Shown: piece by piece, positions 1 to 64,000 of the stretch
How the letters are laid out: each line of letters opens with the position of its first letter
How positions within the stretch are numbered: position 1 is the first letter of the stretch
DNA from: a virus
Lineage: Duplodnaviria; Heunggongvirae; Uroviricota; Caudoviricetes
DNA length: 64,000 bases
Strand: one strand, 5' to 3'
IMG/VR virus record: IMGVR_UViG_3300050145_000014
The notes under the pieces: generated by a model
Databases searched by the model: none
Told to the model about the DNA's origin: nothing
What the model saw: the letters and a program-made list of their open reading frames with translations, nothing else
Program-made: the position numbers and the translations under genes

Positions 1-47
1 ATTTATTACTATCTTATATATTTATATTATTACTATGTAAGGATAAC

Positions 48-92
48 ATACTTGGAGATAATTATATCTTGATGTATGTATACTTGGAGATA
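48..92. repeat. 13-bp direct repeat ATACTTGGAGATA at 48-60 and 80-92 in the AT-rich leader; a partial third copy ATACTTG lies at 428-434
   Basis: Exact repeat read directly; the surrounding 1-480 is about 75% AT and has no convincing coding frame. Confidence 0.6.
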
Positions 93-206
93 TTAAGGGT
101 AGCAGATGAAGTCCTAGAAGTCAAGAGCGTTCTTACAAAAAAAAAAATTATAGGAGGGAGTCTTTTGTGACAGGAGAGGCTTGCATGTGAAAAATATATC
201 CTTATA

Positions 207-221
207 TGTGCATTTTGCACA
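207..221. promoter_or_regulatory. Palindromic operator-like site TGTGCA-TTT-TGCACA
   Basis: Perfect 6-bp inverted arms with a 3-nt spacer; a second copy of the same architecture lies at 4952-4966. Confidence 0.4.
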
Positions 222-692
222 ATTGAGTGGCTTTCCTTTGTAACAAGGATTCTTATAGAATTACAAAACATAAGATAGTGAATATGCCAAATATGGCTAT
301 AATTGGATAGGGGTGCTTGATATAACCCCTCCCCCATACTCCATATAATACAACGATTCTAAAATATCCATAATAACGATAATAGTATATATAATAATAA
401 CTTACATAGTATAGAGGGTACCTTTATATACTTGCGAAGCAAGCTAATATTACCCGTAGCGAAGCGAAGGGTCGATTTTGTTACAAGTTGGAAGGTGTGG
501 AAGGGCTGCAACATGCTTCGATAAATTATGTGATACCCTCATCACATAATCCACCCTTTGCACGCTGCACCCTCCCCTTGCCCCCCTAGTGCCTCCAGCA
601 CTGCACCACAAACACCCCTAAGGGGATAAAGCACGCCCCTAGGATTACCCCTAGGATGCATAACCATGCAATGCATTGTTTGTCATGTCTGG

Positions 693-1502
693 TCACACGT
701 TCCCCCTTGTTGCTCCATGGGCCACCACGGTAATGGACTTGGCCTGTACGTTAGCCCCTGAGCAGAGCTTGCATGACAGGCACGTCACCCTGGCGCCTGC
801 CTCCTTGCTTGCTGGGCATAGGATCTCACTGGGCATAAGGGCCTGCTTCCCCTGGGCCTGCCATACCTTAACGGGGATGACTCGGAAAGTCCTGGCCCCT
901 GCCCGCTGGTGGCTTGCTGCCTCTTCCTGGGTGTCTGCGCTGAACATCATACTGCCCGGCATGGGTTGTGCCCCTTGGTGCATGGCTTGGTGCGTGTAGG
1001 CTGTATGTCCCGCTGATACCCCTAGCATATGCTCCCACACCTTATAAGGTACTGCTCCAGGATCACCATAGGTCCCCATGCGCAGGAAACGCTCACGGGC
1101 TAGGGTCTGTCGCCCCTCCTTGGCGGTGCAGTCAGGGTAACCCCCGCGCTGGTACTTGCCCCACACTGCACTAGGACCTGTCATCTGGACGTAGCATGTG
1201 CGCCCTGGTGCCACCTTACCGGGGTGTCCTGGCCGGGCTATACCCCTGTGCTTGCAGCCCCCGCAGATAGCGTAATCTGCCCCGGTGTAATTTGCCATAC
1301 TGGGTGACATACCAGAATCACACAGGATATAGGTTTGTAGTACTGCGCCAGTCTTCGTGTTAGCCCCCTTGGTGTTATATACACCGATCACCACGATACT
1401 AGTCCCGTCCAATAATGACGGACCACGATAAATAATACCTGCTGCGGGTTGTTTCATATTATCTCGAATATGGGTTAATATGTGGGTCAGGAAACCCCGC
1501 AT
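693..1502 (-). CDS. hypothetical Cys/Gly/Pro-rich protein, GC-rich (about 60%), compositionally foreign
   Basis: 269-aa ORF in the track; GC far above the window average; contains CGGC...C motifs but no family was recognised. Confidence 0.45.
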   Translation of the reverse strand: MRGFLTHILTHIRDNMKQPAAGIIYRGPSLLDGTSIVVIGVYNTKGANTKTGAVLQTYILCDSGMSPSMANYTGADYAICGGCKHRGIARPGHPGKVAPGRTCYVQMTGPSAVWGKYQRGGYPDCTAKEGRQTLARERFLRMGTYGDPGAVPYKVWEHMLGVSAGHTAYTHQAMHQGAQPMPGSMMFSADTQEEAASHQRAGARTFRVIPVKVWQAQGKQALMPSEILCPASKEAGARVTCLSCKLCSGANVQAKSITVVAHGATRGNV

Positions 1503-1602
1503 AATAAGGTGTAAAGGGGATGCAATGATTTATTGCAGTTTGTAGAGCGGTGATTACCTGCTCATGTGATCGAATATAGGGGTATGGTCGGACCATATTA
1601 AA

Positions 1603-1815
1603 TCAAACCTCTTCAAACCTATGTGCATGCGCTTTTGTGGGTTTCCCGTGGTCACCAATAACGGTAACGTATGCGGGGAACGTGAAGTTCTCACAATGAC
1701 AAGGTGGGTCATATTCGACCACAATATATTCTTTCCCCTTGGTTAGGTGATTCTCATAACCCCGGATAAAGGCCCCTTTGACAATTTGCCCTTTGGCGAA
1801 TACCTTCTCAACCAT
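1603..1815 (-). CDS. hypothetical small protein (70 aa)
   Basis: ORF abuts the RadC-like gene; its start overlaps the upstream stop. Confidence 0.4.
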   Translation of the reverse strand: MVEKVFAKGQIVKGAFIRGYENHLTKGKEYIVVEYDPPCHCENFTFPAYVTVIGDHGKPTKAHAHRFEEV

Positions 1816-1816
1816 A

Positions 1817-2275
1817 TTAAATAAGCCCCTGTTCTGCGAAGCTGGACACAGTATGTCCGATGATAAAGTGATCCAGCACCCGAACGTCTACCAATTGTAA
1901 GGATGATTTAAGGGTCTGAGTCAGGATCTCATCAGCCCTGCTGGGGGTTGCATTGCCTGAGGGGTGATTGTGCACAAGGATGACGCTAGCTGCGTTGTGC
2001 ATAAGGGCACTCTTGACAATCTCACGCGGGTAGACGCTGGTTTGGGTCAAGGTGCCGACAAACTCAATCCTAAATTCAATCATTCTATTCTGTGCATCCA
2101 GATATATCACCCCGAACTCTTCCCGATCTTTCCCGGCATATTCCATTCTCAGGTAATCCTTGAGGATCTGCGGGGAATCGAATACGCAATTATTATTGAT
2201 TTTCGACGCGAGGATATTACCCGCATGGCGGATAACTTCCAATTCTGCATGGGTGAATTTATCGGTGGTGTACAT
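1817..2275 (-). CDS. radC: RadC-like JAB/MPN-domain protein
   Basis: Conserved HNHPSG...PS..D JAMM-type motif (VILVHNHPSGNATPSRAD) characteristic of the RadC/YeeS family. Confidence 0.85.
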   Translation of the reverse strand: MYTTDKFTHAELEVIRHAGNILASKINNNCVFDSPQILKDYLRMEYAGKDREEFGVIYLDAQNRMIEFRIEFVGTLTQTSVYPREIVKSALMHNAASVILVHNHPSGNATPSRADEILTQTLKSSLQLVDVRVLDHFIIGHTVSSFAEQGLI

Positions 2276-2356
2276 ACTGTGCCTTTATATTATGGCGTGT
2301 GGAAGATAATAAATAGAATGGACTATAGTTAATATAATCCATTCGATTATTACCAT

Positions 2357-2941
2357 TTACTTGGAGTGGAGTTTGGCATATTCACGCAGCTGATGGTTAC
2401 TGCTGAATTGCTTAACCATGTCAACACCTGACACCCAGTTAACAATAACGTTCCCATGCTTGGTGATGCCCAGATATTGCCCCTTGGCTGCGGGAACGAA
2501 TTCAGGGTAAGCCACCCATTGACCGGGGCGCATCCCTTGGAAGTCTTCAGGATATCGGGTGAATGTACCGATATCAACGCACGGGAGATAATCCCCCGAT
2601 GTGCAGCGCTGTTTCTTTTGCAGTAGTGCGATGACCTCGTCCAGCCATTGCAGCCGCACAATTTTGCCTTGAGGTTGTGCCCCTTCGTCTTCTTTTTTGC
2701 CTGACCATGTCCCGTCAAGTGCCTTATCATCCAAAGCGAGGATCTCCCGGAGGGTTTCCCTGCCACAGCCGATAGACGGCACATTATCTGCGGCCCAGCA
2801 CAGATAGTAATGACCAGTCTCGTCCCGGATGTACTCCCTCATGAGCCGGAACAGTGCCAAACCCTGCCGGGTGGTGTATCCGTTGTCCTTCAGCGCTTTT
2901 TTGATACTTTCGGTTGTCAGGTTCTTGATTTGCTTTTGCAT
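2357..2941 (-). CDS. hypothetical protein (194 aa) upstream of radC-like gene
   Basis: ORF in the track; its position mirrors the gene that precedes radC in enterobacterial cryptic-prophage islands, but no motif was recognised. Confidence 0.45.
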   Translation of the reverse strand: MQKQIKNLTTESIKKALKDNGYTTRQGLALFRLMREYIRDETGHYYLCWAADNVPSIGCGRETLREILALDDKALDGTWSGKKEDEGAQPQGKIVRLQWLDEVIALLQKKQRCTSGDYLPCVDIGTFTRYPEDFQGMRPGQWVAYPEFVPAAKGQYLGITKHGNVIVNWVSGVDMVKQFSSNHQLREYAKLHSK

Positions 2942-3106
2942 AATGGCCTCTGGATGCCCTTAAACGGGCTCAGGTTGAACGAACGGGGTTAGGTAAGGGG
3001 CAGGCCTAGGCGCCCTGGTGGCGCTTGTTCTCACGGGCTTGTCTCCGGGCGCGTGACGGCTTGCCTTGTTTGCGGGTTTGGTGTTCTTGCATGGTTTGGG
3101 GGTCCT

Positions 3107-3346
3107 TTAGTCTTCGGAGGTGTCTTCGGTCTCGGAGTCTTCTTCGTCCTGGTCTTGTTCCTCTTCGTCTTCAGGAAACAACTCAATGTCGTTCATCTGG
3201 GCGAACTCTTTGCAGTCGTCGTCGCTCAGGTATCCCATCAGGTCACTGGCCAGGGTGAAGGCATCTAACTGCCCCTCTTCCAACATTTCAAACAAACGAT
3301 TTCGGTGTTTTGCCATAGTATCCCTTAGGCGCTGTAAATGCTGCAA
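3107..3346 (-). CDS. small protein with a strongly acidic C-terminal tail (EDEEEQDQDEEDSETEDTSED)
   Basis: 79-aa ORF; the last 25 residues are almost entirely D/E. Confidence 0.4.
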   Translation of the reverse strand: MQHLQRLRDTMAKHRNRLFEMLEEGQLDAFTLASDLMGYLSDDDCKEFAQMNDIELFPEDEEEQDQDEEDSETEDTSED

Positions 3347-3600
3347 TCGACGTCAAACCAGTCGGACAGGTAGAACATCAGGGAAACGCGGCCAAAATTG
3401 ACGGTTGTGTTGACATTCACATGGCACACGGCCCCATCGGATTGTTTCCGTGCGTCGGCCTTATCCTTCAGGGATTGGAGTTCACTGGCCTGAGCGCCTG
3501 TAAGGTTAAAAGATGCTTGCATTTAGGGATCTCCTATTAAATGCGGGTTGATAAAGCACAAACCAAAGCCCTCAGATATTAGGGGCTCAGGGTTTAGGTA

Positions 3601-3933
3601 TTACTTACCGAAGGGCCACAGGCCCATCTGGGCGAAGTTCAGGCGGATGATGTTCTGATGTTCAATGACCACATCCTGCCGCTGGGTGAACTCATCAAAA
3701 TCAATGGGGTGCTCTTCGTCATTGAATGCCGATTGAATATCAGCAAAAACCTTGTCGAAATGCTCGGTGGTTGCTTTTTCGATCAACTGGGGAAGGGTGA
3801 ACACATCAGGCAAAACAATCTGATTGTGAATGAAAGCCTTGACAGCTTCATGTGCAAGGTACCCAGTCAGGCTCGCCAGCTTCAGGGTGTTTTGTGCCTG
3901 AATGCTGGTCAGTTCTTCGATGGTAATGGTCAT
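3601..3933 (-). CDS. hypothetical protein (110 aa)
   Basis: ORF in the track, same strand as its neighbours. Confidence 0.4.
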   Translation of the reverse strand: MTITIEELTSIQAQNTLKLASLTGYLAHEAVKAFIHNQIVLPDVFTLPQLIEKATTEHFDKVFADIQSAFNDEEHPIDFDEFTQRQDVVIEHQNIIRLNFAQMGLWPFGK

Positions 3934-4197
3934 AATTTGCCTTTTATTGGCTGTTGATAAATCGAAACCCTCGGTTATCTCAAGGGCTCGGGATTTATTA
4001 ACAGTTCACAATCCACTTCGTGAGAATATCCCACGACCTGGAGTTATTGACGCGGTTTGCTTGCTGTTGACGCCAGTAGGTTACTGACCCATTGTTTGCC
4101 TGCGCTTTGTTGTTGCGCTGGGCGCTTAGAGTTGCACGTTTGATTGTGCTGTTAATGCTTGCTTCAAACAATGCCCGGTTTGCGTCGTGTTCGTTTT

Positions 4198-4398
4198 TCA
4201 TTTCGATGCATCCTCAATCAGGCGGCCGGTGATATACGCCAGGAACATGCAGAACCCACCGACACCGGCACAACCCCACAAACCCAGACTTGCGGTGACG
4301 ATTGTCAAACCAAAGGAAAACAGGAAGAGGGCGGCGGACAGAACAGCCCACCAGTTAATGCTACGCATTATATTTGCTCCGTTTAAGCCTTCACACAA
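4198..4398 (-). CDS. small membrane protein (66 aa, 2 predicted TM segments)
   Basis: Two hydrophobic stretches (WWAVLSAALFLFSFGLTIV and GVGGFCMFLAYI). Confidence 0.35.
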   Translation of the reverse strand: MCEGLNGANIMRSINWWAVLSAALFLFSFGLTIVTASLGLWGCAGVGGFCMFLAYITGRLIEDASK

Positions 4399-4949
4399 TA
4401 TGAGGGCTTAATTGAGCCCCCATTTAAGGGGACCGTCTAGGACAGGCAAATTGTTAAAGAACGTTCTATGGGTGTCGGCCATCCCGGCTTCACTTGCAAC
4501 TAGCGGGCGTTTCGTCCTGCTGTGCCTCTATTATGAACCTCTCGCACCTGACACCTATAGGGGAAACCCTAATAATTGCAACTATTTGTAATCCGTTGAA
4601 AACACCCCTTAACTCTAGACGCATGCGCGCACGAATAGCACAGAAAACAATCCCGAGTCAACCATATGGTTATTTTCTTGCAACTTGTGGATAACTTCGG
4701 TTTTCTCCTAGGCAAACGCATGTTGATAAGGTGTGAACAGTCCAAGGCTGCACGAACTATATTTTCCAAGGGCAGAGTACGTCTAACGGAAAAAACGCCT
4801 TAAACGTCGATTTTGGCCCCTTGCTGAGGGTGCATGGTTATACACAGGTTATGCACATCATAGGGATAAACCCTTGGTTAGCCTTAAACCCTGAAAATCG
4901 GTCATTAGCTGGCATGGTTTGTGCTTTGTGCAACTGTATGATTCTGTAA

Positions 4950-4966
4950 GTGTGCAATTTGCACAC
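4950..4966. promoter_or_regulatory. Palindrome GTGTGCAA-T-TTGCACAC, second copy of the TGTGCA-N3-TGCACA motif
   Basis: Perfect 8-bp inverted arms read directly; same core as the site at 207-221. Confidence 0.45.
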
Positions 4967-5189
4967 ATCAGGGTCATCTACCACAAAACCAGAAACAACA
5001 AAAGCCCCTACAATCGTGTCAGGTATTAGCTAACATGTCATGATGGGCTTTGTCAATAGGGAGGGATTGTCCGACTAGTCTATGTGGTTATTAACTACAC
5101 CCTTCGACCCCTAGCTGTCAACCTATTCCACTACACCCGGCAGGGGATTCTATTGACAAGTCGGCTAGGATCTGGTAGGGCTACGGGGT

Positions 5190-5290
5190 GGGTTCAGTGT
5201 TTAACGCTTAACGTTCTATCGGTGAACGTTAAACAGGGCACGTTCAGGGTTAAACGCGATAGTTTTTACCTATCTAAACGGTCGTTTTAA
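5190..5290. repeat. Cluster of short direct and inverted repeats (GTTTAACG / CGTTAAAC dyad, AACGTT, GTTCAG x2, GTTAAAC x2) in a 1-kb non-coding region
   Basis: Read directly; 4400-5458 has no ORF of 60 aa or more on the genes' strand. Confidence 0.5.
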
Positions 5291-5458
5291 TAGATTCTGT
5301 GAAATCCAGTATTTACAGCTCCTTATATCCTTTTCGGTAGAGCAAAAGGGGCCATGGGTTTTTGTCAAAATCCGGGGATACTTCTAAACACCATCTGAAA
5401 ATCCAAATTAGTCCGGTAGTGGGATTTTGTTTTTCAAACAGGGTAGTAGGATTTTGAA

Positions 5459-5848
5459 TTAAGTATTCTTCCTAACCCAGCGGAAGAACCACTCTCGTGC
5501 ATTCTTTGATCCTGGGAAGCCCCCATCAGCCCTCAAGAAGTTGCCCTTCTCAGAAGATTCAATGTAAATACCAGGGTGCAAGAGTAAGCCAGAAAGACGC
5601 CCTGCAAATTCTTTACGGAGACTGGTGTAGCCGCATTGCCCACCAATATAGCCCGAATTTCCCTCATTACCGATAGGGAACATATCAAAGAAGCCATAAG
5701 AGTACCTAATACGGTGAAAGTTGAAAATTTCAGTATGTCTCCAGAGGTAGCACAAGCCTGAAATATGGTGCATCTTATGGCCGCTCGACACATAGGCCTT
5801 CAAGGCTTCTGCAATTTCTTTCTGTTGAGCTTCGGGCATGATTTTCAT
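5459..5848 (-). CDS. hypothetical protein (129 aa)
   Basis: ORF in the track; first gene of the long low-GC minus-strand array. Confidence 0.45.
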   Translation of the reverse strand: MKIMPEAQQKEIAEALKAYVSSGHKMHHISGLCYLWRHTEIFNFHRIRYSYGFFDMFPIGNEGNSGYIGGQCGYTSLRKEFAGRLSGLLLHPGIYIESSEKGNFLRADGGFPGSKNAREWFFRWVRKNT

Positions 5849-6168
5849 AGTATTTCCTTTGTGTTAAGCAAGCCAGCTTTTGGATGAGAGATAAGCTACA
5901 GCTATTCCACAACTACAAGACCCCAGGAGATGACCTCATGTACCCAGTAACTCTCGGTAGAGAGGAAGTTATCATCATGGATATCAAGCATTCTTTAACC
6001 TTTCAAGATTCAATAGAGTAGATTTTAGGTGATCCGTGCTTACATGTCAAGAAGGTTTGTGTACTTTTTACACCAGGTCCCCTGAAGGTCAACAAAAGTC
6101 GCTGTCTCATAAGGCTGCACCTGGCCATCGTCAGAGCCTCTAGATTGTCTTTTGAGAGGCTTCCCTGC

Positions 6169-6375
6169 TTAGTACATAGGGTACCATAGACGTAGGCATG
6201 AACGTTCTTCTGGCGGCTTTCTAGCACCCTTGCTCGGCCTTTGGCTGATACTTTGAAGACACTCCTCTAAGAAGACCTCTTTAGCGTATCCGATGACATG
6301 ATTTCTGTGTTTACCTTCACAAGCTACGATACTAAAAACTCCCTTCCTAATATTGTAGTAGACTTTGACTTTCAT
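6169..6375 (-). CDS. hypothetical small protein
   Basis: ORF with a 4-nt start/stop overlap with the upstream gene. Confidence 0.35.
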   Translation of the reverse strand: MKVKVYYNIRKGVFSIVACEGKHRNHVIGYAKEVFLEECLQSISQRPSKGARKPPEERSCLRLWYPMY

Positions 6376-6641
6376 TGGATAAAGTTATTCTTGAAACTTT
6401 CAATCCGAGCATCAGTCAGAGTGACAAGGATACTGCAGTGCATCCACCAGAGAGGTGTTTTGTTAAGTTCGTAATCTTCTGTAGAGAGGACAGCTTCAGT
6501 CAAGGCATCCTGATATGCATGTGAGATGAGCCCATCAAAGATAATTTGAGAGACATCTCCAAACTGCACATAAGAGAGTTTGAACTCATTTACCATAGCT
6601 TCTGCCATCAATTCGATAAGACTTTCAGAATATTTGTTCAT
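6372..6641 (-). CDS. hypothetical protein (89 aa)
   Basis: ORF in the operon-like array. Confidence 0.4.
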   Translation of the reverse strand: MNKYSESLIELMAEAMVNEFKLSYVQFGDVSQIIFDGLISHAYQDALTEAVLSTEDYELNKTPLWWMHCSILVTLTDARIESFKNNFIQ

Positions 6642-6702
6642 GTGTTCCTTTGAAATTTGAGAATTTGAGTCAAAAAGCTACAGGATTATTTAGGATTACT
6701 AA

Positions 6703-7383
6703 TCAGCTGATGACATACTCACCAGACTTGATCAAGCCATAGAGCCATTGAATGGCACCAGAGGCACGTTCACGCCCATCACGAACATGCACACAGGGAT
6801 AGGTTCCTTGGATAATCCCAATATCAGATGGTGACACATAGTCTTTTTGAAAGTCAATCATCGTCAGATAATAAGCACCGCCCATGATTTTCACCAAGAA
6901 GTAATAAGTCTTGAACTTGACAATGTCACCGGCCTTGACCTTCAAGAGATCTTCAGGATTATCGTTCAGATTGTAATCATGGAACTTCCAAGGAGCTTTA
7001 ACTTCCTTCTTAACAAGGGTATAGCCAAAAGCATCAGCCTGTTCTGAGAGGGACTTGATGATAGCCTCTTGATCTTTTTGCTTTGCTTCATCCAGGACAT
7101 CTTTCAAAGCAGACATAGTTATAGTATCAGATGGGAGGTAGCCATCTGGTCCACCCGGCACGGCGCCGGTGTTGAAGACCCACTGGTGTGAAAAATCCTT
7201 ATCTCCATTAGAGTACACAAGGTCGAAATAACAACCTTTGCTTTGGAGATCCTTCAGAATTTCACGATCAACTTGACCAAAGCCGATAACATTTGCAGTC
7301 TTGATAAGTGATTCCATAGTCTTTCCTTTGTTGCTGTCGATGTATGAACTATAGCTGGATGTTGCAGAGGGGTCAAGAGGCAT
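6703..7383 (-). CDS. hypothetical protein (226 aa)
   Basis: ORF in the track. Confidence 0.5.
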   Translation of the reverse strand: MPLDPSATSSYSSYIDSNKGKTMESLIKTANVIGFGQVDREILKDLQSKGCYFDLVYSNGDKDFSHQWVFNTGAVPGGPDGYLPSDTITMSALKDVLDEAKQKDQEAIIKSLSEQADAFGYTLVKKEVKAPWKFHDYNLNDNPEDLLKVKAGDIVKFKTYYFLVKIMGGAYYLTMIDFQKDYVSPSDIGIIQGTYPCVHVRDGRERASGAIQWLYGLIKSGEYVIS

Positions 7384-7395
7384 GGTGTTGGTTGT

Positions 7396-7761
7396 TTACA
7401 ACTCGTCAGGAATTTCAACTTCTTCGCCGAGATTTGCTGTTACATAGCACCGTGCTGCAGCAATGAGTGCTGTTGGGCCGGACGACATCACCTTTATATT
7501 ACCCTCCTTTACTACAATTGATATGCCATCGACCCTCTGAATCATATCGACCCACTCAATAAGGGAGCTGCCTTGTTCCCAGTCGGTGCTAGGGCTGTAG
7601 CGACACTCGTTGAGAGGATCAAACAAAAAACCCTCATCATCCCGTTCCCACCAACCCAATCCGCATTGACCGGGAGGGTTTGACGCTTTTGATACCAGAT
7701 AATCCAGGGCTGCGCCTGTGGCCTCGGAGGTCTTGACCTTCTTAACTTTCTTGTTTGTCAT
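7396..7761 (-). CDS. NinX/DUF2591-like protein (start placed at the internal Met of MTNKKVKKVKTSEATGAALDY)
   Basis: The N-terminal ...TGAALDYLVSKA... resembles the DUF2591 (NinX) signature; the ORF in the track is 7396..7818. Confidence 0.45.
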   Translation of the reverse strand: MTNKKVKKVKTSEATGAALDYLVSKASNPPGQCGLGWWERDDEGFLFDPLNECRYSPSTDWEQGSSLIEWVDMIQRVDGISIVVKEGNIKVMSSGPTALIAAARCYVTANLGEEVEIPDEL

Positions 7762-7966
7762 GTGCATAGCTCCTTTGTGGAATGCTTGTATCTTAGGTCT
7801 TCTGACAAGGTTTGTCAAGTCTTTAGAAGTTCAATTTAATCCCCATAGTTGAGAAGTAAAGTATGAGGGATTTTGAAGTCTTCTTGTCGAAGATAAACTA
7901 CCTCAAGCTCTGGGATATAAAATCCTGCAATCTTGGCAGAGCGTAGATCTAAATAATATTCAGACA

Positions 7967-8233
7967 TTATAGCCCAAGAGCAGCACGCTCTGTACTGGTA
8001 AGTTTTTCAAGAGCTTTCTCGCGGATATCTTGTAGTTTAACCTCCTCAACCTCGGTCAAAGACTCATAGATAACAATCCGAATATTTTCCTTGAAAACAG
8101 ACAGATAGTGACAGTTGGTAGACGCCTTTTTAAACTCTTCGGCCAGCTCCTTAGTTGAGAAACGCGCAACAATGTGGCTATCTCGGTCATAGGATTCTTC
8201 AACTTTCCAGACTTGTTCAATAAATGTCTTCAT
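7967..8233 (-). CDS. hypothetical protein (88 aa)
   Basis: ORF in the track. Confidence 0.4.
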   Translation of the reverse strand: MKTFIEQVWKVEESYDRDSHIVARFSTKELAEEFKKASTNCHYLSVFKENIRIVIYESLTEVEEVKLQDIREKALEKLTSTERAALGL

Positions 8234-8242
8234 AATAACCTT

Positions 8243-8455
8243 TCAGAGTTGGGTAATTTCCATCTTTATTGTAGAACAACCTTGAAGTTTCTTTTTCAAG
8301 GAAGGGCAGTATTTCTTTTTGTGGTTGAACTCTTCATATGCCTTATCTGAGGCAATTTCAGATGCAAACATAGTATTAACAGGGAGTTCAACTACACAAT
8401 CATAAACTGTTTCGTTCGTGGATCTGTTGATGAAAAGAATCAAGAAAGAATTCAT
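8243..8455 (-). CDS. hypothetical small protein
   Basis: ORF in the track. Confidence 0.3.
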   Translation of the reverse strand: MNSFLILFINRSTNETVYDCVVELPVNTMFASEIASDKAYEEFNHKKKYCPSLKKKLQGCSTIKMEITQL

Positions 8456-8456
8456 A

Positions 8457-8876
8457 TTAACCTTTCACATGTTCATACACAATCGAAAACTGCCGAGAGA
8501 AATTACGGCTAGCTGCGTCTGCCTGTTCTGCTGTCAAACTCAGACGAGAACCTCCACCATTCTTGAAGATAGCGACTTGGTAAACCTCTTTCAAAAACCA
8601 CCCTGTAGCCTTGCGCTCGATGACAACACCAGTTGCATTACGAGAGATACCTTTATAGCAGTTAGGGGCTTTGCCCCCGCTCTTTGAAGAGTAGACGGCC
8701 CCTTTGTACAAAGACTTTGGAAGACCGATGCTCTGCATCCGGGAAGTGACTTCATCAACAAGTTCAGAAATTTCCTCATAGGCAGTATAACAGTGTACTT
8801 CACTCCGGCCATTGACAGCTTTCAGAGCATCTTCAATAGACTTTGCGTTTTTCTGGGTGATCTTGAGAGGCTTCAT
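8457..8876 (-). CDS. hypothetical protein (start placed at MKPLKIT)
   Basis: ORF 8457..8921 in the track; the internal Met gives a tighter spacing. Confidence 0.4.
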   Translation of the reverse strand: MKPLKITQKNAKSIEDALKAVNGRSEVHCYTAYEEISELVDEVTSRMQSIGLPKSLYKGAVYSSKSGGKAPNCYKGISRNATGVVIERKATGWFLKEVYQVAIFKNGGGSRLSLTAEQADAASRNFSRQFSIVYEHVKG

Positions 8877-8981
8877 GCTGTCCTCGCTATTGCGTTGTTC
8901 GATGCCTGTATTATGCCTCAAACGAAAAAAGGGTCAAGCCCTTTCGAACTTGACCCTCCCTGGTGTTGTTATTTTACTACG

Positions 8982-9785
8982 TCAGTCTGAGATCCGCACT
9001 TGACCCTTGAAGTCAAAGGGGATGACAACAGTGCGTACCTTACCTTCGCGGATGCCTTGAGCGATAGCTTGACGGCTTTGTGCATCCATTAGGGCGATGC
9101 TGGCGGTGCTGTTGTTGGCTAGCGCTGCCATGCGCTTTGCCTCAGCTTCTGCAATCTGGATCTCTGTGTTCTTTCGCTTCAGGTCAGCTTCTGCACGGAC
9201 AGCAGCTACTGCAGCGGATAGGATCTCTTTGTTAGGAACTACAGACTTAATAGAGACTACAGAAATCTTAACTGCATGCCCTAGACCCTCTTTTTCCAGT
9301 TGATCAAAGATTGCCTTACCGATTTCAGTTTCCATTGCTTGACGATTATCCGCAATTGACAGTGCAGAGTAGTTTCGAATAGTTTTGTTTGACGCATTAC
9401 TCATAAGAGTTTCCATATAATTACGCATCAAAATAACATCACCACCCTCAACACGATGGAAACTCTTTGACTTCTTCGTGTACAATTCAGACACTGCCGA
9501 AGGTTCAATAGAGTACACAACAGAGATATCAAAGTCCTCCAAAGGGGTATTATCAGAAGTCATGTACTTCTTATCTTGTAGAAGAACTTCAATATCTCGA
9601 ATAGGGAACTCAAGAACATCACCAATCATGGTCTGGTGGAAACCGGTACCAGGGAGAAGTTCATTGCCCTCAACTTGCTTTGTGGCATCAATTCGGAGAC
9701 CAACAGTGCCAGTTTCGATACGAGTACAAGCCGAAGCAGAGATTGCCAAAACGATGATAGCAATAAACTTATAGAGAGTCTTCAT
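8982..9785 (-). CDS. SPFH/band-7 (stomatin/prohibitin-like) membrane-anchored protein
   Basis: N-terminal signal/anchor MKTLYKFIAIIVLAISASAC, a band-7 core, and an Ala/Glu-rich coiled-coil C-terminal half typical of SPFH proteins. Confidence 0.75.
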   Translation of the reverse strand: MKTLYKFIAIIVLAISASACTRIETGTVGLRIDATKQVEGNELLPGTGFHQTMIGDVLEFPIRDIEVLLQDKKYMTSDNTPLEDFDISVVYSIEPSAVSELYTKKSKSFHRVEGGDVILMRNYMETLMSNASNKTIRNYSALSIADNRQAMETEIGKAIFDQLEKEGLGHAVKISVVSIKSVVPNKEILSAAVAAVRAEADLKRKNTEIQIAEAEAKRMAALANNSTASIALMDAQSRQAIAQGIREGKVRTVVIPFDFKGQVRISD

Positions 9786-9793
9786 GATTTCCT

Positions 9794-10150
9794 TTACTTA
9801 ACGATAGTATATTGAATTTTCTTAACGGTCCTGTTTAGTGCGGTACCACCCACTCGCCGAGCAAAGCGTCGAGTAGGGTAGGCTGCAATAAAAGCCCCCG
9901 TCTCCTTATCAAGGATACCCCAAGCAAAATTACCTTGAGGCTTTTCTTTCTTCTGAGGTTTTACAGCAGCTTCCACAAGTTCTAGACGGAAGTCAAAAAC
10001 ACCACCGAAAGGAGGGTCTTCCCCAAGAAGGACAATCTCATCATCTCCTCCCCGGACGGGGTAGATAGCTTCACTGTCGTGACCATTGATTGCAGCATAC
10101 TCTCTATTCGCTGCATTATACCGAACCTTATCACCAACTTTAAACTTATA
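9794..10150 (-). CDS. hypothetical protein with N-terminal KFKVGDKV motif (start placed at MYKFKVGDKV)
   Basis: ORF 9794..10192; a member of the recurring N-terminal motif family. Confidence 0.5.
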   Translation of the reverse strand, partial: YKFKVGDKVRYNAANREYAAINGHDSEAIYPVRGGDDEIVLLGEDPPFGGVFDFRLELVEAAVKPQKKEKPQGNFAWGILDKETGAFIAAYPTRRFARRVGGTALNRTVKKIQYTIVK

Positions 10151-10340
10151 CATACTAACCTTTCTTAAAAGAACATAACGATACCAAGGCACATTAGGAA
10201 TGCAGCTAGGCTAGACAAGAATCCCTTCGCAATAGAAACAAGCATAGGCTTTCTCTGATTCTTTTCAACTGACTTTGCACCTTTATAAATTACATATAGA
10301 CTGCAAAGGATCAGAAAATATGACAGGAAGATTTTAATCA

Positions 10341-10652
10341 TTAATCACCTTTCGCTTTGAACTCTTCAATGAGAGATTTCACCCAGGTAACTCTACCCTT
10401 ATAGGCATCCTCAACAAGAGTGTCTTTTGATACTGACAAGTCGTAGATTCCTGGGTGGGTTTTCTTTACCCACCCGCGATAAGTGAATTCTCCCTCAAGA
10501 CGGTCCCGAATTAGATTTGTGAGTTCTTTTACTTTTTCAGGGTTTTCTTTATAGGCTTGTACTGCTAGACAAATAAATGCGAGACATGGGCGGGTATTCC
10601 CCAAACGCTCTAGAGCAAACTCTAGGATCTCTGAAGATTTCTTTAGACTCAT
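10341..10652 (-). CDS. hypothetical protein (103 aa)
   Basis: ORF with an in-frame stop two codons upstream of its ATG. Confidence 0.45.
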   Translation of the reverse strand: MSLKKSSEILEFALERLGNTRPCLAFICLAVQAYKENPEKVKELTNLIRDRLEGEFTYRGWVKKTHPGIYDLSVSKDTLVEDAYKGRVTWVKSLIEEFKAKGD

Positions 10653-10782
10653 TGATTATACTCCCTTGTTGAGCAACAAAAAAAAACTCCAGGCCAATCA
10701 TGGCTGCAATCTCAGGGATATTGTCAGAGTTGGACTTCACGACCAGAACACGATCACCAATCTTAAAGTCTGTCATACTCAC
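10549..10782 (-). CDS. small ORF with N-terminal MTDFKIGDRV motif, reading through an A9/T9 homopolymer (10678-10686)
   Basis: Overlaps the downstream gene by 104 nt in another frame; its true 3' end is uncertain. Confidence 0.3.
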   Translation of the reverse strand: MSMTDFKIGDRVLVVKSNSDNIPEIAAMIGLEFFFVAQQGSIINESKEIFRDPRVCSRAFGEYPPMSRIYLSSSTSL

Positions 10783-10785
10783 CCC

Positions 10786-11736
10786 TTAAGCAGTCAGTTC
10801 AGAAAAGGCCTGAACCTTAATATCTGCACCCTTGCCAAATTCACTGCTGTTGAATTGGCTACTACGATCACCACGACCTGTGCCATGAGTTTGCATCTCA
10901 GTCACAGCATTCAGGAGACCCCACTTAGTACCATGAGAAAACTCAGCGCCAGCGCCATTCTTATAGAAGTGCATCAAGGCGTCAAATTGACGAACAATAC
11001 CAATCTTCGTAGTGTCTTCGTTCTTAGGGTTAACTAGTCGCATAAAGAAACTCTTTGCTTCCTCTTCAGCAACCTTCTCATCAACCAGCTTACGAGTATT
11101 CTGGATGAAGTTTTCCCAACCAGCATCAATCAGTCCCATATCGACCTTGAATTCTTGAGGGTCAAAAGCACTACGGTGAGTCTTGCGAACCTTTGCACCA
11201 CCTTGAAGGGCAATACCAAGGGTGTTATTGCACACAACACGGGTACTGGTGAACTTCGCTTGAGTGCTCAGAGTGCCATCAGCGGAAGTAGTCAGCAACA
11301 GGAAACCTTCAACCTTATCACCTTGGACAACTTCAAAAGACTTACCCATTTCAGCAGTTGCCCAGAAACGGCGGCCACCAAACAGAGTACCTGCAGCAGA
11401 CAGCTTCATGCTGTTGTTCTCGGTGAACTCTCGAAAGAATTCCAGAACTTCACGCGGTTGCACAACGTGGTAGTCTTCCGATACAACAGACAGGACATCT
11501 TCAGTATCAGAACGATACAGCACCTTGCGTGTAGGATCAGAGCGCAGCCCGTTTGCAGTGTTGAAGTTCACAGAGCTTTCGCTGATATCCCAATCCATGC
11601 CTGCGGCAGTCTGCCATTGTTCAATGCTTTGACCTTCAGGAAGGTATTGACCAAGACGGTGCCAAACAGCTTGGCGTTCGCCCAGAGCAGCGAATTCAAT
11701 GAAGCCATTCATGCGTGCAGTCAGTTGGTGAGCCAT
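10786..11736 (-). CDS. hypothetical protein, possibly DUF932-like (phage/plasmid-related family)
   Basis: 316-aa ORF; the family assignment is by recollection of its size and N-terminal pattern only. Confidence 0.4.
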   Translation of the reverse strand: MAHQLTARMNGFIEFAALGERQAVWHRLGQYLPEGQSIEQWQTAAGMDWDISESSVNFNTANGLRSDPTRKVLYRSDTEDVLSVVSEDYHVVQPREVLEFFREFTENNSMKLSAAGTLFGGRRFWATAEMGKSFEVVQGDKVEGFLLLTTSADGTLSTQAKFTSTRVVCNNTLGIALQGGAKVRKTHRSAFDPQEFKVDMGLIDAGWENFIQNTRKLVDEKVAEEEAKSFFMRLVNPKNEDTTKIGIVRQFDALMHFYKNGAGAEFSHGTKWGLLNAVTEMQTHGTGRGDRSSQFNSSEFGKGADIKVQAFSELTA

Positions 11737-11863
11737 GTTGTGTTCCTTTGTTGATGCGATGAATGAACTATAGGTGATGTTTGAAGAGGTGTCAAGAGGG
11801 TCAAACTGTTTGTTGTTAGACTACAACGCTCTTCCTCTTTGTACCCTCTCCCATTCCACAAGT

Positions 11864-12154
11864 TTAAGCAGTCAAGTCACGGATCTTGTCAGCAGCCTTC
11901 AGGGCTCGATTAGCCTCTGTGACTTGCTCAATTGCTTGACGTTCCAGTCGTGCAGCAGTTGCACGAGAGAAATCAGCAGCAGTTTGATTTTCCTTAGCTA
12001 CCTGTTCCAGTTGGGTAACCATCTTCCCAAAAGACGACAGGATACCGTCTACAGTAGGCTTAGAAAAAGAGGTGTCGATAGACGAGAGAATAGACTTGAT
12101 CATATTACCTTTCAGGGTTTTAAGTATTGTCTGCTTTAGCTGCATACCACTCAA
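11864..12154 (-). CDS. hypothetical coiled-coil protein (96 aa)
   Basis: ORF in the track. Confidence 0.4.
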   Translation of the reverse strand: MSGMQLKQTILKTLKGNMIKSILSSIDTSFSKPTVDGILSSFGKMVTQLEQVAKENQTAADFSRATAARLERQAIEQVTEANRALKAADKIRDLTA

Positions 12155-12261
12155 GAAAATTAACTAGGAGTATTACAGAGATAACAGCTAAAGGAATGAA
12201 ATTGAAATCAATTAAGGTAATGATAGAGACAGTTGCAACTATCATTACCCAGAGGTAAACG

Positions 12262-13068
12262 TCAGGCGAGAGAAATCTTGAGGCCATTTGCACGAACACT
12301 TAGAATTTTGTCGATATGCAAATTACGGTAATCCTTCTTTTGATTATCGTACATAGTAATATTATTTCCCCAGATGGATTTATACCGCCCACTCAGGGTT
12401 CGTTCAGTACCATCCTTCTTGATGAAGGTCACAGACACAAAAGAACCTTTTGAGTTCTTTAGAATCTCTGCCATCTGGCGACTTGCCTTGTTGACAGGGA
12501 TATCCCAATCCGGCTTAGTTTCAGGAGGGTTAACCTTTACAGTTGGGATCTCTTGTCGAGTATCTTGAACCAGTTCCAGATCTTCAGTCTTGGCACACCA
12601 ATCTTCTTGGCCTGGGAAGATTACATAAAAGTCAACGTAAGAGGTCAAACCTTCATCACGACGATGGATGTTCAAAAGAGCTTCAAAAGTGTCATCAAAA
12701 GTGCCATCACCAATTGCTACAACCCGTCCAATATCCCCTTTCAAAACCCCGTCCCGCCCAAAAACTGGATGCTCAGCTTCCATACGGACAATATCCCCAA
12801 TCTTAAAGGCCGGATCAGCAGGTTTAGAAACTTCCTGCACCTTTTCAAAACGGCTGTCATACCAACCACCGATATGTGGATATGTGTAGATCATCTCCTC
12901 GCCGTCATTGACGCAAGGAACGACCTTGGTGACAGTCAAGGTCGTCTCGTAGGTAACACCAGTCAGCCCACTGTGGGAGAGGTTTTTGTCTTGATCTTGT
13001 GAGAAGAACTGACTCTTCTTCCACCTGATCTTATCACCAACCTTGAAACCTTCAGACTTTGTAGACAT
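12262..13068 (-). CDS. hypothetical protein with two copies of the (F)K(V/I)GD(K/I)V motif
   Basis: MSTKSEGFKVGDKIRW at the N-terminus and an internal PAFKIGDIVRM. Confidence 0.5.
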   Translation of the reverse strand: MSTKSEGFKVGDKIRWKKSQFFSQDQDKNLSHSGLTGVTYETTLTVTKVVPCVNDGEEMIYTYPHIGGWYDSRFEKVQEVSKPADPAFKIGDIVRMEAEHPVFGRDGVLKGDIGRVVAIGDGTFDDTFEALLNIHRRDEGLTSYVDFYVIFPGQEDWCAKTEDLELVQDTRQEIPTVKVNPPETKPDWDIPVNKASRQMAEILKNSKGSFVSVTFIKKDGTERTLSGRYKSIWGNNITMYDNQKKDYRNLHIDKILSVRANGLKISLA

Positions 13069-13100
13069 AACTTTCCTTTCGTTGATTTGATGTAGAGACT

Positions 13101-13388
13101 TTAACTGACTTCTTCAGGGCTGTCAAGATATTCAGAAGATTCTTGGCCTTCGGTGTAGACAAACGCTGCGTATTGTAGTGAATTTCCAACACCTTGGCTT
13201 TCCCAGAGAGGCTTCCCGTTCTTATCCCATCGTGACCCATCCTGTGCAATATAGGGGCAAGCTTCACCATCTTTACATTCACAGATCAGGAATAGTTGAT
13301 CATTTCCATTCACAAACATCCTACCAACGTACAGTTTAGTAAAACTTTTACGGGAGAAATTAACTTTCTTAACAAGGGGCTCAGACAT
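13101..13388 (-). CDS. hypothetical protein (95 aa)
   Basis: ORF with the RBS AGGGAGG a few nt upstream of its ATG. Confidence 0.45.
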   Translation of the reverse strand: MSEPLVKKVNFSRKSFTKLYVGRMFVNGNDQLFLICECKDGEACPYIAQDGSRWDKNGKPLWESQGVGNSLQYAAFVYTEGQESSEYLDSPEEVS

Positions 13389-13546
13389 ATTTATTCCTCC
13401 CTAATTGGGTAGTATTTGATTTCTTTCTTCTTATCACGATGCTTACCGGCCTTTTTCGTAATCGCAATTACAACAAAAGGGTTACGGTCTTTCTTTGTCT
13501 TGATTTTAATCTTTAGGTTTTTCATTTAGATATCCTTAAGCAGAGT

Positions 13547-13954
13547 TTAAAACTCCATGGAGAGATGCAAAGCTTGAGTGTCGTACTTTACACCAGGCTT
13601 GGATGGGAGATACGATACCCGAAAAGGGGTATTAGGGACCTTATAACTGAAAACAATCATAGGCTCCCCAAGCTTGTACTCTGAAAACATAAGGCCAGCA
13701 AGACAATCAATTTGACCTAGAAGCTTTACAGTGGCTCCTGCATAAACTACCCCACGAGCCCCTGAATTTTCATAAGCTCCTACGGTAAAATCTTTTGTAG
13801 AGATGTAGATACCGAGGTTGACCTCTTTAAAATCCTTTTCACGGTTCATGTGATAGGTTCCGAGATGCACCCCATAGGTAACTTCTTCAGCTTTGCAAGG
13901 CTTACAGGCGGAAATCATGAAACCTGCAGCTATACAGATAAGAATCTTTTTCAT
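13547..13954 (-). CDS. small secreted outer-membrane beta-barrel-like protein (Ail/Lom/PagL-like candidate)
   Basis: Signal peptide MKKILICIAAGFMISAC, alternating amphipathic strands, and a C-terminal aromatic-x-Phe (HLSMEF). Confidence 0.45.
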   Translation of the reverse strand: MKKILICIAAGFMISACKPCKAEEVTYGVHLGTYHMNREKDFKEVNLGIYISTKDFTVGAYENSGARGVVYAGATVKLLGQIDCLAGLMFSEYKLGEPMIVFSYKVPNTPFRVSYLPSKPGVKYDTQALHLSMEF

Positions 13955-14066
13955 ATTAGTACTCCTGAGTAGTCGGAAATCGCTCATCCAAGAACATGCG
14001 ATAGATCATAAAATCTCCTTTGAATCAATGACTGAACTTTAGCAAAGCCTCAAGAGTCTGTCAAGT

Positions 14067-14525
14067 CTAGTAGAACCAATGACGGCCTATCTTTACCTTT
14101 GGCATAGTCTTAGCCCAAAGGTGCTGCACAGTGTTGAAGTACAAGGCACCAGGAACACCCTTAATTGGGCTTAGGTTACCTTTGTACGCATGGTAAGCTA
14201 TGAAGCTAGCCTCATGCCATGCAAGTTGATCTAGGGGTTGTTTAGAAGGGTCTCTACCCTGTAGTAGATTTGCAACATCTTGACCCCCTTTTGCATACCA
14301 AGGGAATTGCATATGTTGGCTGATTACTTTACAAACCTTATCGGGATAGTTTTTATGCTTTGAACGGTTCAGAATAACCAATGCGATAGCCTTCTTTCCT
14401 TGAAGGCTTTCACCTCTAGCCTCTTTATAAACCGCTGTTGTCAGACAGTTGACTTCTTTCCAGTCTGTTGCAAAAGATGAACTAAATGTAAGACTTAATA
14501 GAAATGTCGTTAGAAATTTTTTCAT
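14067..14525 (-). CDS. SleB/CwlJ-family cell-wall hydrolase with signal peptide
   Basis: MKKFLTTFLLSLTFSSSFA signal peptide followed by the Hydrolase_2 hallmark AVYKEARGES. Confidence 0.7.
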   Translation of the reverse strand: MKKFLTTFLLSLTFSSSFATDWKEVNCLTTAVYKEARGESLQGKKAIALVILNRSKHKNYPDKVCKVISQHMQFPWYAKGGQDVANLLQGRDPSKQPLDQLAWHEASFIAYHAYKGNLSPIKGVPGALYFNTVQHLWAKTMPKVKIGRHWFY

Positions 14526-14880
14526 ATTTACAAATAGAAAAAGACCCTCTATCAACAGCCTGGTATACAAAAGATGGTGACTAGCCAAAAATACTGTTTC
14601 AGGATTTAAAGGATCGTTGGACTTTAATTGAATGATCTTTTAAATTTAAACTTTGATACCTTGAGTACTGATCTTTGACTTTTGATCGTTAAACTTTGAG
14701 ATTGTATGTGTTTGCATAAACCTTGCAAGTTTGCCTTCCGGCGTTCGATTATAAATTCGAAGTTCATTACCTTATGGTAAAAAGTTGCTAGCTTTAAGGT
14801 CACCTAGCACTGACCAGTCAATTTCTTTTGTTCGCTGATAGAAGGTCTTTTATTTAAAACTTTATCGCTAGTCTAATTTC

Positions 14881-15372
14881 TTAGACGGTAATTGTAGTAC
14901 GAGCATTAGACTCGGACAGAACGAAGTCTAATTCAGACTTCAGTGAAGTAATCTTTTCTTGAATCTTTTCGATCTTTTCATCAATCTTGCAAGGGTCAAA
15001 AACAGATTGTTCCTTCGCGTCACGTTGAGGCTTGGCAATAGCTTCCACATCAGATTCTGCCACCTTGGTCTTATCCTTGGCATAAACAGAAAGTAGCAGA
15101 GCATTGATCTGACTTTCCAGTTCAGAGTTTGCCTTGTCAACCATATTAACAGCCTGTGTCCGTTGACTACGAAGGGTATTCACAAAAGTTTCATAGAAAC
15201 CTACAGTACCCTTCATTTCAATCAACTGGGCTACAGTATATTCTACGTCGCCCAGCTTTGCGAAGGTAGTTGCGTTGCTTTGAATCACAGCACCTTTCAG
15301 CTTTTGACGGTATTCAATGAGACTTTCAACCTTATCAAAACTGCCCTTGACAATGGCTTCAGCGTCAGTCAA
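14881..15372 (-). CDS. hypothetical protein (163 aa)
   Basis: ORF in the track. Confidence 0.45.
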   Translation of the reverse strand: MTDAEAIVKGSFDKVESLIEYRQKLKGAVIQSNATTFAKLGDVEYTVAQLIEMKGTVGFYETFVNTLRSQRTQAVNMVDKANSELESQINALLLSVYAKDKTKVAESDVEAIAKPQRDAKEQSVFDPCKIDEKIEKIQEKITSLKSELDFVLSESNARTTITV

Positions 15373-15503
15373 CGAAGTCTTCGTTGCGTCAGATATGGTC
15401 TTTTGAGTATCACGACCAGGGCACGAGTAATAGAGATTGTCTTAGATTGAGTCATGAGGTTCCTTTTCAGATGAATTTGAAGTATTGCAGAACTATTGCA
15501 GTA

Positions 15504-16022
15504 TTATAGGGCTTCGTTTGGAATTTGACAGATAACTTTAGGGCCGCACCAGCTGTTCGGACCCTCTGCAGCTTCTTTATTTTCGTATTTTTGAGAGGTC
15601 ACAAAAAGTGTCTTTTGCCCTGGATACCTCATTACAAAGAAAAACTTCTCCACTACCTTTTCCAGGGCAATACGGTATTTTGCTGATGTGTGGAAGATAC
15701 TGAAGTTCTGACTAGTATCCAACAGGCACCAATCTCGTCCAGGGAATTGAACCTCTATAGCCTTATCATCCAATAAGGCTTGCAAAAGTTGATTGAAAGT
15801 CAGAAATTCTTCAGGGACTGCTTGAATAGACTGCTGAGTAAACCAATACAACCCATGGAAAGCCTTAGACACCTTCGCTTCTGGGACATCAAGACCATAG
15901 ACGTAAGGATTATCAACAATCTCTTTGATGGTAAAAATATCTCCAATTTTAACTCCTGGGAGATTACCTGGATTATTTACAATCTGGATTTTTTGACCAA
16001 CTTTGAATCCTAGACCTGACAT
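15504..16022 (-). CDS. hypothetical protein with a duplicated FKVGQKI / VKIGDIF motif
   Basis: MSGLGFKVGQKIQIV...GVKIGDIFTIK. Confidence 0.5.
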   Translation of the reverse strand: MSGLGFKVGQKIQIVNNPGNLPGVKIGDIFTIKEIVDNPYVYGLDVPEAKVSKAFHGLYWFTQQSIQAVPEEFLTFNQLLQALLDDKAIEVQFPGRDWCLLDTSQNFSIFHTSAKYRIALEKVVEKFFFVMRYPGQKTLFVTSQKYENKEAAEGPNSWCGPKVICQIPNEAL

Positions 16023-16025
16023 AGT

Positions 16026-16229
16026 TTACTCCAATTCTTGGCGTTTAGCCTTACGTTGAAATGTAAAATCCTTACCCTTGATGCGTTTCTTATCCTTGGG
16101 TTCGGGATTCCATTCTTGAGACTTCTTAGATTTCTTCGGGAACTTCTGAACACCAAAGCATTCGTCAGAGACTTGCATATCTTCGTAAGATGAGTTCATA
16201 TAAGTTTTAACTACCTGTGTATTCAACAT
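16026..16229 (-). CDS. lysine-rich small protein
   Basis: ORF in the track. Confidence 0.3.
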   Translation of the reverse strand: MLNTQVVKTYMNSSYEDMQVSDECFGVQKFPKKSKKSQEWNPEPKDKKRIKGKDFTFQRKAKRQELE

Positions 16230-16389
16230 GCTGTAAGTTTAGTTCCATTCTTCCTGTGCGTCAAGGCCTTCTGAAGAGAAATTTCTTGACTTTCGGTATT
16301 GTTGTTTTGATACAACATCTTGTACTTCTTTTTCTACCCCGTAGTTTTCCCAATAGTCGTCATCTTCGATTGACCAGTCCTCTGTATTT

Positions 16390-16608
16390 TTATTTTGCTT
16401 CATTCTCAACCTTTTCTGCATATTCCCACCCCCATCCATTATAGACAATACCGACTGGGTGTCTATACTGAATAAAATTCCCTGGGCCTTTCCCCACGAG
16501 TTGGTAAATTGTCCGAGGGGCATTAAGGTATTTGAAATATGTACCTACTTCAAATTCTTGAACTTGGTGAAATGTCCTCATATCTTCAATATCAAATTGG
16601 TTAATCAT
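16390..16608 (-). CDS. hypothetical small protein
   Basis: ORF whose start overlaps the upstream stop. Confidence 0.35.
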   Translation of the reverse strand: MINQFDIEDMRTFHQVQEFEVGTYFKYLNAPRTIYQLVGKGPGNFIQYRHPVGIVYNGWGWEYAEKVENEAK

Positions 16609-16993
16609 ACTTCTGTTTCCTTATCTTTTTCATAGGGATTTTCTTTAGATGCCTTAGCAAAGCTGGGGATGCCTTAGCCTTTACAGAAAGATTATGAGAG
16701 GTCATTTGCATTTCTTTTGTAATTGGATTTTTCCAAAGGTGAGGGATATTCTCTCTCAAAGCGAAAGATACAAGGTTAGGGATGGTAATCCCACGACCCA
16801 TCTCTAACTCATTCCAGATAGTCTCTTGCATAATATCAAGGAAGTCCTGGAACTCATAGACAAAGTACGCATGTTGAGAGAACTCATACATTTTCTGTGC
16901 CAGGGATCGCTTTCCAAGTCTTTTAAGAGTTGTTCGCTTTTGGCCTGGAAACTTTAAACCTGTATTATCTCTCCGTGTGATGATCTCCGACAT
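16601..16993 (-). CDS. hypothetical protein (130 aa)
   Basis: ORF in the track. Confidence 0.4.
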   Translation of the reverse strand: MSEIITRRDNTGLKFPGQKRTTLKRLGKRSLAQKMYEFSQHAYFVYEFQDFLDIMQETIWNELEMGRGITIPNLVSFALRENIPHLWKNPITKEMQMTSHNLSVKAKASPALLRHLKKIPMKKIRKQKYD

Positions 16994-17528
16994 AAAGTGG
17001 GCGGCCTTCCATAAAAGTTACAATCTGGTCTTCTGCAAGAAACCGGTGATCTTGGTAGATGTTATATACGTTGTCTAGACCTACGTCAAGAATTTTACCT
17101 TGACCCTGGAAACTCCCGTGAGAATGTCCATGAAGCATAAAACTCCCGTAGTGCTGACGATTCCAAATTGTCATCGGATAATGACTCATACAAACCTTCG
17201 TGTCACCAATCTTGATTTCCTTATAGTGTCCATAAGACTCGATAAGGCCATCACGGAGAAGTCTTTTAAAATTATCTTCTTTATCGTGATTCCCCATGAT
17301 AAAGTGTTTTCGACCTTTTAGGTTGCGGATAATCCCAGTGAGTACATCATAGGCAGCAGAGAAACAAAAGTCTCCGAGGTGATAAATGTCATCATGTTCG
17401 GATACTTCCGAATTCCATAGATCAGTAACCCAAGCATCATGTTTCTCCGATGTAGTGAAAAGATTTCGATTAGTGAAACTGCAAATGTTCTTGTGCCGAA
17501 AGTGCAAATCCGAGGTGACCTTCTTCAT
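16965..17528 (-). CDS. calcineurin-like metallophosphoesterase (start placed at MKKVTSDL)
   Basis: GNHD (HFIMGNHDKED), GDFCF and HGHSHG metallophosphatase motifs; a 4-nt ATGA overlap with the upstream gene. Confidence 0.7.
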   Translation of the reverse strand: MKKVTSDLHFRHKNICSFTNRNLFTTSEKHDAWVTDLWNSEVSEHDDIYHLGDFCFSAAYDVLTGIIRNLKGRKHFIMGNHDKEDNFKRLLRDGLIESYGHYKEIKIGDTKVCMSHYPMTIWNRQHYGSFMLHGHSHGSFQGQGKILDVGLDNVYNIYQDHRFLAEDQIVTFMEGRPLYVGDHHTER

Positions 17529-18109
17529 TCTAAACTTTCTAAAAAGGCCCGTCGTTCTTGATCTGAGAGGGCTTGCCACTCACTGATAGTACAACGGTTT
17601 TGAATCTTGAAGACTGCATCATGCCACATGGAAGGGAGCTTGTCAAGAGTCTTTTGAGGGTTACTAAACATAACAGATGTGTTGTTATTTGTCATGCGCA
17701 TAAGCTTTTTCTTGCCAACATAGTAGTCAGTCTTGAATTTTGCTGGTGAAAGGTAATCTAGATCTGTACTCATCCAAGCCATAAAGCCCTCACCACGGTC
17801 AGTTTTCTGGAGGTTAATCAATGACTGGATTGTACCGAGCTGGTATTGAATAGGGTGGTATTCACCTGTTGCCTTGCAGCGATAACCAAGATGAATTGCT
17901 CGTGGGGAATCTTCGTCTACAATATGCGGATCATCTTCATGGATAATCTCAAACAAGTCTGTATAATGTGCAGAAAAATCATTCACAATACTGGGGGTGT
18001 GCAACGTCAATGTACTGCGCGGCCATTGATACATATTGAGAGGTTGTAGTTCCTGTCGTACTGATGATACGTCGGCCTTGATGCATTGTTGCAGCAGCCA
18101 TGAAGCCAT
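17525..18109 (-). CDS. Rnl2-like RNA ligase, C-terminal portion (motif IV-like EGFMAW, Lys-rich motif V-like region)
   Basis: Continues the ligase fold begun in 17979..18425 but in another frame; a stop lies just upstream of its Met. Confidence 0.4.
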   Translation of the reverse strand: MASWLLQQCIKADVSSVRQELQPLNMYQWPRSTLTLHTPSIVNDFSAHYTDLFEIIHEDDPHIVDEDSPRAIHLGYRCKATGEYHPIQYQLGTIQSLINLQKTDRGEGFMAWMSTDLDYLSPAKFKTDYYVGKKKLMRMTNNNTSVMFSNPQKTLDKLPSMWHDAVFKIQNRCTISEWQALSDQERRAFLESLE

Positions 18110-18425
18110 TGTATTTCTTCATGTAACGCACAGGGGTATCAAGAGGTAAACCTTGCCAATGACCGTTTTCAAGATAATTGAAAGACTTTCGTGGAGGAGC
18201 TTGGACAAGTTCACCAGTAGCAAGAGAATATACATGACCACGACATTCCAAAGTCTCAGGGTATTTATTCCAGAGGTTATCAAACATCACCTTACGATGA
18301 TACTTATAGGTTACAAGTCCCTGAGCATCATCAACTTTACGGATTGCCAAACCTTGCGAGACTAGGGACTCTTGTTGGTCAAAAGTCAGTAATGTGTTCA
18401 TAGAGTTTCCTTTGTGCCTGTCCAA
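17979..18425 (-). CDS. Rnl2-like RNA ligase, N-terminal portion
   Basis: KSFNYLENGHW...VRYMKKYNGF parallels the T4 Rnl2 N-terminus KKYSSLENHY...EKIHGTNF, including a KxNG-type motif I; the ORF ends 130 nt inside the next ORF. Confidence 0.45.
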   Translation of the reverse strand: MDRHKGNSMNTLLTFDQQESLVSQGLAIRKVDDAQGLVTYKYHRKVMFDNLWNKYPETLECRGHVYSLATGELVQAPPRKSFNYLENGHWQGLPLDTPVRYMKKYNGFMAAATMHQGRRIISTTGTTTSQYVSMAAQYIDVAHPQYCE

Positions 18426-18613
18426 TCATCTGGATCATATAGGATAGAGTCCAGTTTGTCAATAGGAATTTCAACCTTATAGCGTCCTCCTGGATCGTTT
18501 AACACAGCAATCAGGGACTCACCCTTAGACCGTGATGCAATGAATACCTGCATTTCTCCAAACTTGAAAGAGCCTGCATTTTCACGACCTTTAAGGATTG
18601 TAGGTTTTGACAT
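18398..18613 (-). CDS. hypothetical small protein
   Basis: ORF in the track. Confidence 0.3.
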   Translation of the reverse strand: MSKPTILKGRENAGSFKFGEMQVFIASRSKGESLIAVLNDPGGRYKVEIPIDKLDSILYDPDDWTGTKETL

Positions 18614-18651
18614 ATTATTCCTAACTTTAACGGACTTGTTGTTTGGGAAGG

Positions 18652-19041
18652 TTAGACTTTATTCTTAATCAATGCAGCTTCTACAATTGCTTTAATGTAT
18701 TCACCAATGCAGTCAAATCCTTGAGATCCCTCAGGTAAAAGATCAACAGCGTAGGTATCTAGGATACACTCTGCACAATAAAGCTCTTCGTCGGAGTCTT
18801 TTAGATTTTCTTGTTTGCTAGGTTTATCCTGGCTGGCGGAGGCTTGGCATTCCCTGCAGCATTCGTGCCGGTCCATTGTGGCGCGCTCACGATGCAGGGT
18901 GCACACATACTCACCAGCCACACCCGCAGAACTGCCTAGGCATGTGTCAGTGTCGTCATACTCATTGTGCCATCCGGGATTGGTTTCGATTGTTTGCAGC
19001 GCCTCGTGCAGCAGTTGGGTTTCGGTGGTGATGGTGCTCAT
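18652..19041 (-). CDS. Cys-rich hypothetical protein in a locally GC-rich patch
   Basis: CxxC-type pairs (ECCRECQ, YCAECI); local GC well above the neighbouring sequence. Confidence 0.45.
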   Translation of the reverse strand: MSTITTETQLLHEALQTIETNPGWHNEYDDTDTCLGSSAGVAGEYVCTLHRERATMDRHECCRECQASASQDKPSKQENLKDSDEELYCAECILDTYAVDLLPEGSQGFDCIGEYIKAIVEAALIKNKV

Positions 19042-19059
19042 GATGTCTCCTTTGTTAAC

Positions 19060-19428
19060 TCAGAACTGAATCTTATATACAACCTTGTTAGGTGTTAAGA
19101 CCCAATGTGTTGTATAAACACCAATAGCACTACCGATAATGTTGTAAGCCATATCTTCCTTAGAGAAACAAGAGTTAGCGTTAAACATCTCTCGGGACAG
19201 GCCAGGAAGGAGGCTTACTCCAAAAGCAGTCCAAGGGTCAGCAATAACTGCACGAGAGGATGCGCCAATGGCAACAGAGTACATCATATGCACTTGCTTG
19301 TCACCTTCAAACTTGAAAGAATCCTGAGTACAGATCTTATTCATAGCATAAGAAGGTACCAAGAACAAGAAGCAAAGAATACCGATGATGAGCATCCGAA
19401 GACGGTTAGAGATTTCAGAGAATTTCAT
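19060..19428 (-). CDS. secreted small protein, possible OMP-like (C-terminal YKIQF)
   Basis: N-terminal signal/TM segment and a C-terminal aromatic-x-Phe. Confidence 0.4.
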   Translation of the reverse strand: MKFSEISNRLRMLIIGILCFLFLVPSYAMNKICTQDSFKFEGDKQVHMMYSVAIGASSRAVIADPWTAFGVSLLPGLSREMFNANSCFSKEDMAYNIIGSAIGVYTTHWVLTPNKVVYKIQF

Positions 19429-19442
19429 AAGAACCTTTCAAG

Positions 19443-19838
19443 TTAACGAAGCTTGACTGTAAACCGTTGTTGCATCCGTGTCAAGGCTTCTTCAGGAACA
19501 TTGTGCACGTTCTTACCTTCGTGTCGGTTTTCTACAACAAGGCTTACGAACTTTGCACCATGAGACTCGGCAATCTTTTTGTAAGTAGCAACTTCTTTTT
19601 CTGTAGTACTGGTGTTGCTGACAATGATATCAAGTCCAAGTGCAATATGCCATTCTGCAGAACTTTGACACCATTGATGAGCCTCTGGCAATTTTGTCTG
19701 GTCAAACTTGTATTCACCTAAACGATCAAAGTACATGTCAGCTTCATAGTATTCTGTGTCAAGTGCCTCTGCCAAAGTCTTAGCAAAAGTACTCTTACCA
19801 GAGCCAGGGAGTCCGCGAATTAAATATAGGGTTGGCAT
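19443..19838 (-). CDS. polynucleotide-kinase-like P-loop kinase
   Basis: Walker A GLPGSGKST; a downstream IIVSNT and an NVHNVPEEALTRM region parallel the T4 Pnk kinase domain (IGCPGSGKST ... VIISDTNL ... AVPIDVLRSM). Confidence 0.6.
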   Translation of the reverse strand: MPTLYLIRGLPGSGKSTFAKTLAEALDTEYYEADMYFDRLGEYKFDQTKLPEAHQWCQSSAEWHIALGLDIIVSNTSTTEKEVATYKKIAESHGAKFVSLVVENRHEGKNVHNVPEEALTRMQQRFTVKLR

Positions 19839-19991
19839 TAAGGTTATCCTTTAAAATGTCTTATTGAAATACCGCCTTCGTATAGAAGGCTAATGCCTGA
19901 GAGGTCTCGGGAAGTTTCAGAGTATACGCCCTCTTAAATTAAAGCTAAAAGAAGCTCTTGATGTTAGAGAAATCTTATTAGCCAGAATGAC

Positions 19992-20399
19992 TTAAATAAC
20001 CTCTACACCAATCCCGTGCTCTTTTAGTAAAGTCAGCCCTGTAGTATCCCTGTATGTGTTCCTGTAGTAAACCTTTGTGATGCCAGCATCAATTAAGCGC
20101 AAAGCACACAACCTGCATGGTGCATGAGTGATAAAGATATCTGATTTCAGACTAGTCTCTGTACTTCTCGATAACTTATTTAGCGCAGCCGCCTCCGCGT
20201 GAAAAGTCCACCACGCTGTGCTACCATCACCCGCCTCGCACTCGTTTGTAGAGAACCCTCTGGGTGTCCCATTAATCGCGTGGGAAATAATATTCCCATC
20301 CTTTACAATAATTGCTCCAACTTTTAGACGAGTTGCTTCAGAGGTCATCGCAAATCTTTCAGCCATGTCCATAAAAGCTTTTTTATACTTTAATTTCAT
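19992..20399 (-). CDS. dCMP/cytidine deaminase (zinc-dependent)
   Basis: HAEAAAL ... PCRLCA motifs of the CDA fold, at dCMP-deaminase size. Confidence 0.8.
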   Translation of the reverse strand: MKLKYKKAFMDMAERFAMTSEATRLKVGAIIVKDGNIISHAINGTPRGFSTNECEAGDGSTAWWTFHAEAAALNKLSRSTETSLKSDIFITHAPCRLCALRLIDAGITKVYYRNTYRDTTGLTLLKEHGIGVEVI

Positions 20400-20584
20400 T
20401 TCTCTACTTTCTGAACTTCATTTGCAGGACGAACCCATTTATACTTACCAAAACCAGGGACATTCATCCCAATTTTGACATGTGTTTTATTCATATTCAC
20501 AATAACCCCATAGGTTTGTGAATATTTTGTGAAGAAAGATACTGTGTCTTTCAATTCAAGAGTTTTACCTAGCTGGTCTTTCAT
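20396..20584 (-). CDS. hypothetical small protein
   Basis: ORF with 4-nt overlaps on both sides, which favours real translation. Confidence 0.35.
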   Translation of the reverse strand: MKDQLGKTLELKDTVSFFTKYSQTYGVIVNMNKTHVKIGMNVPGFGKYKWVRPANEVQKVEK

Positions 20585-20784
20585 AGTTTTGAAACTTGAC
20601 TTGGGAAGAACCAGAAATACCCGTCAGGGCATTTACAACGAAAACCTAACGTAGAGATTTCTTCTACATTTGTAACAATGAGTTTTGTATGATATGTAGT
20701 CGCCCAGGGGATAACAACTTTGTCATTGACGTAGACAATATCCCCTTTAAAATCTTGGCAAGAGTCCATAGGATTACCCAGCAT
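20581..20784 (-). CDS. hypothetical small protein
   Basis: ORF with a 4-nt overlap with the downstream gene. Confidence 0.35.
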   Translation of the reverse strand: MLGNPMDSCQDFKGDIVYVNDKVVIPWATTYHTKLIVTNVEEISTLGFRCKCPDGYFWFFPSQVSKL

Positions 20785-21118
20785 TTACAATCTCCATCTG
20801 AAGGCCAAACTCATTTGAATAGCGAATAACCTTAACTCCAAAAGCTTTACAGGCTTCATAACAAACAGGGCAGGGTCTAGCGTTAGCATAATTCCCATCT
20901 TTTGTGTATCGAATGACCTCCAAAAGATAAGGAACAGAATCTCCGCACCGAAGTAAAGCTTGCACTTCTGCATGGAGGAAAATCTTCTCCTGGAGATTAA
21001 CCTTTGAAGCAAAATGCGGCATAAGAGGATGAGTTTTGCTGTAGGAGTTTTCACCTACAGCAATTTTACGCATCCGTTTATCATACACAGTAGCGGAGAT
21101 TTTGTATTTGACTTTCAT
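20774..21118 (-). CDS. second CDA-fold deaminase (TadA/dCMP-deaminase-like)
   Basis: HAEVQAL ... PCPVCYEAC zinc-binding motifs. Confidence 0.65.
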   Translation of the reverse strand: MKVKYKISATVYDKRMRKIAVGENSYSKTHPLMPHFASKVNLQEKIFLHAEVQALLRCGDSVPYLLEVIRYTKDGNYANARPCPVCYEACKAFGVKVIRYSNEFGLQMEIVNAG

Positions 21119-21447
21119 TAGTCGTGCAACTTCATTTGTGCCTTCAGTTTACGTTGAATATCCTCTAGACGACTCTTACGATACTTGATCTTGTCACGAA
21201 GACCTTGAACCAGGACAAGATTCTTGTAAGCTTGTTGACCCTCAGGAGTATCCTTACCGGAGATCTCCCACAGGTCAGCTTCGACAACCTTGACATTCGA
21301 TAGGTTCTCTGTAGCATTTGTCAACATCTGGCGGACATAGTTTGAGATGACTTGAACCTCTGCTTGAGTCAAAGCAGGTGCAGAGCGCACAGACTTAAGG
21401 GTCTTGATAGTCTTGAAAGGCTTCAGTAGTGCAGCAATAATACTCAT
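21118..21447 (-). CDS. hypothetical protein (109 aa)
   Basis: ORF in the track. Confidence 0.4.
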   Translation of the reverse strand: MSIIAALLKPFKTIKTLKSVRSAPALTQAEVQVISNYVRQMLTNATENLSNVKVVEADLWEISGKDTPEGQQAYKNLVLVQGLRDKIKYRKSRLEDIQRKLKAQMKLHD

Positions 21448-21457
21448 AGGTTTCTCC

Positions 21458-21664
21458 TTAGACAGGGATGTAGAAAGTGTCTTGGGTCTCGAAAGAGCCG
21501 TTAGGGTTTACACCTACAATAGTGCTGGTGGTAGCCATCTCACCATTGATGACATTAACCTCATCAGGGTGATCAACAGGGGTGATGAAGGCACGCTTGC
21601 CAACGACAATAGTTTCAATGACACTCATGGTGACATCATAATGCACAGTTTGTTTCATATTCAC
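21458..21664 (-). CDS. hypothetical small protein
   Basis: ORF in the track. Confidence 0.3.
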   Translation of the reverse strand: MNMKQTVHYDVTMSVIETIVVGKRAFITPVDHPDEVNVINGEMATTSTIVGVNPNGSFETQDTFYIPV

Positions 21665-21667
21665 CTT

Positions 21668-22057
21668 TCAAGTAAAGTAGATTTCGTTTAAGAGGCCTTC
21701 ATTGTCTAGTAAAAGCCTGAGCTTGTCAAGGCGCTCCTGGGCTTCTTTGAGTTGTTGTTGCATTTCTGCAATAAGGTTTGATTGTTCAAGAACAGCTTTT
21801 GAGAGTTTTGAGTGGTGGGATAGTTGAATAACCAAAAGGCTTTCTTCAGAAACCCAAGTCTTTCTTGCAAGATTTTCTTGTGGTAACTTAGAGGCTTCTT
21901 CAGATGTTCCCACCCAATTACTCGACCAAATACGCCCACCATCAATATCACAAACTTTCCCGTAATTTCTGCCATAACTTTTATCAACTAATTTACGTTT
22001 AACAATATCCCCTACTTTAAATTTTACCTTATCTACAGTATTTACAGTATTTGACAT
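21668..22057 (-). CDS. hypothetical protein with KFKVGDIVKRK N-terminal motif
   Basis: Member of the recurring N-terminal motif family. Confidence 0.45.
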   Translation of the reverse strand: MSNTVNTVDKVKFKVGDIVKRKLVDKSYGRNYGKVCDIDGGRIWSSNWVGTSEEASKLPQENLARKTWVSEESLLVIQLSHHSKLSKAVLEQSNLIAEMQQQLKEAQERLDKLRLLLDNEGLLNEIYFT

Positions 22058-22154
22058 ATTTACCTTTCATATGGTGGAGACAATGAGGAACTACCCTCAA
22101 TACCCATAAGCATTTCTGCCGGATGTTCTTATAGCTACCGAGTCCCCGTAAGCT

Positions 22155-22230
22155 TGGTAGGAGCAATGGGAATCGAACCCATGTTAACTGCCTTATCTAG
22201 ACAGTGCTTAGGAGTTTATAAGGCTCCCCC
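22155..22230 (-). tRNA. tRNA, isotype undetermined (possible anticodon GAU)
   Basis: Reverse complement shows a canonical T-arm ATGGG-TTCGATT-CCCAT, acceptor ...TGCTCCTACCA with CCA encoded, and a D-arm CTTA/TAAG; the anticodon loop TAGATAA is non-canonical (A33) and the acceptor has one mismatch. Confidence 0.45.
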
Positions 22231-22262
22231 TTAGGCCAACATTAGCAATACTCCCGGATAAT

Positions 22263-22337
22263 TGGTAGGGCTGCAGGGCCAACGATCCCTGATCTGATGG
22301 TTAAAAGCCATCTGCTTCACCTTAAAGCTTCAACCCC
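22263..22337 (-). tRNA. tRNA-Lys (anticodon UUU)
   Basis: Acceptor GGGGTTG/CAGCCCT + A + CCA; D-arm GCTT-TAAGGTG-AAGC; anticodon arm GATGG-CTTTTAA-CCATC; the T-loop is unusual (8 nt). Confidence 0.65.
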
Positions 22338-22342
22338 GTATC

Positions 22343-22390
22343 TGGCTCCCACCTGCAGATTTGAACTGAATCTTTACCTTGCCAGTGGGA
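22343..22390 (-). other. 48-nt tRNA-like minihelix (acceptor plus T-arm only, ends GCCA), 5 nt downstream of tRNA-Lys
   Basis: TCCCACT...TTCAG-TTCAAAT-CTGCA-GGTGGGA-G-CCA; no D or anticodon arm fits between the acceptor strands. Confidence 0.4.
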
Positions 22391-22395
22391 ATAGA

Positions 22396-22590
22396 TTATT
22401 TCTGTCTAAAAAGATCTGTATCAACAAAAAGAACCGATTGGTTTTGATTAACCATAACAGATAACCCTTTATCAGAAAGTTCTTTTGCAGTCTGCCATAG
22501 CCAAGAGATATGGAAAGTGTCTAGATGCTTGATCACTGTCTTTTTCTCAATCTCTCTGTTATTACCCCAGAAATAAACTTGAAACTGCAT
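22396..22590 (-). CDS. hypothetical small protein
   Basis: ORF with a 1-nt stop/start overlap with the upstream gene. Confidence 0.35.
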   Translation of the reverse strand: MQFQVYFWGNNREIEKKTVIKHLDTFHISWLWQTAKELSDKGLSVMVNQNQSVLFVDTDLFRQK

Positions 22591-23108
22591 TATTCAACCT
22601 CAACCTTTTCAATCTTCTCTGTTGAAAAGATCAGGCCAATGAATTCGCTGTCGCAAGTGTTTTGCTTTTCAAAATCCTCTTTATCAAGATATCGGCCATA
22701 ACTTTGAAGGAGTCTCCCATACCACATATAAGCTACCTGATACTGTTTGATTTCATTGAACTTAACATGTTCTTTGATGCGGTATTTGTTTTTGATACCC
22801 CAACAAGGAAACTGGGTATTTTTCCATGTGCCATCGTCAAGCTTAACCTGAACAGTCAAAGAAGTATCATCAGCCCATTGCTTGATAATTTCAGCGTGAA
22901 CATGCGGCGCGAGTGCTAGTTCAATTTCATCAAGGGATGCTGCATTCCACCCGTAGTGGTTTGGAAAGTCGATTACGAGAGCAATGCGCGGCGATGTTGG
23001 GAGATTCTTACGGATGATACCAGTATCGTCAGGTTTAATATTTCCCCACCCATTACCGGGCTTTACGCCGTTTTTAACCTTAACTCGATCACCGACTTTG
23101 AATTTCAT
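22590..23108 (-). CDS. hypothetical protein with MKFKVGDRVKVK N-terminal motif
   Basis: Member of the recurring N-terminal motif family. Confidence 0.5.
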   Translation of the reverse strand: MKFKVGDRVKVKNGVKPGNGWGNIKPDDTGIIRKNLPTSPRIALVIDFPNHYGWNAASLDEIELALAPHVHAEIIKQWADDTSLTVQVKLDDGTWKNTQFPCWGIKNKYRIKEHVKFNEIKQYQVAYMWYGRLLQSYGRYLDKEDFEKQNTCDSEFIGLIFSTEKIEKVEVE

Positions 23109-23110
23109 AA

Positions 23111-23314
23111 CTATCTCCTATGTTTGTCTACAATGATGTAGTGAGGAATGAATTGTAGCCACTTCTTGCTATGGTTGTCAATAGCCTTCTGCGCTGCCGA
23201 CTCTGTGTTGTAATTTGACAACTTTACTGGGCGACTTTCTGACATCTTAGGCCAGAGAATTTTAGTAAACATTGTCGACTTCTCAAACCAGTACAGGACT
23301 TGGAAAGGTTTCAT
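23111..23314 (-). CDS. hypothetical small protein
   Basis: ORF in the track. Confidence 0.3.
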   Translation of the reverse strand: MKPFQVLYWFEKSTMFTKILWPKMSESRPVKLSNYNTESAAQKAIDNHSKKWLQFIPHYIIVDKHRR

Positions 23315-23322
23315 AATTAAAC

Positions 23323-23577
23323 CTAGTAGGTAATAGTGACTTTCTCGATTTCAATAAATTTCAAACTCTCATGACTAAGTGACCCTTCTGGACTAATCAC
23401 TTGGATGAGGATTTCATTATTGCCAAGGTAAGTATGAACGCATATCCCAATTAGCCCTTCAAGGCCCCTATTGTGATCGAGCTCAACGAGCCTGTACCAA
23501 GCACCATGTTTAAGTTGAGAGATTCCTAGTAGGGGACTAGGTGGCGTGTTCGCAGTGTTTACAATTACCTGAGTCAT
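23323..23577 (-). CDS. hypothetical small protein
   Basis: ORF in the track. Confidence 0.35.
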   Translation of the reverse strand: MTQVIVNTANTPPSPLLGISQLKHGAWYRLVELDHNRGLEGLIGICVHTYLGNNEILIQVISPEGSLSHESLKFIEIEKVTITY

Positions 23578-23692
23578 AGGACTCCTTTAAAGTCGTAAGA
23601 TGTTATAGAGTACCGGATTGTTTACCAATCCCTGATCAAGGTGCAATCTCTTAATTATCTATTAAGTGTTTTGGTTAAACTAACTCTATGTG

Positions 23693-23778
23693 TGGTGCCC
23701 TCGGCTGGAGTCGAACCTGCAAAAATCATGGATTTTGAATCCACCGACTGTACCAATTTGTCATTTGATCACGAGGGC
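23693..23778 (-). tRNA. tRNA-like gene, 86 nt, possibly Leu (anticodon CAA), non-canonical
   Basis: Perfect 7-bp acceptor GCCCTCG/CGAGGGC + A + CCA; T-arm GCAGG-TTCGACT-CCAGC; anticodon arm GTGGA-TTCAAAA-TCCAT; D-loop contains TTGG; the region between acceptor and D-arm is 6 nt longer than standard. Confidence 0.45.
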
Positions 23779-23806
23779 TAATAACTGAACTATACCTTGA
23801 GAAGTC

Positions 23807-24127
23807 TCACATGTCAAGCAGCAGCTGTCGTGCATAAGCAACAGCTAGATTGTAAGCCCACCAGAAGCGAAGCTTCATTGCAGGGGAGTCGATATCGTTG
23901 AAATCAGTACAATTATAATACCACCTCAAACTGTCACAACCGTGATGAGGGCGCAGAGCCTTTTCAATAGGATAATCAGTTTCCATTCCATAGATTTTAA
24001 AGATCTGAGAAATAAGGGACTCATAAGCCCCATCACGACGGCGCCAGAGCACATGAGAGCAAATACCTGTAGTTCGTGAATTTTGTGTAATATATTGTAG
24101 GAAAGTCTCTGAAGCACGAGGCAACAC
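23807..24127 (-). CDS. hypothetical protein (106 aa); last gene of the minus-strand array
   Basis: ORF in the track. Confidence 0.4.
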   Translation of the reverse strand: MLPRASETFLQYITQNSRTTGICSHVLWRRRDGAYESLISQIFKIYGMETDYPIEKALRPHHGCDSLRWYYNCTDFNDIDSPAMKLRFWWAYNLAVAYARQLLLDM

Positions 24128-24522
24128 TTCAGGAAGATCGAAGAGAGAGACATAAAAGCTCCTGTAAAATTGATGACTGGACTTTAAGGCATCCCTCTCA
24201 AGTTGTCAAGAGGCCGAGTTGTTTTTATGCAACTTTAACAACGATAGCTTTACAGCGACCGAACGACGAGAAGGATGCTTCAACCTGAGTAGCAATAAAT
24301 TTTGCCTGAGACTGTGTTAGGATGCTCCCAATTTCTGCAGTCGTCATTCCATTTGCAGAGGTGATACAATAAACAACACTATACATTTAGTAATCCTTTA
24401 AGAAGTAATTCTACATGAAAGATTCTGTAGAGATTTATATAACTGAAGCAAGATCCTGAAGCTTAGTCCCTTGCCCAGTCCCGACCAGAATTATACAACT
24501 AAAATTCTTTTTGTCAACCCCC

Positions 24523-24552
24523 TTGACACAAGAACTTTTTACATGTTAAAGT
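24523..24552 (+). promoter_or_regulatory. sigma70-like promoter for the plus-strand replication module (-35 TTGACA, 18-bp spacer, -10 TAAAGT)
   Basis: Hexamers read directly, about 30 nt upstream of the first plus-strand gene, within the 400-bp divergent intergenic region. Confidence 0.4.
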
Positions 24553-24580
24553 GCAGTCATCGTAACTTTTGGAGATCTTG

Positions 24581-24775
24581 ATGTTTGGTATGCTGACTAG
24601 CCTAGCCAAGGCTGCTGTAGGTGCCGTGGTGGCCCCTGTGGCTCTTGCAGCTGATGTAGTGACTCTCCCTGCAACTGCTGGTGATCTGCACCGTGGACCA
24701 TTTGATAGTACTCCTAAGGTTCTTTCTAACACTATGAAGAACTTGCAAGACGCTGTTGATCCAAAGAAGGGTTGA
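24581..24775 (+). CDS. hypothetical small protein (ATG start chosen after GGAGA)
   Basis: ORF 24569..24775 in the track; an ATG with an RBS lies at 24581. Confidence 0.4.
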   Translation: MFGMLTSLAKAAVGAVVAPVALAADVVTLPATAGDLHRGPFDSTPKVLSNTMKNLQDAVDPKKG

Positions 24776-24783
24776 CAAGCCCT

Positions 24784-25128
24784 ATGAAAACAAGTACAGT
24801 ACAACGTGGTGAAACCTGGGCTCATAATCAGGCTGTAAGAGCTGTTAAGTATTATGAACAAAAGCGTCAGGAAGCTATTGACAAAGAAGCTGAGAAGATT
24901 TGGGAGGTTTATCAGAATCGAGGATTCTTTTCACGGCTTTTGTTTAATGACCATAAGACTCTTGAAGACTTGAAAAAAGAACTGCAGTTGTGGCACGGCA
25001 GGCTGCATATCAATGACTTAAAGAAGCTGGTAGCCTCTACCGATGGGTCTATGGGTTTTGATCAGAAAATGAACCTTTCTCTTTACCTTTCTAAACTGCT
25101 TGAAAGAGTCCCTGATGACTTTGAATGA
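24784..25128 (+). CDS. hypothetical protein
   Basis: ORF 24772..25128; ATG at 24784 after AAGAAGGG. Confidence 0.45.
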   Translation: MKTSTVQRGETWAHNQAVRAVKYYEQKRQEAIDKEAEKIWEVYQNRGFFSRLLFNDHKTLEDLKKELQLWHGRLHINDLKKLVASTDGSMGFDQKMNLSLYLSKLLERVPDDFE

Positions 25129-25300
25129 ATATATCCAGAACCTCCAAGACTACCTTGCTCGACATCCTGAACATAAAGAAACTGAAGTCTTTATGACGCA
25201 GTCAGGTTATTACTCTGATGGTAACAAGGCTGCCCTTTATGGGGCACCTGAAGTATCCTACAATGGACTTTCTCTGGGACATTCCCACCAATCTTACTAA
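25115..25300 (+). CDS. hypothetical small protein
   Basis: ORF 25100..25300; ATG at 25115. Confidence 0.35.
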   Translation: MTLNEYIQNLQDYLARHPEHKETEVFMTQSGYYSDGNKAALYGAPEVSYNGLSLGHSHQSY

Positions 25301-25308
25301 GGGTCATT

Positions 25309-25455
25309 ATGTCAGACATTGAAAAATATTGGGCTAAGATTTGTGTAGCTTATGGTAGTCCAAAAGCTTGGACAGACTTAAGCCTTAACCAGCAAAACGC
25401 AGTAATCCAGAGTGTAAATATTTTGTTAGCCGTTCTAGACGAAAGGGTTCAGTAA
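25309..25455 (+). CDS. unlisted 48-aa ORF (MSDIEKYWAKICVAYGSPKAW...), TAATG-coupled to the next gene
   Basis: ATG at 25309, stop at 25453-25455, overlapping the next ATG at 25455. Confidence 0.3.
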   Translation: MSDIEKYWAKICVAYGSPKAWTDLSLNQQNAVIQSVNILLAVLDERVQ

Positions 25456-25703
25456 TGTCTCAAATGACGGATGAGATCAACCTCCTGATAAGAAAAAAGA
25501 AAGATGAGGTTAAAACCTTAACCAAGGAAATCTTATGGTTAGAGGGGGCACTGAAAAATACCTGTCAACATGATAATATCGTTGAGCGGTCATCGTACAT
25601 CGCAGGTAACTACAATGATTCATCTCAACATTGGACATGGGAAGAGTGTATTGATTGTGGGACTACTTTCAATACTCAAGTTAAATATGGTAGTCATGGA
25701 TGA
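25455..25703 (+). CDS. small Cys/His-containing protein (possible zinc ribbon)
   Basis: C..H...C..C pattern (CQHDN ... CIDCG). Confidence 0.4.
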   Translation: MSQMTDEINLLIRKKKDEVKTLTKEILWLEGALKNTCQHDNIVERSSYIAGNYNDSSQHWTWEECIDCGTTFNTQVKYGSHG

Positions 25704-25757
25704 CTCATAATTTTAGTAGAAAGATTAAATCTCTTTCTTACTGGTATTGCTATCATT

Positions 25758-26003
25758 GTGGTTTGTTACTCCTTGGAAATAAAGAGTCAAGGAAGCAATC
25801 TATTAAAACTTGTAATGGAAGGTGGGATAAGGATGATTGAGTGCTATTACAAAGAGTGCCCTAACCATGAAATTCATTTTGACAATGAATTAGGGCCATT
25901 CTGTTCTTTAAATAAGTGCATAGCTTCAGAAACTGAATTAAAAGAATATGGAATCTTACGTGAGACTTTCTTGAAAACCTTATTTCCTATCAAACTAATT
26001 TAA
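25758..26003 (+). CDS. small Cys-rich protein (CYYKECPNHEIH ... CSLNKC); start uncertain, alternative frames overlap
   Basis: ORF in the track; a competing 47-aa ORF at 25700..25843 also carries a CxxC motif. Confidence 0.35.
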   Translation: MVCYSLEIKSQGSNLLKLVMEGGIRMIECYYKECPNHEIHFDNELGPFCSLNKCIASETELKEYGILRETFLKTLFPIKLI

Positions 26004-26010
26004 GGATACT

Positions 26011-26964
26011 ATGCAAGACAATTTTAAAAGTATGCAACCATGCGACTGGTATGAAGACAAGGTAAAGTTCCCTTGTATCCTTCAACCAAAGATTGATGGT
26101 GTAGCGAGTTATAATCGATATGGGGCTCTTCTAGGTCGTAGTCTGAAGAAGCATGAGAATCGTTTTGCTACTGCGTTTTTCAGTCAGCAAGAGTATCATG
26201 GTTTTGGGGGTGAAATGACCTCTGGTGATAAACCAACTGGCGATGACCTATGCCGTATTACCTCTGGTGATCTTCGCCGTCGAGATACTGTGCATGATTT
26301 TTACTGGTGGTTGTTTGACTATGTCCCAGATGACTCTTATCTGAACATCTCGTACTTTGATCGGTATCATGCTCTTACGAATGCTATCAAGGAATTACCG
26401 GATCACCTAAAGACTCAACTGAAGATTATCCCTTCGCATATTGTAACAAATATGCAGGAGCTTCTAGACCTTGAAGAGATGTACCTGAACATGGGTTATG
26501 AAGGTGTTATTCTTCGTGATCCAAAAGCGGGGTATAAGTATGGACGTTGTGGTAAGACTTTCATGGGAGCATGGCGCATCAAGCGTTTCATTGATGCCGA
26601 ATTCCTGATCACAGAGATTCTTGAAGGTAATGAAAACCTGAACGAAGCAAAGATCAACGAATTAGGCCGAACTGAGCGTAGCACTCACCAAGAAAATATG
26701 AAGCCTAATGGGCTAGTTGGGACAATTCGCGGCACTCTCCTGGCTGATGTTGTAGACCCACAATCCAAGAAAATTCTTCTTGAAAAGGGCTTGACAATTG
26801 ACGTATCTCCTGGCAACATGCTGCACTCGCAACGTAAGCACTTCTTTGAGAACCCAGAAGAACTCCTGCAAAAGATTGGTAAGTTCAAGTTGTTCCCTAA
26901 GGGAATCAAAGACAAGCCTCGTTTTCCACAATTTATGTCAATTCGAAATGAGAATGATCTATGA
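26011..26964 (+). CDS. ATP-dependent DNA ligase
   Basis: Motif I ILQPKIDGV (KxDG), motif IV-like EGVILRD, C-terminal RFPQFMSIRNEND (motif VI-like); T7-type size. Confidence 0.8.
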   Translation: MQDNFKSMQPCDWYEDKVKFPCILQPKIDGVASYNRYGALLGRSLKKHENRFATAFFSQQEYHGFGGEMTSGDKPTGDDLCRITSGDLRRRDTVHDFYWWLFDYVPDDSYLNISYFDRYHALTNAIKELPDHLKTQLKIIPSHIVTNMQELLDLEEMYLNMGYEGVILRDPKAGYKYGRCGKTFMGAWRIKRFIDAEFLITEILEGNENLNEAKINELGRTERSTHQENMKPNGLVGTIRGTLLADVVDPQSKKILLEKGLTIDVSPGNMLHSQRKHFFENPEELLQKIGKFKLFPKGIKDKPRFPQFMSIRNENDL

Positions 26965-27118
26965 CCCTGCTTCCATTACTTATCATTATCCATTGTTAAT
27001 TGCTATAATCTTAAACATAGGGAGTACACGCGGAACACAACAGACCCGTTTAAAAGAAGGTCTACATATGCAAGGTAATATGCGACCCTTGGATTAAGAA
27101 TACTTAAAGGAAACACCA

Positions 27119-27343
27119 ATGAAATCTAAGAATCAAATGATTATTTTCAGTACTAGCATTGTAGCTATGGGATACTCTTTGCAAGATTTTGCATCCCTAG
27201 CTATTGATCTTGGCTTTTCACAAGAGCAGGCTCTAAAATTTGAGAGCTCTTTTAAAGAGTTTGGCACCCTCCTTGATAATATCACTTCTAAAGAAATCTC
27301 CGAAGCCTTCAAAGAAGCAATTCAAGAAATCATCAAGGACTAA
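27119..27343 (+). CDS. hypothetical protein (74 aa)
   Basis: ORF with an RBS. Confidence 0.4.
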   Translation: MKSKNQMIIFSTSIVAMGYSLQDFASLAIDLGFSQEQALKFESSFKEFGTLLDNITSKEISEAFKEAIQEIIKD

Positions 27344-27345
27344 AT

Positions 27346-28386
27346 ATGACAGAACGTAAACTAGCTACTATTCAAACCATTGACGAAATCTCTCCCATTG
27401 AAGGTGCAGCTTCAATTGAAGCTGCCCGAGTCGGTGGCTGGTGGGTTGTTGTTAAGAAGGGTGAATACAAGGCTGGCGGCCTTTGTGTTTACCTAGAAAT
27501 CGATTCTTTCGTGTCAAATGATCTCGCACCTTTCCTGACGAAGGCAGGCCATGAGCCTAAGGAATTCCGAGGTATCAAGGGTGAACGTCTGAAGACTATC
27601 CGCCTGCGTGGCCAAATCTCTCAAGGGCTTATCCTACCTATTTCTGTGCTTGACTACCTTGTTGAATCTGAGTATCTAGTTGGGCTAGATGTTACAGTCC
27701 CCCTAGGTATCATTAAGTGGGAACAGAAAGAACCTGCACAACTAGCAGGGAATGCTCGTGGTAACTTCCCTGCATTTATTCCAAAGACTGATCAAGAGCG
27801 TGTCCAGAACCTTCCTCGTCATCTAGAGAAGTGCAAGAATGCTGGTGATGAATGGGAAGTCACTGAGAAGCTTGATGGATCTTCTATGACTGTTTACGTT
27901 TCTGTGAGCAGTGAGAATATTTATCATGGTGTTTGCTCTCGTAACCTTGACTTGAAGGAAGATCTAAATAATTCTTTCTGGATGGCCGCCCGCCGCGAGA
28001 GCCTCCATGAAAAGCTAGAATACCAGATGCAATTTATCGGGCAAGTTGCAATTCAAGGTGAGCTAATTGGTCCGGGTATTCAAGGTAATCCCTATCACCT
28101 TGACAAGTTAGAATTCTACCTGTACGATGTATACCTGATTGAAAAGAAGCGTTATATGCTCCCTGAAGAGCGTAGCGTTTTTGCTGCATCTTTAGGTATT
28201 AAAGAATGCCCGTTCATTAGCGTAGCCTCTACACCAACAATTCAAGAAGCTTTGAATTCTGCTGAAGGGGCATCAATGATTAACCCTAAGACTCAACGAG
28301 AAGGGCTAGTCTTTAAGTCCATGACTCGTGACAATGACTCTTTCAAGGCTATTTCAAATGCTTGGTTAATTAAGACAGGAAAGTAA
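27346..28386 (+). CDS. ATP-dependent RNA ligase-like nucleotidyltransferase
   Basis: Motif I TEKLDGSS (KxDG) with a downstream EGLVFK motif IV-like and a Lys-rich C-terminal region; about 346 aa, typical of the phage/DRB0094-type RNA ligases. Confidence 0.6.
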   Translation: MTERKLATIQTIDEISPIEGAASIEAARVGGWWVVVKKGEYKAGGLCVYLEIDSFVSNDLAPFLTKAGHEPKEFRGIKGERLKTIRLRGQISQGLILPISVLDYLVESEYLVGLDVTVPLGIIKWEQKEPAQLAGNARGNFPAFIPKTDQERVQNLPRHLEKCKNAGDEWEVTEKLDGSSMTVYVSVSSENIYHGVCSRNLDLKEDLNNSFWMAARRESLHEKLEYQMQFIGQVAIQGELIGPGIQGNPYHLDKLEFYLYDVYLIEKKRYMLPEERSVFAASLGIKECPFISVASTPTIQEALNSAEGASMINPKTQREGLVFKSMTRDNDSFKAISNAWLIKTGK

Positions 28387-28757
28387 TGCTTAAAACAACT
28401 ACACAGTTAGTCCCTTTTGGAGACGACAGTAAATCGCAAAACATCTGTGGACACTATCTTGCAAATATGGGGTGGGTGGACAGACGTATCCCAGTTAAAT
28501 ATGAGTACATCATCGGGTACTACGAAGTTCCTAGCGAGTTTAACAACTATAAACAAACTGAGAAGTTTCTAATTATCCCTTCCTGGGATAGGTCAAAATC
28601 TAACTTTGACTTACTACAGGAAATCTTTAAGAAAGATAACCTCTGGCACCTTTATGGTACTTTTCGAGATAAAGACAAGTATGTATGTGAGGCTATGCGA
28701 GATCGCGCTATCAAGGATGGTCTATATAGGAGTGAAGATGCAGAACCTAACAGTTAA
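28386..28757 (+). CDS. hypothetical protein (123 aa)
   Basis: ORF, ATGA-coupled to the ligase. Confidence 0.4.
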   Translation: MLKTTTQLVPFGDDSKSQNICGHYLANMGWVDRRIPVKYEYIIGYYEVPSEFNNYKQTEKFLIIPSWDRSKSNFDLLQEIFKKDNLWHLYGTFRDKDKYVCEAMRDRAIKDGLYRSEDAEPNS

Positions 28758-28941
28758 AGAAGCTATTGAGATTCTTTCGAAATTTCCTCAAGATGCTTAT
28801 ATTCGGCATGTGACTGATATTAAATTAGAGAACCGATATGAGGCAATCCTTAATTGCCATAATATCGAAGATGAAGCGTATAATCGCGGATATAATCATG
28901 GGAAAGAGAGATATAATGCAAAACAAAATAAGCTTGACTGA
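28738..28941 (+). CDS. hypothetical small protein (MQNLTVKEAIEIL...)
   Basis: Internal ATG with the RBS AGGAGTGAAG; the longer listed ORF 28606..28941 overlaps the previous gene out of frame. Confidence 0.4.
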   Translation: MQNLTVKEAIEILSKFPQDAYIRHVTDIKLENRYEAILNCHNIEDEAYNRGYNHGKERYNAKQNKLD

Positions 28942-29305
28942 AGCTATTTTCAGTACAGGGTGTCCTTACAATAATATGTACCAAGGGCATGACAAACGAG
29001 TACTATTCGTTTGTAGTGCAGGGATTCTTCGTTCAGCAACAGGGGCAAGACTGTACTCTAAGAAGTACAACACTCGTGCCTGTGGTACGCACAATTATGC
29101 TCTCATTCCTTTGAGTGCAAACCTGATCCTGTGGGCAGATGAAATTGTCTTTGTCAATATGGAGAATCATGCGGAGGCTTGCACAAAGTTCAATATGGAT
29201 GAATATGACGGTAGAGTCAAGATCCTAAGTATTCCTGATGACTACTGTCATATGCAACCAGAACTGATTCAGTATTTTATTAAACAATATGAACCTTTAG
29301 AATAA
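28916..29305 (+). CDS. low-molecular-weight phosphotyrosine phosphatase / ArsC-like protein
   Basis: P-loop VLFVCSAGILRS (C-X5-R) near the N-terminus and DP..DD near the C-terminus. Confidence 0.6.
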   Translation: MQNKISLTEAIFSTGCPYNNMYQGHDKRVLFVCSAGILRSATGARLYSKKYNTRACGTHNYALIPLSANLILWADEIVFVNMENHAEACTKFNMDEYDGRVKILSIPDDYCHMQPELIQYFIKQYEPLE

Positions 29306-29312
29306 GGACTTT

Positions 29313-30983
29313 ATGGGCTATTGGAGAAAAGTAAAAGAAATACAAACAACATCACCGGCAGTAACCTCTACAGAAACAGTAGATCAGGTTTTGAAATATC
29401 CTTTTAAGGATGTCCCTGAGCGCAATATCTCAAAAACTACATGTGAACGATTCGGTATTCGTGCAGGAGTATCTGAAAAGGATGGGAAGACGATTGATGC
29501 TTACTATTTCCCCTTCTATAACAAGAAAGGTCAAGTCGTTGGCTTTAAGAAACAAAATATTAGAATTCCGAAAGAGGATCAATTACACTGGTCAGCTATT
29601 GGGAGTGTAAGTATTGGGTGTAAGCTCTTCGGTCAGGAAGTTGCTGAGAATCTGAAGCGTAAGAAGACTAAACTGATTATCACAGAAGGTGAGTGGGATA
29701 CTGTATCAGTTTTCCAGTCCTGTGTAGATCATGTCAAGGGGACTAAGTACGAGGGCTTAGAACCTATGGTCGTGAGTGTTACCCTTGGGACAGTTAATGC
29801 TGTAGAATCCATTCTACACAATGAGGCCTTTGTTAAGGACTATGATTCGTTAGTGCTGTTCTTTGACGATGATCACTGTACACCAGCGGAGACTCAAAAA
29901 GGCGTCATGAAGGGCCATGAAGCACGGGAAGCTGTGGCTAATGCCCTGGTGGGCTCAGGCATGAGTTTATTCACAATTACTCCAGCAGCAGGTTTTAAGG
30001 ATGCCTCTGATTACATGCAAGCTGGCCGGAATAAAGATCTAGCTGAACTTGTTCAATTCAGTCAACGTGCTTATTCTGCAGAGAAGATTGTAAAAGCTTC
30101 AGATATTTCCCTGGAAGAAATTCTTGCCCCAAGACCTGAAGGTGTTTATGTCACCGCCTTCCCTAAGCTTATGGAAAAGATTCACGGTTTCCGAACTCGT
30201 GAACTCGTCCTATTAACTGCACCATCTGGTGTAGGTAAGTCTACAGTCTCAAGTTTCTTTGCAAATGCTTTCATTGACAAAGGTGAGCGGGTTGGTCAGA
30301 TCTATCTAGAAGAGACAAACAAGGAAACTTTACAACGGTCTATTGCTTCAAAGCTAAAGGTTAACTACCTGAAGTTTAAGAATAACCCTACATCGGTAGC
30401 CACATACCAGCAGATTAGAGAAGCCTACGAAGAAGTTTGTAAAGATGATAAAGTAATCATGCTAGGTCACTTCGGATCACTACCTATTAGCGAACTGATG
30501 GCAAAGATTAAGCACATGCACTTGATTGAAGGGTGTAAGTATATTATCCTTGACCATCTTTCTGTGGTAATCAGTGGGTCAGCTATCGAGAATGAACGTA
30601 AAGAGCTAGATATGGTTATGACAGAATTAGCAGCCTTCTGCGCTGCCAATGAAGTCTGCATTATCGCTATCTCTCACATCAATAGAACTGCAGCAAATGA
30701 CTTCAAGGCCCCAAAAGACAAAAATGGTCAAGAGTCTGATAAACCATTCTGGGTAAAAATCACCAAAGAGATGATGAGAGGCTCTGCAGCTTTGGAACAA
30801 CTATCCTTCATCATTATCGGATTAGAGCCAGAGATTAAAGCTGATCGAAGTCGTGGAAGGGTTAGACTCACTGTTCTTAAAAATAGGCCATATGGATATC
30901 TAGGTGTAGCCGACACATTCTCTATTGATGAGGATGATTGGTCTGTGCTCTTATATAGTGATGAGGTAGCTGTAGACTTCTAA
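29313..30983 (+). CDS. bifunctional DNA primase/helicase (T7 gp4-like: Toprim plus DnaB-family helicase)
   Basis: Toprim ITEGEWD, Walker A LLTAPSGVGKST, Walker B IILDHLSVV. Confidence 0.85.
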   Translation: MGYWRKVKEIQTTSPAVTSTETVDQVLKYPFKDVPERNISKTTCERFGIRAGVSEKDGKTIDAYYFPFYNKKGQVVGFKKQNIRIPKEDQLHWSAIGSVSIGCKLFGQEVAENLKRKKTKLIITEGEWDTVSVFQSCVDHVKGTKYEGLEPMVVSVTLGTVNAVESILHNEAFVKDYDSLVLFFDDDHCTPAETQKGVMKGHEAREAVANALVGSGMSLFTITPAAGFKDASDYMQAGRNKDLAELVQFSQRAYSAEKIVKASDISLEEILAPRPEGVYVTAFPKLMEKIHGFRTRELVLLTAPSGVGKSTVSSFFANAFIDKGERVGQIYLEETNKETLQRSIASKLKVNYLKFKNNPTSVATYQQIREAYEEVCKDDKVIMLGHFGSLPISELMAKIKHMHLIEGCKYIILDHLSVVISGSAIENERKELDMVMTELAAFCAANEVCIIAISHINRTAANDFKAPKDKNGQESDKPFWVKITKEMMRGSAALEQLSFIIIGLEPEIKADRSRGRVRLTVLKNRPYGYLGVADTFSIDEDDWSVLLYSDEVAVDF

Positions 30984-31050
30984 CAACAGGGAGCCCTTGC
31001 GGGCTCCCTTCTTTCATGGTAGGATCAGAAATTATCTTGTGAGGAGGATT

Positions 31051-32677
31051 ATGGACCCGTTTGGTTTTGTATTTGACATTGAAGCAGATGCACTGTACCC
31101 TGCTGTCAGTAAAATTTGGTATCTAAGGGTAACAGACCTTCAGGATGACTCCAAATTCTTAAAATTGTACCTAGAAGAGTCTTTCATCATTGAACCTGAT
31201 TCTTCCTCTTTCTTCGGTGAAGAAGGTCTCTTGAAGTTTCAAGAGTTTGTTGAAGCTTACCCTGAAGGTTTCTTTGTTGTTGGTCATAATATCTTGCAGT
31301 ATGATGTATGGGTGTTGTGGAAACTCTGGGGCCTGCAACCATTCATTGGTAAAGGCTCCTCAGACTGGTTTATGAACCGTAAGTGCCAGTTCATTGATAC
31401 ACGTTACCTGTCGATGTTCCTAAACCCGGACTTGCCAGGACACTCCCTAGAGGATTGGGGGCAACGAGTCGGTGAACCTAAGATGGATTACCGAGGGAAG
31501 TTAGTTGAGATTGGCGTCATGACAGGCGCCGAACCAGATGGTTTTGAATTCTCTTTCTGGAATCATTGGATGCAGAAATATTGCGATCAGGACGTAAAGA
31601 CTAATAAGAAAATCTTCCGTAGGATGTGGGAGAAGTTTGTAGAGCTTTACCCTGAAGGTATTCCTGAATCATATAAAGTCTCTCAGAAGGGTTTCTTCCT
31701 TATGGGGGCCCAAGAATTCACAGGGTACTCATTCAATAAGGAATACGCTCTAGAGCTTGAGATTGAAATCACTGAAATGATCGAGGAGATTGCTAAGGAG
31801 ATTGAGCCTAAACTTCCTCCAAGACCTTTGAAGAAAGGTGAAGAGAAAGATTATACAATGCCCGCCAAACCTTTCAAGAAAGATGGTAGCTTGTCGAGCC
31901 ACATGCTTAACTTTATTGAGAAGCATAATGCAGAGTTCTTAGGTGAAGGCAAGATCAGAGTATTTGAACGAATTGAAGAGATTGAGTCTAAGAAGCTGCT
32001 TGATATGAAGGTTCCTATGGAATTGAAAGATCAATCTGCTTTGAAGGACTACTTTCTAGAACTTGGTTGGGAGCCTGTTTACTATAATTACCAGAAAGAC
32101 GACAAGAATAAATTTGTCCGTGATGACCGTGGCAAGCTAATCGAGACAACACCTAAACTTCAGGAAGCTGGTAAACTAGACCCTGGGCTTGAAGATCTTG
32201 TTGGGGACATCCCTAAGAAGGTTGTTAAGTATCTTTCTCTGCGTAATCGTCTAGGTGTTCTGCAAGGGTGGATCAATCACCCCCGTATTGCGTTAGATGG
32301 GAGACTCCCAGCAAGAGCCTCAAAGATTACAAACACCCACAGACAGGCTCATAGCACAGTCTGTAACGTCCCTAAAGCAGAAGAGCAGGTCCTATTTGGT
32401 AAACAGTTTAGAAGCTTGTTTAGAGCCGAGGAAGGGTTCCTGTTGGCTGCAGCAGATGCCGTGGCAGGGGAAAACTTCACTGAGGCGCATTACACGCTCC
32501 CTTACCCTGGTGGTGAAGAGTATGTGAATGACTTGCTTTCAGGTGATCCTCACATCAAGAACGCATGTATCTTTTATCCCGATAAAATGCGTGGAATTGA
32601 TATTACTGTCCCTGGTGTAAAGGATGACCCAAAGGTTAAGCCTTGGCGGAGTAAGTCGAAGAATGGTAAGTATGCGT
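31051..32677 (+). CDS. family-A DNA polymerase, exon 1 (3'-5' exonuclease and polymerase N-terminal region up to motif B)
   Basis: Exo I motif FDIEADA with the RBS GAGGAGGA upstream; ...LSGDPHIKNA ... RSKSKNGKYAL aligns to Pol I [11 protein letters not shown] (O-helix) up to the splice point. Confidence 0.8.
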
Positions 32678-32934
32678 TAATCTAGGCGCATGTAAAACAG
32701 ATTGAATTCAGGGAACACCCTAACGTAAAGTCGAGGGCAATCCTGAGCTAAGTTAAATAAGAGATGATCTTATTTAGAAAGTGCAACGACTATCCCTTTA
32801 CGGGAGTAGAGCTAAGTAGCTCGAAGCGGTCTGCTAGGCCTAAGAAGCCTAGGTGATATAGTCTGCTCTTGTAGGAAACTACAAGCTGTGTTAACTCACG
32901 GGAGAGGTGTTACGAGCCTCTTTGAACATAAAGG
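32678..32934 (+). mobile_element. group I intron (257 nt, no ORF) interrupting the DNA polymerase gene
   Basis: P1: exon ATGCGU pairs with the intron IGS GCGCAU, giving a U.G at the splice site; P7 R/S elements GTGCAACGACTATCCC (32781-96) and GGTGATATAGTCTG (32851-64); a terminal G at 32934; splicing restores ...KYALTFGCSAGKLAKTL (motif B) in frame. Confidence 0.75.
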
Positions 32935-33452
32935 TAACCTTCGGGTGTTCTGCAGGTAAATTAGCTAAGACTTTAGGTGTCCCAGAAGCACAGAGTAAAA
33001 TGCTCTACGCCAATTTCTGGGATGGTAATCCAGCCTTGAAGGCTTTGAAAGAAGCTGTAGAGAAATACTGGAGTACAAAAGGTAATAAGAAGTATCTCCC
33101 TGGGCTTGACGGTAGAATGCTTTGCACTCGGAGTCAGCACAGTCTTTTAAACGTACTATTTCAATCTGCTCTAGCTATTATTATGGATTATGCACTTGCT
33201 ATCATGGACAAGAAACTAGGTATTCTTTATCTTGATGATAAAGGGAGGCCTTATTATCTGTATAAGGGGTATATTGTGAGACGGGTTGCATATGTCCATG
33301 ATGAGGCAGCTTATGAGTCTGAAGATCCTATAGCAGAAGAGGTTTCACAAATGCTTGCGACATCTATTACTGAAGCGTCAAAGTACCTGAAACTACGAGT
33401 GTTGTTAAAAGGGGAGGGTAAAGTTGGTAAAAACTGGAAAGAAACTCATTGA
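32935..33452 (+). CDS. family-A DNA polymerase, exon 2 (motif B tail, motif C YVHDE, C-terminal KNWKETH)
   Basis: VAYVHDEAAYE and the terminal G.NW.E.H are hallmarks of the Pol I family. Confidence 0.8.
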
Positions 33453-33972
33453 TTCATTCCCCTGGGCGGGTATCTTAAAGTATGATGAGTCATCCTGTAC
33501 AGGGTTGAGGTGGGTATCCGGGAGGCGCTCCGGGAAAGAGGCTGGAGGTCTTGATAGGGATATTCGGAGAGGTAAATACTCAAGATATCGTATAGTTAAA
33601 TTCGGTCAACACTTTCTCGCTCATCGTATTATATGGTATCTCATCTATGGATCAATTGACTCACTAAAAGACATCGACCATATTGATGGGAATGCCTGTA
33701 ACAATAAAATCGAGAACCTCAGACTTATTGATAAAGATCTTAATAGAAGAAATAGTGCTAAAAGATCCGATAATAAGTCAGGTAAAACAGGGGTGCGGCA
33801 AATGAAAGATGGCTCTTGGGAAGCCTCTATAAAGTGTAACCATGAAAAGTATAGGGCTAGTTTCTCAGGTAAGGGGTCTTTTGAATCAGCTTGTTTGTGG
33901 AGAGACTCAATGCTAAAGAAACTAAATTCGGAGTTTTCTGCAGGATTCACTGACCGGCATGGTGTTGCATAA
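33424..33972 (+). CDS. free-standing HNH homing endonuclease with an AP2-like DNA-binding domain
   Basis: IDHIDGNACNNKIENLRL HNH motif; the second half (WEASIKCNHEKYRASFSG) resembles an AP2 domain. Confidence 0.75.
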   Translation: MVKTGKKLIDSFPWAGILKYDESSCTGLRWVSGRRSGKEAGGLDRDIRRGKYSRYRIVKFGQHFLAHRIIWYLIYGSIDSLKDIDHIDGNACNNKIENLRLIDKDLNRRNSAKRSDNKSGKTGVRQMKDGSWEASIKCNHEKYRASFSGKGSFESACLWRDSMLKKLNSEFSAGFTDRHGVA

Positions 33973-34034
33973 AAACAACTTGACAAGATGGCTTAGGCCC
34001 TCTATCATCTGCTTAACTTATTTGAAAGGAATCC

Positions 34035-34841
34035 ATGATTAAGCTCTTTTATAAAGAACAAGAAGTCCCTGTGACTCTTTGGAAATTTCCCGGTGGTGAG
34101 ATTGGAGTAAAAATTTCTGAGATTTTCCCAGCTTCTCTCTACAATGGATACACAGTTGAAGTTCACTACCAAAATAGTGACGATATTTTCTATATGTTGA
34201 ATCTTGTAGATGCTTTGAAACGTGCTGGTGTGTCAAACAAACATATCATTGTGAAGATCCCCTATCTTCCATATGCTCGTCAAGATCGTGTATGCTCTCA
34301 AGGTGAAAGCTTTGCACTTGAAGTTTTCATGCAGGTATTGAAGACGATGGACGTAGAGATCTACTGCCTTGATCTCCATAGTGAAGTTGTGACAGATAAA
34401 TACCCCTGGGTCTACTCAACATCGCAACATTCTACCGCCTGGGATCTTTATGATTGCAACTTTGATGTCTATATCTCTCCTGATGCTGGGGCAAAAGAGA
34501 AAACCCACCAACACCGTGCTATTACCAGAGGCAAGGCTTCTGTTGTTTCTTTGCAAAAAGAACGTGTAGGCCCTGCAGTTGTGTACAAGCATGAAGAACA
34601 TGATACAATCAAGGGTCGTTGCATCGTTGTAGATGATATTTGCGATGGTGGTGCAACCTTTGTGTCTCTAGCTGAAATGCTGAAGCGTACTCAGCCAAAC
34701 ATCACAGAACTTTCGTTGTATGTAACCCACGGTATCTTTTCCAAGGGGATTGACAAGCTCAAGGAGTTGTATGACAATATCTACACTGCAAACTTGATGA
34801 ATGCTTCTGTAGCAGATCAAGTTACTGTTCTAACTCGTTGA
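34035..34841 (+). CDS. prs: ribose-phosphate pyrophosphokinase (PRPP synthetase) homolog; could be an Adps-type enzyme
   Basis: IPYLPYARQDR and the PRPP-binding VVDDICDGGAT motifs; 268 aa, shorter than cellular Prs. Confidence 0.75.
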   Translation: MIKLFYKEQEVPVTLWKFPGGEIGVKISEIFPASLYNGYTVEVHYQNSDDIFYMLNLVDALKRAGVSNKHIIVKIPYLPYARQDRVCSQGESFALEVFMQVLKTMDVEIYCLDLHSEVVTDKYPWVYSTSQHSTAWDLYDCNFDVYISPDAGAKEKTHQHRAITRGKASVVSLQKERVGPAVVYKHEEHDTIKGRCIVVDDICDGGATFVSLAEMLKRTQPNITELSLYVTHGIFSKGIDKLKELYDNIYTANLMNASVADQVTVLTR

Positions 34842-34851
34842 AAGGAAATCA

Positions 34852-36558
34852 ATGTCTATTGCACTAAATCCAGCCCTGGCGTGTGACTTCTATAAGGTTG
34901 GTCACAAGTTCCAGTACCCAGAAGGTACGGAAATGATCTATAGTAATTTCACCCCGCGTTCAGCAAAGCTTTTCAAGAGCGAGAGTTTCAAAGGTGAAGT
35001 AACCAACTTTGGCCTGCAAGGTTTTGCTCGATGGTTCTTGATTGATCACTGGAATAACTACTTCTTCAACCTACCTAAGCAAATTGTTGTAGCCGAGTAT
35101 TCTCGTGTCGTGAACACTGCCCTGGGTATGGAAGTCCCTACTGATCACATTGAAGCCCTGCATGATCTAGGCTATCTCCCTGTTCAAATCAAGGCTCTCC
35201 CTGAAGGTGCTGGTGTCCCTATTAAGGTTCCTGTGTTCACTATTAAGAACACTGACAAACGTTTCTTCTGGCTAGTGAACTACATCGAAACTGTTCTGTC
35301 TTCAGATAACTGGAAGTCTATTACCAATGCAACTATTGCATTTGAATATCGTGTTCTCCTAGAGAAGTGGGCAGAAGTTACTGGTTCTCCAAAGGAATTT
35401 GTCCTGTGGCAGGGACACGATTTCTCTGCGCGTGGTATGTCTGGTATTTTTGATGCCACTGCCTCAGGTGCAGCGCACTTGACTAGCTTCCTGGGAACTG
35501 ATACAATCCCTTCGATTAACTACCTTGAAGCTTACTACGAGGGTCAGCAGACTTTTGTGGGTGGTTCAGTTCCTGCCAGTGAACACTCGGTCATTTGCGC
35601 TGGCGGTCAAGAATCTGAGATTGAAACCTTCCGTCGAATTCTGAAGACTTACCCTACTGGTGTTGTCAGTATCGTTTCTGACACATGGGATTTCTGGAAT
35701 GTTATCACCAATATGGCAACTGAACTCAAGTCTGAGATCATGTCTCGTCAACCTAATGCAATTGGTTTGGCAAAGACTGTCTTCCGTCCTGACTCTGGCG
35801 ATCCTGTGGAAATTCTGTGTGGTATTGAGATTCAGGAAGTTGAGAGTATCGAAGACGCAGAAGAAATCCTAAAAGACTCTGATGAGTGGGAAGATGGTGA
35901 AGACTATGGTCCTCAGGAGTTGTCAGGTGTTTTCCGAATTGATGGTCAAGTTATTGAAGTGACTGTAGCCCCTTGGTGGAATCGTCACGACAAGCGTTTC
36001 TATTACATTGATGGTTGGCAAGAAACTAAGTCTAAGGAAGTTACTCTGACTCCTGAACAAAAGGGCGCTGTAGAATGCCTGTGGGATATCTTCGGCGGTA
36101 CAGTGACTGACAAGGGCTTCAAGGTTCTAGATAGTCATGTTGGACTAATCTATGGCGACTCTATTACCCTAGAACGTGCTGATCAAATCATGTCACGTCT
36201 TGCAGCCAAGGGCTTTGCCTCTTGTAATGTTGTGTTTGGTATCGGTTCATATACTTATCAGTACAACACCCGTGATACTTTCGGTATGGCTATGAAAGCG
36301 ACTTATGCCATCGTGAATGCCGAAGGTCGTGAACTATTCAAAGACCCTAAGACCGATTCTGGTACTAAGAAGTCTGCTAAAGGTTTGCTACGAATTGAAC
36401 TGGAAGAGGGTAAGTACGTTCTGTATGACCAACAAACTCCAGAGCAAGAGGCTCAAGGTGAACTGAAGACTGTCTTCTGTGATGGTAAGATGTTTAACCA
36501 GCAGAGTATTATGGGTATCCGTGACCTTATCAATGATCGGATTGCTAAACAAGTCTAA
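34852..36558 (+). CDS. nadV: nicotinamide phosphoribosyltransferase (NAMPT/NadV) homolog with an approximately 90-aa insertion; could be a Namat-type enzyme
   Basis: N-terminal CDFYKVGHKFQYP and C-terminal FGIGSYTYQYNTRDTFGMAMKATY match the NAMPT family; 568 aa against about 480 typical. Confidence 0.75.
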   Translation: MSIALNPALACDFYKVGHKFQYPEGTEMIYSNFTPRSAKLFKSESFKGEVTNFGLQGFARWFLIDHWNNYFFNLPKQIVVAEYSRVVNTALGMEVPTDHIEALHDLGYLPVQIKALPEGAGVPIKVPVFTIKNTDKRFFWLVNYIETVLSSDNWKSITNATIAFEYRVLLEKWAEVTGSPKEFVLWQGHDFSARGMSGIFDATASGAAHLTSFLGTDTIPSINYLEAYYEGQQTFVGGSVPASEHSVICAGGQESEIETFRRILKTYPTGVVSIVSDTWDFWNVITNMATELKSEIMSRQPNAIGLAKTVFRPDSGDPVEILCGIEIQEVESIEDAEEILKDSDEWEDGEDYGPQELSGVFRIDGQVIEVTVAPWWNRHDKRFYYIDGWQETKSKEVTLTPEQKGAVECLWDIFGGTVTDKGFKVLDSHVGLIYGDSITLERADQIMSRLAAKGFASCNVVFGIGSYTYQYNTRDTFGMAMKATYAIVNAEGRELFKDPKTDSGTKKSAKGLLRIELEEGKYVLYDQQTPEQEAQGELKTVFCDGKMFNQQSIMGIRDLINDRIAKQV

Positions 36559-36567
36559 GGAGAAAAG

Positions 36568-37398
36568 ATGAACCTGCTAGTTGGATCAAGGGCTTTAGCT
36601 TATTGGGATAAGTCCTTCCAAGTAAAGGAAGATACTGATTGGGATGTTATCAGCCCTGAGCCTCTAGCAGGTTGCGAATGGCATAATCCAGGTATTTTGA
36701 ATAACGCTAAAATGCTTGAGTATGCTGAAATTGACCAAGTAATTGGCCCAAATAATACAGTCCTGAGAGTAATGGACCCATACGGGTTAGCTATCATGAA
36801 AAGATCTCATCTTTGGAGAAGCTTAAGCTTTGAGAAGCACATCACGCACTACCATAAGCGTCTGGCCAGCTATCTGGAATATTTCTCTGCGTATGACTTT
36901 GAGGTTTTAGATGAGCGAACTCGCTTAACTCATGAGCAGTATCCTCAAAAGTGCCCTAAGCTAAACGTCTCTGTCAATGAGTTCTTTGATGACTATGTTA
37001 CGAAGAAATTCAACCATGACTGGTTACATGAAGTTGTTGCGTATCACCAACAGCCTCTTTACAAGTTACTCCAAAATGATGTAGAATCTGCTTGGTGCAA
37101 TTTAGATCTCTGGAAGAAGCTCTCTTATAGAGATAAGGTTCTTTGCGTAACTGAAGAGGTTACTGTCATTGCTGTTGAGAGATTTCTAGTCCCAACAGAC
37201 TGGCAAACACCGAGCAAACTAGCCTTCATGAAATCACTAGAGAAAGTCTGTACAACCCTCTGTTCAGGGTGGTTTAGAGATTTTGCTATTGATAATTACC
37301 CTCAAATCGTCCAGGAATTCTCTCAGGAGCGATTCCTAAGAATTAAACAAACAATTGATAACGCACTGAAAGGAAACTATGCCAAACTCAACGCTTAA
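36568..37398 (+). CDS. hypothetical protein (276 aa) downstream of the prs/nadV pair; no NMNAT HxGH motif
   Basis: ORF with a strong RBS; no motif recognised. Confidence 0.45.
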   Translation: MNLLVGSRALAYWDKSFQVKEDTDWDVISPEPLAGCEWHNPGILNNAKMLEYAEIDQVIGPNNTVLRVMDPYGLAIMKRSHLWRSLSFEKHITHYHKRLASYLEYFSAYDFEVLDERTRLTHEQYPQKCPKLNVSVNEFFDDYVTKKFNHDWLHEVVAYHQQPLYKLLQNDVESAWCNLDLWKKLSYRDKVLCVTEEVTVIAVERFLVPTDWQTPSKLAFMKSLEKVCTTLCSGWFRDFAIDNYPQIVQEFSQERFLRIKQTIDNALKGNYAKLNA

Positions 37399-37741
37399 AC
37401 AAACTATTTCTGAAATCCTCACTAAAGATGATGAAGCTCAACGTAACTTTTTTAATCAAGAAGTCGACGCGACCAACGGTGATATCACTGATGGGTATTC
37501 TAGTGAAAGTCGGTTCACCTTCCTAGATAACGGTATTACTTTCAAGGAAGAAGATTCCCACGGTGGTGAAGGGCAAGGTGAAGAATACTGGACAGTATAT
37601 TCTTTCACAAAGGGTGATGAGAAGGTCTTTGTGAAGTTCGAGGGCTCATACCAGTCATACAGTGGAGCTGAATACGATGACTTCTATTTTGTAGAGCCTC
37701 AAGAAAAGATGATTACAGTTTATGTAAAGACGGAAGGTTAA
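37379..37741 (+). CDS. hypothetical protein, paralog A of a tandem pair
   Basis: WTVYSFTKGDEKVFVKFEGSYQSYSGAEYDDFYFV closely matches the next ORF. Confidence 0.45.
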   Translation: MPNSTLKQTISEILTKDDEAQRNFFNQEVDATNGDITDGYSSESRFTFLDNGITFKEEDSHGGEGQGEEYWTVYSFTKGDEKVFVKFEGSYQSYSGAEYDDFYFVEPQEKMITVYVKTEG

Positions 37742-37742
37742 T

Positions 37743-38081
37743 ATGTCAAATCAAGAATTTAAAACAGAACTCCTAGAAATTCTAGGTAAGACGCCACGAG
37801 TGTCTCTAAATTCCTTCTTGACTGCTCAAATCCTAGGAACCTCCTACAAGTCAAGACTGAAAGAGTTTGACTTGAACAATATCCAAGTTGCACTAGAGGC
37901 CCGTTACGGTGGCGAGGATATGGGGACAGACTATTGGAGTGTCTTTAAGTTCACAAAAGGTCAGGAAGAAATCTATGTACAATTTGTAGGATTCTACGGG
38001 TCTTATGATGGTGCAGAGTATGATCATTTCCTAATTGTGGCCCCACGAGAAGTGACTGAAACAAAGTACTTTGCTGCTTGA
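37743..38081 (+). CDS. hypothetical protein, paralog B of the tandem pair
   Basis: WSVFKFTKGQEEIYVQFVGFYGSYDGAEYDHFLIV. Confidence 0.45.
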   Translation: MSNQEFKTELLEILGKTPRVSLNSFLTAQILGTSYKSRLKEFDLNNIQVALEARYGGEDMGTDYWSVFKFTKGQEEIYVQFVGFYGSYDGAEYDHFLIVAPREVTETKYFAA

Positions 38082-38166
38082 CATCACCCAAAAGCAGTGT
38101 ATAATTCACTTCCCGAGTTGAAAGACTACTCGGAATTTCTAAAGTAATCGCGTAAGGAGAAAACAA

Positions 38167-39159
38167 ATGGCATTTAACGCACGAGGCGTAACAAAGAACG
38201 AATCAAAATCTGAAACTGCAGTAGACTATGATGCACTGAACAAGTACGTTGTAGAGGCTGCTAACCTACAGGAACGTGAAACCCTGATTGGCTACGTGTC
38301 TTCAATTGTAGACCTAGGTCTACAAGAGCAGGAAGATGCTAAGGTAGAGTTCAGCGGCTCATCAGAAGATGAATCAAGTATCATTGCCGACAAGCCTGAT
38401 ACTTATTTCGAGACAGGTCCAGATGAAAAGGGTAGTGTAAAGCGTTGGAAGCGCTGGCCTCAGAAACCTGCTCAAGCTGTAGCAGTATCTGTGGACTTTC
38501 CTGATATCATTGTAGACAAGGGTCAATTCTTTGGTAATTCAAAGCCCCTCCCTCTACGTCTATGGATGGGTGGTCAGTTCTTCATCCAAGGTGTAGGTAT
38601 GGTTGTTGGTCGTCCTACAATGCTAAAGATCAATAAGAGTTCAGGCTTCTGGTCTTTTGATAAGAAGCACCTATTCCACAAGATGGCTGTAGCTGCAAAA
38701 CTGGTCAAGGCTGACGAAGCTTTCCTACCTCAGAACATTGATGACCTCCTAGGTAAGGCTTTCCAGTTTCAAGTCCAAGTATTCTTCAAAGAATCAAAGG
38801 GCAAGGAATACTACACCGAGTACATCAATTTTCAAGGCGGCCTAGGTCGTGGTCAAGTAGCTCCTGAGCCTCTGACACCACCTTTTACCATTCAGTTTAC
38901 TGAACCTAATAGTGCAGAAAACCTGAAGGAAATTCGTAATCATGTTATGAATACACTAAAGCGTGCTGGTGACTTTGAGGGTAGCGTAATCCAGTCTCAA
39001 CTATTAGCCCTAGACTCTGCAAAGCAAGAGCAAGAAGACCCTAAAGCACAATCTGCTGCCACTACTGCACCTAAGCCTGCAGCGAAAGTAGGTAAGCCTG
39101 TTGTGAAGAAGACAGCGGCTCCAGCTTTTGACGACATGGATGATGACATCCCGTTCTAA
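38167..39159 (+). CDS. ssb: single-stranded DNA-binding protein with a bacterial-type acidic C-terminal tip
   Basis: Ends ...AAPAFDDMDDDIPF (the canonical SSB DDDIPF tail) preceded by an Ala/Lys/Pro-rich linker; the N-terminal domain is divergent. Confidence 0.6.
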   Translation: MAFNARGVTKNESKSETAVDYDALNKYVVEAANLQERETLIGYVSSIVDLGLQEQEDAKVEFSGSSEDESSIIADKPDTYFETGPDEKGSVKRWKRWPQKPAQAVAVSVDFPDIIVDKGQFFGNSKPLPLRLWMGGQFFIQGVGMVVGRPTMLKINKSSGFWSFDKKHLFHKMAVAAKLVKADEAFLPQNIDDLLGKAFQFQVQVFFKESKGKEYYTEYINFQGGLGRGQVAPEPLTPPFTIQFTEPNSAENLKEIRNHVMNTLKRAGDFEGSVIQSQLLALDSAKQEQEDPKAQSAATTAPKPAAKVGKPVVKKTAAPAFDDMDDDIPF

Positions 39160-39199
39160 TATCTAAACCCTAGGTCTCTATTCAGGTAGAGCCCTGAGT

Positions 39200-39273
39200 C
39201 TCTCCATAACTCAATTGGATAGAGTAACTCCCTTCTAAGGAGTAAGTTAGAGGTTCAAATCCTCTTGGAGAGA
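39200..39273 (+). tRNA. tRNA-Arg (anticodon UCU); 3' CCA not encoded
   Basis: Full cloverleaf read: acceptor CTCTCCA/TGGAGAG, D-arm ACTC-AATTGGATA-GAGT, anticodon arm ACTCC-CTTCTAA-GGAGT, T-arm AGAGG-TTCAAAT-CCTCT, discriminator A. Confidence 0.8.
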
Positions 39274-39306
39274 CTCAGGGCTTTACCTAATTTTAAAAGG
39301 AATTAT

Positions 39307-39462
39307 ATGAAACTTATCCGTGCTATCTTTTCAGGTATCATATTCATTATCGGTTTTGCACTAGCTATTCTTGGTGTAATTACCTCTCTCCCAGGAAAGG
39401 TAATCCAAACTATTGGCCTTATTCTTGTAGGGTTTTCTGCAGGTATCCTCGTAGGCTTTTGA
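39307..39462 (+). CDS. small membrane protein (2 TM); start placed at MKLIRAIF
   Basis: The listed ORF 39265..39462 would begin inside the tRNA; the internal Met removes that overlap. Confidence 0.35.
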   Translation: MKLIRAIFSGIIFIIGFALAILGVITSLPGKVIQTIGLILVGFSAGILVGF

Positions 39463-39526
39463 CATGAAGCGATACCAATCTCTACTCGATGCTCTAAATA
39501 AAATCCAAACCAAGTAAAGGAAACTC

Positions 39527-39778
39527 ATGACTGAATCTACAGAAACCCCTGAACCGATGACCGCAGAACAACTCTTTGAAAAGTTTGTAGTTATCTTCAA
39601 CGAGATCGAAACCCTTGATCTAGACATCAAGGAGCTTACCGAGCAAGCCAAGGAGGACGGCATCGAAGATATTACACTGATCAAGTCAGTTGCCCGAGCA
39701 AAAGCACAAGGCAAGGTATCTGCTGAAGAAGAAAAGCTTAAGAAGAAGCTAGAAAAAATCGAAGAACTGGTTAAGTAA
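39527..39778 (+). CDS. acidic coiled-coil small protein
   Basis: ORF with an RBS. Confidence 0.4.
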   Translation: MTESTETPEPMTAEQLFEKFVVIFNEIETLDLDIKELTEQAKEDGIEDITLIKSVARAKAQGKVSAEEEKLKKKLEKIEELVK

Positions 39779-39786
39779 CCAGTCTA

Positions 39787-39820
39787 ACCCCCTGACCTTA
39801 ACCGTCAGGGGTTTTTCTTA
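39787..39820 (+). terminator. rho-independent terminator (ACCCCCTGAC-loop-GTCAGGGGGT followed by TTTTTCTT)
   Basis: A 10-bp GC-rich stem and T-run read directly. Confidence 0.6.
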
Positions 39821-39839
39821 TTTATCTGGAGGATTTAAA

Positions 39840-40238
39840 ATGTATTGTTATTATGGTGCTGACCGACTTGAGAAACTTACCACGGGGTTTATCTTTGTAT
39901 ACGGGTCTAATCTAGCTGGACGTCATGGATCAGGGGCAGCCTTAACTGCAAGAACAAACTTTGGAGCAGAGTACGGATATGGTATTGCTTTTACTGGTGG
40001 GCAATCTTATGGTATCCCGACAAAAGATGAGAATATCAAGACAATCTCTCTGACAGCTATTGAGTGCTTTGTAAAGAAGTTCAAACAAGATGCAAGGAAT
40101 CACCCTGATCTTACCTTTATTGTAACTAAAGTCGGATGCGGCCTAGCTGGGTACAAGGATGCTCATATTGCGCCTATGTTTAGAGGGAGCCCTGATAATT
40201 GCCGGTTCCATCAAGATTGGAAAGAATATCTAGAATAA
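39840..40238 (+). CDS. hypothetical protein with a Gly-rich motif VYGSNLAGRHGSGAA
   Basis: ORF with an RBS; the motif is reminiscent of Rossmann-like nucleotide-binding (SLOG/LOG-like) folds but is unassigned. Confidence 0.4.
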   Translation: MYCYYGADRLEKLTTGFIFVYGSNLAGRHGSGAALTARTNFGAEYGYGIAFTGGQSYGIPTKDENIKTISLTAIECFVKKFKQDARNHPDLTFIVTKVGCGLAGYKDAHIAPMFRGSPDNCRFHQDWKEYLE

Positions 40239-40247
40239 AGGAGAAGT

Positions 40248-41249
40248 ATGACAGAAACAATTGCAGTATTTGACTATGACGCTATTGCTTTTCGGGCCGC
40301 AGCAGCTACAGAAAAGAAACAGATCAGAGCAGTACATAAGAAGTCCGGTGATGAAAAAGTCTTTAAGTCTAGAACAGAGTTATGGGGACACTGGAAAAAG
40401 AAAGAGGGTGGATGGTTAGCTGAACAGAGAAAATCAGGAATTGATGTAACCTGGGAAGACTACGATATCACTGATTTCTCTGAACCAGAACCTATTCAAA
40501 ATGCTATTCAGATTACAAAGAAACTAATCTCTACAGCAGTGTCTGATGTAAATGCTACAAACTACTATGGGTATATCGGTGGTGCAGAGAACTTCCGAAT
40601 TGAGAGGAGTACACTTATTAAGTACAAAGGACAACGTGATGACTTGGTTAAACCTAAGCACTTGGAAGATATAAAGAGATACATTCAAACGCACCATGCA
40701 GGAGAAATTGCAAAAGGTGTAGAGGCAGATGATCTTGTAGCTGGAGATGTTTATACTGGTTTTGTCAATAGTACTAGAGTTGTTGGGATAGGATTAGATA
40801 AAGACTATAAAGGTTGTGAAGGAATCTGGTGGAATTTTGTTAATAAGAAACTACTACATGTCAAAGGTCTAGGTGAACTCTTTAGAGATAAAGACGGTAA
40901 AGTGGATGGACATGGGAGGCTGTTTAAATACTGGCAGATTTGTTATGGCGACGATGCTGACAACTACTTCGCTGCTTGCGCATCTAGACACCCTAATGGC
41001 GAGGTTGCAGCGTATGATGCATTAAAGGGTGCCAAGACAGATAAGGAAGCTTGGGAGAAGATTGTTAAGCATTTCAAGAGGCTCTACCCTGAACCAACAA
41101 CTGTCACTGGATGGAGAGGTAGCCCTATCAAGATTGATTGGATGTATGTCCTTCAAGAGATGACTGACATGGCTCACATGCAAAGATGGGCTGGAGATTG
41201 TATCCATGTCAAGAGTGTCTTAGATAAATTAGGGGTCAGTTATGAGTGA
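40248..41249 (+). CDS. 5'-3' exonuclease / flap endonuclease (FEN family; T5 D15 / Pol I N-domain-like)
   Basis: FEN-like elements: IAVFDYDAIAFRAAAA (N-terminal), YKGQR (cf. YKANR), VEADDLVA (cf. EADDVIA), ICYGDDADN. Confidence 0.65.
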   Translation: MTETIAVFDYDAIAFRAAAATEKKQIRAVHKKSGDEKVFKSRTELWGHWKKKEGGWLAEQRKSGIDVTWEDYDITDFSEPEPIQNAIQITKKLISTAVSDVNATNYYGYIGGAENFRIERSTLIKYKGQRDDLVKPKHLEDIKRYIQTHHAGEIAKGVEADDLVAGDVYTGFVNSTRVVGIGLDKDYKGCEGIWWNFVNKKLLHVKGLGELFRDKDGKVDGHGRLFKYWQICYGDDADNYFAACASRHPNGEVAAYDALKGAKTDKEAWEKIVKHFKRLYPEPTTVTGWRGSPIKIDWMYVLQEMTDMAHMQRWAGDCIHVKSVLDKLGVSYE

Positions 41250-41745
41250 GAATCTGTACACAGTAAAAGACGTTCAACGTGTCAGAGAATTTCTTATTGA
41301 AGAACAGAGCAATATTGATGCCCTAACAGAGTTAGAGATCCTCCCAAAACAAGCTGTCTTAGATCACAGTCATGATACTCAATATGTCAGAGCAGTTATT
41401 TCAAGACAGGCTAATGCGTTCTTAGGTAAATTGGAAAACAACTTTGTCAGATATTTACGACATTGGTATCCTGAAACTCTTTCAACCTTCTTAAGAAAGG
41501 CAGCTAACTACCTTGAGAAACCGGATGACCAGCGATGGGTTCACCCAGGATGGATTAAGAAGGTAACAGCAGGCTTTAACAAGCTTCCAGAGGCTCAGAA
41601 AGACGTTGTTCTCCTCAACCTAGGGTACGAGAAGGGTAAGAACTCTACAGAGCGTAAAGCAACTTTTAAAACTCTTACATTAGATAGGTCTCTCGGGTAT
41701 GAGAAAGTCATCTCAGAGATAACTAAAGCTGCATTAAGAGCTTGA
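41242..41745 (+). CDS. hypothetical protein (167 aa)
   Basis: ORF, ATGA-coupled. Confidence 0.4.
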   Translation: MSENLYTVKDVQRVREFLIEEQSNIDALTELEILPKQAVLDHSHDTQYVRAVISRQANAFLGKLENNFVRYLRHWYPETLSTFLRKAANYLEKPDDQRWVHPGWIKKVTAGFNKLPEAQKDVVLLNLGYEKGKNSTERKATFKTLTLDRSLGYEKVISEITKAALRA

Positions 41746-41768
41746 CATGGAATAGGGAATCAGTTACT

Positions 41769-41951
41769 ATGCTGAACATCAAAATCAAACAATGCAGGGA
41801 TCACCTCTTGTGGTACTCTACAAGAATCGGTGAAGTTTTTAAAATCGTAAAAGTAGATCACATAGAAGATTGGTATTGGGTTAGGACAGGTGGAGAGTAT
41901 AATACTCTAAACTTTGTCCATGCCTATGACTGTGATCTTTTATCAAATTGA
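41769..41951 (+). CDS. hypothetical small protein
   Basis: ORF 41742..41951; ATG at 41769. Confidence 0.35.
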   Translation: MLNIKIKQCRDHLLWYSTRIGEVFKIVKVDHIEDWYWVRTGGEYNTLNFVHAYDCDLLSN

Positions 41952-41962
41952 AAGGAAATCAA

Positions 41963-42487
41963 ATGCTTCATACCCCTCCCCACAAAGCTGCAGCTAATAA
42001 GTACGTTGGCGTAGCTATTTCTATGTCAACTCTATGGGCTGACACGCTTGCCTTTAATCGAATCAATGGTCAACTTCAAGACCTTACAAAAGAAGGTTTT
42101 AAGAAGCAGTTAGGTTTTATCCAATCAGAGCTTAAGGAACTTGCTGATGGGCTAGAGGCTAACGACAAAGTTGAACAACTTGACGGCTGTATTGATGTCC
42201 TTGTCACAACAATGGGCTATATGCAACGAATGGCTGAAGCCTATGGTTGTGACTTAGCTCAAGCCGCTGACCTTGTTGGTGCAAACAACCTCTCTAAGTT
42301 TCCTTCGAGTATGGAGGTTGCTATGCAATCCGTGCCTTATTACAAGGCGAAGGGGATTCCTGTAGAAGTCAGGGTTAACGAAGCCTATAATGTCTGGGTT
42401 GTTCGTAATACAGATACAGGCAAGGTAATGAAGCCTGTAGACTATGTTTCTGTAGACCTATCAAAGTGCTTCCCAACTTTGCAGTGA
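41963..42487 (+). CDS. MazG-like all-alpha NTP pyrophosphohydrolase
   Basis: SELKELADGLEANDKVEQLDGCIDVLV carries an EE..E..D-type metal-binding pattern; ATG at 41963 after AAAGGAAATCAA. Confidence 0.55.
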   Translation: MLHTPPHKAAANKYVGVAISMSTLWADTLAFNRINGQLQDLTKEGFKKQLGFIQSELKELADGLEANDKVEQLDGCIDVLVTTMGYMQRMAEAYGCDLAQAADLVGANNLSKFPSSMEVAMQSVPYYKAKGIPVEVRVNEAYNVWVVRNTDTGKVMKPVDYVSVDLSKCFPTLQ

Positions 42488-42494
42488 GGTGCTT

Positions 42495-42872
42495 ATGTCA
42501 ACAGGGAAACCAGTAAATCCTTGGAACCCTTTTCCAATTCCTGAGTTCAAGAGAGAGGTGCAGGTAACTAAATATGATTCAGGTAAGCCTCAGTTCGACC
42601 TGATACCTGCAAAAGCCCTGGAAAAAGTTGCAGAGCTTCTTACCCTAAATCTCAAGAAGTACCCTGACCGAGATAATTGGAAGAAGCTTGAGAACAATAA
42701 GGAAAGGTTCTTCCAGTCTCTTTTGAGACATATCAATAAACACCAACAAGGTGAACTTTATGACAAAGAGTCTCTTGACCCAACTACGCTGCATCTAACT
42801 GCAATTATTACAAATGCATTATTCTTACTAGAGATGCAGGTAAACCCGGACTACAATAAAGGATTAGAATAA
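42495..42872 (+). CDS. protein resembling the N-terminal domain of dATP/dGTP diphosphohydrolase (dGTP_diPhyd_N-like)
   Basis: KPQFDLIPAKALEKVAELL ... LHLTAIITNALFLLE pattern recalled for that family. Confidence 0.45.
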   Translation: MSTGKPVNPWNPFPIPEFKREVQVTKYDSGKPQFDLIPAKALEKVAELLTLNLKKYPDRDNWKKLENNKERFFQSLLRHINKHQQGELYDKESLDPTTLHLTAIITNALFLLEMQVNPDYNKGLE

Positions 42873-42873
42873 T

Positions 42874-43986
42874 ATGGAAGTTAAATTAGTAGGATATACA
42901 CAACCATCCGAGGAATTCAAGGGTGATTTCAGTTCAGTAAAAGATCTAATTGCCTATTGTGCAAGAGTGAGTAATCCTAGTAATCAATTTAATACTGAAA
43001 CTACAGACAAGTTAATTAGCTACCTACTCAAGCATAAGCATTTCTCCCCATTTGAAATGGCTAGTGCAACTATCGAGATTACAACTACACGAGATATTGC
43101 ACGGCAAATTCTACGCCATCGTAGTTTCACTTTTCAGGAGTTTTGTATTGCAGGTGATTCTAAAATCACGACACTTGCAAAAAGCGGAAGATCAAAAAAA
43201 ATACAGATTAGAGACCTCTATGAAAGGTACTCAAATAAAGTAAATTGGGATAAGTCAGATAATCTTGTAAGAGTGTTTGATGAAGCTTCTAAGACGTTTG
43301 TACCAGTGAAAATCAAAGAGGTTTTCAAGACAGGTGTGAAGCCTGTTTATGAACTTATTCTTGAGAACGGTAAAAAGGTTATCTCAACTAAGGAGCATAA
43401 ATTCCTCTCTCGTAGGGGGTTTTTACCTTTAGAGGATCTATACGATGATGATTTCATTGGATGCAGTGTTGTGTCTGTTTATCAGCCTGTCTGGAGTAAG
43501 ATAAAGAGTATCAAGTTTAAAGGTTTTGAGGAAACCTATGACATGGAGGTTGAGCATTCATCACACAACTATATTGCAAACGGGGTTGTTACTCATAACA
43601 GTCAAAGATACGCCGATCCTCGGCAATTAGGTTTTGTTATTCGTGAAACCCGTCTACAGGATTTGAAGAATCGTCAGAATAGTATCGGACTAGATCCTCT
43701 AGATATTGATGGCTATAATCTTGATCAAGAGTGGAAACGACGCCAACAAGAAGTCCTAGATATTGTCAAGGAAAACTACGCATGGGCTATTGAAAACAAT
43801 ATTGCCAAGGAACAAGCCCGAGCAATCCTCCCTGAAGGTAATACAGTTTCTCGTATGTACATGCAAGGGACTATCCGTAGTTTTATTCATTACATTGAAC
43901 TTCGCCGTGAAGAGGGTACCCAGAGAGAACACCAAGATGTTGCGATTGCTGTAGGTAAAGCTATCAGTAAAATCTTCCCTGTATAA
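42874..43986 (+). CDS. thyX: flavin-dependent thymidylate synthase ThyX, interrupted by a mini-intein
   Basis: ThyX signature RHRSFTFQEF | intein | SQRY (RHR-X7-S motif split exactly at the insertion). Confidence 0.8.
   Translation: MEVKLVGYTQPSEEFKGDFSSVKDLIAYCARVSNPSNQFNTETTDKLISYLLKHKHFSPFEMASATIEITTTRDIARQILRHRSFTFQEFCIAGDSKITTLAKSGRSKKIQIRDLYERYSNKVNWDKSDNLVRVFDEASKTFVPVKIKEVFKTGVKPVYELILENGKKVISTKEHKFLSRRGFLPLEDLYDDDFIGCSVVSVYQPVWSKIKSIKFKGFEETYDMEVEHSSHNYIANGVVTHNSQRYADPRQLGFVIRETRLQDLKNRQNSIGLDPLDIDGYNLDQEWKRRQQEVLDIVKENYAWAIENNIAKEQARAILPEGNTVSRMYMQGTIRSFIHYIELRREEGTQREHQDVAIAVGKAISKIFPV
43144..43599 (+). mobile_element. mini-intein (152 aa, Hint domain only, no homing endonuclease domain) inside thyX
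   Basis: Begins CIAGDSKI (block A), has TKEHKF (block B), ends DMEVEHSSHNYIANGVVTHN (blocks F/G) followed by the +1 Ser of SQRY. Confidence 0.8.
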
Positions 43987-44050
43987 CTAGAATAACCCTG
44001 GCAAGCATGGTATAATCGTATACTCTGTTTGCCTCTAAGAGGAGTAAGAC

Positions 44051-44380
44051 ATGCTAAAAATTATTGCGTTATCATATATCAGCGAGTCAGAAATTAAAAA
44101 AGTAGAACCGGACTTCAATGCGTCAAAAGGTGATCCAGCTTTAGAGTCGAGGTTGTATGACCTAGGTCTTGACTTTGCACGCGGGTACGAGGAACAATCA
44201 ACGATTCATCGAAACCGTTTCAACGAAGTTGTAGAATGCAAGCGTTGGGTAGGTAATGAGCGAACAGATAAGACATGGGTTACCTCAGGCTATGCTTCAA
44301 TTGAGGCGATTGATAAAGCTAGTGGTAATCGTTTAATTACTGATCTGTACCATCAAAAGGGTATGGTTGAATCGGAGTAA
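44051..44380 (+). CDS. hypothetical protein (109 aa) upstream of nrdB
   Basis: ORF with the RBS AAGAGGAG. Confidence 0.4.
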   Translation: MLKIIALSYISESEIKKVEPDFNASKGDPALESRLYDLGLDFARGYEEQSTIHRNRFNEVVECKRWVGNERTDKTWVTSGYASIEAIDKASGNRLITDLYHQKGMVESE

Positions 44381-44382
44381 CG

Positions 44383-45429
44383 ATGCAACAAAATAAAAAA
44401 GTTAGAGTTTATCAGGACAGGAGTAAAGATGTAGTGGAAGTATTTCCAGAATACTCTGACCTCTTCTCTGATAAGCAATTAAAACATATGTGGCTTCCTA
44501 AGGAAGTCAAAGTAGAGAAAGATAAACAAAATATCCTTGTGGAGTTAAGCCCTTCTGCAAGGCATGGTGTTTTAACTGTACTAAGACTCTTTACAAACTA
44601 TGAAGTCTTTGCAGGAGAAGATTGGTGGGCTGGAAGATTCCCTAAGATTATGCGTGGCCCTGAGTTTACTCGGATGGGGAGTGTGTTCAGTGCTGTAGAA
44701 TTGGCTGTACATAAACCCTTCTATCAACAACTTAATCAGACACTTGGATTAGATAATGAAGAGTTTTACACATCATATGTAGAAAATCCCGTCCTAAAGA
44801 GTCGCATGGACTTTATTGACCAAGTGATTAACCATGAATGTCCTTTTGTTGCCCTTGGGGCTTTTAGTATGGTAGAGGGAGCTATTCTTTATAGTTCTTT
44901 TGCTTACTTGAAAGCTTTCCAAGCTAATGGCCGAAATGACATCAAGACGATTATCTCTGGGATTAACTACTCACTAGCTGATGAAGGGCTGCACTCTGTT
45001 GCTGCAGCCAGTTGCTTTAGGCACTTACATAAAGAATGTCAGGAAGATGGGGTATTTCTGGAGTATTCTGATCAGTGGCCTGTAGAATGGGTAAGAAGTG
45101 AGTTAGAGAAGGTAGCTAGGCAAATTTACCTACACGAGTCACAGATTATTGAAATGATCTTTGAACAAGGATCTGAGGGTATGCCTTGTACTAAGGGAGA
45201 GCTGTTAGCTTTCGTTCGTGCTAGACTTAATGCTTGCTTGATCAACCTAAGGTATTCAGCTATTTTTGATGAAGAAGGGGATACAATGTCAGAATGGTTT
45301 TACAAGAGTATTACAAGTTTTGTCATGCATGATTTCTTCAACTCTCTTGGCAGTCAGTACACAAATACTTGGCAGGAAAATGACTTTGATCCTAGGAATT
45401 TAGTAGAGGAAGAAGATGAAAAAGAATAA
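44383..45429 (+). CDS. nrdB: ribonucleotide reductase small subunit (class I R2)
   Basis: Ferritin-like motifs AVELAVHKPFY (radical Tyr region), MVEGAILYSSFAYL, SLADEGLHS. Confidence 0.85.
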   Translation: MQQNKKVRVYQDRSKDVVEVFPEYSDLFSDKQLKHMWLPKEVKVEKDKQNILVELSPSARHGVLTVLRLFTNYEVFAGEDWWAGRFPKIMRGPEFTRMGSVFSAVELAVHKPFYQQLNQTLGLDNEEFYTSYVENPVLKSRMDFIDQVINHECPFVALGAFSMVEGAILYSSFAYLKAFQANGRNDIKTIISGINYSLADEGLHSVAAASCFRHLHKECQEDGVFLEYSDQWPVEWVRSELEKVARQIYLHESQIIEMIFEQGSEGMPCTKGELLAFVRARLNACLINLRYSAIFDEEGDTMSEWFYKSITSFVMHDFFNSLGSQYTNTWQENDFDPRNLVEEEDEKE

Positions 45430-47128
45430 AAAGCTAACATACGAGGAATTATCAGTAGAGCGAAAGAAGCTCCAAGCTGAAGGCCAGATTCCCGACTGGT
45501 ATACAACTGCAGGATGGCAGTTGTTCAAAGACAGATATCTTTATCAAGCAAGCGGGATCAAGGGACAGTTTGAACGTATTGCTTCTGTAGCTGCGAGTCA
45601 TTTACCAGAAGAACATCGACAGTCTGGGTTTAATAGTTTCTTCAAAATCCTCTGGGATGGTGAACTGTCGGCTTCAACACCTGTTCTAAGCAATACAGGG
45701 ACTACACGAGGATTGCCTGTGTCATGTCAAGGAGCTTATGTAGATGATAGTATCTTAGGGATCTACAATACCAAGAAGCAGCTAGCTGTGCACTCAAAGA
45801 AAGGGTTTGGAACTTCTGCGTATATTGGGAATATTCGACCGAGAGGTACAAAGATCTCTGTAGGTGGTAGCGCAGAAGGTAAATTACCTGTGATTACTGG
45901 ACTACGTGACGACATGACATATGTCTCCCAAGGGGGTGTTCGTCGAGGATCTGTAGCAGTTTATACAGAATTAGATGACCCTGATTTTGATGAGATGGTA
46001 GACTACACTCATGCAAATCCTGAAGACTTAAACATTGGATGGAATGTCTCTGATAAACTTGCAAATGAAATTTGGGTAACTAAAGATCCTGAAGCTTGTC
46101 GAAGATTCAGTAAAGCTATGGCTAGATTGAAGATGCCTAAAGGTAAAGGTTATTGGTTTTTCCCAGATAAGGCAAATGCTTTAGCTCCTCTTGCAATTAA
46201 GAACTCAGGTATTACGATTAAGGCCTCGAATCTTTGTACAGAGATTATGCTTCCATCAGATGACGAATATAATTTTGTCTGTGTTCTAAGTTCACTAAAC
46301 CTTATCCATTGGGATAAGCTAGAGCGTAATGACACAATCTTCTGGGCTACCGTATTCCTGGCGTGTATCAATAAGGAGTTTATTAAACTAGCTAGAGATA
46401 TCGAAGGTCTAGAGAAGTCAGTAAAAGCTGCAGAAGATTTTGCTGCTGTTGGTTTAGGTGTCCTTGGGTGGCATTCTCTCCTACAGAAAGATCGTATCCC
46501 TTTTGGGTCTTTTGAAGCTCACATGCTGAATAACAGAATCTTCGCTAGGATTGAAGAAGAGTCCTTTAGGGCTAACCAATGGCTTGCTGGGGTCTTCGGT
46601 GAAAGTAAGTTTACTAAGGGTCTAGGAATTCACTGTGCTACTACATTAGCTGTTGCTCCTACAAAGAGTACAGCAGCTTTGATGGGTGGTATGTCTGAAG
46701 GTATCAACCCTGACGCAAGTATGGTGTTCACTCAAAGTACACCTGCTGGTGATGTAAACCGTATCAACCCATTCCTTCTAGAGATCATGAAGGAACGTGC
46801 TGTATACACGCAGGAAGAGGTTGATGACATTGCGTCGAAGGGGGGATCAGTACAGGATCGTGATTGGCTGACAGAACATGAAAAGAAAGTGTTTCTAAAT
46901 GCTTTTGAACTGAACATGCTTGATCACCTAAGACTTTGTGCAACAAGGCAAAGATTTATTGACCAAGGTCAGAGTATTAACTTGTATTTTTCTGGTGATG
47001 CAGACCCTAACTGGATTATGAAAGTTCATAAACAAGCTTTCCTAGATCCTTATATCAAGAGTCTTTACTATATTTATAGTACCAGACTGATTTCAGGTGT
47101 TAACAAAGTATGTGAGGCTTGTCAATGA
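45416..47128 (+). CDS. nrdA: ribonucleotide reductase large subunit (class I R1)
   Basis: Active-site SNLCTEI, PTKST, and a C-terminal Cys pair VCEACQ. Confidence 0.85.
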   Translation: MKKNKKLTYEELSVERKKLQAEGQIPDWYTTAGWQLFKDRYLYQASGIKGQFERIASVAASHLPEEHRQSGFNSFFKILWDGELSASTPVLSNTGTTRGLPVSCQGAYVDDSILGIYNTKKQLAVHSKKGFGTSAYIGNIRPRGTKISVGGSAEGKLPVITGLRDDMTYVSQGGVRRGSVAVYTELDDPDFDEMVDYTHANPEDLNIGWNVSDKLANEIWVTKDPEACRRFSKAMARLKMPKGKGYWFFPDKANALAPLAIKNSGITIKASNLCTEIMLPSDDEYNFVCVLSSLNLIHWDKLERNDTIFWATVFLACINKEFIKLARDIEGLEKSVKAAEDFAAVGLGVLGWHSLLQKDRIPFGSFEAHMLNNRIFARIEEESFRANQWLAGVFGESKFTKGLGIHCATTLAVAPTKSTAALMGGMSEGINPDASMVFTQSTPAGDVNRINPFLLEIMKERAVYTQEEVDDIASKGGSVQDRDWLTEHEKKVFLNAFELNMLDHLRLCATRQRFIDQGQSINLYFSGDADPNWIMKVHKQAFLDPYIKSLYYIYSTRLISGVNKVCEACQ

Positions 47129-47228
47129 AAACTAGATGGAAGAAATTTAAAGTATGGTGTTTCTGGTCTTGGTATAATATCAAGTGCTGGATACCTATTC
47201 AGGTCTATATTCGATAGACAAAGAAAAA

Positions 47229-47260
47229 GCCCCCCTAGGAAACTAGGGGGGCTTTTGTTT
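47229..47260. terminator. bidirectional rho-independent terminator between convergent nrdA and the tailspike gene
   Basis: GCCCCCCTAG-gaaa-CTAGGGGGGC flanked by an A-run on the 5' side and TTTTGTTT on the 3' side. Confidence 0.65.
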
Positions 47261-49958
47261 AACTAACGTATGTTAGTTGACCAGTCATTTGAATCCAGTC
47301 TGTTCCATTATAAATAAACTTTGTGACACCAGTTCCAAAACTCACTCCTGTGCCATCTGCGACTTTTTTGAAGTTTGATGCCCAAGTAATCGTTTGAGGT
47401 GTAAATGCTTGAGAGATAATAACTTCGAGAGTCATTCCTTTTCTAGAATTTACTGGAGGACTGATTGTTACAGCAGCGTCAGGGACAATCACCACAATTT
47501 TACCCGTAGTCGTCATGTCGTGAATAACAGTAGGTTGCCTATAGGTCTTCTCAAACAAAGTTACTCCTTTTGTATCCTGGATACTCAAAATAGGTAGTAA
47601 TCCAATGGTTGACCCGATACCAGAGTCTGTCTTAGAGAAGTCAGAGTCCTTGACAATCAGCGCTGTACCTCTTGGGGGACTACTAGAAGCAGCACCAATA
47701 GAGGTTGTACTCACTGCTCCAGAAGCTTTCACACATGTCAAGTTATTAACAACACACGTATTATTTGCTAATGTTATTGTACCACCCTGTCCATTGACAA
47801 AGGTTACACCTGTAGCAAGTTTTACAGCTTGACCGTCAAGGGTCTTCAAAGTAATTGTTGAGTTATCTGCAGCAAATAGTATCTGATATACACCATCCAA
47901 AGAACCTGAACTTAAAGTATTATTTTGAATTAGAACGTAGTCATTATTCTTCCAAGGGAAAGCGAATGTCGTAAATACAGCAGGGTCTGCACTCGTGATA
48001 TTGGCGATGGTTCTCGGATTAAGGATATTTCCGCTAAAGTAGAATACGACACCAGACCCATTTGTTGGGATACCTTCAAATAACCCACTGACATAGGTAT
48101 TCTCAGAGTTAGACAACATAACAGGAGCAACTGAGGATGTCATTGCTGGGGAACAGACATAGTGTCCAATTACTTTGTTATTTTTAGATTTTTGTGTCGA
48201 TGACTCGTTATACACAAGAGTCCCACCCCCTTCAGGGACTGAAGGGTAGTCAACTGCATTTGTAATTTGTTGAGAGTCTGCGATGTATCCGGCTCTAAAG
48301 CGTGTTGCAGTTCCAGTTGAGTCATTCACTAGGATTTTACCTTTAACAACACTATCTGAAGCTCCGACGGCAGTCATCCCAAAGGCATTGATACCAGAAT
48401 GACTTAATTCTAGATGCAGAGTACACCCTGTTCCTAGGCCATTTGTAGTAGGTGTGTTTGGTGTTGGAGGAAGAGTTGAATACTTTCCGTGAGCAACATA
48501 CTTCACAGCCTGGACCTCTCCATTCAAGCCTACCTGAGTAACCTTGAAAATGGCGGGCTCTAAAGGAGATCCACCAGAAAGTATTAAGTCATCACCAACT
48601 TTATACCCTGTTCCAGATGAACATTTGATGAGGGTACCTGTTGTCCACGTTGCAAATTGTGACGAATTTAGAGCTACAGTGTTTCTGAATGCTGTATCAC
48701 TTAATTCAAATGTATTTTGTGTGACTGCTCGTGCCTGATAAAATCCAATTAGATTTTGCATACCACTTGGAGCAATGTTGATAAATGACACTACATCCCC
48801 AAGTTGTAAATTGTGTGAAGGCATGGACACTACAGCAGCGGATGCTTTAGAGACCGTAGGGTCTCCAATAATTATCCCAGGGACTGCGGAGTATACTGAA
48901 GTCCCATCAGTTCCTGCTTCAATTTCTACAGTTATCTCGCAATCAGCAAGGTCAGATGGGACTCTATTGTCTGCTAAAGCGTGATTATACAAAGATACTG
49001 CCCCATTTCTTAAGAGCCCTGCTTTCCCTACTGCAGATATTTTTACTCCAGAGACTCTCCCAGATTTCACATAGTTATATGGTGCATCTGGAAAAGGCTT
49101 TGTCATAGGTGTATAGACTTTTACACCATTACCTCTAATACCTTGGACTCTTGCTCCATCAACAATGACATTTTGTAACCCTTGATCGTCATAGTAAGGG
49201 TTTGGTGATGTAATTTGATCATCACCAACAGCAATACAATCATCACCACCTTCGGCCCGGACGTTTGTCACAACGATATCTCTACCAAATTGAATATGAA
49301 GAGCATCTTGCCAGACTCTCTCCCCATTTAAGATATTACAATTAGAAATTTTTATACCCTGCCCGCCAATTCTTGTAGACCAGTTTAGAGACCACTGTGA
49401 TGCAATCGTTGTGACATTGTCAAGTTCAAGATTTCTAACGTTATAGTACTCCATGATAGCTAAGTACTCTGTATTACACGCATCAAGTATAATATTTGAG
49501 AGCCTCATATTATTAGAGGATCCATACCAGCTCCCATTTTTCTTTACCCATTTTGCTCTGATAATCGAGCTTGTCGGGGATGTAAACATACTCCCGGTTA
49601 CGTTTCCAACTTTTTGCAGGGCCCCTCCTGATCCATTAATACCTAGATTTGTTGGGTGCCATAAACCAGTTACAAGATATGTACCTTTTTGGTATAAAGA
49701 TACATCTCTCCTATACTCCTTTTTAGCAAGAGCATCTGAGGACATATCATCGAAAAACTGTTGGAGAACCACAGTATCATCATACCCCGATGGCCTCGGC
49801 GCGGCATAAGTTTGCGCAGATCGGAGCGAGTCCAGCTGAGAGTCGAGAACCCCTGTGGAATCCATATAGACTGGTTGAAGAACTTTTACTGCACCATCAT
49901 CCCACTCAATAGTGCGACTCCCGTCAATACCTGTCCTAATTTCTGAAATATTTGGCAT
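47259..49958 (-). CDS. tailspike / tail fibre protein with a right-handed beta-helix (pectate-lyase-like) domain
   Basis: 899 aa; repetitive ...NVT.N...G..G..I.. beta-helix rungs and Asp-rich putative catalytic patches. Confidence 0.6.
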   Translation of the reverse strand: MPNISEIRTGIDGSRTIEWDDGAVKVLQPVYMDSTGVLDSQLDSLRSAQTYAAPRPSGYDDTVVLQQFFDDMSSDALAKKEYRRDVSLYQKGTYLVTGLWHPTNLGINGSGGALQKVGNVTGSMFTSPTSSIIRAKWVKKNGSWYGSSNNMRLSNIILDACNTEYLAIMEYYNVRNLELDNVTTIASQWSLNWSTRIGGQGIKISNCNILNGERVWQDALHIQFGRDIVVTNVRAEGGDDCIAVGDDQITSPNPYYDDQGLQNVIVDGARVQGIRGNGVKVYTPMTKPFPDAPYNYVKSGRVSGVKISAVGKAGLLRNGAVSLYNHALADNRVPSDLADCEITVEIEAGTDGTSVYSAVPGIIIGDPTVSKASAAVVSMPSHNLQLGDVVSFINIAPSGMQNLIGFYQARAVTQNTFELSDTAFRNTVALNSSQFATWTTGTLIKCSSGTGYKVGDDLILSGGSPLEPAIFKVTQVGLNGEVQAVKYVAHGKYSTLPPTPNTPTTNGLGTGCTLHLELSHSGINAFGMTAVGASDSVVKGKILVNDSTGTATRFRAGYIADSQQITNAVDYPSVPEGGGTLVYNESSTQKSKNNKVIGHYVCSPAMTSSVAPVMLSNSENTYVSGLFEGIPTNGSGVVFYFSGNILNPRTIANITSADPAVFTTFAFPWKNNDYVLIQNNTLSSGSLDGVYQILFAADNSTITLKTLDGQAVKLATGVTFVNGQGGTITLANNTCVVNNLTCVKASGAVSTTSIGAASSSPPRGTALIVKDSDFSKTDSGIGSTIGLLPILSIQDTKGVTLFEKTYRQPTVIHDMTTTGKIVVIVPDAAVTISPPVNSRKGMTLEVIISQAFTPQTITWASNFKKVADGTGVSFGTGVTKFIYNGTDWIQMTGQLTYVS

Positions 49959-49959
49959 A

Positions 49960-50628
49960 TTAATCCTCTAAAATAGTTAATGCTTTATTATACAAGGCGA
50001 GTCTTTGAGGGTATCCAATTAACCCTCCATTGATTTTTCTAGTCATACCTTCTAGATCCCCTTTATCGGCAAAGGTTGCAAGGTTATTTTTCTTCCAGAA
50101 AACACAGGCAGAGATTAGAGCGTACACAGGTTGCAATATAAGATCCGGTTGAGTAATAAAATCTACTCCAGTTTCTTTTGATAGCATTCTGTAGTTATCT
50201 TTCCCTGTCAGTTGCTTTAACCCCCTGCCCCTGTATCTCCATCCATCACCTGAAGCCTCATCAGAGTTTCCCATCCTGTTTGCATAACAATTGCAAGCAA
50301 TATCAAAAGGCTTCCTGTGCAGCTTTAAGGCTAGAGGGTTAGGCAGGTATCTCCCAACAGAATTTTTAGCGTATGAGTCGTTCTGGAGCTTTTTAGCGTA
50401 CCTTGCAGGCCATGTATTAGCTAAACCATCTGATGAGTAGTTTAAGTTCTCTTGTAAAGCTGACAGTCCTGCACTTTCATGACCGACTTGAGCTAGGAAA
50501 GCAGCTACTCTTAACTTTGTAAAGATCCCAAAGCTAGGGAGAACTGCTTTAAAATAAGGTAGCCAGATTTCAGCTACGTCTTCTTTTGATCCGGTACCAG
50601 CACAGATGTCTTTAGCAGTTAAGTTCAT
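49960..50628 (-). CDS. endolysin, glycoside hydrolase family 19 (chitinase-like)
   Basis: VAAFLAQVGHESAGLSALQENLNYS matches the GH19 catalytic region of phage endolysins. Confidence 0.75.
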   Translation of the reverse strand: MNLTAKDICAGTGSKEDVAEIWLPYFKAVLPSFGIFTKLRVAAFLAQVGHESAGLSALQENLNYSSDGLANTWPARYAKKLQNDSYAKNSVGRYLPNPLALKLHRKPFDIACNCYANRMGNSDEASGDGWRYRGRGLKQLTGKDNYRMLSKETGVDFITQPDLILQPVYALISACVFWKKNNLATFADKGDLEGMTRKINGGLIGYPQRLALYNKALTILED

Positions 50629-50646
50629 AATGGCCCTCTAACTGGT

Positions 50647-51135
50647 TTAGACCTTCCTTGAAATAATCTCATCTTTTCGTTGACTCCCAATAGATGTTCC
50701 ACGGTGGAAATTTATGACAACCCCGGAGTATGTCCATAGAGATCCTACCAAGGTATACACAAGCTCTTTATTATCAATTGGAACTGAAGTAAAGAAAGCG
50801 ATGAATGTTAAGACCACCGAAGCTATTACAATAATGAAGTCGAGGAGGTATGCACTGTTTTTCGCTAACCATGATGCAAACTGAGAGTCTTGGATATGTT
50901 CGTTCATATCTCTTGCATCTGCAGTATTCTTATTCTCTTCTTGAACTAAGAACTCGTCATGCTTCATAGCTGCCTCAGAGACTTTCTGAAGCTCCTCTTG
51001 GGACATTTCAGGTTTTAATTTAATACCTAACTTGTCTTCAACATACTCTGTACCTTTCTCAATGACAGACTGAGCTACTTTTGGTAACCCGCCTGAGATA
51101 AGACTCGATACGATACCTGCAATAATAGGAAGCAT
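50647..51135 (-). CDS. holin-like membrane protein (N-terminal TM and two C-terminal TMs)
   Basis: Hydrophobic segments MLPIIAGIVSSLISGG and YLLDFIIVIASVVLTFIAFF; sits next to the endolysin. Confidence 0.5.
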   Translation of the reverse strand: MLPIIAGIVSSLISGGLPKVAQSVIEKGTEYVEDKLGIKLKPEMSQEELQKVSEAAMKHDEFLVQEENKNTADARDMNEHIQDSQFASWLAKNSAYLLDFIIVIASVVLTFIAFFTSVPIDNKELVYTLVGSLWTYSGVVINFHRGTSIGSQRKDEIISRKV

Positions 51136-51144
51136 ATTCTCTCC

Positions 51145-51498
51145 TTATGGGATGTAGATTCCTGCTTTGAATAGTACAATACCTGCTACTAATGCAGCTA
51201 CAGTATATACTCCCTTTTTTAACCACCCTACAAATTCCATGTCTCTTTTAATTTCTGCAATACTTGTTTCGTTTGCTCTTGTTAGTCTTAGGGATTCTTC
51301 AGAGACCATTGTAGCTCTGCCAGCTTCAGCCCTTACTTGAATTTGTCTTTCTTCCATTTGGACTAACTTTGACAAAGCACTTGATATATCTCTCATAGAT
51401 TCTTTCATGCTGTTGCGTAAGTCATTAACGTCTTCATGTAGAGAAGATAGTCTTTCTGCTACTACTAAAATTGCTGTGTTATCTTGTTCTTTTTCCAT
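51145..51498 (-). CDS. tail-anchored coiled-coil membrane protein (holin or spanin candidate); start placed at MEKEQ
   Basis: C-terminal TM GVYTVAALVAGIVLF; the ORF in the track is 51145..51582. Confidence 0.4.
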   Translation of the reverse strand: MEKEQDNTAILVVAERLSSLHEDVNDLRNSMKESMRDISSALSKLVQMEERQIQVRAEAGRATMVSEESLRLTRANETSIAEIKRDMEFVGWLKKGVYTVAALVAGIVLFKAGIYIP

Positions 51499-51514
51499 GA
51501 CTATCTTTTCAATG

Positions 51515-52402
51515 TTATGCGTATTCGTAGATGATGATGGAGCCGAGACGCCCGGTGTAATTGCCCCCACCAGCGCCGCCACCTGGTGGGTTAACCCAGA
51601 TCAGGCCGGGAGCGCCGGCCCCCGTCCCATCAGGGATGCCACTAGAAGGCACCCAGGTAGTTACTGCAGAGGCCGAGCCTACGTAGTACCTAGATCCGCA
51701 AAAACCGCCCCTACTGACTGTGGGCGCTGGCACATCCCAAAAACCGCCACAGTTAAGTCGGACCCAGTCTGTGCACTGAGTCCCAGCCGCCTCCAATACA
51801 GTGACGACTGACGATACCGCGCTGTCGACGCTCGGGACATTAACTGATGTGCTGCCAACCAAAACCGTCGTTGTTGTGTTGGCGAACGGGGTGCTATAGG
51901 CTGGCGTAGACTTTCCGCCTGGAGCCTTGAGTTGGGATGATGTATTCCCAAACGTTGTAGTCCCACCAGCACCACCTGTAGGGACGCCGCTGACGCCAGC
52001 GGTGCCAGCGGTACCAACAGAATAAGGCGCCCCCACAAAGGCGGTTATGTCACTAATGTACGCCTCAAGATATCCGCCCCCTTGGCCAGCCATACCAACG
52101 CTAACCTGAGTTGAGCTGCAGGCGGGTGGGTAGGAGCCACCGGCGCCGCTGCCGTACATTTTGATAATTACCGACTTCGTCCCTGTCGTAGGGGTATAAG
52201 TCCCAGAACCTGTCAGTACTCTTACATTCAAGAGTCGTCCGTACTTTTCAGTATTTAGTTGTTGGAAGGTTACAGGGTCAAGATTTGCTGTAGCATCTCC
52301 AGAGAGTTGGAAAGTAGCAGCTTCTGCATCAACAAAAGCCATACTCCCTAAAAGACCGTTTGTTGGGACTTGGTCCTGTCCTGTTCCAATTAAACTTGGC
52401 AT
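51515..52402 (-). CDS. glycine-rich tail fibre protein
   Basis: GSGAGG/GGAGG repeats in a locally GC-rich stretch, within the tail module. Confidence 0.5.
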   Translation of the reverse strand: MPSLIGTGQDQVPTNGLLGSMAFVDAEAATFQLSGDATANLDPVTFQQLNTEKYGRLLNVRVLTGSGTYTPTTGTKSVIIKMYGSGAGGSYPPACSSTQVSVGMAGQGGGYLEAYISDITAFVGAPYSVGTAGTAGVSGVPTGGAGGTTTFGNTSSQLKAPGGKSTPAYSTPFANTTTTVLVGSTSVNVPSVDSAVSSVVTVLEAAGTQCTDWVRLNCGGFWDVPAPTVSRGGFCGSRYYVGSASAVTTWVPSSGIPDGTGAGAPGLIWVNPPGGGAGGGNYTGRLGSIIIYEYA

Positions 52403-52411
52403 TATTATCCT

Positions 52412-54535
52412 TTAGTTTTGTGTTAACGACTGAAGTTCGCTAGTAGATAGGACTCTTGGATAAACCAGTACTTTACGAATAAAGCCATCTAATGCATAAT
52501 TTGAGTCAATATACCTGCCGACGTATAGATTTTGTAAAGGTGTAGGGTAGTCTGTCGGCGACATCGATGCGCTTATTGAACCATTCAGCGAATTTGTTAT
52601 CGTTTTTGTGCTGTTGTCAAAAGATATGCAAACTTTATTAAAAGACCCTATAATATTTTGAGATGAATCAGCACTCGTCCGCACAGCCCCGCCTGTGATG
52701 ACTCTAGCTCCTAAATAGGTGTCATTACCGGGAACTGATATTAAGTCAATCCATGAGGATGCGCTAGCAGATAAGGTGCAGATCATTTGGTAGTTTTTAG
52801 ACTTTATGGGGATCTGGTAGTCAATATAAAGGCTCCCATAATCCTGATATTGGCCTGGGATTGCTAAAAGATCCTGAGAACGTGCACCATAATTACTGAC
52901 TAGAGGCATTAGGGATGTTAAAACTTCAGAGGTCTCATATTGGACTCCCCAGATATAAACACCTGAATACCCATCACCTTGGAAGGTTGAATTCCAACTG
53001 TCGTCTAAAAGCTGAATCCATTGACTGTGCTGCCCGGCTACTGTATTAGCTACATCAATCTGCGCCCAAATTCTTAGCCATCCACCACCAATGTCAATAA
53101 TTCCTGCGGAGTTTGCTGAAGTGGCAGGATTTACTTCTTTTGAGACAAGATCAAAATAAGCAGCATATTGAGTACTACCGTTGACTAAATTGAACATGAC
53201 TTTTGTAACCCCGAAAGGCTTAACATAAGCAGATAGGATTTTTGATGCAGTGTTTGAATGAGTAATATTTCCTGAAATCCACTTTGTTGACATTGAGTTA
53301 GAAGCGGACATGAAACCTGCAGAGTTTGTTCCATCAGGGGCTAGTGCTGCATTTGCTATGGTAGAATTGTTTGTTGCAATACCATTGACTGCTGCGTTGT
53401 CTTTCCATAACCCTACCCCGTGGTGCTCGATGTGGATACCATTACACTCTCTTGTAATAGGATCAAAAGAAATCCTAGGGGAATCTACAGGAGACTTTTT
53501 CATCTTCAGCATCTTTGTAGTCTTAGCCTGTCCTGTTGTTTTAGAGTATACCCCTACAATACCCGCCTCTTCAAGCTGTGCCCCAAAAACTAAGAAATCC
53601 CCTGCACTATTTGATCCTGCTGAGAGGTATAACCCCTGAGCTGTACTAGCCGCCGATGTATTCACCCTTGTCACAGAGAATCTTTGCCATGAAGTTGTGA
53701 CGGTAACAGTGGACGTTGTTGGAGCAATACCGGACTGCACACATGAAAGGGTAATGGTTTGTGATGAGCCTGTGTTACTTTTCAGCCAGATACTCACTGT
53801 AAAAGTTTTTGAAGAGACATCTACCAGGTTTTGTTCTGCATAAAGGAGAGTCCCGTTCAGCGCATTAATTGGATGAGTTAATCTTGATGCACTAGCTAGC
53901 CCATTCGGTGCTGTGAATCCCGTGGTGACGGCAGCACCTGATGCTGTTGCCCATCCTGACCCTTGAAGGTTTTCACTGAATTTTAGAAGATTCTGATCGG
54001 AAATAAAAAACTCATTTGATGTATAGTAAGCTTCTGAGCTTCTTGCAAAAGAAATATTTTTTGGGGCTACTTTTGATGATGCAAAATCTACTGCAATAAC
54101 GGGTCGAACTTTCGGAAAACCTGTACTGGTTTCAAGACTAACTGCTTTCCAATTAGTTGTATCAAGACTCGGGTCAGTTGTCCCTGCACCATTTGTTAGT
54201 CTACGGTAAGGTAGTGCATTTATAGGGCTTGTTCTGTAACTATTCTGAGTATATGTTGTACCAGATACCCAGATTTGTGCCTGTGCTGCAAAAGAAGCTG
54301 CAGTAGCCGTAGCCGTAACAGCAGCTTCAAGATTCGAAGAAGCTTGAGCAATAGTCCTAATTTGACCCAGCTTTGAGTCTGTATCCTGTTGTACAAGAAC
54401 AACCTCATTAGCTTGAGAATTCATCTCTACAATCCCTGCAGGGAGTGCAGAGAATATTGCATCTGCTCTAGGAGAAAAACTCTCTGGCTGAGTTGTTGTC
54501 GGGATTGGAAGAGGTAATTGAGTGACTGTAGTCAT
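52412..54535 (-). CDS. tail fibre / receptor-binding protein with a C-terminal LamG (concanavalin-like) domain
   Basis: C-terminus ...DGFIRKVLVYPRVLSTSELQSL matches the Laminin_G_3 signature (DEVRIYNRALS..E); internal VFGAQLEE repeat. Confidence 0.55.
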   Translation of the reverse strand: MTTVTQLPLPIPTTTQPESFSPRADAIFSALPAGIVEMNSQANEVVLVQQDTDSKLGQIRTIAQASSNLEAAVTATATAASFAAQAQIWVSGTTYTQNSYRTSPINALPYRRLTNGAGTTDPSLDTTNWKAVSLETSTGFPKVRPVIAVDFASSKVAPKNISFARSSEAYYTSNEFFISDQNLLKFSENLQGSGWATASGAAVTTGFTAPNGLASASRLTHPINALNGTLLYAEQNLVDVSSKTFTVSIWLKSNTGSSQTITLSCVQSGIAPTTSTVTVTTSWQRFSVTRVNTSAASTAQGLYLSAGSNSAGDFLVFGAQLEEAGIVGVYSKTTGQAKTTKMLKMKKSPVDSPRISFDPITRECNGIHIEHHGVGLWKDNAAVNGIATNNSTIANAALAPDGTNSAGFMSASNSMSTKWISGNITHSNTASKILSAYVKPFGVTKVMFNLVNGSTQYAAYFDLVSKEVNPATSANSAGIIDIGGGWLRIWAQIDVANTVAGQHSQWIQLLDDSWNSTFQGDGYSGVYIWGVQYETSEVLTSLMPLVSNYGARSQDLLAIPGQYQDYGSLYIDYQIPIKSKNYQMICTLSASASSWIDLISVPGNDTYLGARVITGGAVRTSADSSQNIIGSFNKVCISFDNSTKTITNSLNGSISASMSPTDYPTPLQNLYVGRYIDSNYALDGFIRKVLVYPRVLSTSELQSLTQN

Positions 54536-54583
54536 ATATTGTCCTTATAGAATAGTCCATTATACCAGTGGTATTGCATAATA

Positions 54584-56203
54584 TCAAGAGCACAGGGCTT
54601 TCAGTTCAGGTAAACTTAATGCAGTGTCCCAAAGGAATAGAAACTGCAAATGCCCATTAATAGGAATATGTGAAAGTCGAATTTGATCAATTGTTGATAA
54701 AATCCCTGGAGTTGAGATTGTTGCAGATTCTTTGTCAATACAGATATCTGAAGACTCAGCAATTGAAGCAGCAAACTTTACTTGAGTCCCTAAAGAAGGA
54801 GCTTTTGTAGAATTGAACCCCCCCAATGTCACGGATCTCTCATAGATACCCAAATCTGCAGGAGAATAGGGGTTGAGCCTCATCCATGGAAGTTCACAAT
54901 TAGGAGATCCGAGTGAGATGAATCCTGTCGAAGAATCTCGACTTTTTGACATACCTGCAAAAACACTGAATGGCACTTTCGAGAATCCCGGAATATTCAT
55001 AAATAAACTGTCTGCAGATCTTGTAACAGTTGTAGAATTGGTCGGAATATAGGAGGTTGCACTAGGGGAAACTTCTAATTGTGCACCAAAAATATAGACC
55101 CCCTTCAAAATATCCCCTAAGAATGACTGGCTCGTTGTGTCTCCTACAGAATAGATATAAGGGGTTAAAGTAGTTGCTCCAGACCCCCCAGCATTGAACG
55201 TAATACTAATTCTGTAGTAGTCTGAAATCTTTTCGATACAAGGGGAATACTCCGTAGGAGAAACCTCTACAAGACCAGTCGATAGATTGAATACGCAATT
55301 CCTATCTGCACCAGATGCCCCTGAAGCTGAAGAAGCGTTTCCTGTGATAGAGAGGCCCACACGGAATCTATCGGCAGCTTTAACGTACACAGAGAATGTA
55401 TACTGTGTTGTCGAAGTAGGGGTAGTAAAGGTCTGCTGAATTGAGTGCACTGCAGTTGTTGCAGTCTCTTTCAAATAACTCCATATTGCTACACCATCTG
55501 GGGCGTTGCTCCCCCCTAGAGTGATTGATGAGTTTTGGACTACCCATGGACTTGAGAAAGTCTCAGACTTTAGAGCAAGGTTCTCCGAAGCTTTTTCAAT
55601 TAAAATCCCTGCAGGAGACCCGTCACCACGAGACTCAAACCTTGGTGTATTTACAGCAGCGGTTTCTATAACTCCGTACTTGTTAATAAATCTCCCGGTA
55701 GACGCTCTTGAAAAGGTTAGCCTCTTATCTAATAGGGGTGCTTTATCAAAAACTAGAGAGATCTTAGGGCGTGTTTTTGCTCCAGATACTCTAAAGTAAT
55801 CGACTTTCCAATCAGAATAAGGAGCTAGTGAAGGGTCAACCCCAGATGTGAAAGTCCTCTGAGCTTTGTATACCTGTAGGGTCATCGGACTATACACAAG
55901 ATACCCTTGTATATAAGTTGTATCCGCTTGCCATTGAGGGATATTTGCAGAGGAGAGTATTCCTCTTTGGGATGACTCTATATTCGATTTATTTGTTGTT
56001 GCTGTACTTAGAAATGCATTAGCTGCTGAAAGGTTTTGAGAGGCTTTTGTTGCTAGAGTATTTCTAAGAGAGGCATTGTCGTTATATGAGGTAGAGAACT
56101 GTTGTAGAAATACCTCAAGGAAATTCTGAGAGTTTGTGAAAAAACTAGCCTGCTTTCTTTGAGGAATTAGTGCTAGGAGTGGAAGAGATTTAATCCCGAT
56201 CAT
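54584..56203 (-). CDS. tail fibre / baseplate protein with a LamG-like C-terminal domain, paralogous to 52412..54535
   Basis: GVYIFGAQLE and the C-terminus LFLWDTALSLPELKAL. Confidence 0.55.
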   Translation of the reverse strand: MIGIKSLPLLALIPQRKQASFFTNSQNFLEVFLQQFSTSYNDNASLRNTLATKASQNLSAANAFLSTATTNKSNIESSQRGILSSANIPQWQADTTYIQGYLVYSPMTLQVYKAQRTFTSGVDPSLAPYSDWKVDYFRVSGAKTRPKISLVFDKAPLLDKRLTFSRASTGRFINKYGVIETAAVNTPRFESRGDGSPAGILIEKASENLALKSETFSSPWVVQNSSITLGGSNAPDGVAIWSYLKETATTAVHSIQQTFTTPTSTTQYTFSVYVKAADRFRVGLSITGNASSASGASGADRNCVFNLSTGLVEVSPTEYSPCIEKISDYYRISITFNAGGSGATTLTPYIYSVGDTTSQSFLGDILKGVYIFGAQLEVSPSATSYIPTNSTTVTRSADSLFMNIPGFSKVPFSVFAGMSKSRDSSTGFISLGSPNCELPWMRLNPYSPADLGIYERSVTLGGFNSTKAPSLGTQVKFAASIAESSDICIDKESATISTPGILSTIDQIRLSHIPINGHLQFLFLWDTALSLPELKALCS

Positions 56204-57123
56204 GTTAATCCTTCGATCTGTAGCGATAGTATACTGTATGTTGGATAAGCGATGTCCATAGAATAGTCTCTGTAGAATCCATAAATAGACAGAGATTCAT
56301 ATGCGTCTTTTGACCCAATCCAGAGACAAGGGGTAGCTCTCAAGTTATTAAGTCTTTGGACAACAGAGTCTACCTTGTAAGATTCTACATATAGTCGGAC
56401 ATCCATTTTCTTAGAGAATGGTCTTTCAATCAGGGAAGCTTTTCCATATGCATCGACTTCTTTCTTGGAATAATCAATATTAGATGCTGTAGGGTTATAT
56501 TGAGTTAGCCCTAGATCCGAGCTTTCACCGTATACAAAATTACCTAATTTGGCAACCCCACCTGTTTGAGAAATTTCAACAGAATAAGTTGACCCTGGCA
56601 CAGCAGGGATTTTGAGAGTAATAAGTAATGTTGAATTAAATTGTTCAACTGTAAAGTACTCATACCAGCTATCAATAATGGCACGATCAATAATATCAAG
56701 TCTCTCATAATAATACTGACCTGATACATTTGAAGCGGTAATAGTAATATAACTACAGACTACATCAATAAATGCCATAGAGGTTACTCTATCTGATGTG
56801 AATGTAAATTGGATACTATTGTTATTTGATGTAATTGTCCCACCAGATGAGTCGAACATTGCCCATCTATTTGTAGGACCTACCTCTACCCAATGGGGAG
56901 TTGAAGTTAAAGAGTCTGTTGGAGGATAATTACCTATATTAGACCCTGCCAAGGATTCATATACTTTATGAACTCCTGTTGTAATACTTACACGACTCCC
57001 AATAGAATATGTCGTTGAAGCGGAATATAGTGGAGCGTCTGCTTGAGGCTCTGCAATATTTGAACTTGCAAGATTACTCTCAGTTATTTGTTTTGGAATA
57101 ATTACTGTAAAAGGTGTAGTCAT
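56200..57123 (-). CDS. tail protein immediately downstream of the TMP (distal tail protein candidate)
   Basis: Position in the TMP-Dit-Tal-RBP order only; ATGA-coupled. Confidence 0.4.
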   Translation of the reverse strand: MTTPFTVIIPKQITESNLASSNIAEPQADAPLYSASTTYSIGSRVSITTGVHKVYESLAGSNIGNYPPTDSLTSTPHWVEVGPTNRWAMFDSSGGTITSNNNSIQFTFTSDRVTSMAFIDVVCSYITITASNVSGQYYYERLDIIDRAIIDSWYEYFTVEQFNSTLLITLKIPAVPGSTYSVEISQTGGVAKLGNFVYGESSDLGLTQYNPTASNIDYSKKEVDAYGKASLIERPFSKKMDVRLYVESYKVDSVVQRLNNLRATPCLWIGSKDAYESLSIYGFYRDYSMDIAYPTYSILSLQIEGLT

Positions 57124-57163
57124 TTCTTTTCCATAAAAAGAAGAGGGGACAAGCCCCTCTTTG

Positions 57164-60100
57164 TTAAACAGCTACTGTTCTTAGGGAGTCGCCATTGTCA
57201 ACTCTCTTAATTACCTTAGCAATATCAGCGATATTTGTAGCAACGCTAGACCCTTCTGCTCTGTCTTCTACACGCATGGCTTCTAGTTTATCTAGAATCT
57301 TTCCAAGCATTGTGCTAGATTGTTCCGTGTAGGTAGCAATCTGTGCAGTTGGTGAAACTGACGCTGTTTGTGTTTGGATATCAGACAAGGATGTTCCACC
57401 TGTTGATGCACCAATAACAGACATTAGCTCATTCTTCACGCTTGAAAGAATTCTTTCATATTCTAGAGAAGACCCTGCGTTGGCTGCAGCAAGTTCTAGC
57501 AGTTTATCAGCATAGTTGGTTAAACTATCCATTGCGGTAGTATCGCCAGTCTTTGCTAATTTAAGTTGGGCAGCAAATGTAGCTTTTGCAGCATCAAAGT
57601 TAGTTGAGACGTTCCCTTGATCTAATCCAAGATTTGATACATACTCTTTGATAGAGTCTGAGAAATCTTTGAACGCTTGGGATGCATCATCTACAGATGA
57701 TACAATCTGGGAGAACCCGTCTGAAAGTCCTAGGAGTTTACCTAGAAGCTTATCAGCCTCATCAGTGCCTGTCGGCATACCAGCTACAAGATCTTTAAAT
57801 CCTTGTGCTGTAGTCGGCATAGCAAGACCAAGAGCCTCAAAAGATTTTCTCATCTTTGAAGTCTGGAGCGATGTTCTTTCAGCCTCTGTTAAGAAACTAT
57901 CTTGGAAAGCCGACATGGCTTCTTCGAGAGAAGAAATCCCACCAGCACCACGAACTAAGGATTCTGTAACAGCGTTACCGTTGACACCGATAAATTGCAA
58001 TGCTGCACGGACTTCAGTCAGAGACTTGTAAGCATCTGCAATATCCTGTGCTGATCCGGTAAGATCGCTAAGAATGTCTGCAACACCGGAAACTCCCTCT
58101 TTAGCTAAGAGACTCTCACGAACCAGATTGAGTGTCACATCCCCTTGCTTATTTGCAAGGTCGGTGTATTTTATCATACCAATGCCTAGTTTGTCTAGGA
58201 CATTTTCTGCAGTATCAACCCCAGATGAGACTCTTAGAACAGTTTGGTAGTAACCTTCATTAACCTTTTGGAAACTCTCGAATCCAGGGATAATCTGTTT
58301 TGTCAGGTCATCCCCTAACTTCGAGAAGACTGCATCAAGTCTCTTTTGTTGATCTTCCCCTGTTAATCCGTTAAGGTCAATTCGGTCGATAGAAACAACT
58401 GCTGAGTTGATACGGTCCACAACTGTTTGGAGATTAATACCTAAAGGTTTGGATGCTAACTTGATCGAGTCTACAATACTTACAATGACTTTTGTGATAC
58501 TATCTTCAGCCTCTTGGGCTAGATCGTTAATTACTGTTGATCTATCTGTAGAAGTTGTAATTCCAAGTGTCTTATTCCTCTTCTCAATAGTTGCCCAACT
58601 CTGCCCTTGGAAGCCTCCTGAAAGGATACTTGAAAGGCCTTGTTGACCAGCTTGGATACCTTGACCGGTCACTGAAGTTTTAGTACCAAATAGTCCACCA
58701 ACCATCTTACCAAAAGCATCACCAAATCCTAGGAATTCGCTGAGGCCTGCAGTAACAACTGCTACACCAGTGCGCAGAGCCCCGGAGATCGCTCCAGCGA
58801 TATCATTTGAACGGTATCCTGTTTTGATTCCTGAAAGTCCTGTTGAAATAGCTCCTGACTGCACAAGGAAGGTAGCTAGCCCTGCTGTGTTATCTTGAAT
58901 TGCCATCAAGGCAGTGAGCATCTTAGAGCTAGTCTTCGATGTACCGTACTCGATTTCTTTTAAGTCAGAGATGAGATTAGATACAGACTTACTCTCTGCA
59001 TTCTTATCACCTAGGACAGTTCCTGTGCCTTTATTTATCTTGACATCAGATCTAGACCCTCCAGAGAGCGCACCCTTGATAGCTACACCTAGACCTACAA
59101 CAACTGCTGCCATCGCAGCACCTGCAGCAAAAGCTGCGGGGCCGGGATTAGATGCTAGTTGGCCCAGGATAGCTTCAATACCTAATGCAGCAGAACGAAG
59201 ACCTGACTGAGCTAGGGAGAATAATGTAAAACTGGATTCAGCACCCATCTTTGTTGCCATCGCTGACAAAGCAATTGAAATTTGTTCAGCCATTAGGGCT
59301 TTCTCAACGACATTTGCTGCTTTACCTAAATCTGTCTTCTCACCGAAATAAGATTTAGCTGCCCCAGCCATGTTCATATAAGCGCCTAGTTGAGCATTCT
59401 TATAATCTTCAATATTTTTCTTGTACTCAGGGCTGTCTTTAGCTAGCTTAGATTGTACATTATTAAAGGATTCTGCAGCTTGAGACATTTGTAAGAATCT
59501 TTGTGCAACATCACCTAAAGCACTTGAGAAACGGTTCCACCCTTTTGCAAGAGTTTCTCCGATATCGAGACCTCTTGTTGCTTTTGTAAACTCACCTAAC
59601 TTACTTTTATCAAAAGCAAACAAAGCATCGGCCTTTATTTGATCAGGAGTCTTCTTAAGTTTTCTTTCTATGAGTTCTAGAGCAATCGCAAGACCAAAAC
59701 TTGTATCTCTCGCATTCTCTAGTGCTTCCTTCAGAATAACAATTTCGTCATGTGTTGTACCAAGAGTAGTAGATGCAGCTTTATAAGCATCTGAAGCCTT
59801 TTTAACAGCTTCGGCTGACTCACGCTGCTTCTGAATTAATTTATCTTCTTCAGTTGTTAGACGAGCTTTTTCTTCTTGCATGGCCCTATACCCTACAGCT
59901 TCACGGTCACTCATCCCAATGGTCTTGATAGCAGTTTCTAGAGTTGAAGCTCTTTGTTTAGCAAGGGAATTCTCACTCAATTCAACCTTCTTAATTTCAT
60001 CACCAAATGCCTTCAATGAAGTCTGCATTGAGATGATTCTATCTTGATAGGGTTTTAGGAAATCAGATTCAGCAAGATTCTTTTGGTCTTTAATTTCATT

Positions 60101-63100
60101 ATTGAACTTAGCAACCTTGTTTGCAATCTCATCTAGGGCTTTATCTTTACCTTTGCTTGAACCTTGTGACTTGACTACCTTTTCTTGACGAGCTAACTCA
60201 GTGAGTTCTTTCTTTTGGTAATCCTCTAGTAATCTAATCTTTTCATCTAGTGCAGTTTTAGCTGCAGCATTGACTCTCTTATTAGACTCTTCTGAGTCCT
60301 TTAATCCAAATTCTTTGTACTTATTTTCAAGAGCTAGAGAAACTTTTAGTGCCCTCTCAATCACTTTGAACTTCTCATCAAAATCTGACTTTAGTACTGC
60401 AGAGTTATCAACAGGTAGTTTGATACCTGGGATTTGTGAATTGATCTTATTTTGGAGATCTTCGAATTCTTTCTTGTAGGACTCAAATAAAATTGCAGTT
60501 GACTCAGAGCTAATAGACTCTGGCATCTTCATCTTACGGGTATCTTCTTTAAAGCGAGAATCTTGAAACTCGGACAGAGACATTTTTTTGCGGGCCTCTG
60601 TAGTTGACTTGTCTTGTGCTTTTTGTAGAAGAGGATTTAGGATAGACTGGTCTTCAGCAGAAAGAGTATTCTTAGATTTCTCTTGTTCTTGATAGAGTTG
60701 CCTTTTTAATCTAATTAGCTCATAGGTTAAGGCAATACCTTCCTCGTCAGAGAGATTCCCGCTGTTAATTTTTGCAGATAGTTCGGTTATCTGTGTTTCT
60801 AGGTTTTTGCCGACTGGACGACCAATCCCTAATACACTGTCCCACATTTTATCAAACCATGTACTAACTTCATGAGAGAACTCTTCCAAAGTTCCATAAT
60901 TTGCTTTGATATCATTTGCAGCGGCTTCGGCGCCTTTTGCATATTCCTTTTGAGCAAGATCAATAGCCTCGAAAGTTTTCCCTTGTCTTTCTAATGAGGC
61001 AACTTGTTCTAGGATCTTAGGAGGGATTGTCCCTAATTGTGAAGCTAGTTCCGCTAGGCCTTTTGAGGGTTCAGTTGCCAGTTTCTTGAAGTTCTTTACA
61101 GTTTCTTCAACAGCAATACCGGCTGATTTTTCTAGAGCTTGAGCAGCCTTGGCAATTGTCAAGAATGATGAGCTTGTAAATCCACCTTCTTTTGCCATAG
61201 CAGTTAGGGTTGACATGGCTACGTTACCTGACCCTCCTAGGGCTTCAAAAGCCTGTACCGCTGCATGAGCAGAATGTACGTTCATCCCTAGTGAAGCGCC
61301 TGTGAGATTTAATGACTTATTAAGTTCTTCATTCTGTTTCATACTCTTGTAGGCAGAATAGGCAAATAAGCCTAACCCAGCAACAAGGGCTACGATTGCA
61401 CCTCCCATCAGGAAAGATGCCACAGCAGAGCTTCTCATCCACTGAGTCATTTTAGCAATAGGAGATAGTCCGCCATTTAGGCCAGCCTTGAAGTCTTCTA
61501 GAGCTTGTTGGCCAAATAAAACACCATACCCAAAGTCAGTAAAAGCAACGATCGAGGTCTGCACTGCATTTGTAGCAGCTTGTCCCATCTTCATAAAGCC
61601 ATTAACAACTAAACTACCAACAGCAGCACCCACGTCCTTAATACTCTTAGCCATTTGAGTCATGGAGTTTTTCAGGACTTCAGGCATTCTACTAGCTTCT
61701 ACGTTGAACATACCAAATTGATCTCGTAATTGACCACCTTGTTGTAGGAGGATAGTCAAAGGACTTTGACCTGTAGCCATACCGACGAAGATGTCAGTAA
61801 TCTGAGGGGCAACGGCTCTAGCTAGATGGTCAACGGCTTTCTGAGAGTTCAGGCCTTGGACTTTCTCAAGCTGGATACGGTAAGCAACCATTTCTGCAAT
61901 TTGTTCCCCCAGCGGCTTTTTAGTGGCGATCAGGTCATCTCTGAACCTTTTTAAAGCGTTTAGGTTACCAGTCCCCATGTTTTTATTAAAGTCTGCAAGT
62001 TGATTATTCAACTTTTCCCAAGCGGCACCGATCCTATTTACAGCATTTACAGAATTTTTAGCAGCAATATCTTGAGTCTCGATTGAGGATTTTAAGGTGT
62101 TAACCTCTTTTGCGAGTTTTGTGTATTCTTGGGTTGTAGCTTTTAGGGCAACTGCAATTTCTTTCTCAGTCTTGCCCTCAAGTTGCATCTTTTCAGTTAC
62201 GCGAACACGTTCCTGTCCTAGGTCTTTAAGTTGACGAAGGGTTAAACCTGACTGAGTTGAGTATTCTGATTCAGCTTGCTTCATCAGCCCAAGCTCATTC
62301 TTCATAGCTTCAATAGCTGAAAGGCTCTTATCGAAAGGGTCTCCACCAATCAGTTTACGTTGTGACTTTAGAACATCCCCGATATTCCCGATTTCTTCAG
62401 CAGCTAGCCCGGCAGCTTTTGCATAAGCTAGAATAGAGCTTTGACCTTTTGTGAAACCTTCGGTCATGAACTGACGGATAGCTTCTTGACGTTCTAGGAT
62501 AGTGGTTGCTTTAGCTACTTCGTCAGAGACTTGCTTGACAGCCTTACCTTCTACAGTTGCACGATTCTGAGCAGCAATAGCTGCGCGGTCCTCTGCTTCT
62601 TGCCTCTTAGCTGCAGCAAGGCCTAATTTCTCAGCCTGGATGGCTTGAACAGCTTGCTCCTTAGTCAGGGCTAGTGCTAGCTTATCTAGACCTGTGGAGG
62701 CATCTTTCAAAGACTTTAGTTTCTTAGCTAGTTCATCAATTGCGTTTGCTGAATCACGAATGGCAGTTACGTCAAGACCTACCTTGATTTGAGCACCTTC
62801 TTTGAAATAGTTCTTAATGTTGTCAACGGCATTCTTTGCAGCCTCTAATTTAGCAATAGCTGTATCAGAGATGTTCAGGCGAAGAACAGCCTCCGTTGAA
62901 GTTAAACGGTCTACTGCATTCGCTAATCCGTTGATCAGTGTTAATGAAGTTTTTAAAGCTGTTGTTTCCACAGCTAATTTAAAGCTTGTTTTCTTAGACT
63001 GGAGTTCCCCAAGGTTTACCGCAAGTTTTGCAGTAGCTGTCGTGGCATTCCCTAGATCCTCTGAATTAACTTTAATACTAATGTCTTTACCAAAAGCTTT

Positions 63101-63205
63101 TGATAGTTTTTCTGCTGAAGCAGCTAATGCATCAATTTTAGTTAATGCTTTGTCTAGATCATCAGTAACTGCTGTGAACTTAATAGTGTCTAGATTGATA
63201 CTCAT
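57164..63205 (-). CDS. tail tape-measure protein (2013 aa)
   Basis: Very long Ala/Lys/Glu/Leu-rich coiled-coil protein with Gly-rich hydrophobic central and C-terminal segments; RBS AGGAG upstream. Confidence 0.85.
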   Translation of the reverse strand: MSINLDTIKFTAVTDDLDKALTKIDALAASAEKLSKAFGKDISIKVNSEDLGNATTATAKLAVNLGELQSKKTSFKLAVETTALKTSLTLINGLANAVDRLTSTEAVLRLNISDTAIAKLEAAKNAVDNIKNYFKEGAQIKVGLDVTAIRDSANAIDELAKKLKSLKDASTGLDKLALALTKEQAVQAIQAEKLGLAAAKRQEAEDRAAIAAQNRATVEGKAVKQVSDEVAKATTILERQEAIRQFMTEGFTKGQSSILAYAKAAGLAAEEIGNIGDVLKSQRKLIGGDPFDKSLSAIEAMKNELGLMKQAESEYSTQSGLTLRQLKDLGQERVRVTEKMQLEGKTEKEIAVALKATTQEYTKLAKEVNTLKSSIETQDIAAKNSVNAVNRIGAAWEKLNNQLADFNKNMGTGNLNALKRFRDDLIATKKPLGEQIAEMVAYRIQLEKVQGLNSQKAVDHLARAVAPQITDIFVGMATGQSPLTILLQQGGQLRDQFGMFNVEASRMPEVLKNSMTQMAKSIKDVGAAVGSLVVNGFMKMGQAATNAVQTSIVAFTDFGYGVLFGQQALEDFKAGLNGGLSPIAKMTQWMRSSAVASFLMGGAIVALVAGLGLFAYSAYKSMKQNEELNKSLNLTGASLGMNVHSAHAAVQAFEALGGSGNVAMSTLTAMAKEGGFTSSSFLTIAKAAQALEKSAGIAVEETVKNFKKLATEPSKGLAELASQLGTIPPKILEQVASLERQGKTFEAIDLAQKEYAKGAEAAANDIKANYGTLEEFSHEVSTWFDKMWDSVLGIGRPVGKNLETQITELSAKINSGNLSDEEGIALTYELIRLKRQLYQEQEKSKNTLSAEDQSILNPLLQKAQDKSTTEARKKMSLSEFQDSRFKEDTRKMKMPESISSESTAILFESYKKEFEDLQNKINSQIPGIKLPVDNSAVLKSDFDEKFKVIERALKVSLALENKYKEFGLKDSEESNKRVNAAAKTALDEKIRLLEDYQKKELTELARQEKVVKSQGSSKGKDKALDEIANKVAKFNNEIKDQKNLAESDFLKPYQDRIISMQTSLKAFGDEIKKVELSENSLAKQRASTLETAIKTIGMSDREAVGYRAMQEEKARLTTEEDKLIQKQRESAEAVKKASDAYKAASTTLGTTHDEIVILKEALENARDTSFGLAIALELIERKLKKTPDQIKADALFAFDKSKLGEFTKATRGLDIGETLAKGWNRFSSALGDVAQRFLQMSQAAESFNNVQSKLAKDSPEYKKNIEDYKNAQLGAYMNMAGAAKSYFGEKTDLGKAANVVEKALMAEQISIALSAMATKMGAESSFTLFSLAQSGLRSAALGIEAILGQLASNPGPAAFAAGAAMAAVVVGLGVAIKGALSGGSRSDVKINKGTGTVLGDKNAESKSVSNLISDLKEIEYGTSKTSSKMLTALMAIQDNTAGLATFLVQSGAISTGLSGIKTGYRSNDIAGAISGALRTGVAVVTAGLSEFLGFGDAFGKMVGGLFGTKTSVTGQGIQAGQQGLSSILSGGFQGQSWATIEKRNKTLGITTSTDRSTVINDLAQEAEDSITKVIVSIVDSIKLASKPLGINLQTVVDRINSAVVSIDRIDLNGLTGEDQQKRLDAVFSKLGDDLTKQIIPGFESFQKVNEGYYQTVLRVSSGVDTAENVLDKLGIGMIKYTDLANKQGDVTLNLVRESLLAKEGVSGVADILSDLTGSAQDIADAYKSLTEVRAALQFIGVNGNAVTESLVRGAGGISSLEEAMSAFQDSFLTEAERTSLQTSKMRKSFEALGLAMPTTAQGFKDLVAGMPTGTDEADKLLGKLLGLSDGFSQIVSSVDDASQAFKDFSDSIKEYVSNLGLDQGNVSTNFDAAKATFAAQLKLAKTGDTTAMDSLTNYADKLLELAAANAGSSLEYERILSSVKNELMSVIGASTGGTSLSDIQTQTASVSPTAQIATYTEQSSTMLGKILDKLEAMRVEDRAEGSSVATNIADIAKVIKRVDNGDSLRTVAV

Positions 63206-63252
63206 AGTTTCTCCTGTTATATCTATTTAAGACTCATTGAGTCTTAAAGACA

Positions 63253-63290
63253 TATAACAAAAGCCGGATAGCTTTTAAACTACCCGGCTT
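63253..63290 (-). terminator. hairpin AAGCCGG-N16-CCGGCTT with a downstream T-rich tract on the minus strand, between the chaperone T-frame stop and the TMP start
   Basis: Read directly; the T-run is imperfect (TTTGTTAT). Confidence 0.35.
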
Positions 63291-63291
63291 A

Positions 63292-63689
63292 TTTGTCTTT
63301 TGTACTTTTACTTACCTCTTGGCAATGCTTTAAGAACTCTGAATCAAAAGCCTGAATTAATTTTACTTCAAAGAGGTTTGGCTCAATGCCTAGTAAAGAA
63401 TAATAAGCTTTGATCTCTGAAAATTGAATAGGGTTAGGGCCAAATCCACCTGTTCTTGCTGACGACAATCTTGTGAAGTCCTCCCAAACAAAAACAAACT
63501 GTTCTGGTAATTTAACATCCTCATCAAGCTCAGGAGGTCTATATCCGGTGTTCCTCTCTACAGCCTGGAGATGTTCCCTGAGGGATCTCCCGTCTTTCTG
63601 TAAAGCACCGAGTTTAAACTCAACCTGAGCAAATTTTAAGGCTTCTTCAAAATCACTGAAAGTTGGTAATATCGGTTGCAGCCTCCATC
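63292..63689 (-). CDS. T segment of the tail assembly chaperone (a start-codon-less open frame, +1 relative to G), expressed only as a G-T fusion
   Basis: Frame open from 63689 to the TAA at 63292-94 (about 131 codons) with no ATG/GTG/TTG until near its end; overlaps the last 36 nt of G. Confidence 0.55.
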
Positions 63690-63988
63690 ACCTGTTCACG
63701 AATCCAAGAGTGCTCTGTAAGAATTCGGGAAGCTTCCTCTGCTGAGAATAGAATATCCTTATTACCTTCCTGTAGGCCCTTCCAAGAAATGATACGAACT
63801 ACAGCAGCTTCAACAGCGAGTTCTTCAGCTTCTTCTAGAGTATAGTCATCATCCTTATTACGCTTTGCAGCTAGACGTTGACGAGTTTGCATCTCTGTGT
63901 ACTTCTTACGAATGTAAGCACGGACAGGCTTAGACTGGTCGCCACGGACCTTAATAAAGGCCCCTGTAGGCTTGCCAGTTCCTGGCAT
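63653..63988 (-). CDS. tail assembly chaperone G
   Basis: 111-aa ORF immediately upstream of the TMP with a downstream overlapping open frame, the canonical G/GT arrangement. Confidence 0.6.
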   Translation of the reverse strand: MPGTGKPTGAFIKVRGDQSKPVRAYIRKKYTEMQTRQRLAAKRNKDDDYTLEEAEELAVEAAVVRIISWKGLQEGNKDILFSAEEASRILTEHSWIREQVMEAATDITNFQ

Positions 63989-64000
63989 GGTTAGTTCAAA

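What the first reader, a model, noticed from the sequence alone, without database searches (positions are those of the whole stretch)
16965..28386. Dispersed RNA healing-and-sealing toolkit (Pnk-like kinase, metallophosphoesterase, two RNA ligases) alongside phage tRNA genes
The window encodes a T4-Pnk-like P-loop kinase (19443-19838), a calcineurin-like metallophosphoesterase (16965-17528; the 3'-end-healing module used by bacterial Pnkp), an Rnl2-like ligase (17525-18425) and a second KxDG RNA ligase (27346-28386). It also carries at least four tRNA or tRNA-like genes. Together these can convert 2',3'-cyclic-phosphate/5'-OH breaks into ligatable ends and reseal them. That is the T4 Pnk/Rnl1 logic used against anticodon nucleases (PrrC, RloC, and by extension PARIS, Retron-Eco7 and VapC-like tRNases). 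Having both an Rnl2-type and a second ligase plus a metallophosphoesterase healer in place of a HAD phosphatase is an unusual combination.
Basis: partly seen in the sequence, partly recalled or inferred. Interest (0 to 1): 0.7.

Follow-up and report, generated by a model that had tools for sequence, protein, structure and literature searches.

The report
Phage RNA-repair cassette with a broken ligase
This phage carries a common three-gene RNA-repair set (a kinase, a phosphoesterase and a T4 Rnl1-type RNA ligase) plus a separate nick-sealing RNA ligase; the combination is ordinary for its phage group, and here the cassette's own ligase gene is interrupted by a one-base frameshift.

Summary
All four genes exist at the stated coordinates, but several labels are wrong. 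The "Rnl2-like" ligase (17525-18401, minus strand) belongs to the T4 Rnl1 clade. It is not one ORF: a one-base frameshift in a C5 run (17993-17997) splits it, identically in three independent assemblies, while 119 of 119 listed relatives are intact. The kinase (19443-19838) is most like T4 Pnk's kinase domain. The phosphoesterase (16965-17528) belongs to the uncharacterised aq_1665 family, not the Pnkp/lambda-phosphatase clade. The second ligase (27346-28386) is a clear Rnl5 nick-sealing ligase beside a DNA ligase and the primase-helicase.

The kinase, Rnl1-like ligase and phosphoesterase are not dispersed. They form a same-strand cassette found in over 600 GenBank phage records. In 78 IMG/VR loci, 65 have the kinase and 55 the phosphoesterase within 6 kb; 11 encode a kinase-ligase fusion. 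Many of these phages also carry Rnl5, and tRNA repair was already proposed for Pakpunavirus (PMC12846349). So the combination is not unusual.

An RNA heal-and-seal role is well supported by comparison but untested biochemically. In this phage the dedicated sealing step is probably lost. New member of a known kind; interest is low to moderate.

The parts
19443..19838 (-). Stand-alone P-loop kinase (131 aa) of the polynucleotide-kinase clade, with no phosphatase domain. Inferred function: 5'-OH polynucleotide kinase.
17979..18401 (-). N-terminal part of the Rnl1-like RNA ligase (140 codons). It carries the Rnl1-specific residues R54, K72 and F74 and the motif I lysine (K96 in KYNG). It ends at an in-frame TGA at 17979-17981, just after the frameshift.
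   Evidence: phrog_562 (T4 gp63/Rnl1) E 4.6e-21. Sequence read directly. Colinear with the single 291-aa ORF of Limnohabitans phage DC31. Its ATG overlaps the stop codon of the upstream ORF.
17993..17997 (-). C5 homopolymer run where the ligase reading frame breaks. Deleting one C restores a 291-aa ligase. Read-through would need a +1 ribosomal shift at CCC-C.
   Evidence: sequence; alignment of the repaired protein. The same CACCCCCAG is present in three independent assemblies, L004, L005 and L006. All 119 listed relatives are single ORFs of 280-308 aa.
17525..18000 (-). C-terminal part of the Rnl1-like RNA ligase in the +1 frame. It carries motifs III (E151), IV (E204-G205) and V (K221, K223).
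   Evidence: phrog_562 E 4.7e-17. The repaired protein hits TIGR02308 (T4 RnlA family) at E 2e-7, below the curated cut-off. The family profile hits T4 Rnl1 2c5u at E 5e-15 over residues 33-279, with no Rnl2 hit.
16965..17528 (-). Small single-domain binuclear metallophosphoesterase (187 aa) of the aq_1665 family. Inferred function: 2',3'-cyclic-phosphate / 3'-phosphate end-healing enzyme. This rests on gene context only.
27346..28386 (+). Rnl5-family (DraRnl/NgrRnl) ATP-dependent nick-sealing RNA ligase, intact, with the N-terminal OB domain and a KLDG motif I.
   Evidence: PF09414 E 3e-29 plus PF21189 E 8e-27. NgrRnl 5cot E 3e-77 over the full length. TIGR02306 scores 200 bits against a cut-off of 151. 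The DNA ligase-Rnl5 pair is conserved in relatives; Rnl5 lies directly next to the cassette in L042 and L089.
26011..26964 (+). ATP-dependent DNA ligase (context only): conserved upstream partner of the Rnl5 gene.
   Evidence: PF01068 E 7e-8. phrog_114 E 3e-44. Paired with Rnl5 in DC31 and in six or more IMG/VR loci.
22263..22337 (-). tRNA-Lys(UUU), canonical.
   Evidence: ARAGORN. Rfam 46 bits.
22158..22255 (-). tRNA-like gene (98 nt) with a 32-nt insertion in the D-loop region and a non-canonical anticodon loop.
   Evidence: Rfam RF00005 38 bits, above the gathering score of 29. Not called by ARAGORN. The predicted fold has five arms.
39200..39274 (+). tRNA-Arg(UCU), canonical.
   Evidence: ARAGORN. 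Rfam 68 bits.

Best explanation
The minus-strand array from 19838 to 16965 is this phage's copy of a widespread phage RNA end-healing and sealing cassette.

Inferred mechanism:
- The stand-alone PNK-clade kinase phosphorylates 5'-OH RNA ends. The P-loop and the D34 general base are shown by alignment; the activity is inferred.
- The aq_1665-type metallophosphoesterase opens and removes 2',3'-cyclic or 3'-phosphates. This is inferred only from conserved gene linkage.
- The short Rnl1-clade ligase joins the resulting 3'-OH and 5'-PO4 ends through a lysyl-AMP intermediate on K96. The motifs are shown; the activity is inferred.
- The likely purpose is to reverse host or rival ribonuclease damage to tRNA or other RNA, as T4 Pnkp and Rnl1 do against PrrC.

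In this phage the ligase gene carries a fixed one-base insertion that separates motif I from motifs III-V. The dedicated sealing step is therefore most likely lost, or reduced to rare +1 read-through. The kinase and phosphoesterase remain intact.

The second RNA ligase is an Rnl5 nick-sealing enzyme. It belongs to a conserved DNA ligase-Rnl5 pair next to the primase-helicase. It is only loosely tied to the cassette, and nothing shows that it takes over the sealing step.
For: Family assignments.

Cassette conservation in annotated phages:
- The kinase (648 records) and the ligase (611-644 records) have near-identical genus counts in GenBank phages.
- The genes are adjacent in DC31, Pyxpy02, rV5, RSP15 and metagenomic L010, with differing gene orders.

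Cassette conservation in 78 IMG/VR ligase loci:
- 65 have the kinase, 55 the phosphoesterase, 44 both and 2 neither, always on the ligase strand.
- The median kinase-ligase gap is about 0.

Fusion: 11 loci encode kinase and ligase in one ORF, with Pfam AAA_33 plus RNA_lig_T4_1 in one 432-aa protein.

Frameshift: read directly, identical in three assemblies, and the repaired protein is colinear with relatives. 119 of 119 listed relatives are intact.

Literature: the same interpretation has been published for Pakpunavirus (PMC12846349). The general scheme of PNK plus phosphoesterase plus ATP-grasp RNA ligase in phages is described in PMC7824862.
Against: - No member of this kinase, phosphoesterase or short Rnl1 family has been tested biochemically, as far as the library shows.
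- The phosphoesterase's nearest structure has no known function. Its relatives in cellular genomes stand alone, with no kinase or ligase nearby in 77 of 80 loci. The family is therefore not dedicated to RNA repair.
- The ligase lacks T4 Rnl1's C-terminal tRNA-specificity domain, so tRNA as the substrate is a guess.
- The ligase gene is broken here.
- 23 of 78 related loci lack the phosphoesterase. In one of them, L016, a Macro-domain gene sits where the phosphoesterase usually is.
Confidence: 0.6

Rival explanations
1. The cassette is a decaying remnant with no function in this phage. The ligase has been pseudogenised, and the kinase and phosphoesterase are on their way out.
For: The frameshift is fixed in every assembly checked. 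It separates the adenylylation lysine from motifs III-V. No stimulatory signal, such as a Shine-Dalgarno-like element or a rare or stop codon, accompanies the slip site. The only other split ligase found, in L047, breaks at a different position, which argues against conserved recoding.
Against: The kinase and phosphoesterase keep every family-invariant residue and their full length. Each ligase half is free of further stops or indels and stays colinear with relatives, so any inactivation is recent. 11 related loci carry ligase plus phosphoesterase without the kinase, and 10 carry kinase plus ligase without the phosphoesterase, so partial sets persist in nature.
Confidence: 0.2
2. The kinase and phosphoesterase process DNA ends (5'-OH and 3'-phosphate) for phage replication or repair, feeding the DNA ligase and Rnl5 rather than repairing RNA.
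For: T4 Pnkp and mammalian PNKP also act on DNA (established knowledge). The surrounding genes are dCMP deaminases, an HU-like protein, a DNA ligase and a primase-helicase. Rnl5 is paired with the DNA ligase. Loss of DraRnl sensitises Deinococcus to ionising radiation (PMC5397189).
Against: The conserved, and sometimes fused, partner of the kinase is an Rnl1-clade ligase. The only characterised structural relative of that ligase is the RNA-specific T4 Rnl1. The DNA ligase is not part of the conserved trio.
Confidence: 0.1
3. The kinase and/or phosphoesterase act on small molecules, such as NAD-salvage intermediates or nucleotide second messengers, and their link to the ligase is incidental.
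For: In Otagovirus- and Pakpunavirus-type phages the cassette lies next to PRPP synthetase and NAMPT. The kinase profile weakly hits nicotinamide riboside kinase (E 0.007). The phosphoesterase fold is generic, and its relatives in cellular genomes stand alone.
Confidence: 0.08

Closest known systems
The same kinase / 'RNA ligase 1 and tail attachment protein' / phosphoesterase cassette in Pakpunavirus (PaP1, PaoP5, JG004, Adele), Otagovirus (phiPsa374, VCM, Pyxpy02), Vequintavirinae (rV5, phi92-like), Vibrio siphoviruses (Pontus, Thalassa), Ralstonia RSP15 and Limnohabitans phage DC31
   Same: These are homologous proteins: 30-54% identity for the ligase, 47-54% for the kinase and 42-45% for the phosphoesterase. 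They show the same same-strand clustering. Many of these phages also carry an Rnl5 ligase. The tRNA-repair reading has already been published for phage Adele (PMC12846349).
   Different: No DNA-level similarity to any GenBank phage. The ligase is frameshifted here and intact there. Three small unrelated ORFs are inserted between kinase and ligase. No HD-domain phosphohydrolase or T4-type Pnkp accompanies the cassette, unlike in Pyxpy02, RSP15 and PaP1-like phages.
T4 Pnkp + Rnl1 (gp63) tRNA repair pathway against the PrrC anticodon nuclease
   Same: The kinase resembles T4 Pnk's kinase domain, with the P-loop and catalytic Asp aligned. The ligase shares the Rnl1-specific N-terminal residues and motifs I, III, IV and V. 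The overall logic is the same: heal both ends, then seal.
   Different: The kinase has no HAD 3'-phosphatase domain; a separate metallophosphoesterase is linked instead. The ligase is 291 aa rather than 374 aa, lacks the C-terminal tRNA-specificity domain, and has KxNG rather than KxDG in motif I. It scores far below the TIGR02308 cut-off (30 bits against 242).
Bacterial Pnkp/Hen1 and Pnkp1-Rnl-Hen1 RNA repair systems (Clostridium thermocellum, Capnocytophaga gingivalis)
   Same: The same three chemistries are present: P-loop 5'-kinase, binuclear metallophosphoesterase 3'-healer and ATP-dependent ligase. In Pnkp1-Rnl-Hen1 the ligase is a separate polypeptide, as it is here (PMC4411300, PMC3675462).
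Rnl5 nick-sealing RNA ligases (Deinococcus DraRnl, Naegleria NgrRnl)
   Same: The gene at 27346-28386 is a full-length member: N-terminal OB domain plus nucleotidyltransferase domain, above the curated cut-off.
   Different: Nothing notable in the sequence. The context differs: it is phage-borne and paired with a DNA ligase and a primase-helicase. The physiological role of the family is still described as uncharted (PMC5397189).

Membership tests
Rnl1 clade (T4 RnlA / gp63) | Covalent nucleotidyltransferase motifs I (Lys), III, IV and V | tested here: met
   K96-x-N-G, E151, E204-G205 and K221-x-K223 are invariant in the 31-sequence family alignment. They align with T4 K99, E159, E227-G228 and K240/K242.
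Rnl1 clade (T4 RnlA / gp63) | Rnl1-specific essential residues upstream of motif I (T4 R54, K75, F77) | tested here: met
   LECRG and K-x-F-N align with the T4 residues. R54 and K72 are invariant and F74 nearly so. The list of essential T4 residues comes from my own knowledge of the Shuman-lab mutational work.
Rnl1 clade (T4 RnlA / gp63) | Passes the curated family models (TIGR02308, PF09511) | tested here: not met
   The repaired window protein scores 30.4 bits on TIGR02308 against a cut-off of 242, and 15.1 bits on PF09511 against 28.3. Relatives from DC31, L010 and L067 do pass PF09511, at 38-51 bits. It is a distant subfamily, not an equivalog.
Rnl1 clade (T4 RnlA / gp63) | C-terminal tRNA-specificity domain (T4 residues ~255-374) | tested here: not met
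   The profile alignment ends at T4 residue 279. The phage protein is 291 aa against 374 aa for T4.
Rnl1 clade (T4 RnlA / gp63) | Intact open reading frame | tested here: not met
   Split by a +1 frameshift at 17993-17997, reproducible in three assemblies.
Rnl2 (T4 RnlB) | Sequence membership (TIGR02307 / Rnl2 structures) for the 17525-18401 ligase | tested here: not met
   No Rnl2 hit from either the single sequence or the family profile; the only significant PDB hits are T4 Rnl1 entries.
Rnl5 (DraRnl/NgrRnl) | N-terminal OB domain plus nucleotidyltransferase domain, above the curated cut-off, with a KxDG lysine | tested here: met
   PF21189 plus PF09414. TIGR02306 scores 200.2 bits against a cut-off of 151.15. 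NgrRnl E 3e-77 over residues 3-343. KLDGSS is conserved.
T4-type Pnkp | Kinase domain with a P-loop and a catalytic Asp (T4 D35) | tested here: met
T4-type Pnkp | Fused HAD (DxDxT) 3'-phosphatase domain | tested here: not met
   The protein is 131 aa and kinase-only. A crude motif scan found no DxDxT-motif ORF of 90 aa or more in the window.
Bacterial Pnkp / Pnkp1-Rnl-Hen1 | Lambda-phosphatase-like metallophosphoesterase healer and a Hen1 partner | tested here: not met
Calcineurin-like binuclear metallophosphoesterases (aq_1665 subfamily) | Five metal-binding motifs: DxH, GD, GNH(D/E), H and GHxH | tested here: met
RNA heal-and-seal pathway (functional class) | [quoted passage not shown] | not testable with these tools
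   This needs biochemistry. Only gene linkage and homology are available.

The most novel reading that the evidence does not exclude
The interrupted Rnl1-like ligase is not dead. It is made by +1 ribosomal frameshifting on the CCC-C site at 17993-17997, or works as a two-piece enzyme. Sealing activity would then be produced at a low, tunable level, and this copy would be a recoded RNA-repair ligase. Separately, the linked aq_1665-type phosphoesterase would be the first member of its family with an assigned function, as a new clade of RNA 3'-end healing enzyme.
Probability: 0.07. Interest if true: 0.55.

Novelty: new member of a known kind. Interest (0 to 1): 0.3.

Why it matters
Phage RNA-repair genes are candidate counter-measures against tRNA- and RNA-cleaving bacterial defences such as PrrC, RloC, PARIS, retron-Eco7 and Cas13. 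Only the T4 Pnkp/Rnl1 pair has been characterised.

The cassette seen here is far more widespread than the T4 version, with more than 600 GenBank phage records across several families. It uses different parts: a kinase without a phosphatase domain, an aq_1665-type metallophosphoesterase and a short Rnl1. No member appears to have been tested biochemically or genetically.

The window itself adds little beyond one more, damaged, example. The comparative picture assembled here is more useful:
- conserved same-strand synteny;
- natural kinase-ligase fusions;
- a Macro domain sitting where the phosphoesterase usually is, in one relative (L016);
- stand-alone phosphoesterase relatives in cellular genomes.

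Together these give a concrete, testable hypothesis for a large uncharacterised gene set in therapeutic phage genera such as Pakpunavirus and Vequintavirus.

Tried and rejected
- **DNA-level search:** megablast of 16000-29500 against GenBank phages found no match.
- **Pfam on the two ligase half-ORFs:** nothing found.
- **Sequencing-error explanation for the frameshift:** rejected, because three assemblies from different samples carry the identical C5 run.
- **Conserved programmed frameshift:** judged unlikely. All 119 listed relatives are intact, the one other split copy breaks at a different site, and no stimulatory signal is evident.
- **Kinase-phosphoesterase-ligase fusion in Ralstonia phage RSP15:** the ligase there is annotated 'metallophosphoesterase', but this is a mis-annotation of a separate ligase gene.
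- **HD-domain partner as in Pyxpy02 and RSP15:** none found near the cassette in the window.
- **HAD or 2H end-healing enzymes elsewhere in the window:** none found by a crude motif scan or by Pfam on the larger ORFs.
- **Phosphoesterase linked to kinase or ligase in cellular genomes:** not the case, in 77 of 80 loci.
- **tRNA genes conserved next to the cassette:** not the case, in 0 of 24 relatives.
- **Burroughs & Aravind 2016 (NAR 44:8525):** not held in the library. Its content is cited only through PMC7824862.
- **LMW-phosphatase-like ORF at 28838-29305:** no hit in Pfam, PHROGs, NCBIfam or the PDB.

Full report
**Source and setting**

The window has no DNA-level match among 50,697 GenBank phage records. 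It encodes a long tape-measure protein, primase-helicase, an intron-split DNA polymerase, ribonucleotide reductase and NAD-salvage genes. It is therefore a large virulent tailed phage. Its nearest annotated relative is Limnohabitans phage DC31, at 45-51% protein identity. The exact kinase protein occurs on 18 metagenomic contigs, the longest 84 kb.

**Checking the observation**

All four genes exist. The kinase ORF (19443-19838, minus strand) matches AAA_33 at E 2e-15. The phosphoesterase (16965-17528, minus strand) matches Metallophos weakly and phrog_547 strongly, at E 9e-48. The second ligase (27346-28386, plus strand) is unambiguous. It has PF09414 plus the PHA02142 OB domain, hits Naegleria NgrRnl at E 3e-77 over its whole length, and scores 200 bits on TIGR02306 against a cut-off of 151.

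The stretch called an 'Rnl2-like ligase' (17525-18425) is not one ORF. It is two overlapping ORFs in different frames. Both halves match phrog_562, the T4 gp63/Rnl1 family, at consecutive profile positions: 25-139 and 154-289. Reading the sequence shows a run of five C at 17993-17997. Removing one C fuses the halves into a 291-aa protein (start ATG at 18401). That protein is colinear with, and 48% identical to, the single-ORF ligase of DC31.

For tRNAs, ARAGORN finds two: Lys-UUU and Arg-UCU. Rfam adds a 98-nt tRNA hit with a 32-nt D-loop insertion. A weak fourth tRNA-like element lies at 23697-23778.

**Is the frameshift real?**

Three assemblies from different samples (Logan SRR35811446, JGI 3300050554 and JGI 3300050159) are 100% identical to the window across the region. 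All three include CACCCCCAG. A random assembly error is therefore excluded.

Among the 120 best database relatives of the repaired protein, the only short entry is the window's own C-terminal half. The other 119, at 45-55% identity, are single ORFs of 280-308 aa.

The break separates the adenylylation lysine (K96) from motifs III, IV and V. Read-through would need a +1 slip on CCC-C. No Shine-Dalgarno-like element or hungry codon accompanies the site. The only other split copy among 78 related loci breaks elsewhere. I conclude that this is a recent inactivating insertion. Low-level +1 read-through is not excluded.

**What the proteins are**

*Ligase 1.* A profile of 31 family members hits only T4 Rnl1 in the PDB, at E 5e-15 over T4 residues 33-279. 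The Rnl1-specific R54, K75 and F77 equivalents and motifs I, III, IV and V are invariant. There is no Rnl2 signal. The family is a short, divergent Rnl1 subgroup. It lacks T4's C-terminal tRNA-binding domain, has KxNG in motif I, and scores well below the TIGR02308 equivalog cut-off.

**Context is the strongest evidence**

In GenBank phages the kinase and the ligase have almost the same distribution: Escherichia 198/199, Pseudomonas 173/175, Vibrio 89/83, Klebsiella 36/36, Acinetobacter 24/24 and Campylobacter 23/23.

The three genes are neighbours in lineages as different as the following, and the gene order varies between them:
- DC31
- Otagovirus-like Pyxpy02
- rV5
- Ralstonia phage RSP15
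- a metagenomic relative, L010

I then scanned 78 IMG/VR loci holding a ligase relative, with 6-kb flanks, using profiles of the kinase and the phosphoesterase.

| Measure | Loci (of 78) |
|---|---|
| Kinase present | 65 |
| Phosphoesterase present | 55 |
| Both present | 44 |
| Neither present | 2 |

| Arrangement | Loci (of 78) |
|---|---|
| kinase > ligase > phosphoesterase (as in the window) | 26 |
| phosphoesterase > ligase > kinase | 18 |
| kinase and ligase fused in one ORF, no phosphoesterase | 11 |
| phosphoesterase > ligase, no kinase | 11 |
| kinase > ligase, no phosphoesterase | 10 |
| neither | 2 |

Every hit is on the ligase strand, and the median kinase-ligase gap is about 0. 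One fusion protein, of 432 aa, was confirmed by Pfam as AAA_33 plus RNA_lig_T4_1.

Fusion and tight, order-independent linkage argue strongly that kinase and ligase act in one pathway on polynucleotide ends. The link to the phosphoesterase is good but weaker. 23 loci lack it. In one of these, L016, a Macro-domain gene sits in its place. Relatives of the phosphoesterase in cellular genomes stand alone in 77 of 80 loci.

**The second ligase**

Characterised Rnl5 enzymes seal 3'-OH/5'-PO4 nicks in duplexes whose 3'-OH strand is RNA. Their physiological role is described as uncharted, and loss of DraRnl causes radiation sensitivity (PMC4408790, PMC5397189, PMC7261155).

In the window and in DC31, Rnl5 lies between an ATP-dependent DNA ligase and the primase-helicase. 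The DNA ligase-Rnl5 pair recurs in at least six related loci. Rnl5 is within 6 kb of the cassette in 8 of 78 loci and directly adjacent in two. It is thus loosely associated with the cassette. Nothing shows that it can seal the single-stranded breaks typical of anticodon nucleases.

**Is the combination unusual?**

No. Pakpunavirus phages (PaP1, PaoP5, JG004) carry the Rnl5-type ligase, the 'RNA ligase/tail attachment protein', the adjacent 136-aa kinase and the phosphoesterase. Pyxpy02 and Psxphi15 carry both ligases.

[quoted passage not shown] It notes that the kinase lacks the 3'-phosphatase domain (PMC12846349). A comparative survey of jumbo phages likewise describes polynucleotide kinases and phosphoesterases working with ATP-grasp RNA ligases. 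Those phosphoesterases are mostly HAD, with calcineurin-like and HD types in a few phages (PMC7824862).

The association with tRNA genes is not conserved. None lies within 6-9 kb of the cassette in 24 relatives.

**Verdict**

The genes are real, and the heal-and-seal reading is the best-supported explanation (confidence about 0.6). The finding is another, partly broken, copy of a widespread and already-interpreted phage cassette.

- the ligase family was misassigned (Rnl1, not Rnl2);
- the frameshift was missed;
- the phosphoesterase subtype was misassigned;
- the genes were called 'dispersed';
- the combination was called unusual.

What remains open is experimental. No member of this kinase, phosphoesterase or short-Rnl1 family seems to have been assayed.

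Noticed in passing
window 32594-32885 (+), with 30997-32685, 32907-33452 and 33424-33972: A group I intron (Rfam RF00028, 64.8 bits) splits the DNA polymerase gene into two ORFs. An HNH endonuclease ORF follows the second exon.
   Followed up: partly
window 42874-43986 (+): The flavin-dependent thymidylate synthase (ThyX) gene carries an intein: Intein_splicing E 1e-14 inside a Thy1 match.
   Followed up: no
window 22158-22255 (-): A tRNA-like gene next to tRNA-Lys has a 32-nt insertion in the D-loop region that forms an extra hairpin. Its anticodon loop is non-canonical (A at position 33; GAU if read as an anticodon). It scores above the Rfam tRNA gathering score but ARAGORN does not call it. 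It was not found in any related locus fetched.
   Followed up: partly
window 23697-23778 (-): A weak class-II-like tRNA-shaped element: 7-bp acceptor stem, possible CAA anticodon and one T-stem mismatch. It is sub-threshold in Rfam (tRNA-Sec model, 21 bits) and ARAGORN does not call it.
   Followed up: partly
window 28838-29305 (+): A 155-aa ORF two genes downstream of Rnl5 has a CSAGILRS (C-x5-R-S) signature, like low-molecular-weight phosphatases and arsenate reductases. It has no hit in Pfam, PHROGs, NCBIfam or PDB sequences.
   Followed up: partly
window 34035-37398 (+): An NAD-related block: PRPP synthetase-like (34035-34841), nicotinamide phosphoribosyltransferase (34852-36558) and a DUF7275/DUF7277 protein (36568-37398). 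The same NAMPT and PRPP-synthetase genes lie beside the RNA-repair cassette in Pyxpy02.
   Followed up: no
L067 5536-6834 and ten similar IMG/VR loci (L060, L061, L063, L064, L066, L073-L076, L089): A natural single-polypeptide fusion of the kinase and the Rnl1-like ligase (432 aa; AAA_33 plus RNA_lig_T4_1). These loci have no phosphoesterase within 6 kb.
   Followed up: partly
L016 6874-7341: In one relative that has kinase and ligase but no metallophosphoesterase, a Macro-domain protein sits immediately after the ligase, where the phosphoesterase usually lies.
   Followed up: no
window 19992-20399 (-) and 20774-21118 (-): Two separate dCMP/cytidine deaminase-like genes lie just upstream of the kinase. 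The same pair is seen in relatives L011 and L013.
   Followed up: no
window 16601-16993 (-): An HU/IHF-like DNA-binding protein gene (PF00216, E 1.6e-6) overlaps the end of the phosphoesterase gene. A homologous gene lies downstream of the cassette in L010.
   Followed up: no
L002 972-1415 and L015 1463-1909: In Pyxpy02 and RSP15 an HD-domain 'metal-dependent phosphohydrolase' gene lies within the same cluster as the kinase, ligase and phosphoesterase. No counterpart was found near the cassette in the window.
   Followed up: partly

Follow-up and report, generated by a model that had tools for sequence, protein, structure and literature searches.

Phage polymerase genes have been known to contain group I introns ever since SPO1. 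Within phage family-A DNA polymerases, the insertion sites listed in the searchable literature correspond to E. coli positions 674 (SPO1, SP82, Bastille and Pf-WMP3), 676 (phiL7) and 881 (PhiI and W31) (PMC3428280, PMC2814812). The introns of PhiI, W31 and Pf-WMP3 are the closest described systems: they belong to subgroup IA2, which is defined by two hairpins, P7.1 and P7.2, lying between P7 and P3' and joined by G-U-A (PMC3428280); they interrupt conserved catalytic segments of T7-type family-A polymerases; and they have a short or absent P2, a U.G pair at the 5' splice site, a G as the last nucleotide, and a stop codon placed at the beginning of the intron or just within it. The intron described here is alike in all of these respects. 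It differs in having no open reading frame, where those introns carry an HNH reading frame in P6a, and in interrupting codon 764, in the O-helix, rather than position 881 (PhiI and W31) or 674 (Pf-WMP3). The introns of SPO1, SP82 and Bastille, which encode I-HmuI, I-HmuII and I-BasI, respectively, are likewise group I introns at conserved sites in phage family-A polymerases; unlike the present intron, they belong to Gram-positive myoviruses, lie at site 674/675, encode endonucleases and are much longer. We found no paper on an intron site in the O-helix (motif B) in the searchable literature.

The interrupted gene lies in a 64,000-nucleotide stretch of DNA (64 kb; the window) recorded as IMGVR_UViG_3300050145_000014, from a virus of the Caudoviricetes. 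A preliminary description of the window had noted that a family-A polymerase frame stops at 32685 and resumes at about 32907, and had proposed that joining 32677 to 32935 restores the polymerase across a break in its O-helix; our analysis bears out each of these statements. On the plus strand, the polymerase frame is open from 30997 to 32685, where it is closed by an in-frame TAG (32683-32685), and a second open frame (32907 to 33452) lies 3' of this stop codon. The likely start is the ATG at 31051, which is used by the public gene calls and gives a product of 544 aa. Exon 1 (31051-32677, plus strand), delimited by the first open frame, the public gene calls and the alignment with T7 gp5, consists of 542 codons plus the first base of a split Leu codon, and encodes the 3'-5' exonuclease domain together with that part of the polymerase domain that precedes the middle of the O-helix. 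Exon 2 (32935-33452, plus strand, stop codon included), delimited by the second open frame, the Pfam DNA_pol_A match and the T7 alignment, supplies the remaining O-helix, motif C and the C-terminus. The join reads gcg t/ta acc, removes 257 nt (32678-32934), and yields a protein of 714 aa that contains ...RSKSKNGKYALTFGCSAGKLAKTL... across the junction.

The spliced protein matches Pfam DNA_pol_A (1e-13, residues 520-712), and of the solved structures it matches T7 gp5 (PDB 1skr) best. The HMMER alignment of the two is colinear from end to end, reaches the C-terminal His, and is gapless at the junction, where RSKSKNGKYALTFG lies over T7 RDNAKTFIYGFLYG. Judged by these alignments, the window polymerase is a T7-like family-A DNA polymerase. 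In motif B, R-S-K-S-K-N-G-K-Y-A-L-T-F-G aligns against R-D-N-A-K-T-F-I-Y-G-F-L-Y-G of 1skr, and the pattern R...K...Y/F...YG (R518, K522, Y526 and Y530 in T7) is found in register; we take these four residues to be equivalent to R754, K758, F762 and Y766 of the E. coli enzyme. The residue at T7 Y526 (E. coli F762) is the dideoxynucleotide discriminator. The insertion lies two codons past its equivalent, and follows the first base of the codon that corresponds to T7 F528 (E. coli L764). As a separate observation, the position equivalent to T7 Y530 (E. coli Y766) is occupied by Phe (32947-32952, the FG of ALTFGCSAG) both in the window and in L093, which hosts an intron at the same site; the intronless close relatives have Tyr.

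Joins of the form T...G were enumerated by brute force, and those that both preserve the frame and give back a motif-B-like peptide came to three candidates, of which only 32677/32935 has a P1 helix and agrees with the homologues; the same junction recurs in the independent same-site homologues L093 and L113. The join one base upstream, 32676/32934, also keeps the frame (giving A-V-T), and is rejected only because it lacks the U.G pair and does not match the homologues. The joins 32667/32925 and 32683/33022, which also keep the frame, were rejected for destroying the motif or having no P1. The 5' splice site is marked by the pair U32677.G32686 and the 3' end by the terminal G32934. The predicted junction in spliced RNA or cDNA is GTATGCGT followed directly by TAACCTTC; as a string for read searches, it is GGTAAGTATGCGT followed by TAACCTTCGGGTG.

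That the excised segment is a group I intron lacking an ORF, with a U.G-containing P1, two P7 strands and a terminal G, had been recognised in the preliminary description, and the structural analysis upholds every element. In the Rfam covariance search that had been proposed as a check, Intron_gpI (RF00028) reaches 64.8 bits, above its gathering score of 50, with E = 3.6e-14 for the 64-kb window on both strands. The limits of this match (32594-32885) are not those of the intron: its 5' part is a low-probability fit into exon 1, and the model ends at P9, 49 nt short of the real 3' end. The same scan at a permissive E-value gave no second intron in the window. The segment folds more stably than shuffled sequence (z = -3.27, with none of 200 shuffles folding as well), and the minimum free energy (MFE) fold independently recovers P1, P4, P5, P6a, P7.1, P7.2, P8 and P9 and predicts both hairpins of the 3' end. 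No open reading frame of 40 aa or more was found inside 32678-32934, and P6a, which holds the endonuclease gene in PhiI and its allies, is here a plain 10-bp hairpin with a 5-nt loop.

All elements of the RNA lie on the plus strand. P1 (32670-32693), read directly from the sequence, recovered in the MFE fold and found in the same form in L093 and L113, pairs an exon strand (32670-32677, core AUGCGU at 32672-32677) with an internal guide strand (32686-32693, core GCGCAU at 32686-32691) across an 8-nt loop, UAAUCUAG. P2 is absent. P3 (32698-32833) is formed by CAGAUUG (32698-32704) with CGGUCUG (32827-32833) and encloses P4 to P6a, P7.1 and P7.2: P4 is 32708-13 with 32741-46, P5 is 32718-21 with 32734-37, P6 is 32747-49 with 32780-82 and P6a is 32753-62 with 32768-77. 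The P7 pseudoknot helix (32788-32863), which forms the guanosine-binding site, pairs GACUA (32788-32792) with UAGUC (32859-32863). Between its strands, P7.1 (UCCC-UUUAC-GGGA, 32793-96 with 32802-05) is joined by the linker GUA (32806-08) to P7.2 (GAGCU-AAGU-AGCUC, 32809-13 with 32818-22), and we assign the intron to subgroup IA2 because of this P7.1-GUA-P7.2 arrangement at 32793-32822. P8 (32834-39 with 32847-52) is followed by J8/7 (GUGAUA, 32853-58). The 3' domain (32869-32934) consists of P9 (32869-32884, UUGUAG with CUACAA around a GAAA loop), P9.1 (CUGUG with CACGG, 32886-90 with 32897-901), P9.2 (GAGAGG with CCUCUU, 32902-07 with 32917-22) and the tail UGAACAUAAAGG, which ends in G32934. 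P9 rests on covariation, and P9.1 and P9.2 on the MFE fold; in L093, L113 and L119, compensatory changes preserve the latter two. The tail motif GAACAY(N3-5)G, ending at the splice site, is conserved in all polA homologues. An alternative drawing with a P9.0 helix (UGUU with AACA) was dropped in favour of P9.1, which is favoured by the MFE fold and by the compensatory changes in L093 and L113. The sole structural soft spot is P10, for which the P1 loop and the opening bases of exon 2 offer only about 2 bp, as against a possible 6 bp in L093.

Covariation was assessed with a covariance model built from the P3-P9 core of the window and a structure given by hand. This model was searched against viral-contig and phage loci that had been fetched earlier by a 16-nt core motif, and it gave 128 matches in 100 sources, 127 of them homologous matches outside the window; the self-score is 248 bits, and the next best match, at 143 bits, is the intron of Ralstonia phage BOESR1. 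A MAFFT alignment of four introns registered P1, P6 and P8 too poorly for structure counting, and the covariance-model alignment was used instead. Across 56 pairs, counted after the P7 pseudoknot had been added, standard pairs occupy 95.8% of the cells, a value that is inflated by fitting the alignment to a model derived from the window's own sequence, as against 35-43% when the partners are slid by one to three columns, and none of 500 shuffles reaches the observed value. Changes on both sides are seen in 51 of the 56 pairs. With the same inflation, pairing per helix in the set enclosed by P3 is 90-99.6% (77.9% in one single-pair helix of P5), with compensatory changes in nearly all pairs; P7.1 and P7.2 are each paired in more than 99% of cells and covary; P8 is paired in 94.6%, with all six pairs covarying; P9 covaries; and P7 is almost invariant, being paired in 98.9%. 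Fitting to the model cannot yield the number of compensatory pair types seen, and the slid and shuffled controls argue that inflation is not the whole effect.

We conclude, with a probability of about 0.9, that 32678-32934 is a functional self-splicing ORF-less IA2 group I intron that splices at 32677/32935; both the occurrence of splicing and the way in which the intron moves are things we infer from sequence. Transcription would run through the intron, and the RNA would fold into a P1-P9 core. Exogenous guanosine bound in P7 would attack after U32677, at the position set by the U.G wobble of P1, and the freed 3'-OH of exon 1 would then attack after the terminal G32934, joining the exons as ...GCG U/UA ACC... 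to give an intact O-helix and the 714-aa polymerase. Ribosomes on unspliced RNA would halt at the TAG two codons into the intron. We suggest that the intron is a member of a mobile-intron lineage that is without an endonuclease of its own, because some members at the exact same site carry a homing endonuclease of the endonuclease-VII type; its spread would now be either passive, by recombination or co-conversion, or dependent on a nuclease acting in trans.

The phage itself has close sisters. A primase-helicase protein identical to its own is encoded on 14 metagenomic contigs (JGI 3300050151, 3300050554 and several SRA runs); the polymerase is interrupted on every displayed contig that reaches it, the intron is 100% identical in all five sister contigs that span it, and the HNH gene that follows the polymerase is present on all that extend far enough. 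Between the window and the sister contigs L145, L146 and L148, there are 29 differences over 13.7 kb. None of them falls in the intron, in exon 2 or in the HNH gene, and 28 of the differences are clustered in 31137-31620 (480 bp in the exonuclease domain of the polymerase), mostly spaced by multiples of three; this cluster has the look of a patch acquired by recombination with a related phage. Beyond these contigs, a megablast of the polymerase and HNH region against 50,697 phage records gave no match, which places the phage outside that collection. A scan of metagenome contigs for the spliced or intronless junction was negative, but so was the control scan for the junction with the intron in place; this second collection thus lacks the phage, and its negative is uninformative. 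The nearest polymerases, at 44-47% identity, are those of Pseudomonas phage vB_PsaM_M1 (Ounavirinae) and eight IMG/VR contigs, all uninterrupted at the site (TTC TAT GCG ATT CTG TAC GGC). Directly after the HNH gene, 34035-36558 holds a ribose-phosphate pyrophosphokinase-like gene and a nicotinamide phosphoribosyltransferase gene, which form an NAD salvage pair. This pair and the Ounavirinae affiliation of the nearest polymerase relative support an uncultured Felix-O1-like (Ounavirinae-related) phage as the source, in which we would call the polymerase gene essential. Elsewhere in the window, on the minus strand, a tRNA-like sequence (22158-22255) lies 7 nt downstream of a tRNA-Lys (22263-22337); it scores 38 bits with the Rfam tRNA model (gathering score 29), was not called by ARAGORN, and has a 32-nt insertion in the D-arm with its own GGAG/CUCC hairpin, an encoded CCA end, an apparent GAU anticodon and A at position 33.

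The insertion site is shared more widely than the phage. Introns at the same nucleotide occur in two other lineages, in which exon 2 is only 36-38% identical to that of the window, and the site is thus occupied in three polymerase lineages: the window, the lineage of L093 (also L185 and L189), with an intron of 282 nt and no reading frame, and L113, with an intron of 710 nt whose P6 holds a 156-aa endonuclease-VII-type reading frame (PHROG 2914, 1.6e-32). They have the IA2 architecture in common with the window, and the exon context and guide, TATGCGT/TAAT...GCGCA, are common to the window, L093 and L113. L093 departs from the window in its longer P6 and its strong 6-bp P10, and L113 in its reading frame. 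A scan of IMG/VR with the junction pattern returned mostly chance matches, the real ones being the L093 lineage and L113 only. An intron family that sits at one and the same nucleotide of divergent hosts, in some cases with an endonuclease and in others bare, and is missing from close relatives shows the textbook mark of a lineage of homing introns.

The intron of Ralstonia phage BOESR1 (OR367448) has the closest core that we found (70% identity over 188 nt). Like the window intron, it has no reading frame, is short (about 245 nt) and lies in the O-helix of a polymerase that is followed by an HNH gene. It differs in being inserted 5 nt further downstream, between the codons equivalent to T7 L529 and Y530; in its exon and guide sequences (CCUU with GAGG); in an extra hairpin after P1; and in its host, a podovirus of the Autographiviridae. 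The BOESR1 intron is unannotated, and GenBank gives two polymerase CDSs.

In all, introns of this kind occupy four positions within six codons of the O-helix, each with its own P1 and U.G: T7 codon 524 in phase 2 (L034, L109, L116 and L119), codon 526 in phase 1 (L025, L091, L104, L045 and L106), codon 528 in phase 1 (the window, L093/L185/L189 and L113), and the boundary between codons 529 and 530 (BOESR1 and L035). Related IA2 introns in the O-helix are also listed for L002, and some O-helix introns carry endonuclease-VII-type reading frames in P6. A different kind of element is found in L009 (IMGVR_UViG_3300043399_000215), whose polymerase is 44-53% identical to that of the window: an in-frame LAGLIDADG intein of about 334 aa (L009:4588-5592; C...LLSDGSY...YNGDGN...TGN/C) lies between ...KSKNGFY and CILYGGG, that is, between the equivalents of residues 526 and 527, about 4 nt upstream of the window intron position. 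The earlier statement that introns in phage polymerase genes target the most conserved catalytic segments is, with four intron positions and an intein in the O-helix, exceeded. We also note that in viral contigs L032, L086, L121, L047 and L081 this intron family is present three or four times over 1-2 kb, a density suggestive of repeated invasion of single genes.

The gene that follows the polymerase bears on how the intron may move. It lies at 33424-33972 on the plus strand, some 490 nt 3' of the intron; the final 29 nt of the polymerase gene, stop codon included, fall within it, and it encodes 182 aa from a TTG start. It matches Pfam HNH_3 (8.1e-14) and PHROG 99 'HNH endonuclease' (7e-39), and is very probably a free-standing homing endonuclease. 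Its protein has no relative above 38% identity in IMG/VR, and its similarity to T3 gp5.3 (37% over 43 aa) covers the catalytic core only. The slot immediately after polA has repeatedly received free-standing homing-endonuclease genes, and these belong to different families: outside the window, it holds another HNH gene in phage M1 (L001:3883-4422), a GIY-YIG gene in L004 (L004:5098-5856) and nothing in other relatives. Fifteen loci (L156-L170), fetched by similarity to the window HNH protein, have an HNH_3 match about 130 nt after polA, and in 12 of them the polA alignment next to the HNH match runs across the O-helix site unbroken.

A further proposal, which would add to the self-splicing intron rather than replace it, is collaborative homing. 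By analogy, the HNH enzyme would cut the intronless polA of co-infecting relatives at or near the O-helix site, the intron would split the target and so protect its own gene, and during repair the intron would be copied along with exon 2 and the HNH gene. T3 gp5.3 is said, in work of Bonocora and Shub from 2009, to cleave polA at the PhiI intron insertion site; its gene occupies the same position after polA, and the HNH_3 core is common to both proteins. The layout fits the published convergence of an ORF-less intron and a free-standing endonuclease on one site (PMC3984707), and the adjacency is close, with the HNH gene overlapping the polymerase stop codon; the pairing in BOESR1 of an O-helix intron that lacks a reading frame with an HNH gene after polA that resembles T3 gp5.3, and the variety of endonuclease genes in the slot, which is typical of free-standing homing endonucleases, point the same way. 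The arrangement also resembles that of the psbA intron and F-CphI of cyanophage S-PM2 and of T3 gp5.3 and the PhiI site (PMC3984707, PMC6083498), where an ORF-less intron in a conserved gene lies beside a free-standing endonuclease, but there cleavage of the insertion site by the neighbouring enzyme was shown, whereas the pairing in the window is an analogy to which co-occurrence is neutral to negative. Intron and HNH gene are found together in the window phage and BOESR1, the intron without the HNH gene in L093 and L119, which also have ORF-less O-helix introns, and the HNH gene without the intron beside many polA genes, including most of the fifteen HNH_3 loci and the intronless polymerase of phage M1. 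Moreover, the window HNH protein is too far from its best relative (38%) for its target to be deduced, and L113 uses a different, endonuclease-VII-type enzyme at the very same site. We therefore regard collaborative homing as rather unlikely.

A broader version would combine both sets of observations: the O-helix would be a hot spot for several kinds of element, at which related IA2 introns have been re-targeted, and the ORF-less intron and the HNH gene would form a collaborative-homing pair in which the intron supplies the immunity. Taken as a whole, we consider this unlikely. If it were true, the locus would be a naturally occurring stage on the way to a composite mobile intron, and endonuclease-bearing (L113) and bare (window and L093) forms would still coexist at one site.

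Two readings would dispense with a functional intron altogether. In one, the intron has decayed: its activity is lost, and the polymerase is either dead or rescued by another polymerase. The weak P10 and the lack of an endonuclease, both known in introns that are heading to loss, would fit such decay, but all the catalytic-core helices and junctions conform to the family consensus, the two exons are intact over 714 codons with all motifs present, and the phage recurs in several samples with an identical intron; we judge decay very unlikely. In the other, there is no splicing and a 544-aa N-terminal and an approximately 176-aa C-terminal protein assemble non-covalently, which we find scarcely credible: the automated calls on public contigs do give separate 544- and 176-aa CDSs, and the GTG at 32907 is preceded by a purine-rich run (GGGAGAG), but this run is only about 2 nt from the GTG, an improper Shine-Dalgarno spacing, the break would cut through the O-helix halfway along, separating residues in contact with the incoming dNTP, the intervening 257 nt are a complete ribozyme core supported by covariation and no mere spacer, and the exact join restores the conserved motif with no insertion or deletion.

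The self-splicing intron thus preferred is of a known kind, and is an ordinary member of a very large and very common phage intron family that is abundant in metagenomes; its site in the O-helix, apparently undescribed, adds to positions 674, 676 and 881 of the searchable literature on polA introns. There is nothing conceptually new in it, and the hot-spot pattern is modest and would not surprise specialists. The consequences for annotation are practical. Public calls for the window phage, like the GenBank record of BOESR1, show two polymerase fragments, and the upstream 544-aa product has no recorded Pfam hit; recognition of the intron restores one T7-like polymerase of 714 aa. Surveys of viral polA genes that type E. 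coli position 762 read codons that are broken by these introns and by the intein, and such genes would be truncated or missed because the typed codons are interrupted. For the family, the presence of four intron positions and one intein in one short segment fits the convergence of homing elements on the most constrained sequence.

What the first reader, a model, noticed from the sequence alone, without database searches (positions are those of the whole stretch)
34035..37398. Adjacent PRPP-synthetase-like and NAMPT-like genes: candidate phage NAD+ reconstitution/salvage module against NAD-depleting immunity
A 268-aa Prs homolog (YLPYARQDR, VVDDICDGGAT) is followed 10 nt later by a 568-aa NAMPT/NadV homolog, with no NMN adenylyltransferase (HxGH) gene in the vicinity. 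This two-gene architecture matches the phage 'NAD reconstitution pathway 1' described by Osterman et al. 2024: an Adps that pyrophosphorylates ADPR, plus a Namat that joins ADPR-PP and nicotinamide. That pathway lets phages rebuild NAD+ after Thoeris, DSR, SIR2-HerA or SEFIR cleave it. The alternative is a classical PRPP+NadV salvage step that would need a host NMNAT. The NAMPT homolog carries an approximately 90-aa acidic insertion (EVESIEDAEEILKDSDEWEDGEDYG...) absent from canonical NadV. The downstream 276-aa ORF has no recognisable motif and may be a third component.
Basis: partly seen in the sequence, partly recalled or inferred. Interest (0 to 1): 0.8.

Follow-up and report, generated by a model that had tools for sequence, protein, structure and literature searches.

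The report
Phage NAD+ rebuilding gene pair (NARP1)
Two adjacent genes in an uncultivated phage of about 82-84 kb are an ordinary member of the known NARP1 pathway, which rebuilds NAD+ from ADP-ribose and nicotinamide after bacterial immunity destroys it; the third gene is an unrelated backbone gene.

Summary
ORFs 34035-34841 (268 aa, Prs-like) and 34852-36558 (568 aa, NAMPT-like) lie 10 nt apart behind a sigma70-like promoter.

- **NAMPT-like protein:** it is a Namat. Its best solved relative is SPbetaL1 Namat 9W5X. It carries the published Namat signature (GSYTYQYNTRD). It nests among validated Namats, 100% bootstrap apart from NARP2-type Nampts.
- **Prs-like protein:** it is Adps-like. It is short, lacks the Prs C-terminal helices, and has the PP loop DDICDGGATF (ICP1 Adps: DDICDGAASF). 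It falls below every NCBIfam Prs cutoff.
- **Other NAD genes:** no NMNAT, Nudix, Macro or RyR gene was found in about 72 kb of the roughly 82-84 kb genome.

This is a new member of the known NARP1 system, which occurs in about 4% of phages.

Two side claims fail.

- **Third ORF:** it is a DUF7275 protein with a MenT-like nucleotidyltransferase fold. Relatives keep it with or without NARP1, so it is a backbone gene.
- **Acidic insertion:** it is about 70-77 aa, not 90, and it is common in Namats.

One minor new point: the insertion is an unannotated autonomous domain (core NRHDKxYYYxD). It also occurs as stand-alone small phage proteins.

The parts
33980..34008 (+). Sigma70-like promoter (TTGACA-17-TATCAT, 11/12) in the 62-nt gap between the HNH endonuclease gene and adps
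   Evidence: This is a consensus match only; function was not shown.
34035..34841 (+). adps: ADP-ribose pyrophosphokinase (PRPS-like), 268 aa
   Evidence: PP loop D200-D201-I-C203-D204-G-G-A-T-F209. Catalytic K175 lies in a KxR motif. R82, H115 and D150 are conserved. The Prs C-terminal alpha11-alpha12 is missing. TIGR01251 scores 103 bits, below the cutoff of 113.
34852..36558 (+). namat: nicotinamide ADP-ribose transferase (NAMPT fold), 568 aa
   Evidence: Sequence search: 9W5X at E=6e-160. Foldseek: 9W5X at E=1e-56, TMt 0.93. SCH motif G465-S-Y-T-Y-Q-Y-N-T-R-D475. The core residues R312, D314, H245, D217, F191, R194 and Y14 are invariant in the alignment.
35827..36057 (+). Insertion domain inside Namat (aa 326-402): acidic helix plus a five-strand beta unit, with core motif WNRHDKRFYYIDG
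   Evidence: (pLDDT 86-95). The domain has no Pfam, PHROG or PDB sequence match and also occurs as stand-alone ORFs.
36568..37398 (+). Adjacent but NOT part of NARP1: DUF7275 protein with a Pol-beta/MenT-like nucleotidyltransferase fold, 276 aa

Best explanation
The two genes are a NARP1 cassette.

Proposed mechanism, inferred by homology:
- After a host NADase effector (TIR, SIR2 or SEFIR type) splits NAD+ into ADP-ribose and nicotinamide, Adps transfers the beta-gamma pyrophosphate of ATP to the 1'' hydroxyl of ADPR. This gives ADPR-PP plus AMP.
- Namat then displaces the pyrophosphate with nicotinamide and regenerates NAD+ directly, with no NMN intermediate and no NMNAT.
- The phage can therefore replicate in hosts that carry NAD+-depleting defences.

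The cassette has its own promoter-like site. It sits as an accessory insertion between the DNA polymerase gene (plus a homing HNH gene) and a conserved DUF7275 backbone gene.

Shown here: family membership by sequence, structure prediction, phylogeny and gene context. Inferred: the chemistry and the anti-defence role.
For: Namat:
- The best solved relative is SPbetaL1 Namat 9W5X/9W5W. Sequence search gives E=6e-160 against 1e-60 for human NAMPT. Foldseek gives 1e-56 with TMt 0.93. The PDB identity is given in PMC12774641.
- The published Namat-specific motif is GSX-phi-X-phi-X-phi-TRD with aromatics at positions 3 and 7. The window has GSYTYQYNTRD. NARP2-type Nampts have GGGLLQ(Q/H)(L/C)DRD.
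- In an NJ tree the window protein nests with the SPbetaL1, FADO, ICP1 and Felixounavirus Namats. Three Nampts split off with 100% bootstrap.

Adps:
- It is 268 aa and ends where validated Adps end; E. coli Prs has about 29 more C-terminal residues.
- Its PP loop DDICDGGATF resembles ICP1 DDICDGAASF rather than Prs DDMIDTGGTL.
- F18, R82, H115, D150, D200, D201, D204 and the KxR lysine are conserved.
- It falls below all NCBIfam Prs cutoffs, as does the biochemically validated ICP1 Adps (103 and 98 bits against a cutoff of 113).
- It separates from gammaproteobacterial Prs with 97% support.

Context:
- In the 80 best IMG/VR Namat loci, 76 have an Adps-type gene just upstream and none has a NadM-like gene. 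Osterman et al. report 97% Adps-Namat linkage.
- No NMNAT, Nudix, Macro or RyR Pfam hit was found in the window or in 7.8 kb of flanks.
Against: - There is no experiment on these proteins.
- The Adps family is so divergent that pairwise BLAST places the window protein nearer to E. coli Prs (68 bits) than to SPbetaL1 Adps (47-57 bits). phrog_619 barely separates them (220 bits against 193 for E. coli Prs).
- ICP1 F92, an adenine contact, is Cys87 here. The position also varies among validated Adps.
- The catalytic beta-hairpin is 3 residues shorter.
- In the Namat selectivity loop the third residue is Lys39 but the fourth is Leu40, with Phe41 next. The stacking residue is therefore unclear.
- The Prs outgroup was only gammaproteobacterial.
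- The closest INPHARED relative of this Namat (63% identity) sits in an Acinetobacter chromosomal prs-nadV-nadM operon.
- H. ducreyi NadV is nearly as close structurally as Namat.
- About 10-12 kb of the genome was not seen.
Confidence: 0.86

Rival explanations
1. Classical salvage. The Prs-like enzyme makes PRPP, the NAMPT-like enzyme makes NMN from nicotinamide, and a host NMNAT (NadD, NadR or NadM) finishes NAD+ synthesis.
For: - Namat retains about half of human Nampt's NMN-forming activity in vitro.
- The closest INPHARED relative lies in a bacterial prsA_2-nadV-nadM operon.
- The NCBIfam 'equivalog' NF006629 covers both types.
- H. ducreyi NadV solved with NMN is a close structural match.
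Against: - The selectivity-clamp helix carries the full Namat aromatic signature, which Nampts lack.
- The Prs-like protein has the Adps PP loop and fails all Prs thresholds.
- SPbetaL1 Adps made no product from ribose-5-phosphate-type substrates, and Bas63 NARP1 works in a pncC nadR deletion host.
- The Acinetobacter operon proteins themselves carry Namat and Adps signatures.
Confidence: 0.08
2. Three-gene system. The DUF7275 protein is a third NARP1 component, for example a nucleotidyltransferase that feeds or completes the pathway, by analogy with Adpp or RyDEP.
For: - Its start lies 9 nt after the namat stop, with no terminator between them.
- It has a nucleotidyltransferase fold with an invariant GS/DxD motif.
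- NARP1 operons are known to recruit accessory genes.
Against: - Of 40 related loci with at least 3.5 kb upstream of DUF7275, only 7 carry NARP1.
- In NARP1-less relatives DUF7275 follows the DNA polymerase gene by 52-1355 nt.
- It is always followed by the o120/o112 paralogues instead.
- Of the 80 best Namat loci, only the 9 closest to this phage have DUF7275 nearby.
- DUF7275 occurs in unrelated phages and in giant viruses.
Confidence: 0.03

Closest known systems
NARP1 (Adps + Namat) of phages SPbetaL1, Bas63, FADO and ICP1 (NrsAB)
   Same: - Same two-gene order with tight spacing.
- Same Namat SCH signature.
- Same Adps PP loop and C-terminal truncation.
- Same clades.
- No NMNAT.
   Different: - 25-30% identity to validated Adps and 44-45% to SPbetaL1 Namat.
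- The Namat carries a 70-77 aa insertion that the solved SPbetaL1 structure and the ICP1 protein lack. A Felixounavirus Namat has a longer insertion at the same site.
- The Adps hairpin is 3 aa shorter.
- The host phage is an uncultivated siphovirus-like genome of about 82-84 kb.
NARP2 (KVP40-type Nampt + Nmnat/Nudix)
   Same: The NAMPT fold and the catalytic core residues. Both counter NAD+ depletion.
   Different: - NARP2 Nampts have GGGLLQ..DRD in place of the aromatic SCH.
- They have no Adps partner and sit with an Nmnat. Examples are ValS_X1 and the L236 island.
- The window protein is only 31-33% identical to them and is separated by a long branch.
Bacterial chromosomal prs-nadV(-nadM) operons, seen here in an Acinetobacter contig; bacterial NARP1 of Paenibacillus foliorum; H. 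ducreyi NadV (9KE8/9KEO)
   Same: - The Acinetobacter NadV is the closest INPHARED relative (63% identity).
- It shares the QPNAxGLAK mini-insert and the Namat SCH type, and its partner has the PP loop DDICDGGATF.
   Different: - These operons are chromosomal and include NadM.
- They have no large insertion.
- H. ducreyi NadV has GAQTYQRNTRD, with no aromatics at positions 3 and 7, and was solved with NMN.
NARP1-AP (Adpp macro-domain phosphatase) and RyDEP (RyR-domain glycosidase) extensions
   Same: The concept of accessory genes attached to NARP1.
   Different: No Macro or RyR domain was detected in the window. The neighbouring gene has a different fold and is not linked to NARP1.
MenT/AbiEii-type nucleotidyltransferases (for the DUF7275 neighbour only)
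   Different: - Only 12-14% identity.
- It has a distinct, larger helical C-terminal half with its own invariant residues.
- There is no antitoxin context.
- The substrate is unknown.

Membership tests
NARP1: Namat | NAMPT fold with the conserved catalytic core (equivalents of SPbetaL1 R306, human R311, H247 and D219) | tested here: met
   AF2 pLDDT 91. Foldseek 9W5X at 1e-56. R312, D314, H245, D217, F191, R194 and Y14 are invariant in 51 homologues.
NARP1: Namat | [quoted passage not shown] | tested here: met
   GSYTYQYNTRD at aa 465-475. Nampt controls have GGGLLQQLDRD or GGGLLQHCDRD.
NARP1: Namat | Selectivity-clamp loop whose third residue is R, K or Y and which supplies an adenine-stacking residue | tested here: inconclusive
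   The loop reads S37-A38-K39-L40-F41. The third residue is Lys, as in Bas63-type proteins, but the fourth is Leu, with Phe one position later. Resolving this needs a ligand-bound model.
NARP1: Namat | Phylogenetic placement in the Adps-associated clade, distinct from the Nmnat-associated Nampts | tested here: met
   NJ tree of 30 sequences and 483 columns. The Nampt split has 100% support in 200 bootstraps. This is a small tree and not maximum likelihood.
NARP1: Namat | ADPR-PP + nicotinamide gives NAD+, with preference over PRPP | not testable with these tools
   Requires a biochemical assay.
NARP1: Adps | PRPS-like two-domain protein that lacks the Prs C-terminal alpha11-alpha12 module | tested here: met
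   The protein is 268 aa. The alignment ends together with ICP1, SPbetaL1 and Felixounavirus Adps, while E. coli Prs extends about 29 aa further.
NARP1: Adps | Remodelled PP loop used for ATP donor binding (ICP1 C215-S220, F221) | tested here: met
   DDICDGGATF compared with ICP1 DDICDGAASF. Seven Prs sequences all have DDMIDTGGTL.
NARP1: Adps | Catalytic lysine on the beta-hairpin (ICP1 K185, SPbetaL1 K162) | tested here: met
   K175 lies in a KxR motif (KER) that matches KIR, KQR, KVR and KRR in the references. One MAFFT run shifts the register by a few positions, and the hairpin is 3 aa shorter.
NARP1: Adps | ADPR adenine contacts F18, R87 and F92 (ICP1 numbering) | tested here: inconclusive
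   F18 and R82 are conserved. F92 corresponds to C87 here. This position is S, S and M in SPbetaL1, FADO and Felixounavirus Adps, so it does not define the family.
NARP1: Adps | Outside housekeeping Prs families and adjacent to Namat | tested here: met
   The protein is below the cutoff of all 11 NCBIfam Prs models. It splits from Prs with 97% support. It lies 10 nt upstream of namat.
NARP1: Adps | ADPR + ATP gives ADPR-PP + AMP | not testable with these tools
   Requires a biochemical assay.
NARP2 | Nampt-type enzyme together with an Nmnat gene in the same genome | tested here: not met
   The SCH is of the Namat type. No CTP_transf_like or NUDIX hit was found in the 64-kb window or in 7.8 kb of flanks. 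About 10-12 kb of the genome was not seen.
NARP1-AP / RyDEP-extended NARP1 | A Macro-domain ADPR-1''-phosphatase or a RyR-domain glycosidase in the operon | tested here: not met
   There was no Macro or RyR Pfam hit among 60 further window ORFs or among the seven ORFs from 34035 to 40238 scanned individually.
Pol-beta-like nucleotidyltransferases (for the DUF7275 neighbour) | NTase core fold with a G[SG] motif and carboxylate DxD motifs | tested here: met

The most novel reading that the evidence does not exclude
The 70-77 aa insertion in this Namat, and in most other Namats, is an autonomous and so far unannotated domain. It consists of an acidic helix and a five-strand beta unit, and N, R, D, K, Y, Y and D are invariant within NRHDKxYYYxD.

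Where the domain occurs as a stand-alone protein of about 110-125 aa with an N-terminal coiled coil:
- three NARP1-less relatives of this phage;
- several unrelated phages;
- one jumbo-phage contig (L236), where its gene overlaps the stop of a NadR-like gene inside an island of NadM, PnuC, NadR and Nampt genes.

Proposed reading: the domain could bind or regulate an NAD+-related metabolite, or act as a protein-docking element that phages deploy either fused to Namat or in trans.
Probability: 0.25. Interest if true: 0.5.

Novelty: new member of a known kind. Interest (0 to 1): 0.24.

Why it matters
The finding adds one more uncultivated phage lineage to the roughly 4% of phages that carry NARP1.

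It shows the cassette behaving as a self-promoted accessory insertion at a fixed site between the polymerase gene and DUF7275. This helps in predicting which relatives can overcome NAD+-depleting defences such as type I Thoeris, DSR, SIR2-HerA and SEFIR.

It does not change what is known about the pathway.

The one loose end worth a specialist's time is the conserved insertion domain. No solved Namat structure contains it, and the NARP1 papers read here do not discuss it.

Tried and rejected
- **DUF7275 as a NARP1 component.** Rejected on gene-context counts.
- **phrog_619 and phrog_448 as discriminators.** Rejected. E. coli Prs scores 193 bits against 220 for the window protein. A KVP40-like Nampt scores 548 against 659.
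- **Pairwise BLAST for Adps versus Prs.** Uninformative.
- **Homology between the Namat insertion and the downstream o120/o112 paralogues (phrog_8206).** hhalign probability 0.1%; rejected.
- **Insertion profile against PDB sequences, Pfam and PHROGs.** No match.
- **A general link between stand-alone insertion-domain genes and NAD genes.** Only 1 of about 9 loci (L236) shows it. The others sit among replication genes.
- **Recovering the rest of the genome.**
  - Two metagenome contigs pattern scans found nothing.
  - The 2013-aa tape-measure protein is not on record.
  - Only 3.1 kb to the right and 4.7 kb to the left were recovered.
- **No close DNA relative in INPHARED**.
- **The afdb50 fold library was unavailable**.
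- **A guessed accession for Bas63** turned out to be Bas51. The Felixounavirus phage humlepung was used instead. That Bas63 belongs to that genus is my own recollection and was not verified here.
- **A Biopython bootstrap run timed out** and was redone with numpy.
Full report
**Observation**

The three ORFs are exactly as described.
- 34035-34841 (+): 268 aa, with YLPYARQDR and VVDDICDGGAT.
- 34852-36558 (+): 568 aa.
- 36568-37398 (+): 276 aa.

The spacers are 10 and 9 nt, and each start has an RBS. A sigma70-like promoter (TTGACA-17-TATCAT) lies at 33980-34008, directly upstream of the first gene.

The window is a phage genome.
- It encodes a primase-helicase, a family A DNA polymerase interrupted by an HNH gene, ribonucleotide reductase, ThyX, ligases, two tRNAs, and tail genes including a 2013-aa tape measure.
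- Identical proteins occur on JGI and Logan metagenome contigs of 81.8-84.2 kb.
- No INPHARED phage is similar at the DNA level.

**The 568-aa protein is a Namat**

- Among solved structures the best sequence match is 9W5X/9W5W (E=6e-160). Next come 9KE8 (5e-138) and human NAMPT (1e-60).
- PMC12774641 identifies 9W5X/9W5W as SPbetaL1 Namat.
- The AF2 model (pLDDT 91) gives the same order by Foldseek: Namat at 1e-56 with TMt 0.93, then H. ducreyi NadV at 1.5e-49, then NAMPT at 4e-39.
- That paper defines a Namat-specific selectivity-clamp helix, GSX-phi-X-phi-X-phi-TRD, with adenine-stacking aromatics at positions 3 and 7.
  - The window protein has GSYTYQYNTRD.
  - SPbetaL1 and FADO have GSFTYQYNTRD.
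  - A KVP40-like Nampt and a Nampt adjacent to NadM have GGGLLQQLDRD and GGGLLQHCDRD.
- In an NJ tree the protein nests among validated Namats. Three Nampts split off with 100% bootstrap.
- The catalytic-core residues are invariant.
- The variable clamp loop (S-A-K39-L-F41) is compatible with the published pattern but not decisive.

**The 268-aa protein is Adps-like**

The ICP1 Adps structure paper lists the distinguishing features: a remodelled PP loop used for ATP, a catalytic hairpin lysine, and loss of the Prs alpha11-alpha12 and allosteric sites.
- The window protein ends where Adps proteins end.
- It has DDICDGGATF. ICP1 has DDICDGAASF, and all seven Prs sequences sampled have DDMIDTGGTL.
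- It keeps F18, R82, H115, D150, D200, D201 and D204, and a KxR lysine at K175.
- It fails all NCBIfam Prs cutoffs, with almost the same score as ICP1 Adps.
- It separates from Prs with 97% support.

Caveats:
- Pairwise scores and phrog_619 do not discriminate.
- ICP1 F92 is Cys here.
- The Prs outgroup was narrow.

**Context**

- Of the 80 best IMG/VR Namat loci, 76 have an Adps-type gene immediately upstream and none has a NadM-like gene. This matches the published 97% linkage.
- Pfam scans found no CTP_transf_like, NUDIX, Macro or RyR domain. The scans covered 27 ORFs of at least 150 aa, 33 ORFs of 80-149 aa, and the local genes.
- The recoverable flanks hold only tail genes on the right, and PhoH and ClpP-type genes on the left.
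- tblastn with two NadM proteins gave only noise.
- About 10-12 kb of the genome, presumably head and packaging genes, could not be retrieved.

**The third ORF**

- It matches Pfam DUF7275 (7e-53).
- AF2 gives pLDDT 91.
- G6, S7, D24 and D26 are invariant, so this is a Pol-beta-like nucleotidyltransferase fold.
- It is not tied to NARP1.
  - Of 40 related loci with enough upstream sequence, only 7 carry NARP1.
  - Where polymerase-DUF7275 synteny is visible, the gap is 52-1355 nt without NARP1 and 3.8-4.6 kb with it.
  - DUF7275 is always followed by the o120/o112 paralogues.
  - It also occurs in unrelated phages and in giant viruses.
- NARP1 is therefore a cassette inserted upstream of a backbone gene.

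**The insertion**

- Relative to SPbetaL1 Namat the window protein has extra residues at 326-402. The PDSGD..FGG spacer is 96 aa here, against 27-28 aa in the SPbetaL1, FADO, ICP1 and Acinetobacter proteins.
- Long spacers are the rule, not the exception. Spacers of 90 aa or more occur in 89 of the 118 top homologues measured, and spacers of 70 aa or more in 51 of 73 viral loci. The shared core is WNR(H/Y)DKxYYYIDG. A Felixounavirus Namat has a longer insertion at the same site.
- AF2 predicts a helix plus five strands with pLDDT 86-95.
- A profile of the insertion matches nothing in PDB sequences, Pfam or PHROGs.
- The papers read here do not mention the insertion.
- A search of 1.84 billion representative proteins with the insertion alone found complete stand-alone ORFs of 119 and 125 aa.
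- A profile search of the held loci found further stand-alone copies in three NARP1-less relatives of this phage and in other phages.
- In one 353-kb contig the stand-alone gene overlaps the stop of a NadR-like gene. It lies inside an island of NadM, PnuC, NadR and Nampt genes.
- The other stand-alone copies lie among replication genes, so a link to NAD+ metabolism remains only a lead.

**Comparison and verdict**

This is NARP1 as described by Osterman et al., who found it in 859 phage genomes, or 4.3%. Later work added structures for both enzymes, and the known accessory extensions Adpp and RyDEP are absent here.

The closest INPHARED relative of the Namat is a mislabelled Acinetobacter chromosomal contig with a prsA_2-nadV-nadM operon. 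Its proteins also carry Namat and Adps signatures. This is consistent with published reports of bacterial NARP1.

The finding is a correctly interpreted, ordinary new member of a known system. Its only mildly novel element is the autonomous insertion domain.

Noticed in passing
window 30997-33972: The family A DNA polymerase gene is split into an N-terminal ORF (30997-32685) and a C-terminal ORF (32907-33452). An HNH_3 homing-endonuclease ORF (33424-33972) overlaps the end of the second piece. Some relatives have the two polymerase parts contiguous.
   Followed up: partly
window 42874-43986: The ThyX (Thy1) gene has an Intein_splicing hit in the middle, so it appears to be an intein-containing thymidylate synthase. 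Upstream, 42489-42872 carries a dATP/dGTP diphosphohydrolase N-terminal domain.
   Followed up: no
window 22263-22337 (-) and 39200-39274 (+); 26011-28386: The phage encodes tRNA-Lys(UUU) and tRNA-Arg(UCU), together with an ATP-dependent DNA ligase and an RNA ligase (PHA02142 OB-fold). This could be a tRNA replacement and repair toolkit against anticodon nucleases.
   Followed up: no
window 37379-37741 and 37743-38081: These are two tandem paralogous small ORFs (phrog_8206, function unknown). They follow DUF7275 in nearly all 46 related loci. hhalign shows they are unrelated to the Namat insertion.
   Followed up: partly
window 38078-38105: A perfect 12/12 sigma70 consensus promoter (TTGACA-16-TATAAT) lies just upstream of the 330-aa phrog_2544 ORF (38167-39159).
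   Followed up: no
L052 (CAKLQF020000015.1, 'Acinetobacter phage MD-2021a'): This INPHARED 'phage' record is a bacterial chromosomal contig with iron ABC transporter, AraC and efflux genes. It carries a prsA_2-nadV-nadM operon. Its NadV has the Namat motif GSFTYNYLTRD, and its Prs paralogue has the Adps PP loop DDICDGGATF. It therefore looks like a chromosomal NARP1-like pair joined to an NMNAT/Nudix gene.
   Followed up: partly
L236:685-13077 (IMGVR_UViG_3300020045_006153, 353 kb): This is a jumbo-phage NAD+ island. In order it holds NadM-like (NMNAT+Nudix), PnuC, NadR-like, a stand-alone homologue of the Namat insertion domain (8905-9234, overlapping the NadR stop), two unknown ORFs, a Nampt with GGGLLQQCDRD, and a nucleoside 2-deoxyribosyltransferase-like gene.
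   Followed up: partly
L022:8204-8557, L023:2996-3361, L024:5248-5601: NARP1-less relatives of this phage carry a stand-alone 111-118 aa protein 1.4-2.2 kb downstream of their DUF7275 gene. It consists of a coiled coil followed by the NRHDKTYYYVD domain.
   Followed up: partly
window 39840-40238: This 132-aa ORF (phrog_2072, function unknown; N-terminal FVYGSNLAGRHGSGAA motif) has no Pfam hit and no PDB sequence hit.
   Followed up: partly

Follow-up and report, generated by a model that had tools for sequence, protein, structure and literature searches.

An intein in the flavin-dependent thymidylate synthase ThyX has been described in the cyanobacterium Trichodesmium erythraeum IMS101 (Liu & Yang 2004, J Bacteriol 186:6316, as cited in PMC4649490). 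Known as the Ter ThyX intein, it is able to splice in E. coli, and when reduced by engineering to a mini form of ~170 aa without the endonuclease it still splices at ~100% (PMC3620165). Two ThyX inteins are also catalogued in the cluster C1 mycobacteriophages (Kelley et al. 2016, PMC5050341), and among deposited phage genomes ThyX inteins are found in the Mycobacterium phages Colt (gp83), Blubba, Cane17 and StAugustine as well as in a Methanomassiliicoccales virus. The part of the enzyme that concerns us here is the RHR-X7-S motif, the RHR of which contacts FAD and dUMP in the solved ThyX structures (PMC6514825). In this paper, we analyse a ThyX intein encoded in a 64,000-nt stretch of DNA (the window) from an uncultured tailed phage. 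We consider the 152 residues encoded at positions 43144-43599 of the + strand to be a canonical class-1 mini-intein that consists of the Hint splicing domain only and is predicted to splice, and we put the probability of this reading at about 0.9.

Both the Ter ThyX intein and the intein in the window reside in ThyX, and the former is a direct precedent for a functional ThyX mini-intein; however, the Ter intein, which has an endonuclease domain by nature, lies on a cyanobacterial chromosome, whereas the one described here belongs to a phage and is naturally mini. A scan of species-representative genomes with the junction patterns of the window intein returned no Trichodesmium. The inteins of the cluster C1 mycobacteriophages and of Caudoviricetes sp. 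vir335 resemble the window intein in that they lie within the ThyX motif, are of class-1 type, start with Cys and end with His-Asn before a Ser, and they show a weak but significant similarity to it (28-29% identity, E 2e-4 to 3e-6). Their insertion points are different, though: the Colt junction (L002, 37891-39357) reads RHRSGF|C...HN|SYNEESGRY, five residues upstream of the point used in the window, and the vir335 junction (L003, 77747-79231) reads RHRLASY|C...HN|SQQSQRY, three residues upstream of it. Moreover, the Colt and vir335 inteins are not mini-inteins, since they are ~280-300 aa long and contain an HNH-like region, in contrast to the 152 aa of the window intein. Thus the 14-residue ThyX motif harbours at least three intein insertion points (RHRSGF|SYNEES, RHRLASY|SQQS and FQEF|SQRY), with a serine as the +1 nucleophile in each. 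For the protein-engineering toolkit, candidates could be sought among natural Ser+1 mini-inteins that are related to the efficient Ter ThyX intein.

The thyX precursor ORF, as given in the list of ORFs, spans positions 42874-43986 of the + strand (stop codon at 43984-43986) and encodes 370 aa including the intein. The flanks of the insert match the Pfam Thy1 profile (PF02511; E 1e-34, 120.5 bits, cutoff 24.8) and the TIGR02170 thyX profile (E 5.7e-34, 117.5 bits, cutoff 87.9), the match being split in two by the insert in both cases, and by these profile matches the product is ThyX. The N-extein (42874-43143; ThyX residues 1-90), which ends in RHRSFTFQEF, aligns to residues 1-87 of the ThyX of PBCV-1 (2cfa), and its RHR codons, read directly from the sequence, lie at 43114-43122 (residues 81-83); a motif search found RHR in 116 of the 120 relatives listed. 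The C-extein (43600-43983), corresponding to residues 91-218 of the spliced ThyX, covers positions 82-191 of the Thy1 profile and aligns to the remainder of 2cfa. In the ORF translation the precursor reads ...ILRHRSFTFQEF, then CIAGDSKITTL...NYIANGVVTHN, then SQRYADP, and the product text upstream of the insert is given as ...DIARQILRHRSFTFQEF, then CIAGDSKITTL. Excision of residues 91-242 yields a protein of 218 aa, which aligns end to end with PBCV-1 ThyX (E 1e-50) without a gap at the junction, the PBCV-1 enzyme running uninterrupted across the splice point as RHRSFHFQEFSQRYA. After the excision RHR-X7-S(-x-R-Y) is contiguous, in the form RHRSFTFQEFSQRY, the counterpart of which in PBCV-1 ThyX is RHRSFHFQEFSQRY. 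Because this alignment is gapless across the splice point, the first residue of the C-extein, Ser+1 (43600-43602, by direct reading), is the conserved serine of the RHR-X7-S motif. The claim of an earlier reading based on the sequence only (the sequence-only reading), that the insertion falls within RHR-X7-S and that its removal restores the ThyX motif, is thereby borne out: the insertion point lies exactly before the serine, and the joined exteins are colinear with the PBCV-1 enzyme.

The insert occupies residues 91-242 of the precursor, between Phe90 and the motif serine. Its coordinates, 43144-43599, and its length of 152 aa had been given exactly by the sequence-only reading, and the sequence itself shows, as that reading had it, a Cys at the start (codon 43144-43146) and His-Asn at the end (Asn152 codon 43597-43599), followed by Ser (codon 43600-43602). 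The intein blocks A, B (TKEHKF), F and G (THN) were likewise found as described there. Cys1, the block A nucleophile (43144-43146), is invariant in an alignment of 20 sequences and in all of the 104 inteins inserted at the same site that are described below. Block B, T82-K-E-H85 (TxxH; 43387-43398), has T82 and H85 invariant and aligned with the TxxH of the Npu and Ssp DnaB inteins, and block F, D133...H141-N-Y (43540-43566), has D133, H141, N142 and Y143 invariant and aligned with 'FDLTVPGLHNF' of the Npu DnaB intein. Block G, His151-Asn152 (43594-43599), which forms the C-terminal splice junction, is also invariant and is covered by the TIGR01443 match. The catalytic residues of a class-1 intein (C1, T82, H85, D133, H141, H151 and N152) are therefore all present and invariant in the relatives, with Ser at +1. 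Inteins of class 3, as Tori and Perler reportedly defined them, have no requirement for Cys1 or Ser1 and use a Trp-Cys-Thr triad in which the block F Cys is the first nucleophile; this class was rejected for the window intein, which has Cys1 and, in block F, Asp133 at the position of the Cys.

Profile searches for a Hint domain, which the sequence-only reading had proposed as a check, all matched the insert: Pfam Intein_splicing (PF14890) at E 5.5e-16 (59 bits, cutoff 35.8), TIGR01445 intein_Nterm at E 1.2e-10 and TIGR01443 intein_Cterm at E 5.8e-5. The best sequence match of the insert in the PDB was the DnaB intein of Nostoc punctiforme (Npu; 4o1r, E 1e-14), and such matches are far beyond chance. 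An AF2 model of the insert, computed from an input alignment of 20 relatives, is nearly all beta and has a mean pLDDT of 93.9 and a pTM of 0.86, with no low-confidence segment. When this model was compared with the PDB by Foldseek, 66 matches were obtained at E<=1e-3, and the listed top 50 were all intein or Hint-type domains, led by the Npu DnaB intein 4o1r (E 6e-13, TM 0.84/0.90, rmsd 2.1 A) and followed by the Ssp DnaB, Mtu RecA, DnaX, NrdJ-1 and DnaE inteins. The Hint fold, on which the sequence-only reading had staked its assignment, is thus present in the model. The Npu and Ssp DnaB mini-inteins (4o1r and 1mi8) are the closest solved inteins (E 1e-14, 31% identity, TM 0.84-0.90, rmsd 2.1 A) and have block B, F and G residues in common with the window intein, but their host protein is the DnaB helicase, and the Ssp mini-intein is engineered whereas that in the window arose by natural deletion.

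No nuclease family of Pfam or NCBIfam matched the 152-aa insert at E<=1, and all parts of the insert align with splicing-domain residues of its relatives. Blocks B and F thus have no homing-endonuclease domain between them, in agreement with what had been read from the sequence, and a segment of 179 aa with helix-turn-helix (HTH) and HNH features, found in the intein of the closest relative, is missing here. Taken with the Hint fold, Cys1 and TxxH, the block F Asp and His, the terminal His-Asn before Ser+1 and the existence of colinear intein-free homologues, this places the insert among the class-1 mini-inteins.

The closest relative, P0002, is encoded on contig L001 (NCBI assembly GCA_013565655.1), where the locus is syntenic with that of the window (the upstream gene, thyX, a 109-aa ORF and nrdB) and the alignable DNA is roughly 85-90% identical, as judged by eye. 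The P0002 intein is 331 aa long, its splicing parts are 92% identical to the window intein, and the sole difference in length within the intein is an in-frame segment of 537 nt (179 codons) found in L001 only. This segment lies between ...VPVYQS and TWSKVKSI in L001, where the window reads ...VSVYQP|VWSKIKSI; the alignments of both DNA and protein to L001/P0002 accordingly show the scar of an endonuclease deletion at nt 43488/43489, where Pro115 meets Val116 (codons 43486-43491, + strand). The 179-aa segment contains an HTH-like stretch and an HNH motif, and its match to Pfam HNH (E 1.1e-3, 19.4 bits) falls below the cutoff of 21.4; other relatives show NUMOD3 or full HNH matches, and many alleles at the same site carry a precomputed PF01844 domain. 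Since a syntenic allele has a 92%-identical intein plus this HTH/HNH segment, the window mini-intein is best explained by an in-frame deletion of the endonuclease: the ancestor would have been a full-length intein with an HTH/HNH homing endonuclease, which was lost by a deletion of 537 nt. With its endonuclease lost, the element is predicted to be unable to home by itself. It would nevertheless persist, because an imprecise loss of the intein would destroy thyX and only a precise removal would keep the gene intact. No very close intein-free allele of this phage lineage was recovered among the relatives. The two cores being 92% identical and separated by a single in-frame deletion, the window/L001 pair makes a young and clean case of homing-endonuclease loss.

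The distribution of the insertion among homologues puts this case in perspective. At the identical point, RHRSF.FQEF|C...HN|SQRY, an insert is present in 104 of the 120 best relatives in the protein collection, and the lengths are bimodal: 21 inserts are mini (145-224 aa), one has 259 aa and 82 have 314-379 aa, many of the long ones with a precomputed Pfam HNH domain. These metagenomic inteins (P0002-P0119; L004-L016) share the insertion point of the window intein and have homologous splicing domains, but they are mostly 314-379 aa long, many with HNH, whereas the window intein is without the 179-aa segment. Among the remaining relatives of the best 120, 15 (within P0101-P0120) show the empty site RHRSF.FQEF-SQRY, and about 30 viral loci in IMG/VR have the empty site RHRSFSFQEF|SQRYADP. 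The nearest ThyX proteins from isolates, those of Limnohabitans phage DC31, Curvibacter phage P26059A and Methylophilales phage Melnitz, are also intein-free. When species-representative genomes were scanned with the junction patterns, 10 loci in metagenome-assembled genomes (MAGs) were found, 8 of which have a clean same-site intein junction; the bins are labelled Geobacteraceae, Chlorobiaceae, Alphaproteobacteria, Gracilibacteria, Vulcanimicrobiota/Baltobacteraceae and two unclassified bacteria, and some of the contigs may be phage or prophage DNA. A protein identical to the 370-aa product (P0001) occurs on 15 environmental contigs from several samples, the longest of 84 kb, and the window DNA is from a circulating phage and is not an assembly artefact. 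No match to the thyX gene was obtained when 50,697 phage records were searched by megablast.

Mini-inteins are scattered among the HNH-bearing inteins at this site, and the nearest neighbour of 11 of the 21 is a full-length intein. In a second pair of a mini and a full-length intein, P0003/P0004, the cores are 95% identical and the end points of the deletion differ from those of the window's pair. Since so many of the mini-inteins neighbour full-length ones and the deletion end points differ, the alignments indicate that the endonuclease was lost repeatedly and independently, as the homing-cycle model predicts; these at least 11 mini-inteins with a full-length nearest relative, together with the window/L001 pair, illustrate the homing cycle in phage populations. 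The window mini-intein is, then, a real but ordinary member of a family of ThyX inteins that is known and is common in metagenomes. It had been singled out as a clean example of a mini-intein precisely within the dUMP/FAD-binding motif, ThyX inteins being known in a few phages and archaea; this overstates how special it is, given that 104 of the 120 best relatives have an intein at the same site and 21 of these 104 are mini. That a nucleotide-metabolism enzyme has an intein in an active-site motif, or that a mini-intein is natural, would not surprise a specialist, and the current understanding is unchallenged by this one. The main value of the finding is one of annotation: the 370-aa product is the precursor of a ThyX, its residues 91-242 being an intein, and not a novel fusion protein.

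The residues described above allow a course of splicing to be proposed. The translation product would be a precursor with a computed mass of 42.9 kDa, in which the 17.5-kDa Hint domain parts Phe90 from the motif serine. In the first step, an N-S acyl shift would take place at Cys1, helped by T82 and H85 of block B. In the second, Ser+1, the serine of the ThyX motif, would attack the thioester, and this trans-esterification would give a branched intermediate. Cyclisation of Asn152, helped by H151 and by D133 and H141 of block F, would then release the intein, and a final O-N shift would make the peptide bond native, the resulting ThyX of 25.4 kDa having its RHRSFTFQEFSQRY motif intact. The computed masses of the two products agree with the sizes of about 25 kDa for ThyX and 17 kDa for the intein that had been estimated beforehand. 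With its FAD/dUMP-binding motif split by the insert, the precursor would be expected to have no activity before splicing, and it is a sound inference that active ThyX depends on splicing.

The rates of substitution between the window and L001 bear on how the intein is maintained. The dN/dS ratio is 0.054 for the splicing domain (dS 1.1), 0.018 for the N-extein and 0.092 for the C-extein, and the low value in the splicing domain argues that the splicing function is under purifying selection. Such selection on an intein kept without an endonuclease, within the active-site motif of a nucleotide-metabolism enzyme, could mean that the element is not merely a selfish remnant but has been retained as a conditional post-translational switch, which would time or gate the synthesis of dTMP during infection in response to, for example, redox state, temperature, substrate or the nucleotide pool. 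Conditional splicing has been proposed for other inteins in active sites, and a switch, if real, would explain both the repeated origin of the mini versions and the strength of the purifying selection. We nevertheless judge such a role improbable. The need for a functional thyX by itself leads one to expect purifying selection on the splicing residues; nothing regulatory, for instance a cysteine near the junctions that could form a disulfide trap, was identified; and the intein is sporadic, as many close ThyX relatives are without it.

The same ratios also weigh against the idea, which we hold to be slightly less probable still, that the insert is a decayed and splicing-dead Hint remnant, so that thyX would be a pseudogene or ThyX would tolerate the insertion. 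In the homing cycle the loss of the endonuclease is indeed the stage that precedes decay, and the splicing of the window intein is a prediction from its residues and fold. However, the class-1 catalytic residues are all intact and invariant, the dN/dS of the splicing domain is similar to those of the exteins, all 370 codons are open and the identical protein recurs on the 15 contigs; and tolerance of the unspliced form is implausible, because the insert splits the FAD/dUMP-binding motif. A canonical mini-intein therefore remains the favoured reading. That the insert might be a bacterial intein-like (BIL) or Hedgehog-type Hint domain, or the locus an assembly chimera, has next to no probability: BIL domains do share the Hint fold, and one BIL2 structure appears at Foldseek rank 42, but they typically have neither a His-Asn end with a nucleophilic +1 residue nor a conserved insertion site, whereas the best structural and sequence matches here are true inteins, the insert ends in His-Asn before a nucleophilic Ser at a conserved site with an empty form in homologues (the catalytic residues and junction features on which the BIL assignment was rejected), and independent assemblies from several samples gave the same sequence.

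The GC content of the intein (0.366) equals that of the N-extein (0.367), and the composition thus gives no signal of a recent arrival, so a recent horizontal transfer judged by composition was dropped. A hidden Markov model (HMM) of the 104 same-site inteins, which is blind to unrelated intein families, found no second copy of the family in the six-frame translation of the window, its only match being the thyX ORF, and a Pfam scan of the large ORFs of the window found no intein domains.

The window is part of the genome of a tailed phage, in which thyX lies in a block of nucleotide-metabolism genes. Directly upstream of thyX on the + strand are a MazG-like ORF (41948-42487; a weak PRA-PH match) and a dATP/dGTP diphosphohydrolase-like ORF (42489-42872; PF18909, E 7.9e-24). 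No PurZ-like gene was seen among the window ORFs tested, and there is thus no evidence for a modified-base pathway. Downstream of thyX follow a conserved 109-aa ORF and the genes for the small and large subunits of ribonucleotide reductase. Situated between thyX and nrdB, the 109-aa ORF (44051-44380, +) has counterparts in L001 and L014; Pfam gave no match for it, but phrog_3506, annotated 'thymidylate synthase', matches at E 3.5e-11. Further upstream of thyX are genes for a DnaB-like helicase, a DNA polymerase, a NAMPT-like enzyme and an endonuclease VII, and the opposite strand carries tail genes, including that of a tape-measure protein of 2013 aa. The endonuclease VII-like ORF (41242-41745) was considered as a trans-acting homing nuclease and rejected, its best match being phrog_423 endonuclease VII and nothing linking it to the intein.

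A group I intron was detected at 32594-32885 on the + strand (Rfam RF00028, 64.8 bits, E 3.6e-14), where it appears to split the gene of the phage DNA polymerase; judged from its profile match, it would be a second self-splicing element in this phage genome. The ORFs around it are 30997-32685, 32907-33452 and 33424-33972. The ORF upstream of the intron corresponds to positions 674-1073 of phrog_17 and the one downstream to positions 1074-1233, and directly downstream follows an ORF for a free-standing HNH endonuclease (phrog_99, E 7e-39). In addition, the phage has genes for tRNA-Lys(ttt) and tRNA-Arg(tct), the regions concerned being 22158-22337 (-) and 39200-39274 (+), and a third, longer Rfam tRNA match at 22158-22255 was not called by ARAGORN. 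Finally, the ORF at 34852-36558 (+) encodes a nicotinamide/nicotinate phosphoribosyltransferase-like protein, with matches to NAPRTase (1.2e-38) and NAMPT_N, and would represent an auxiliary gene for NAD salvage.
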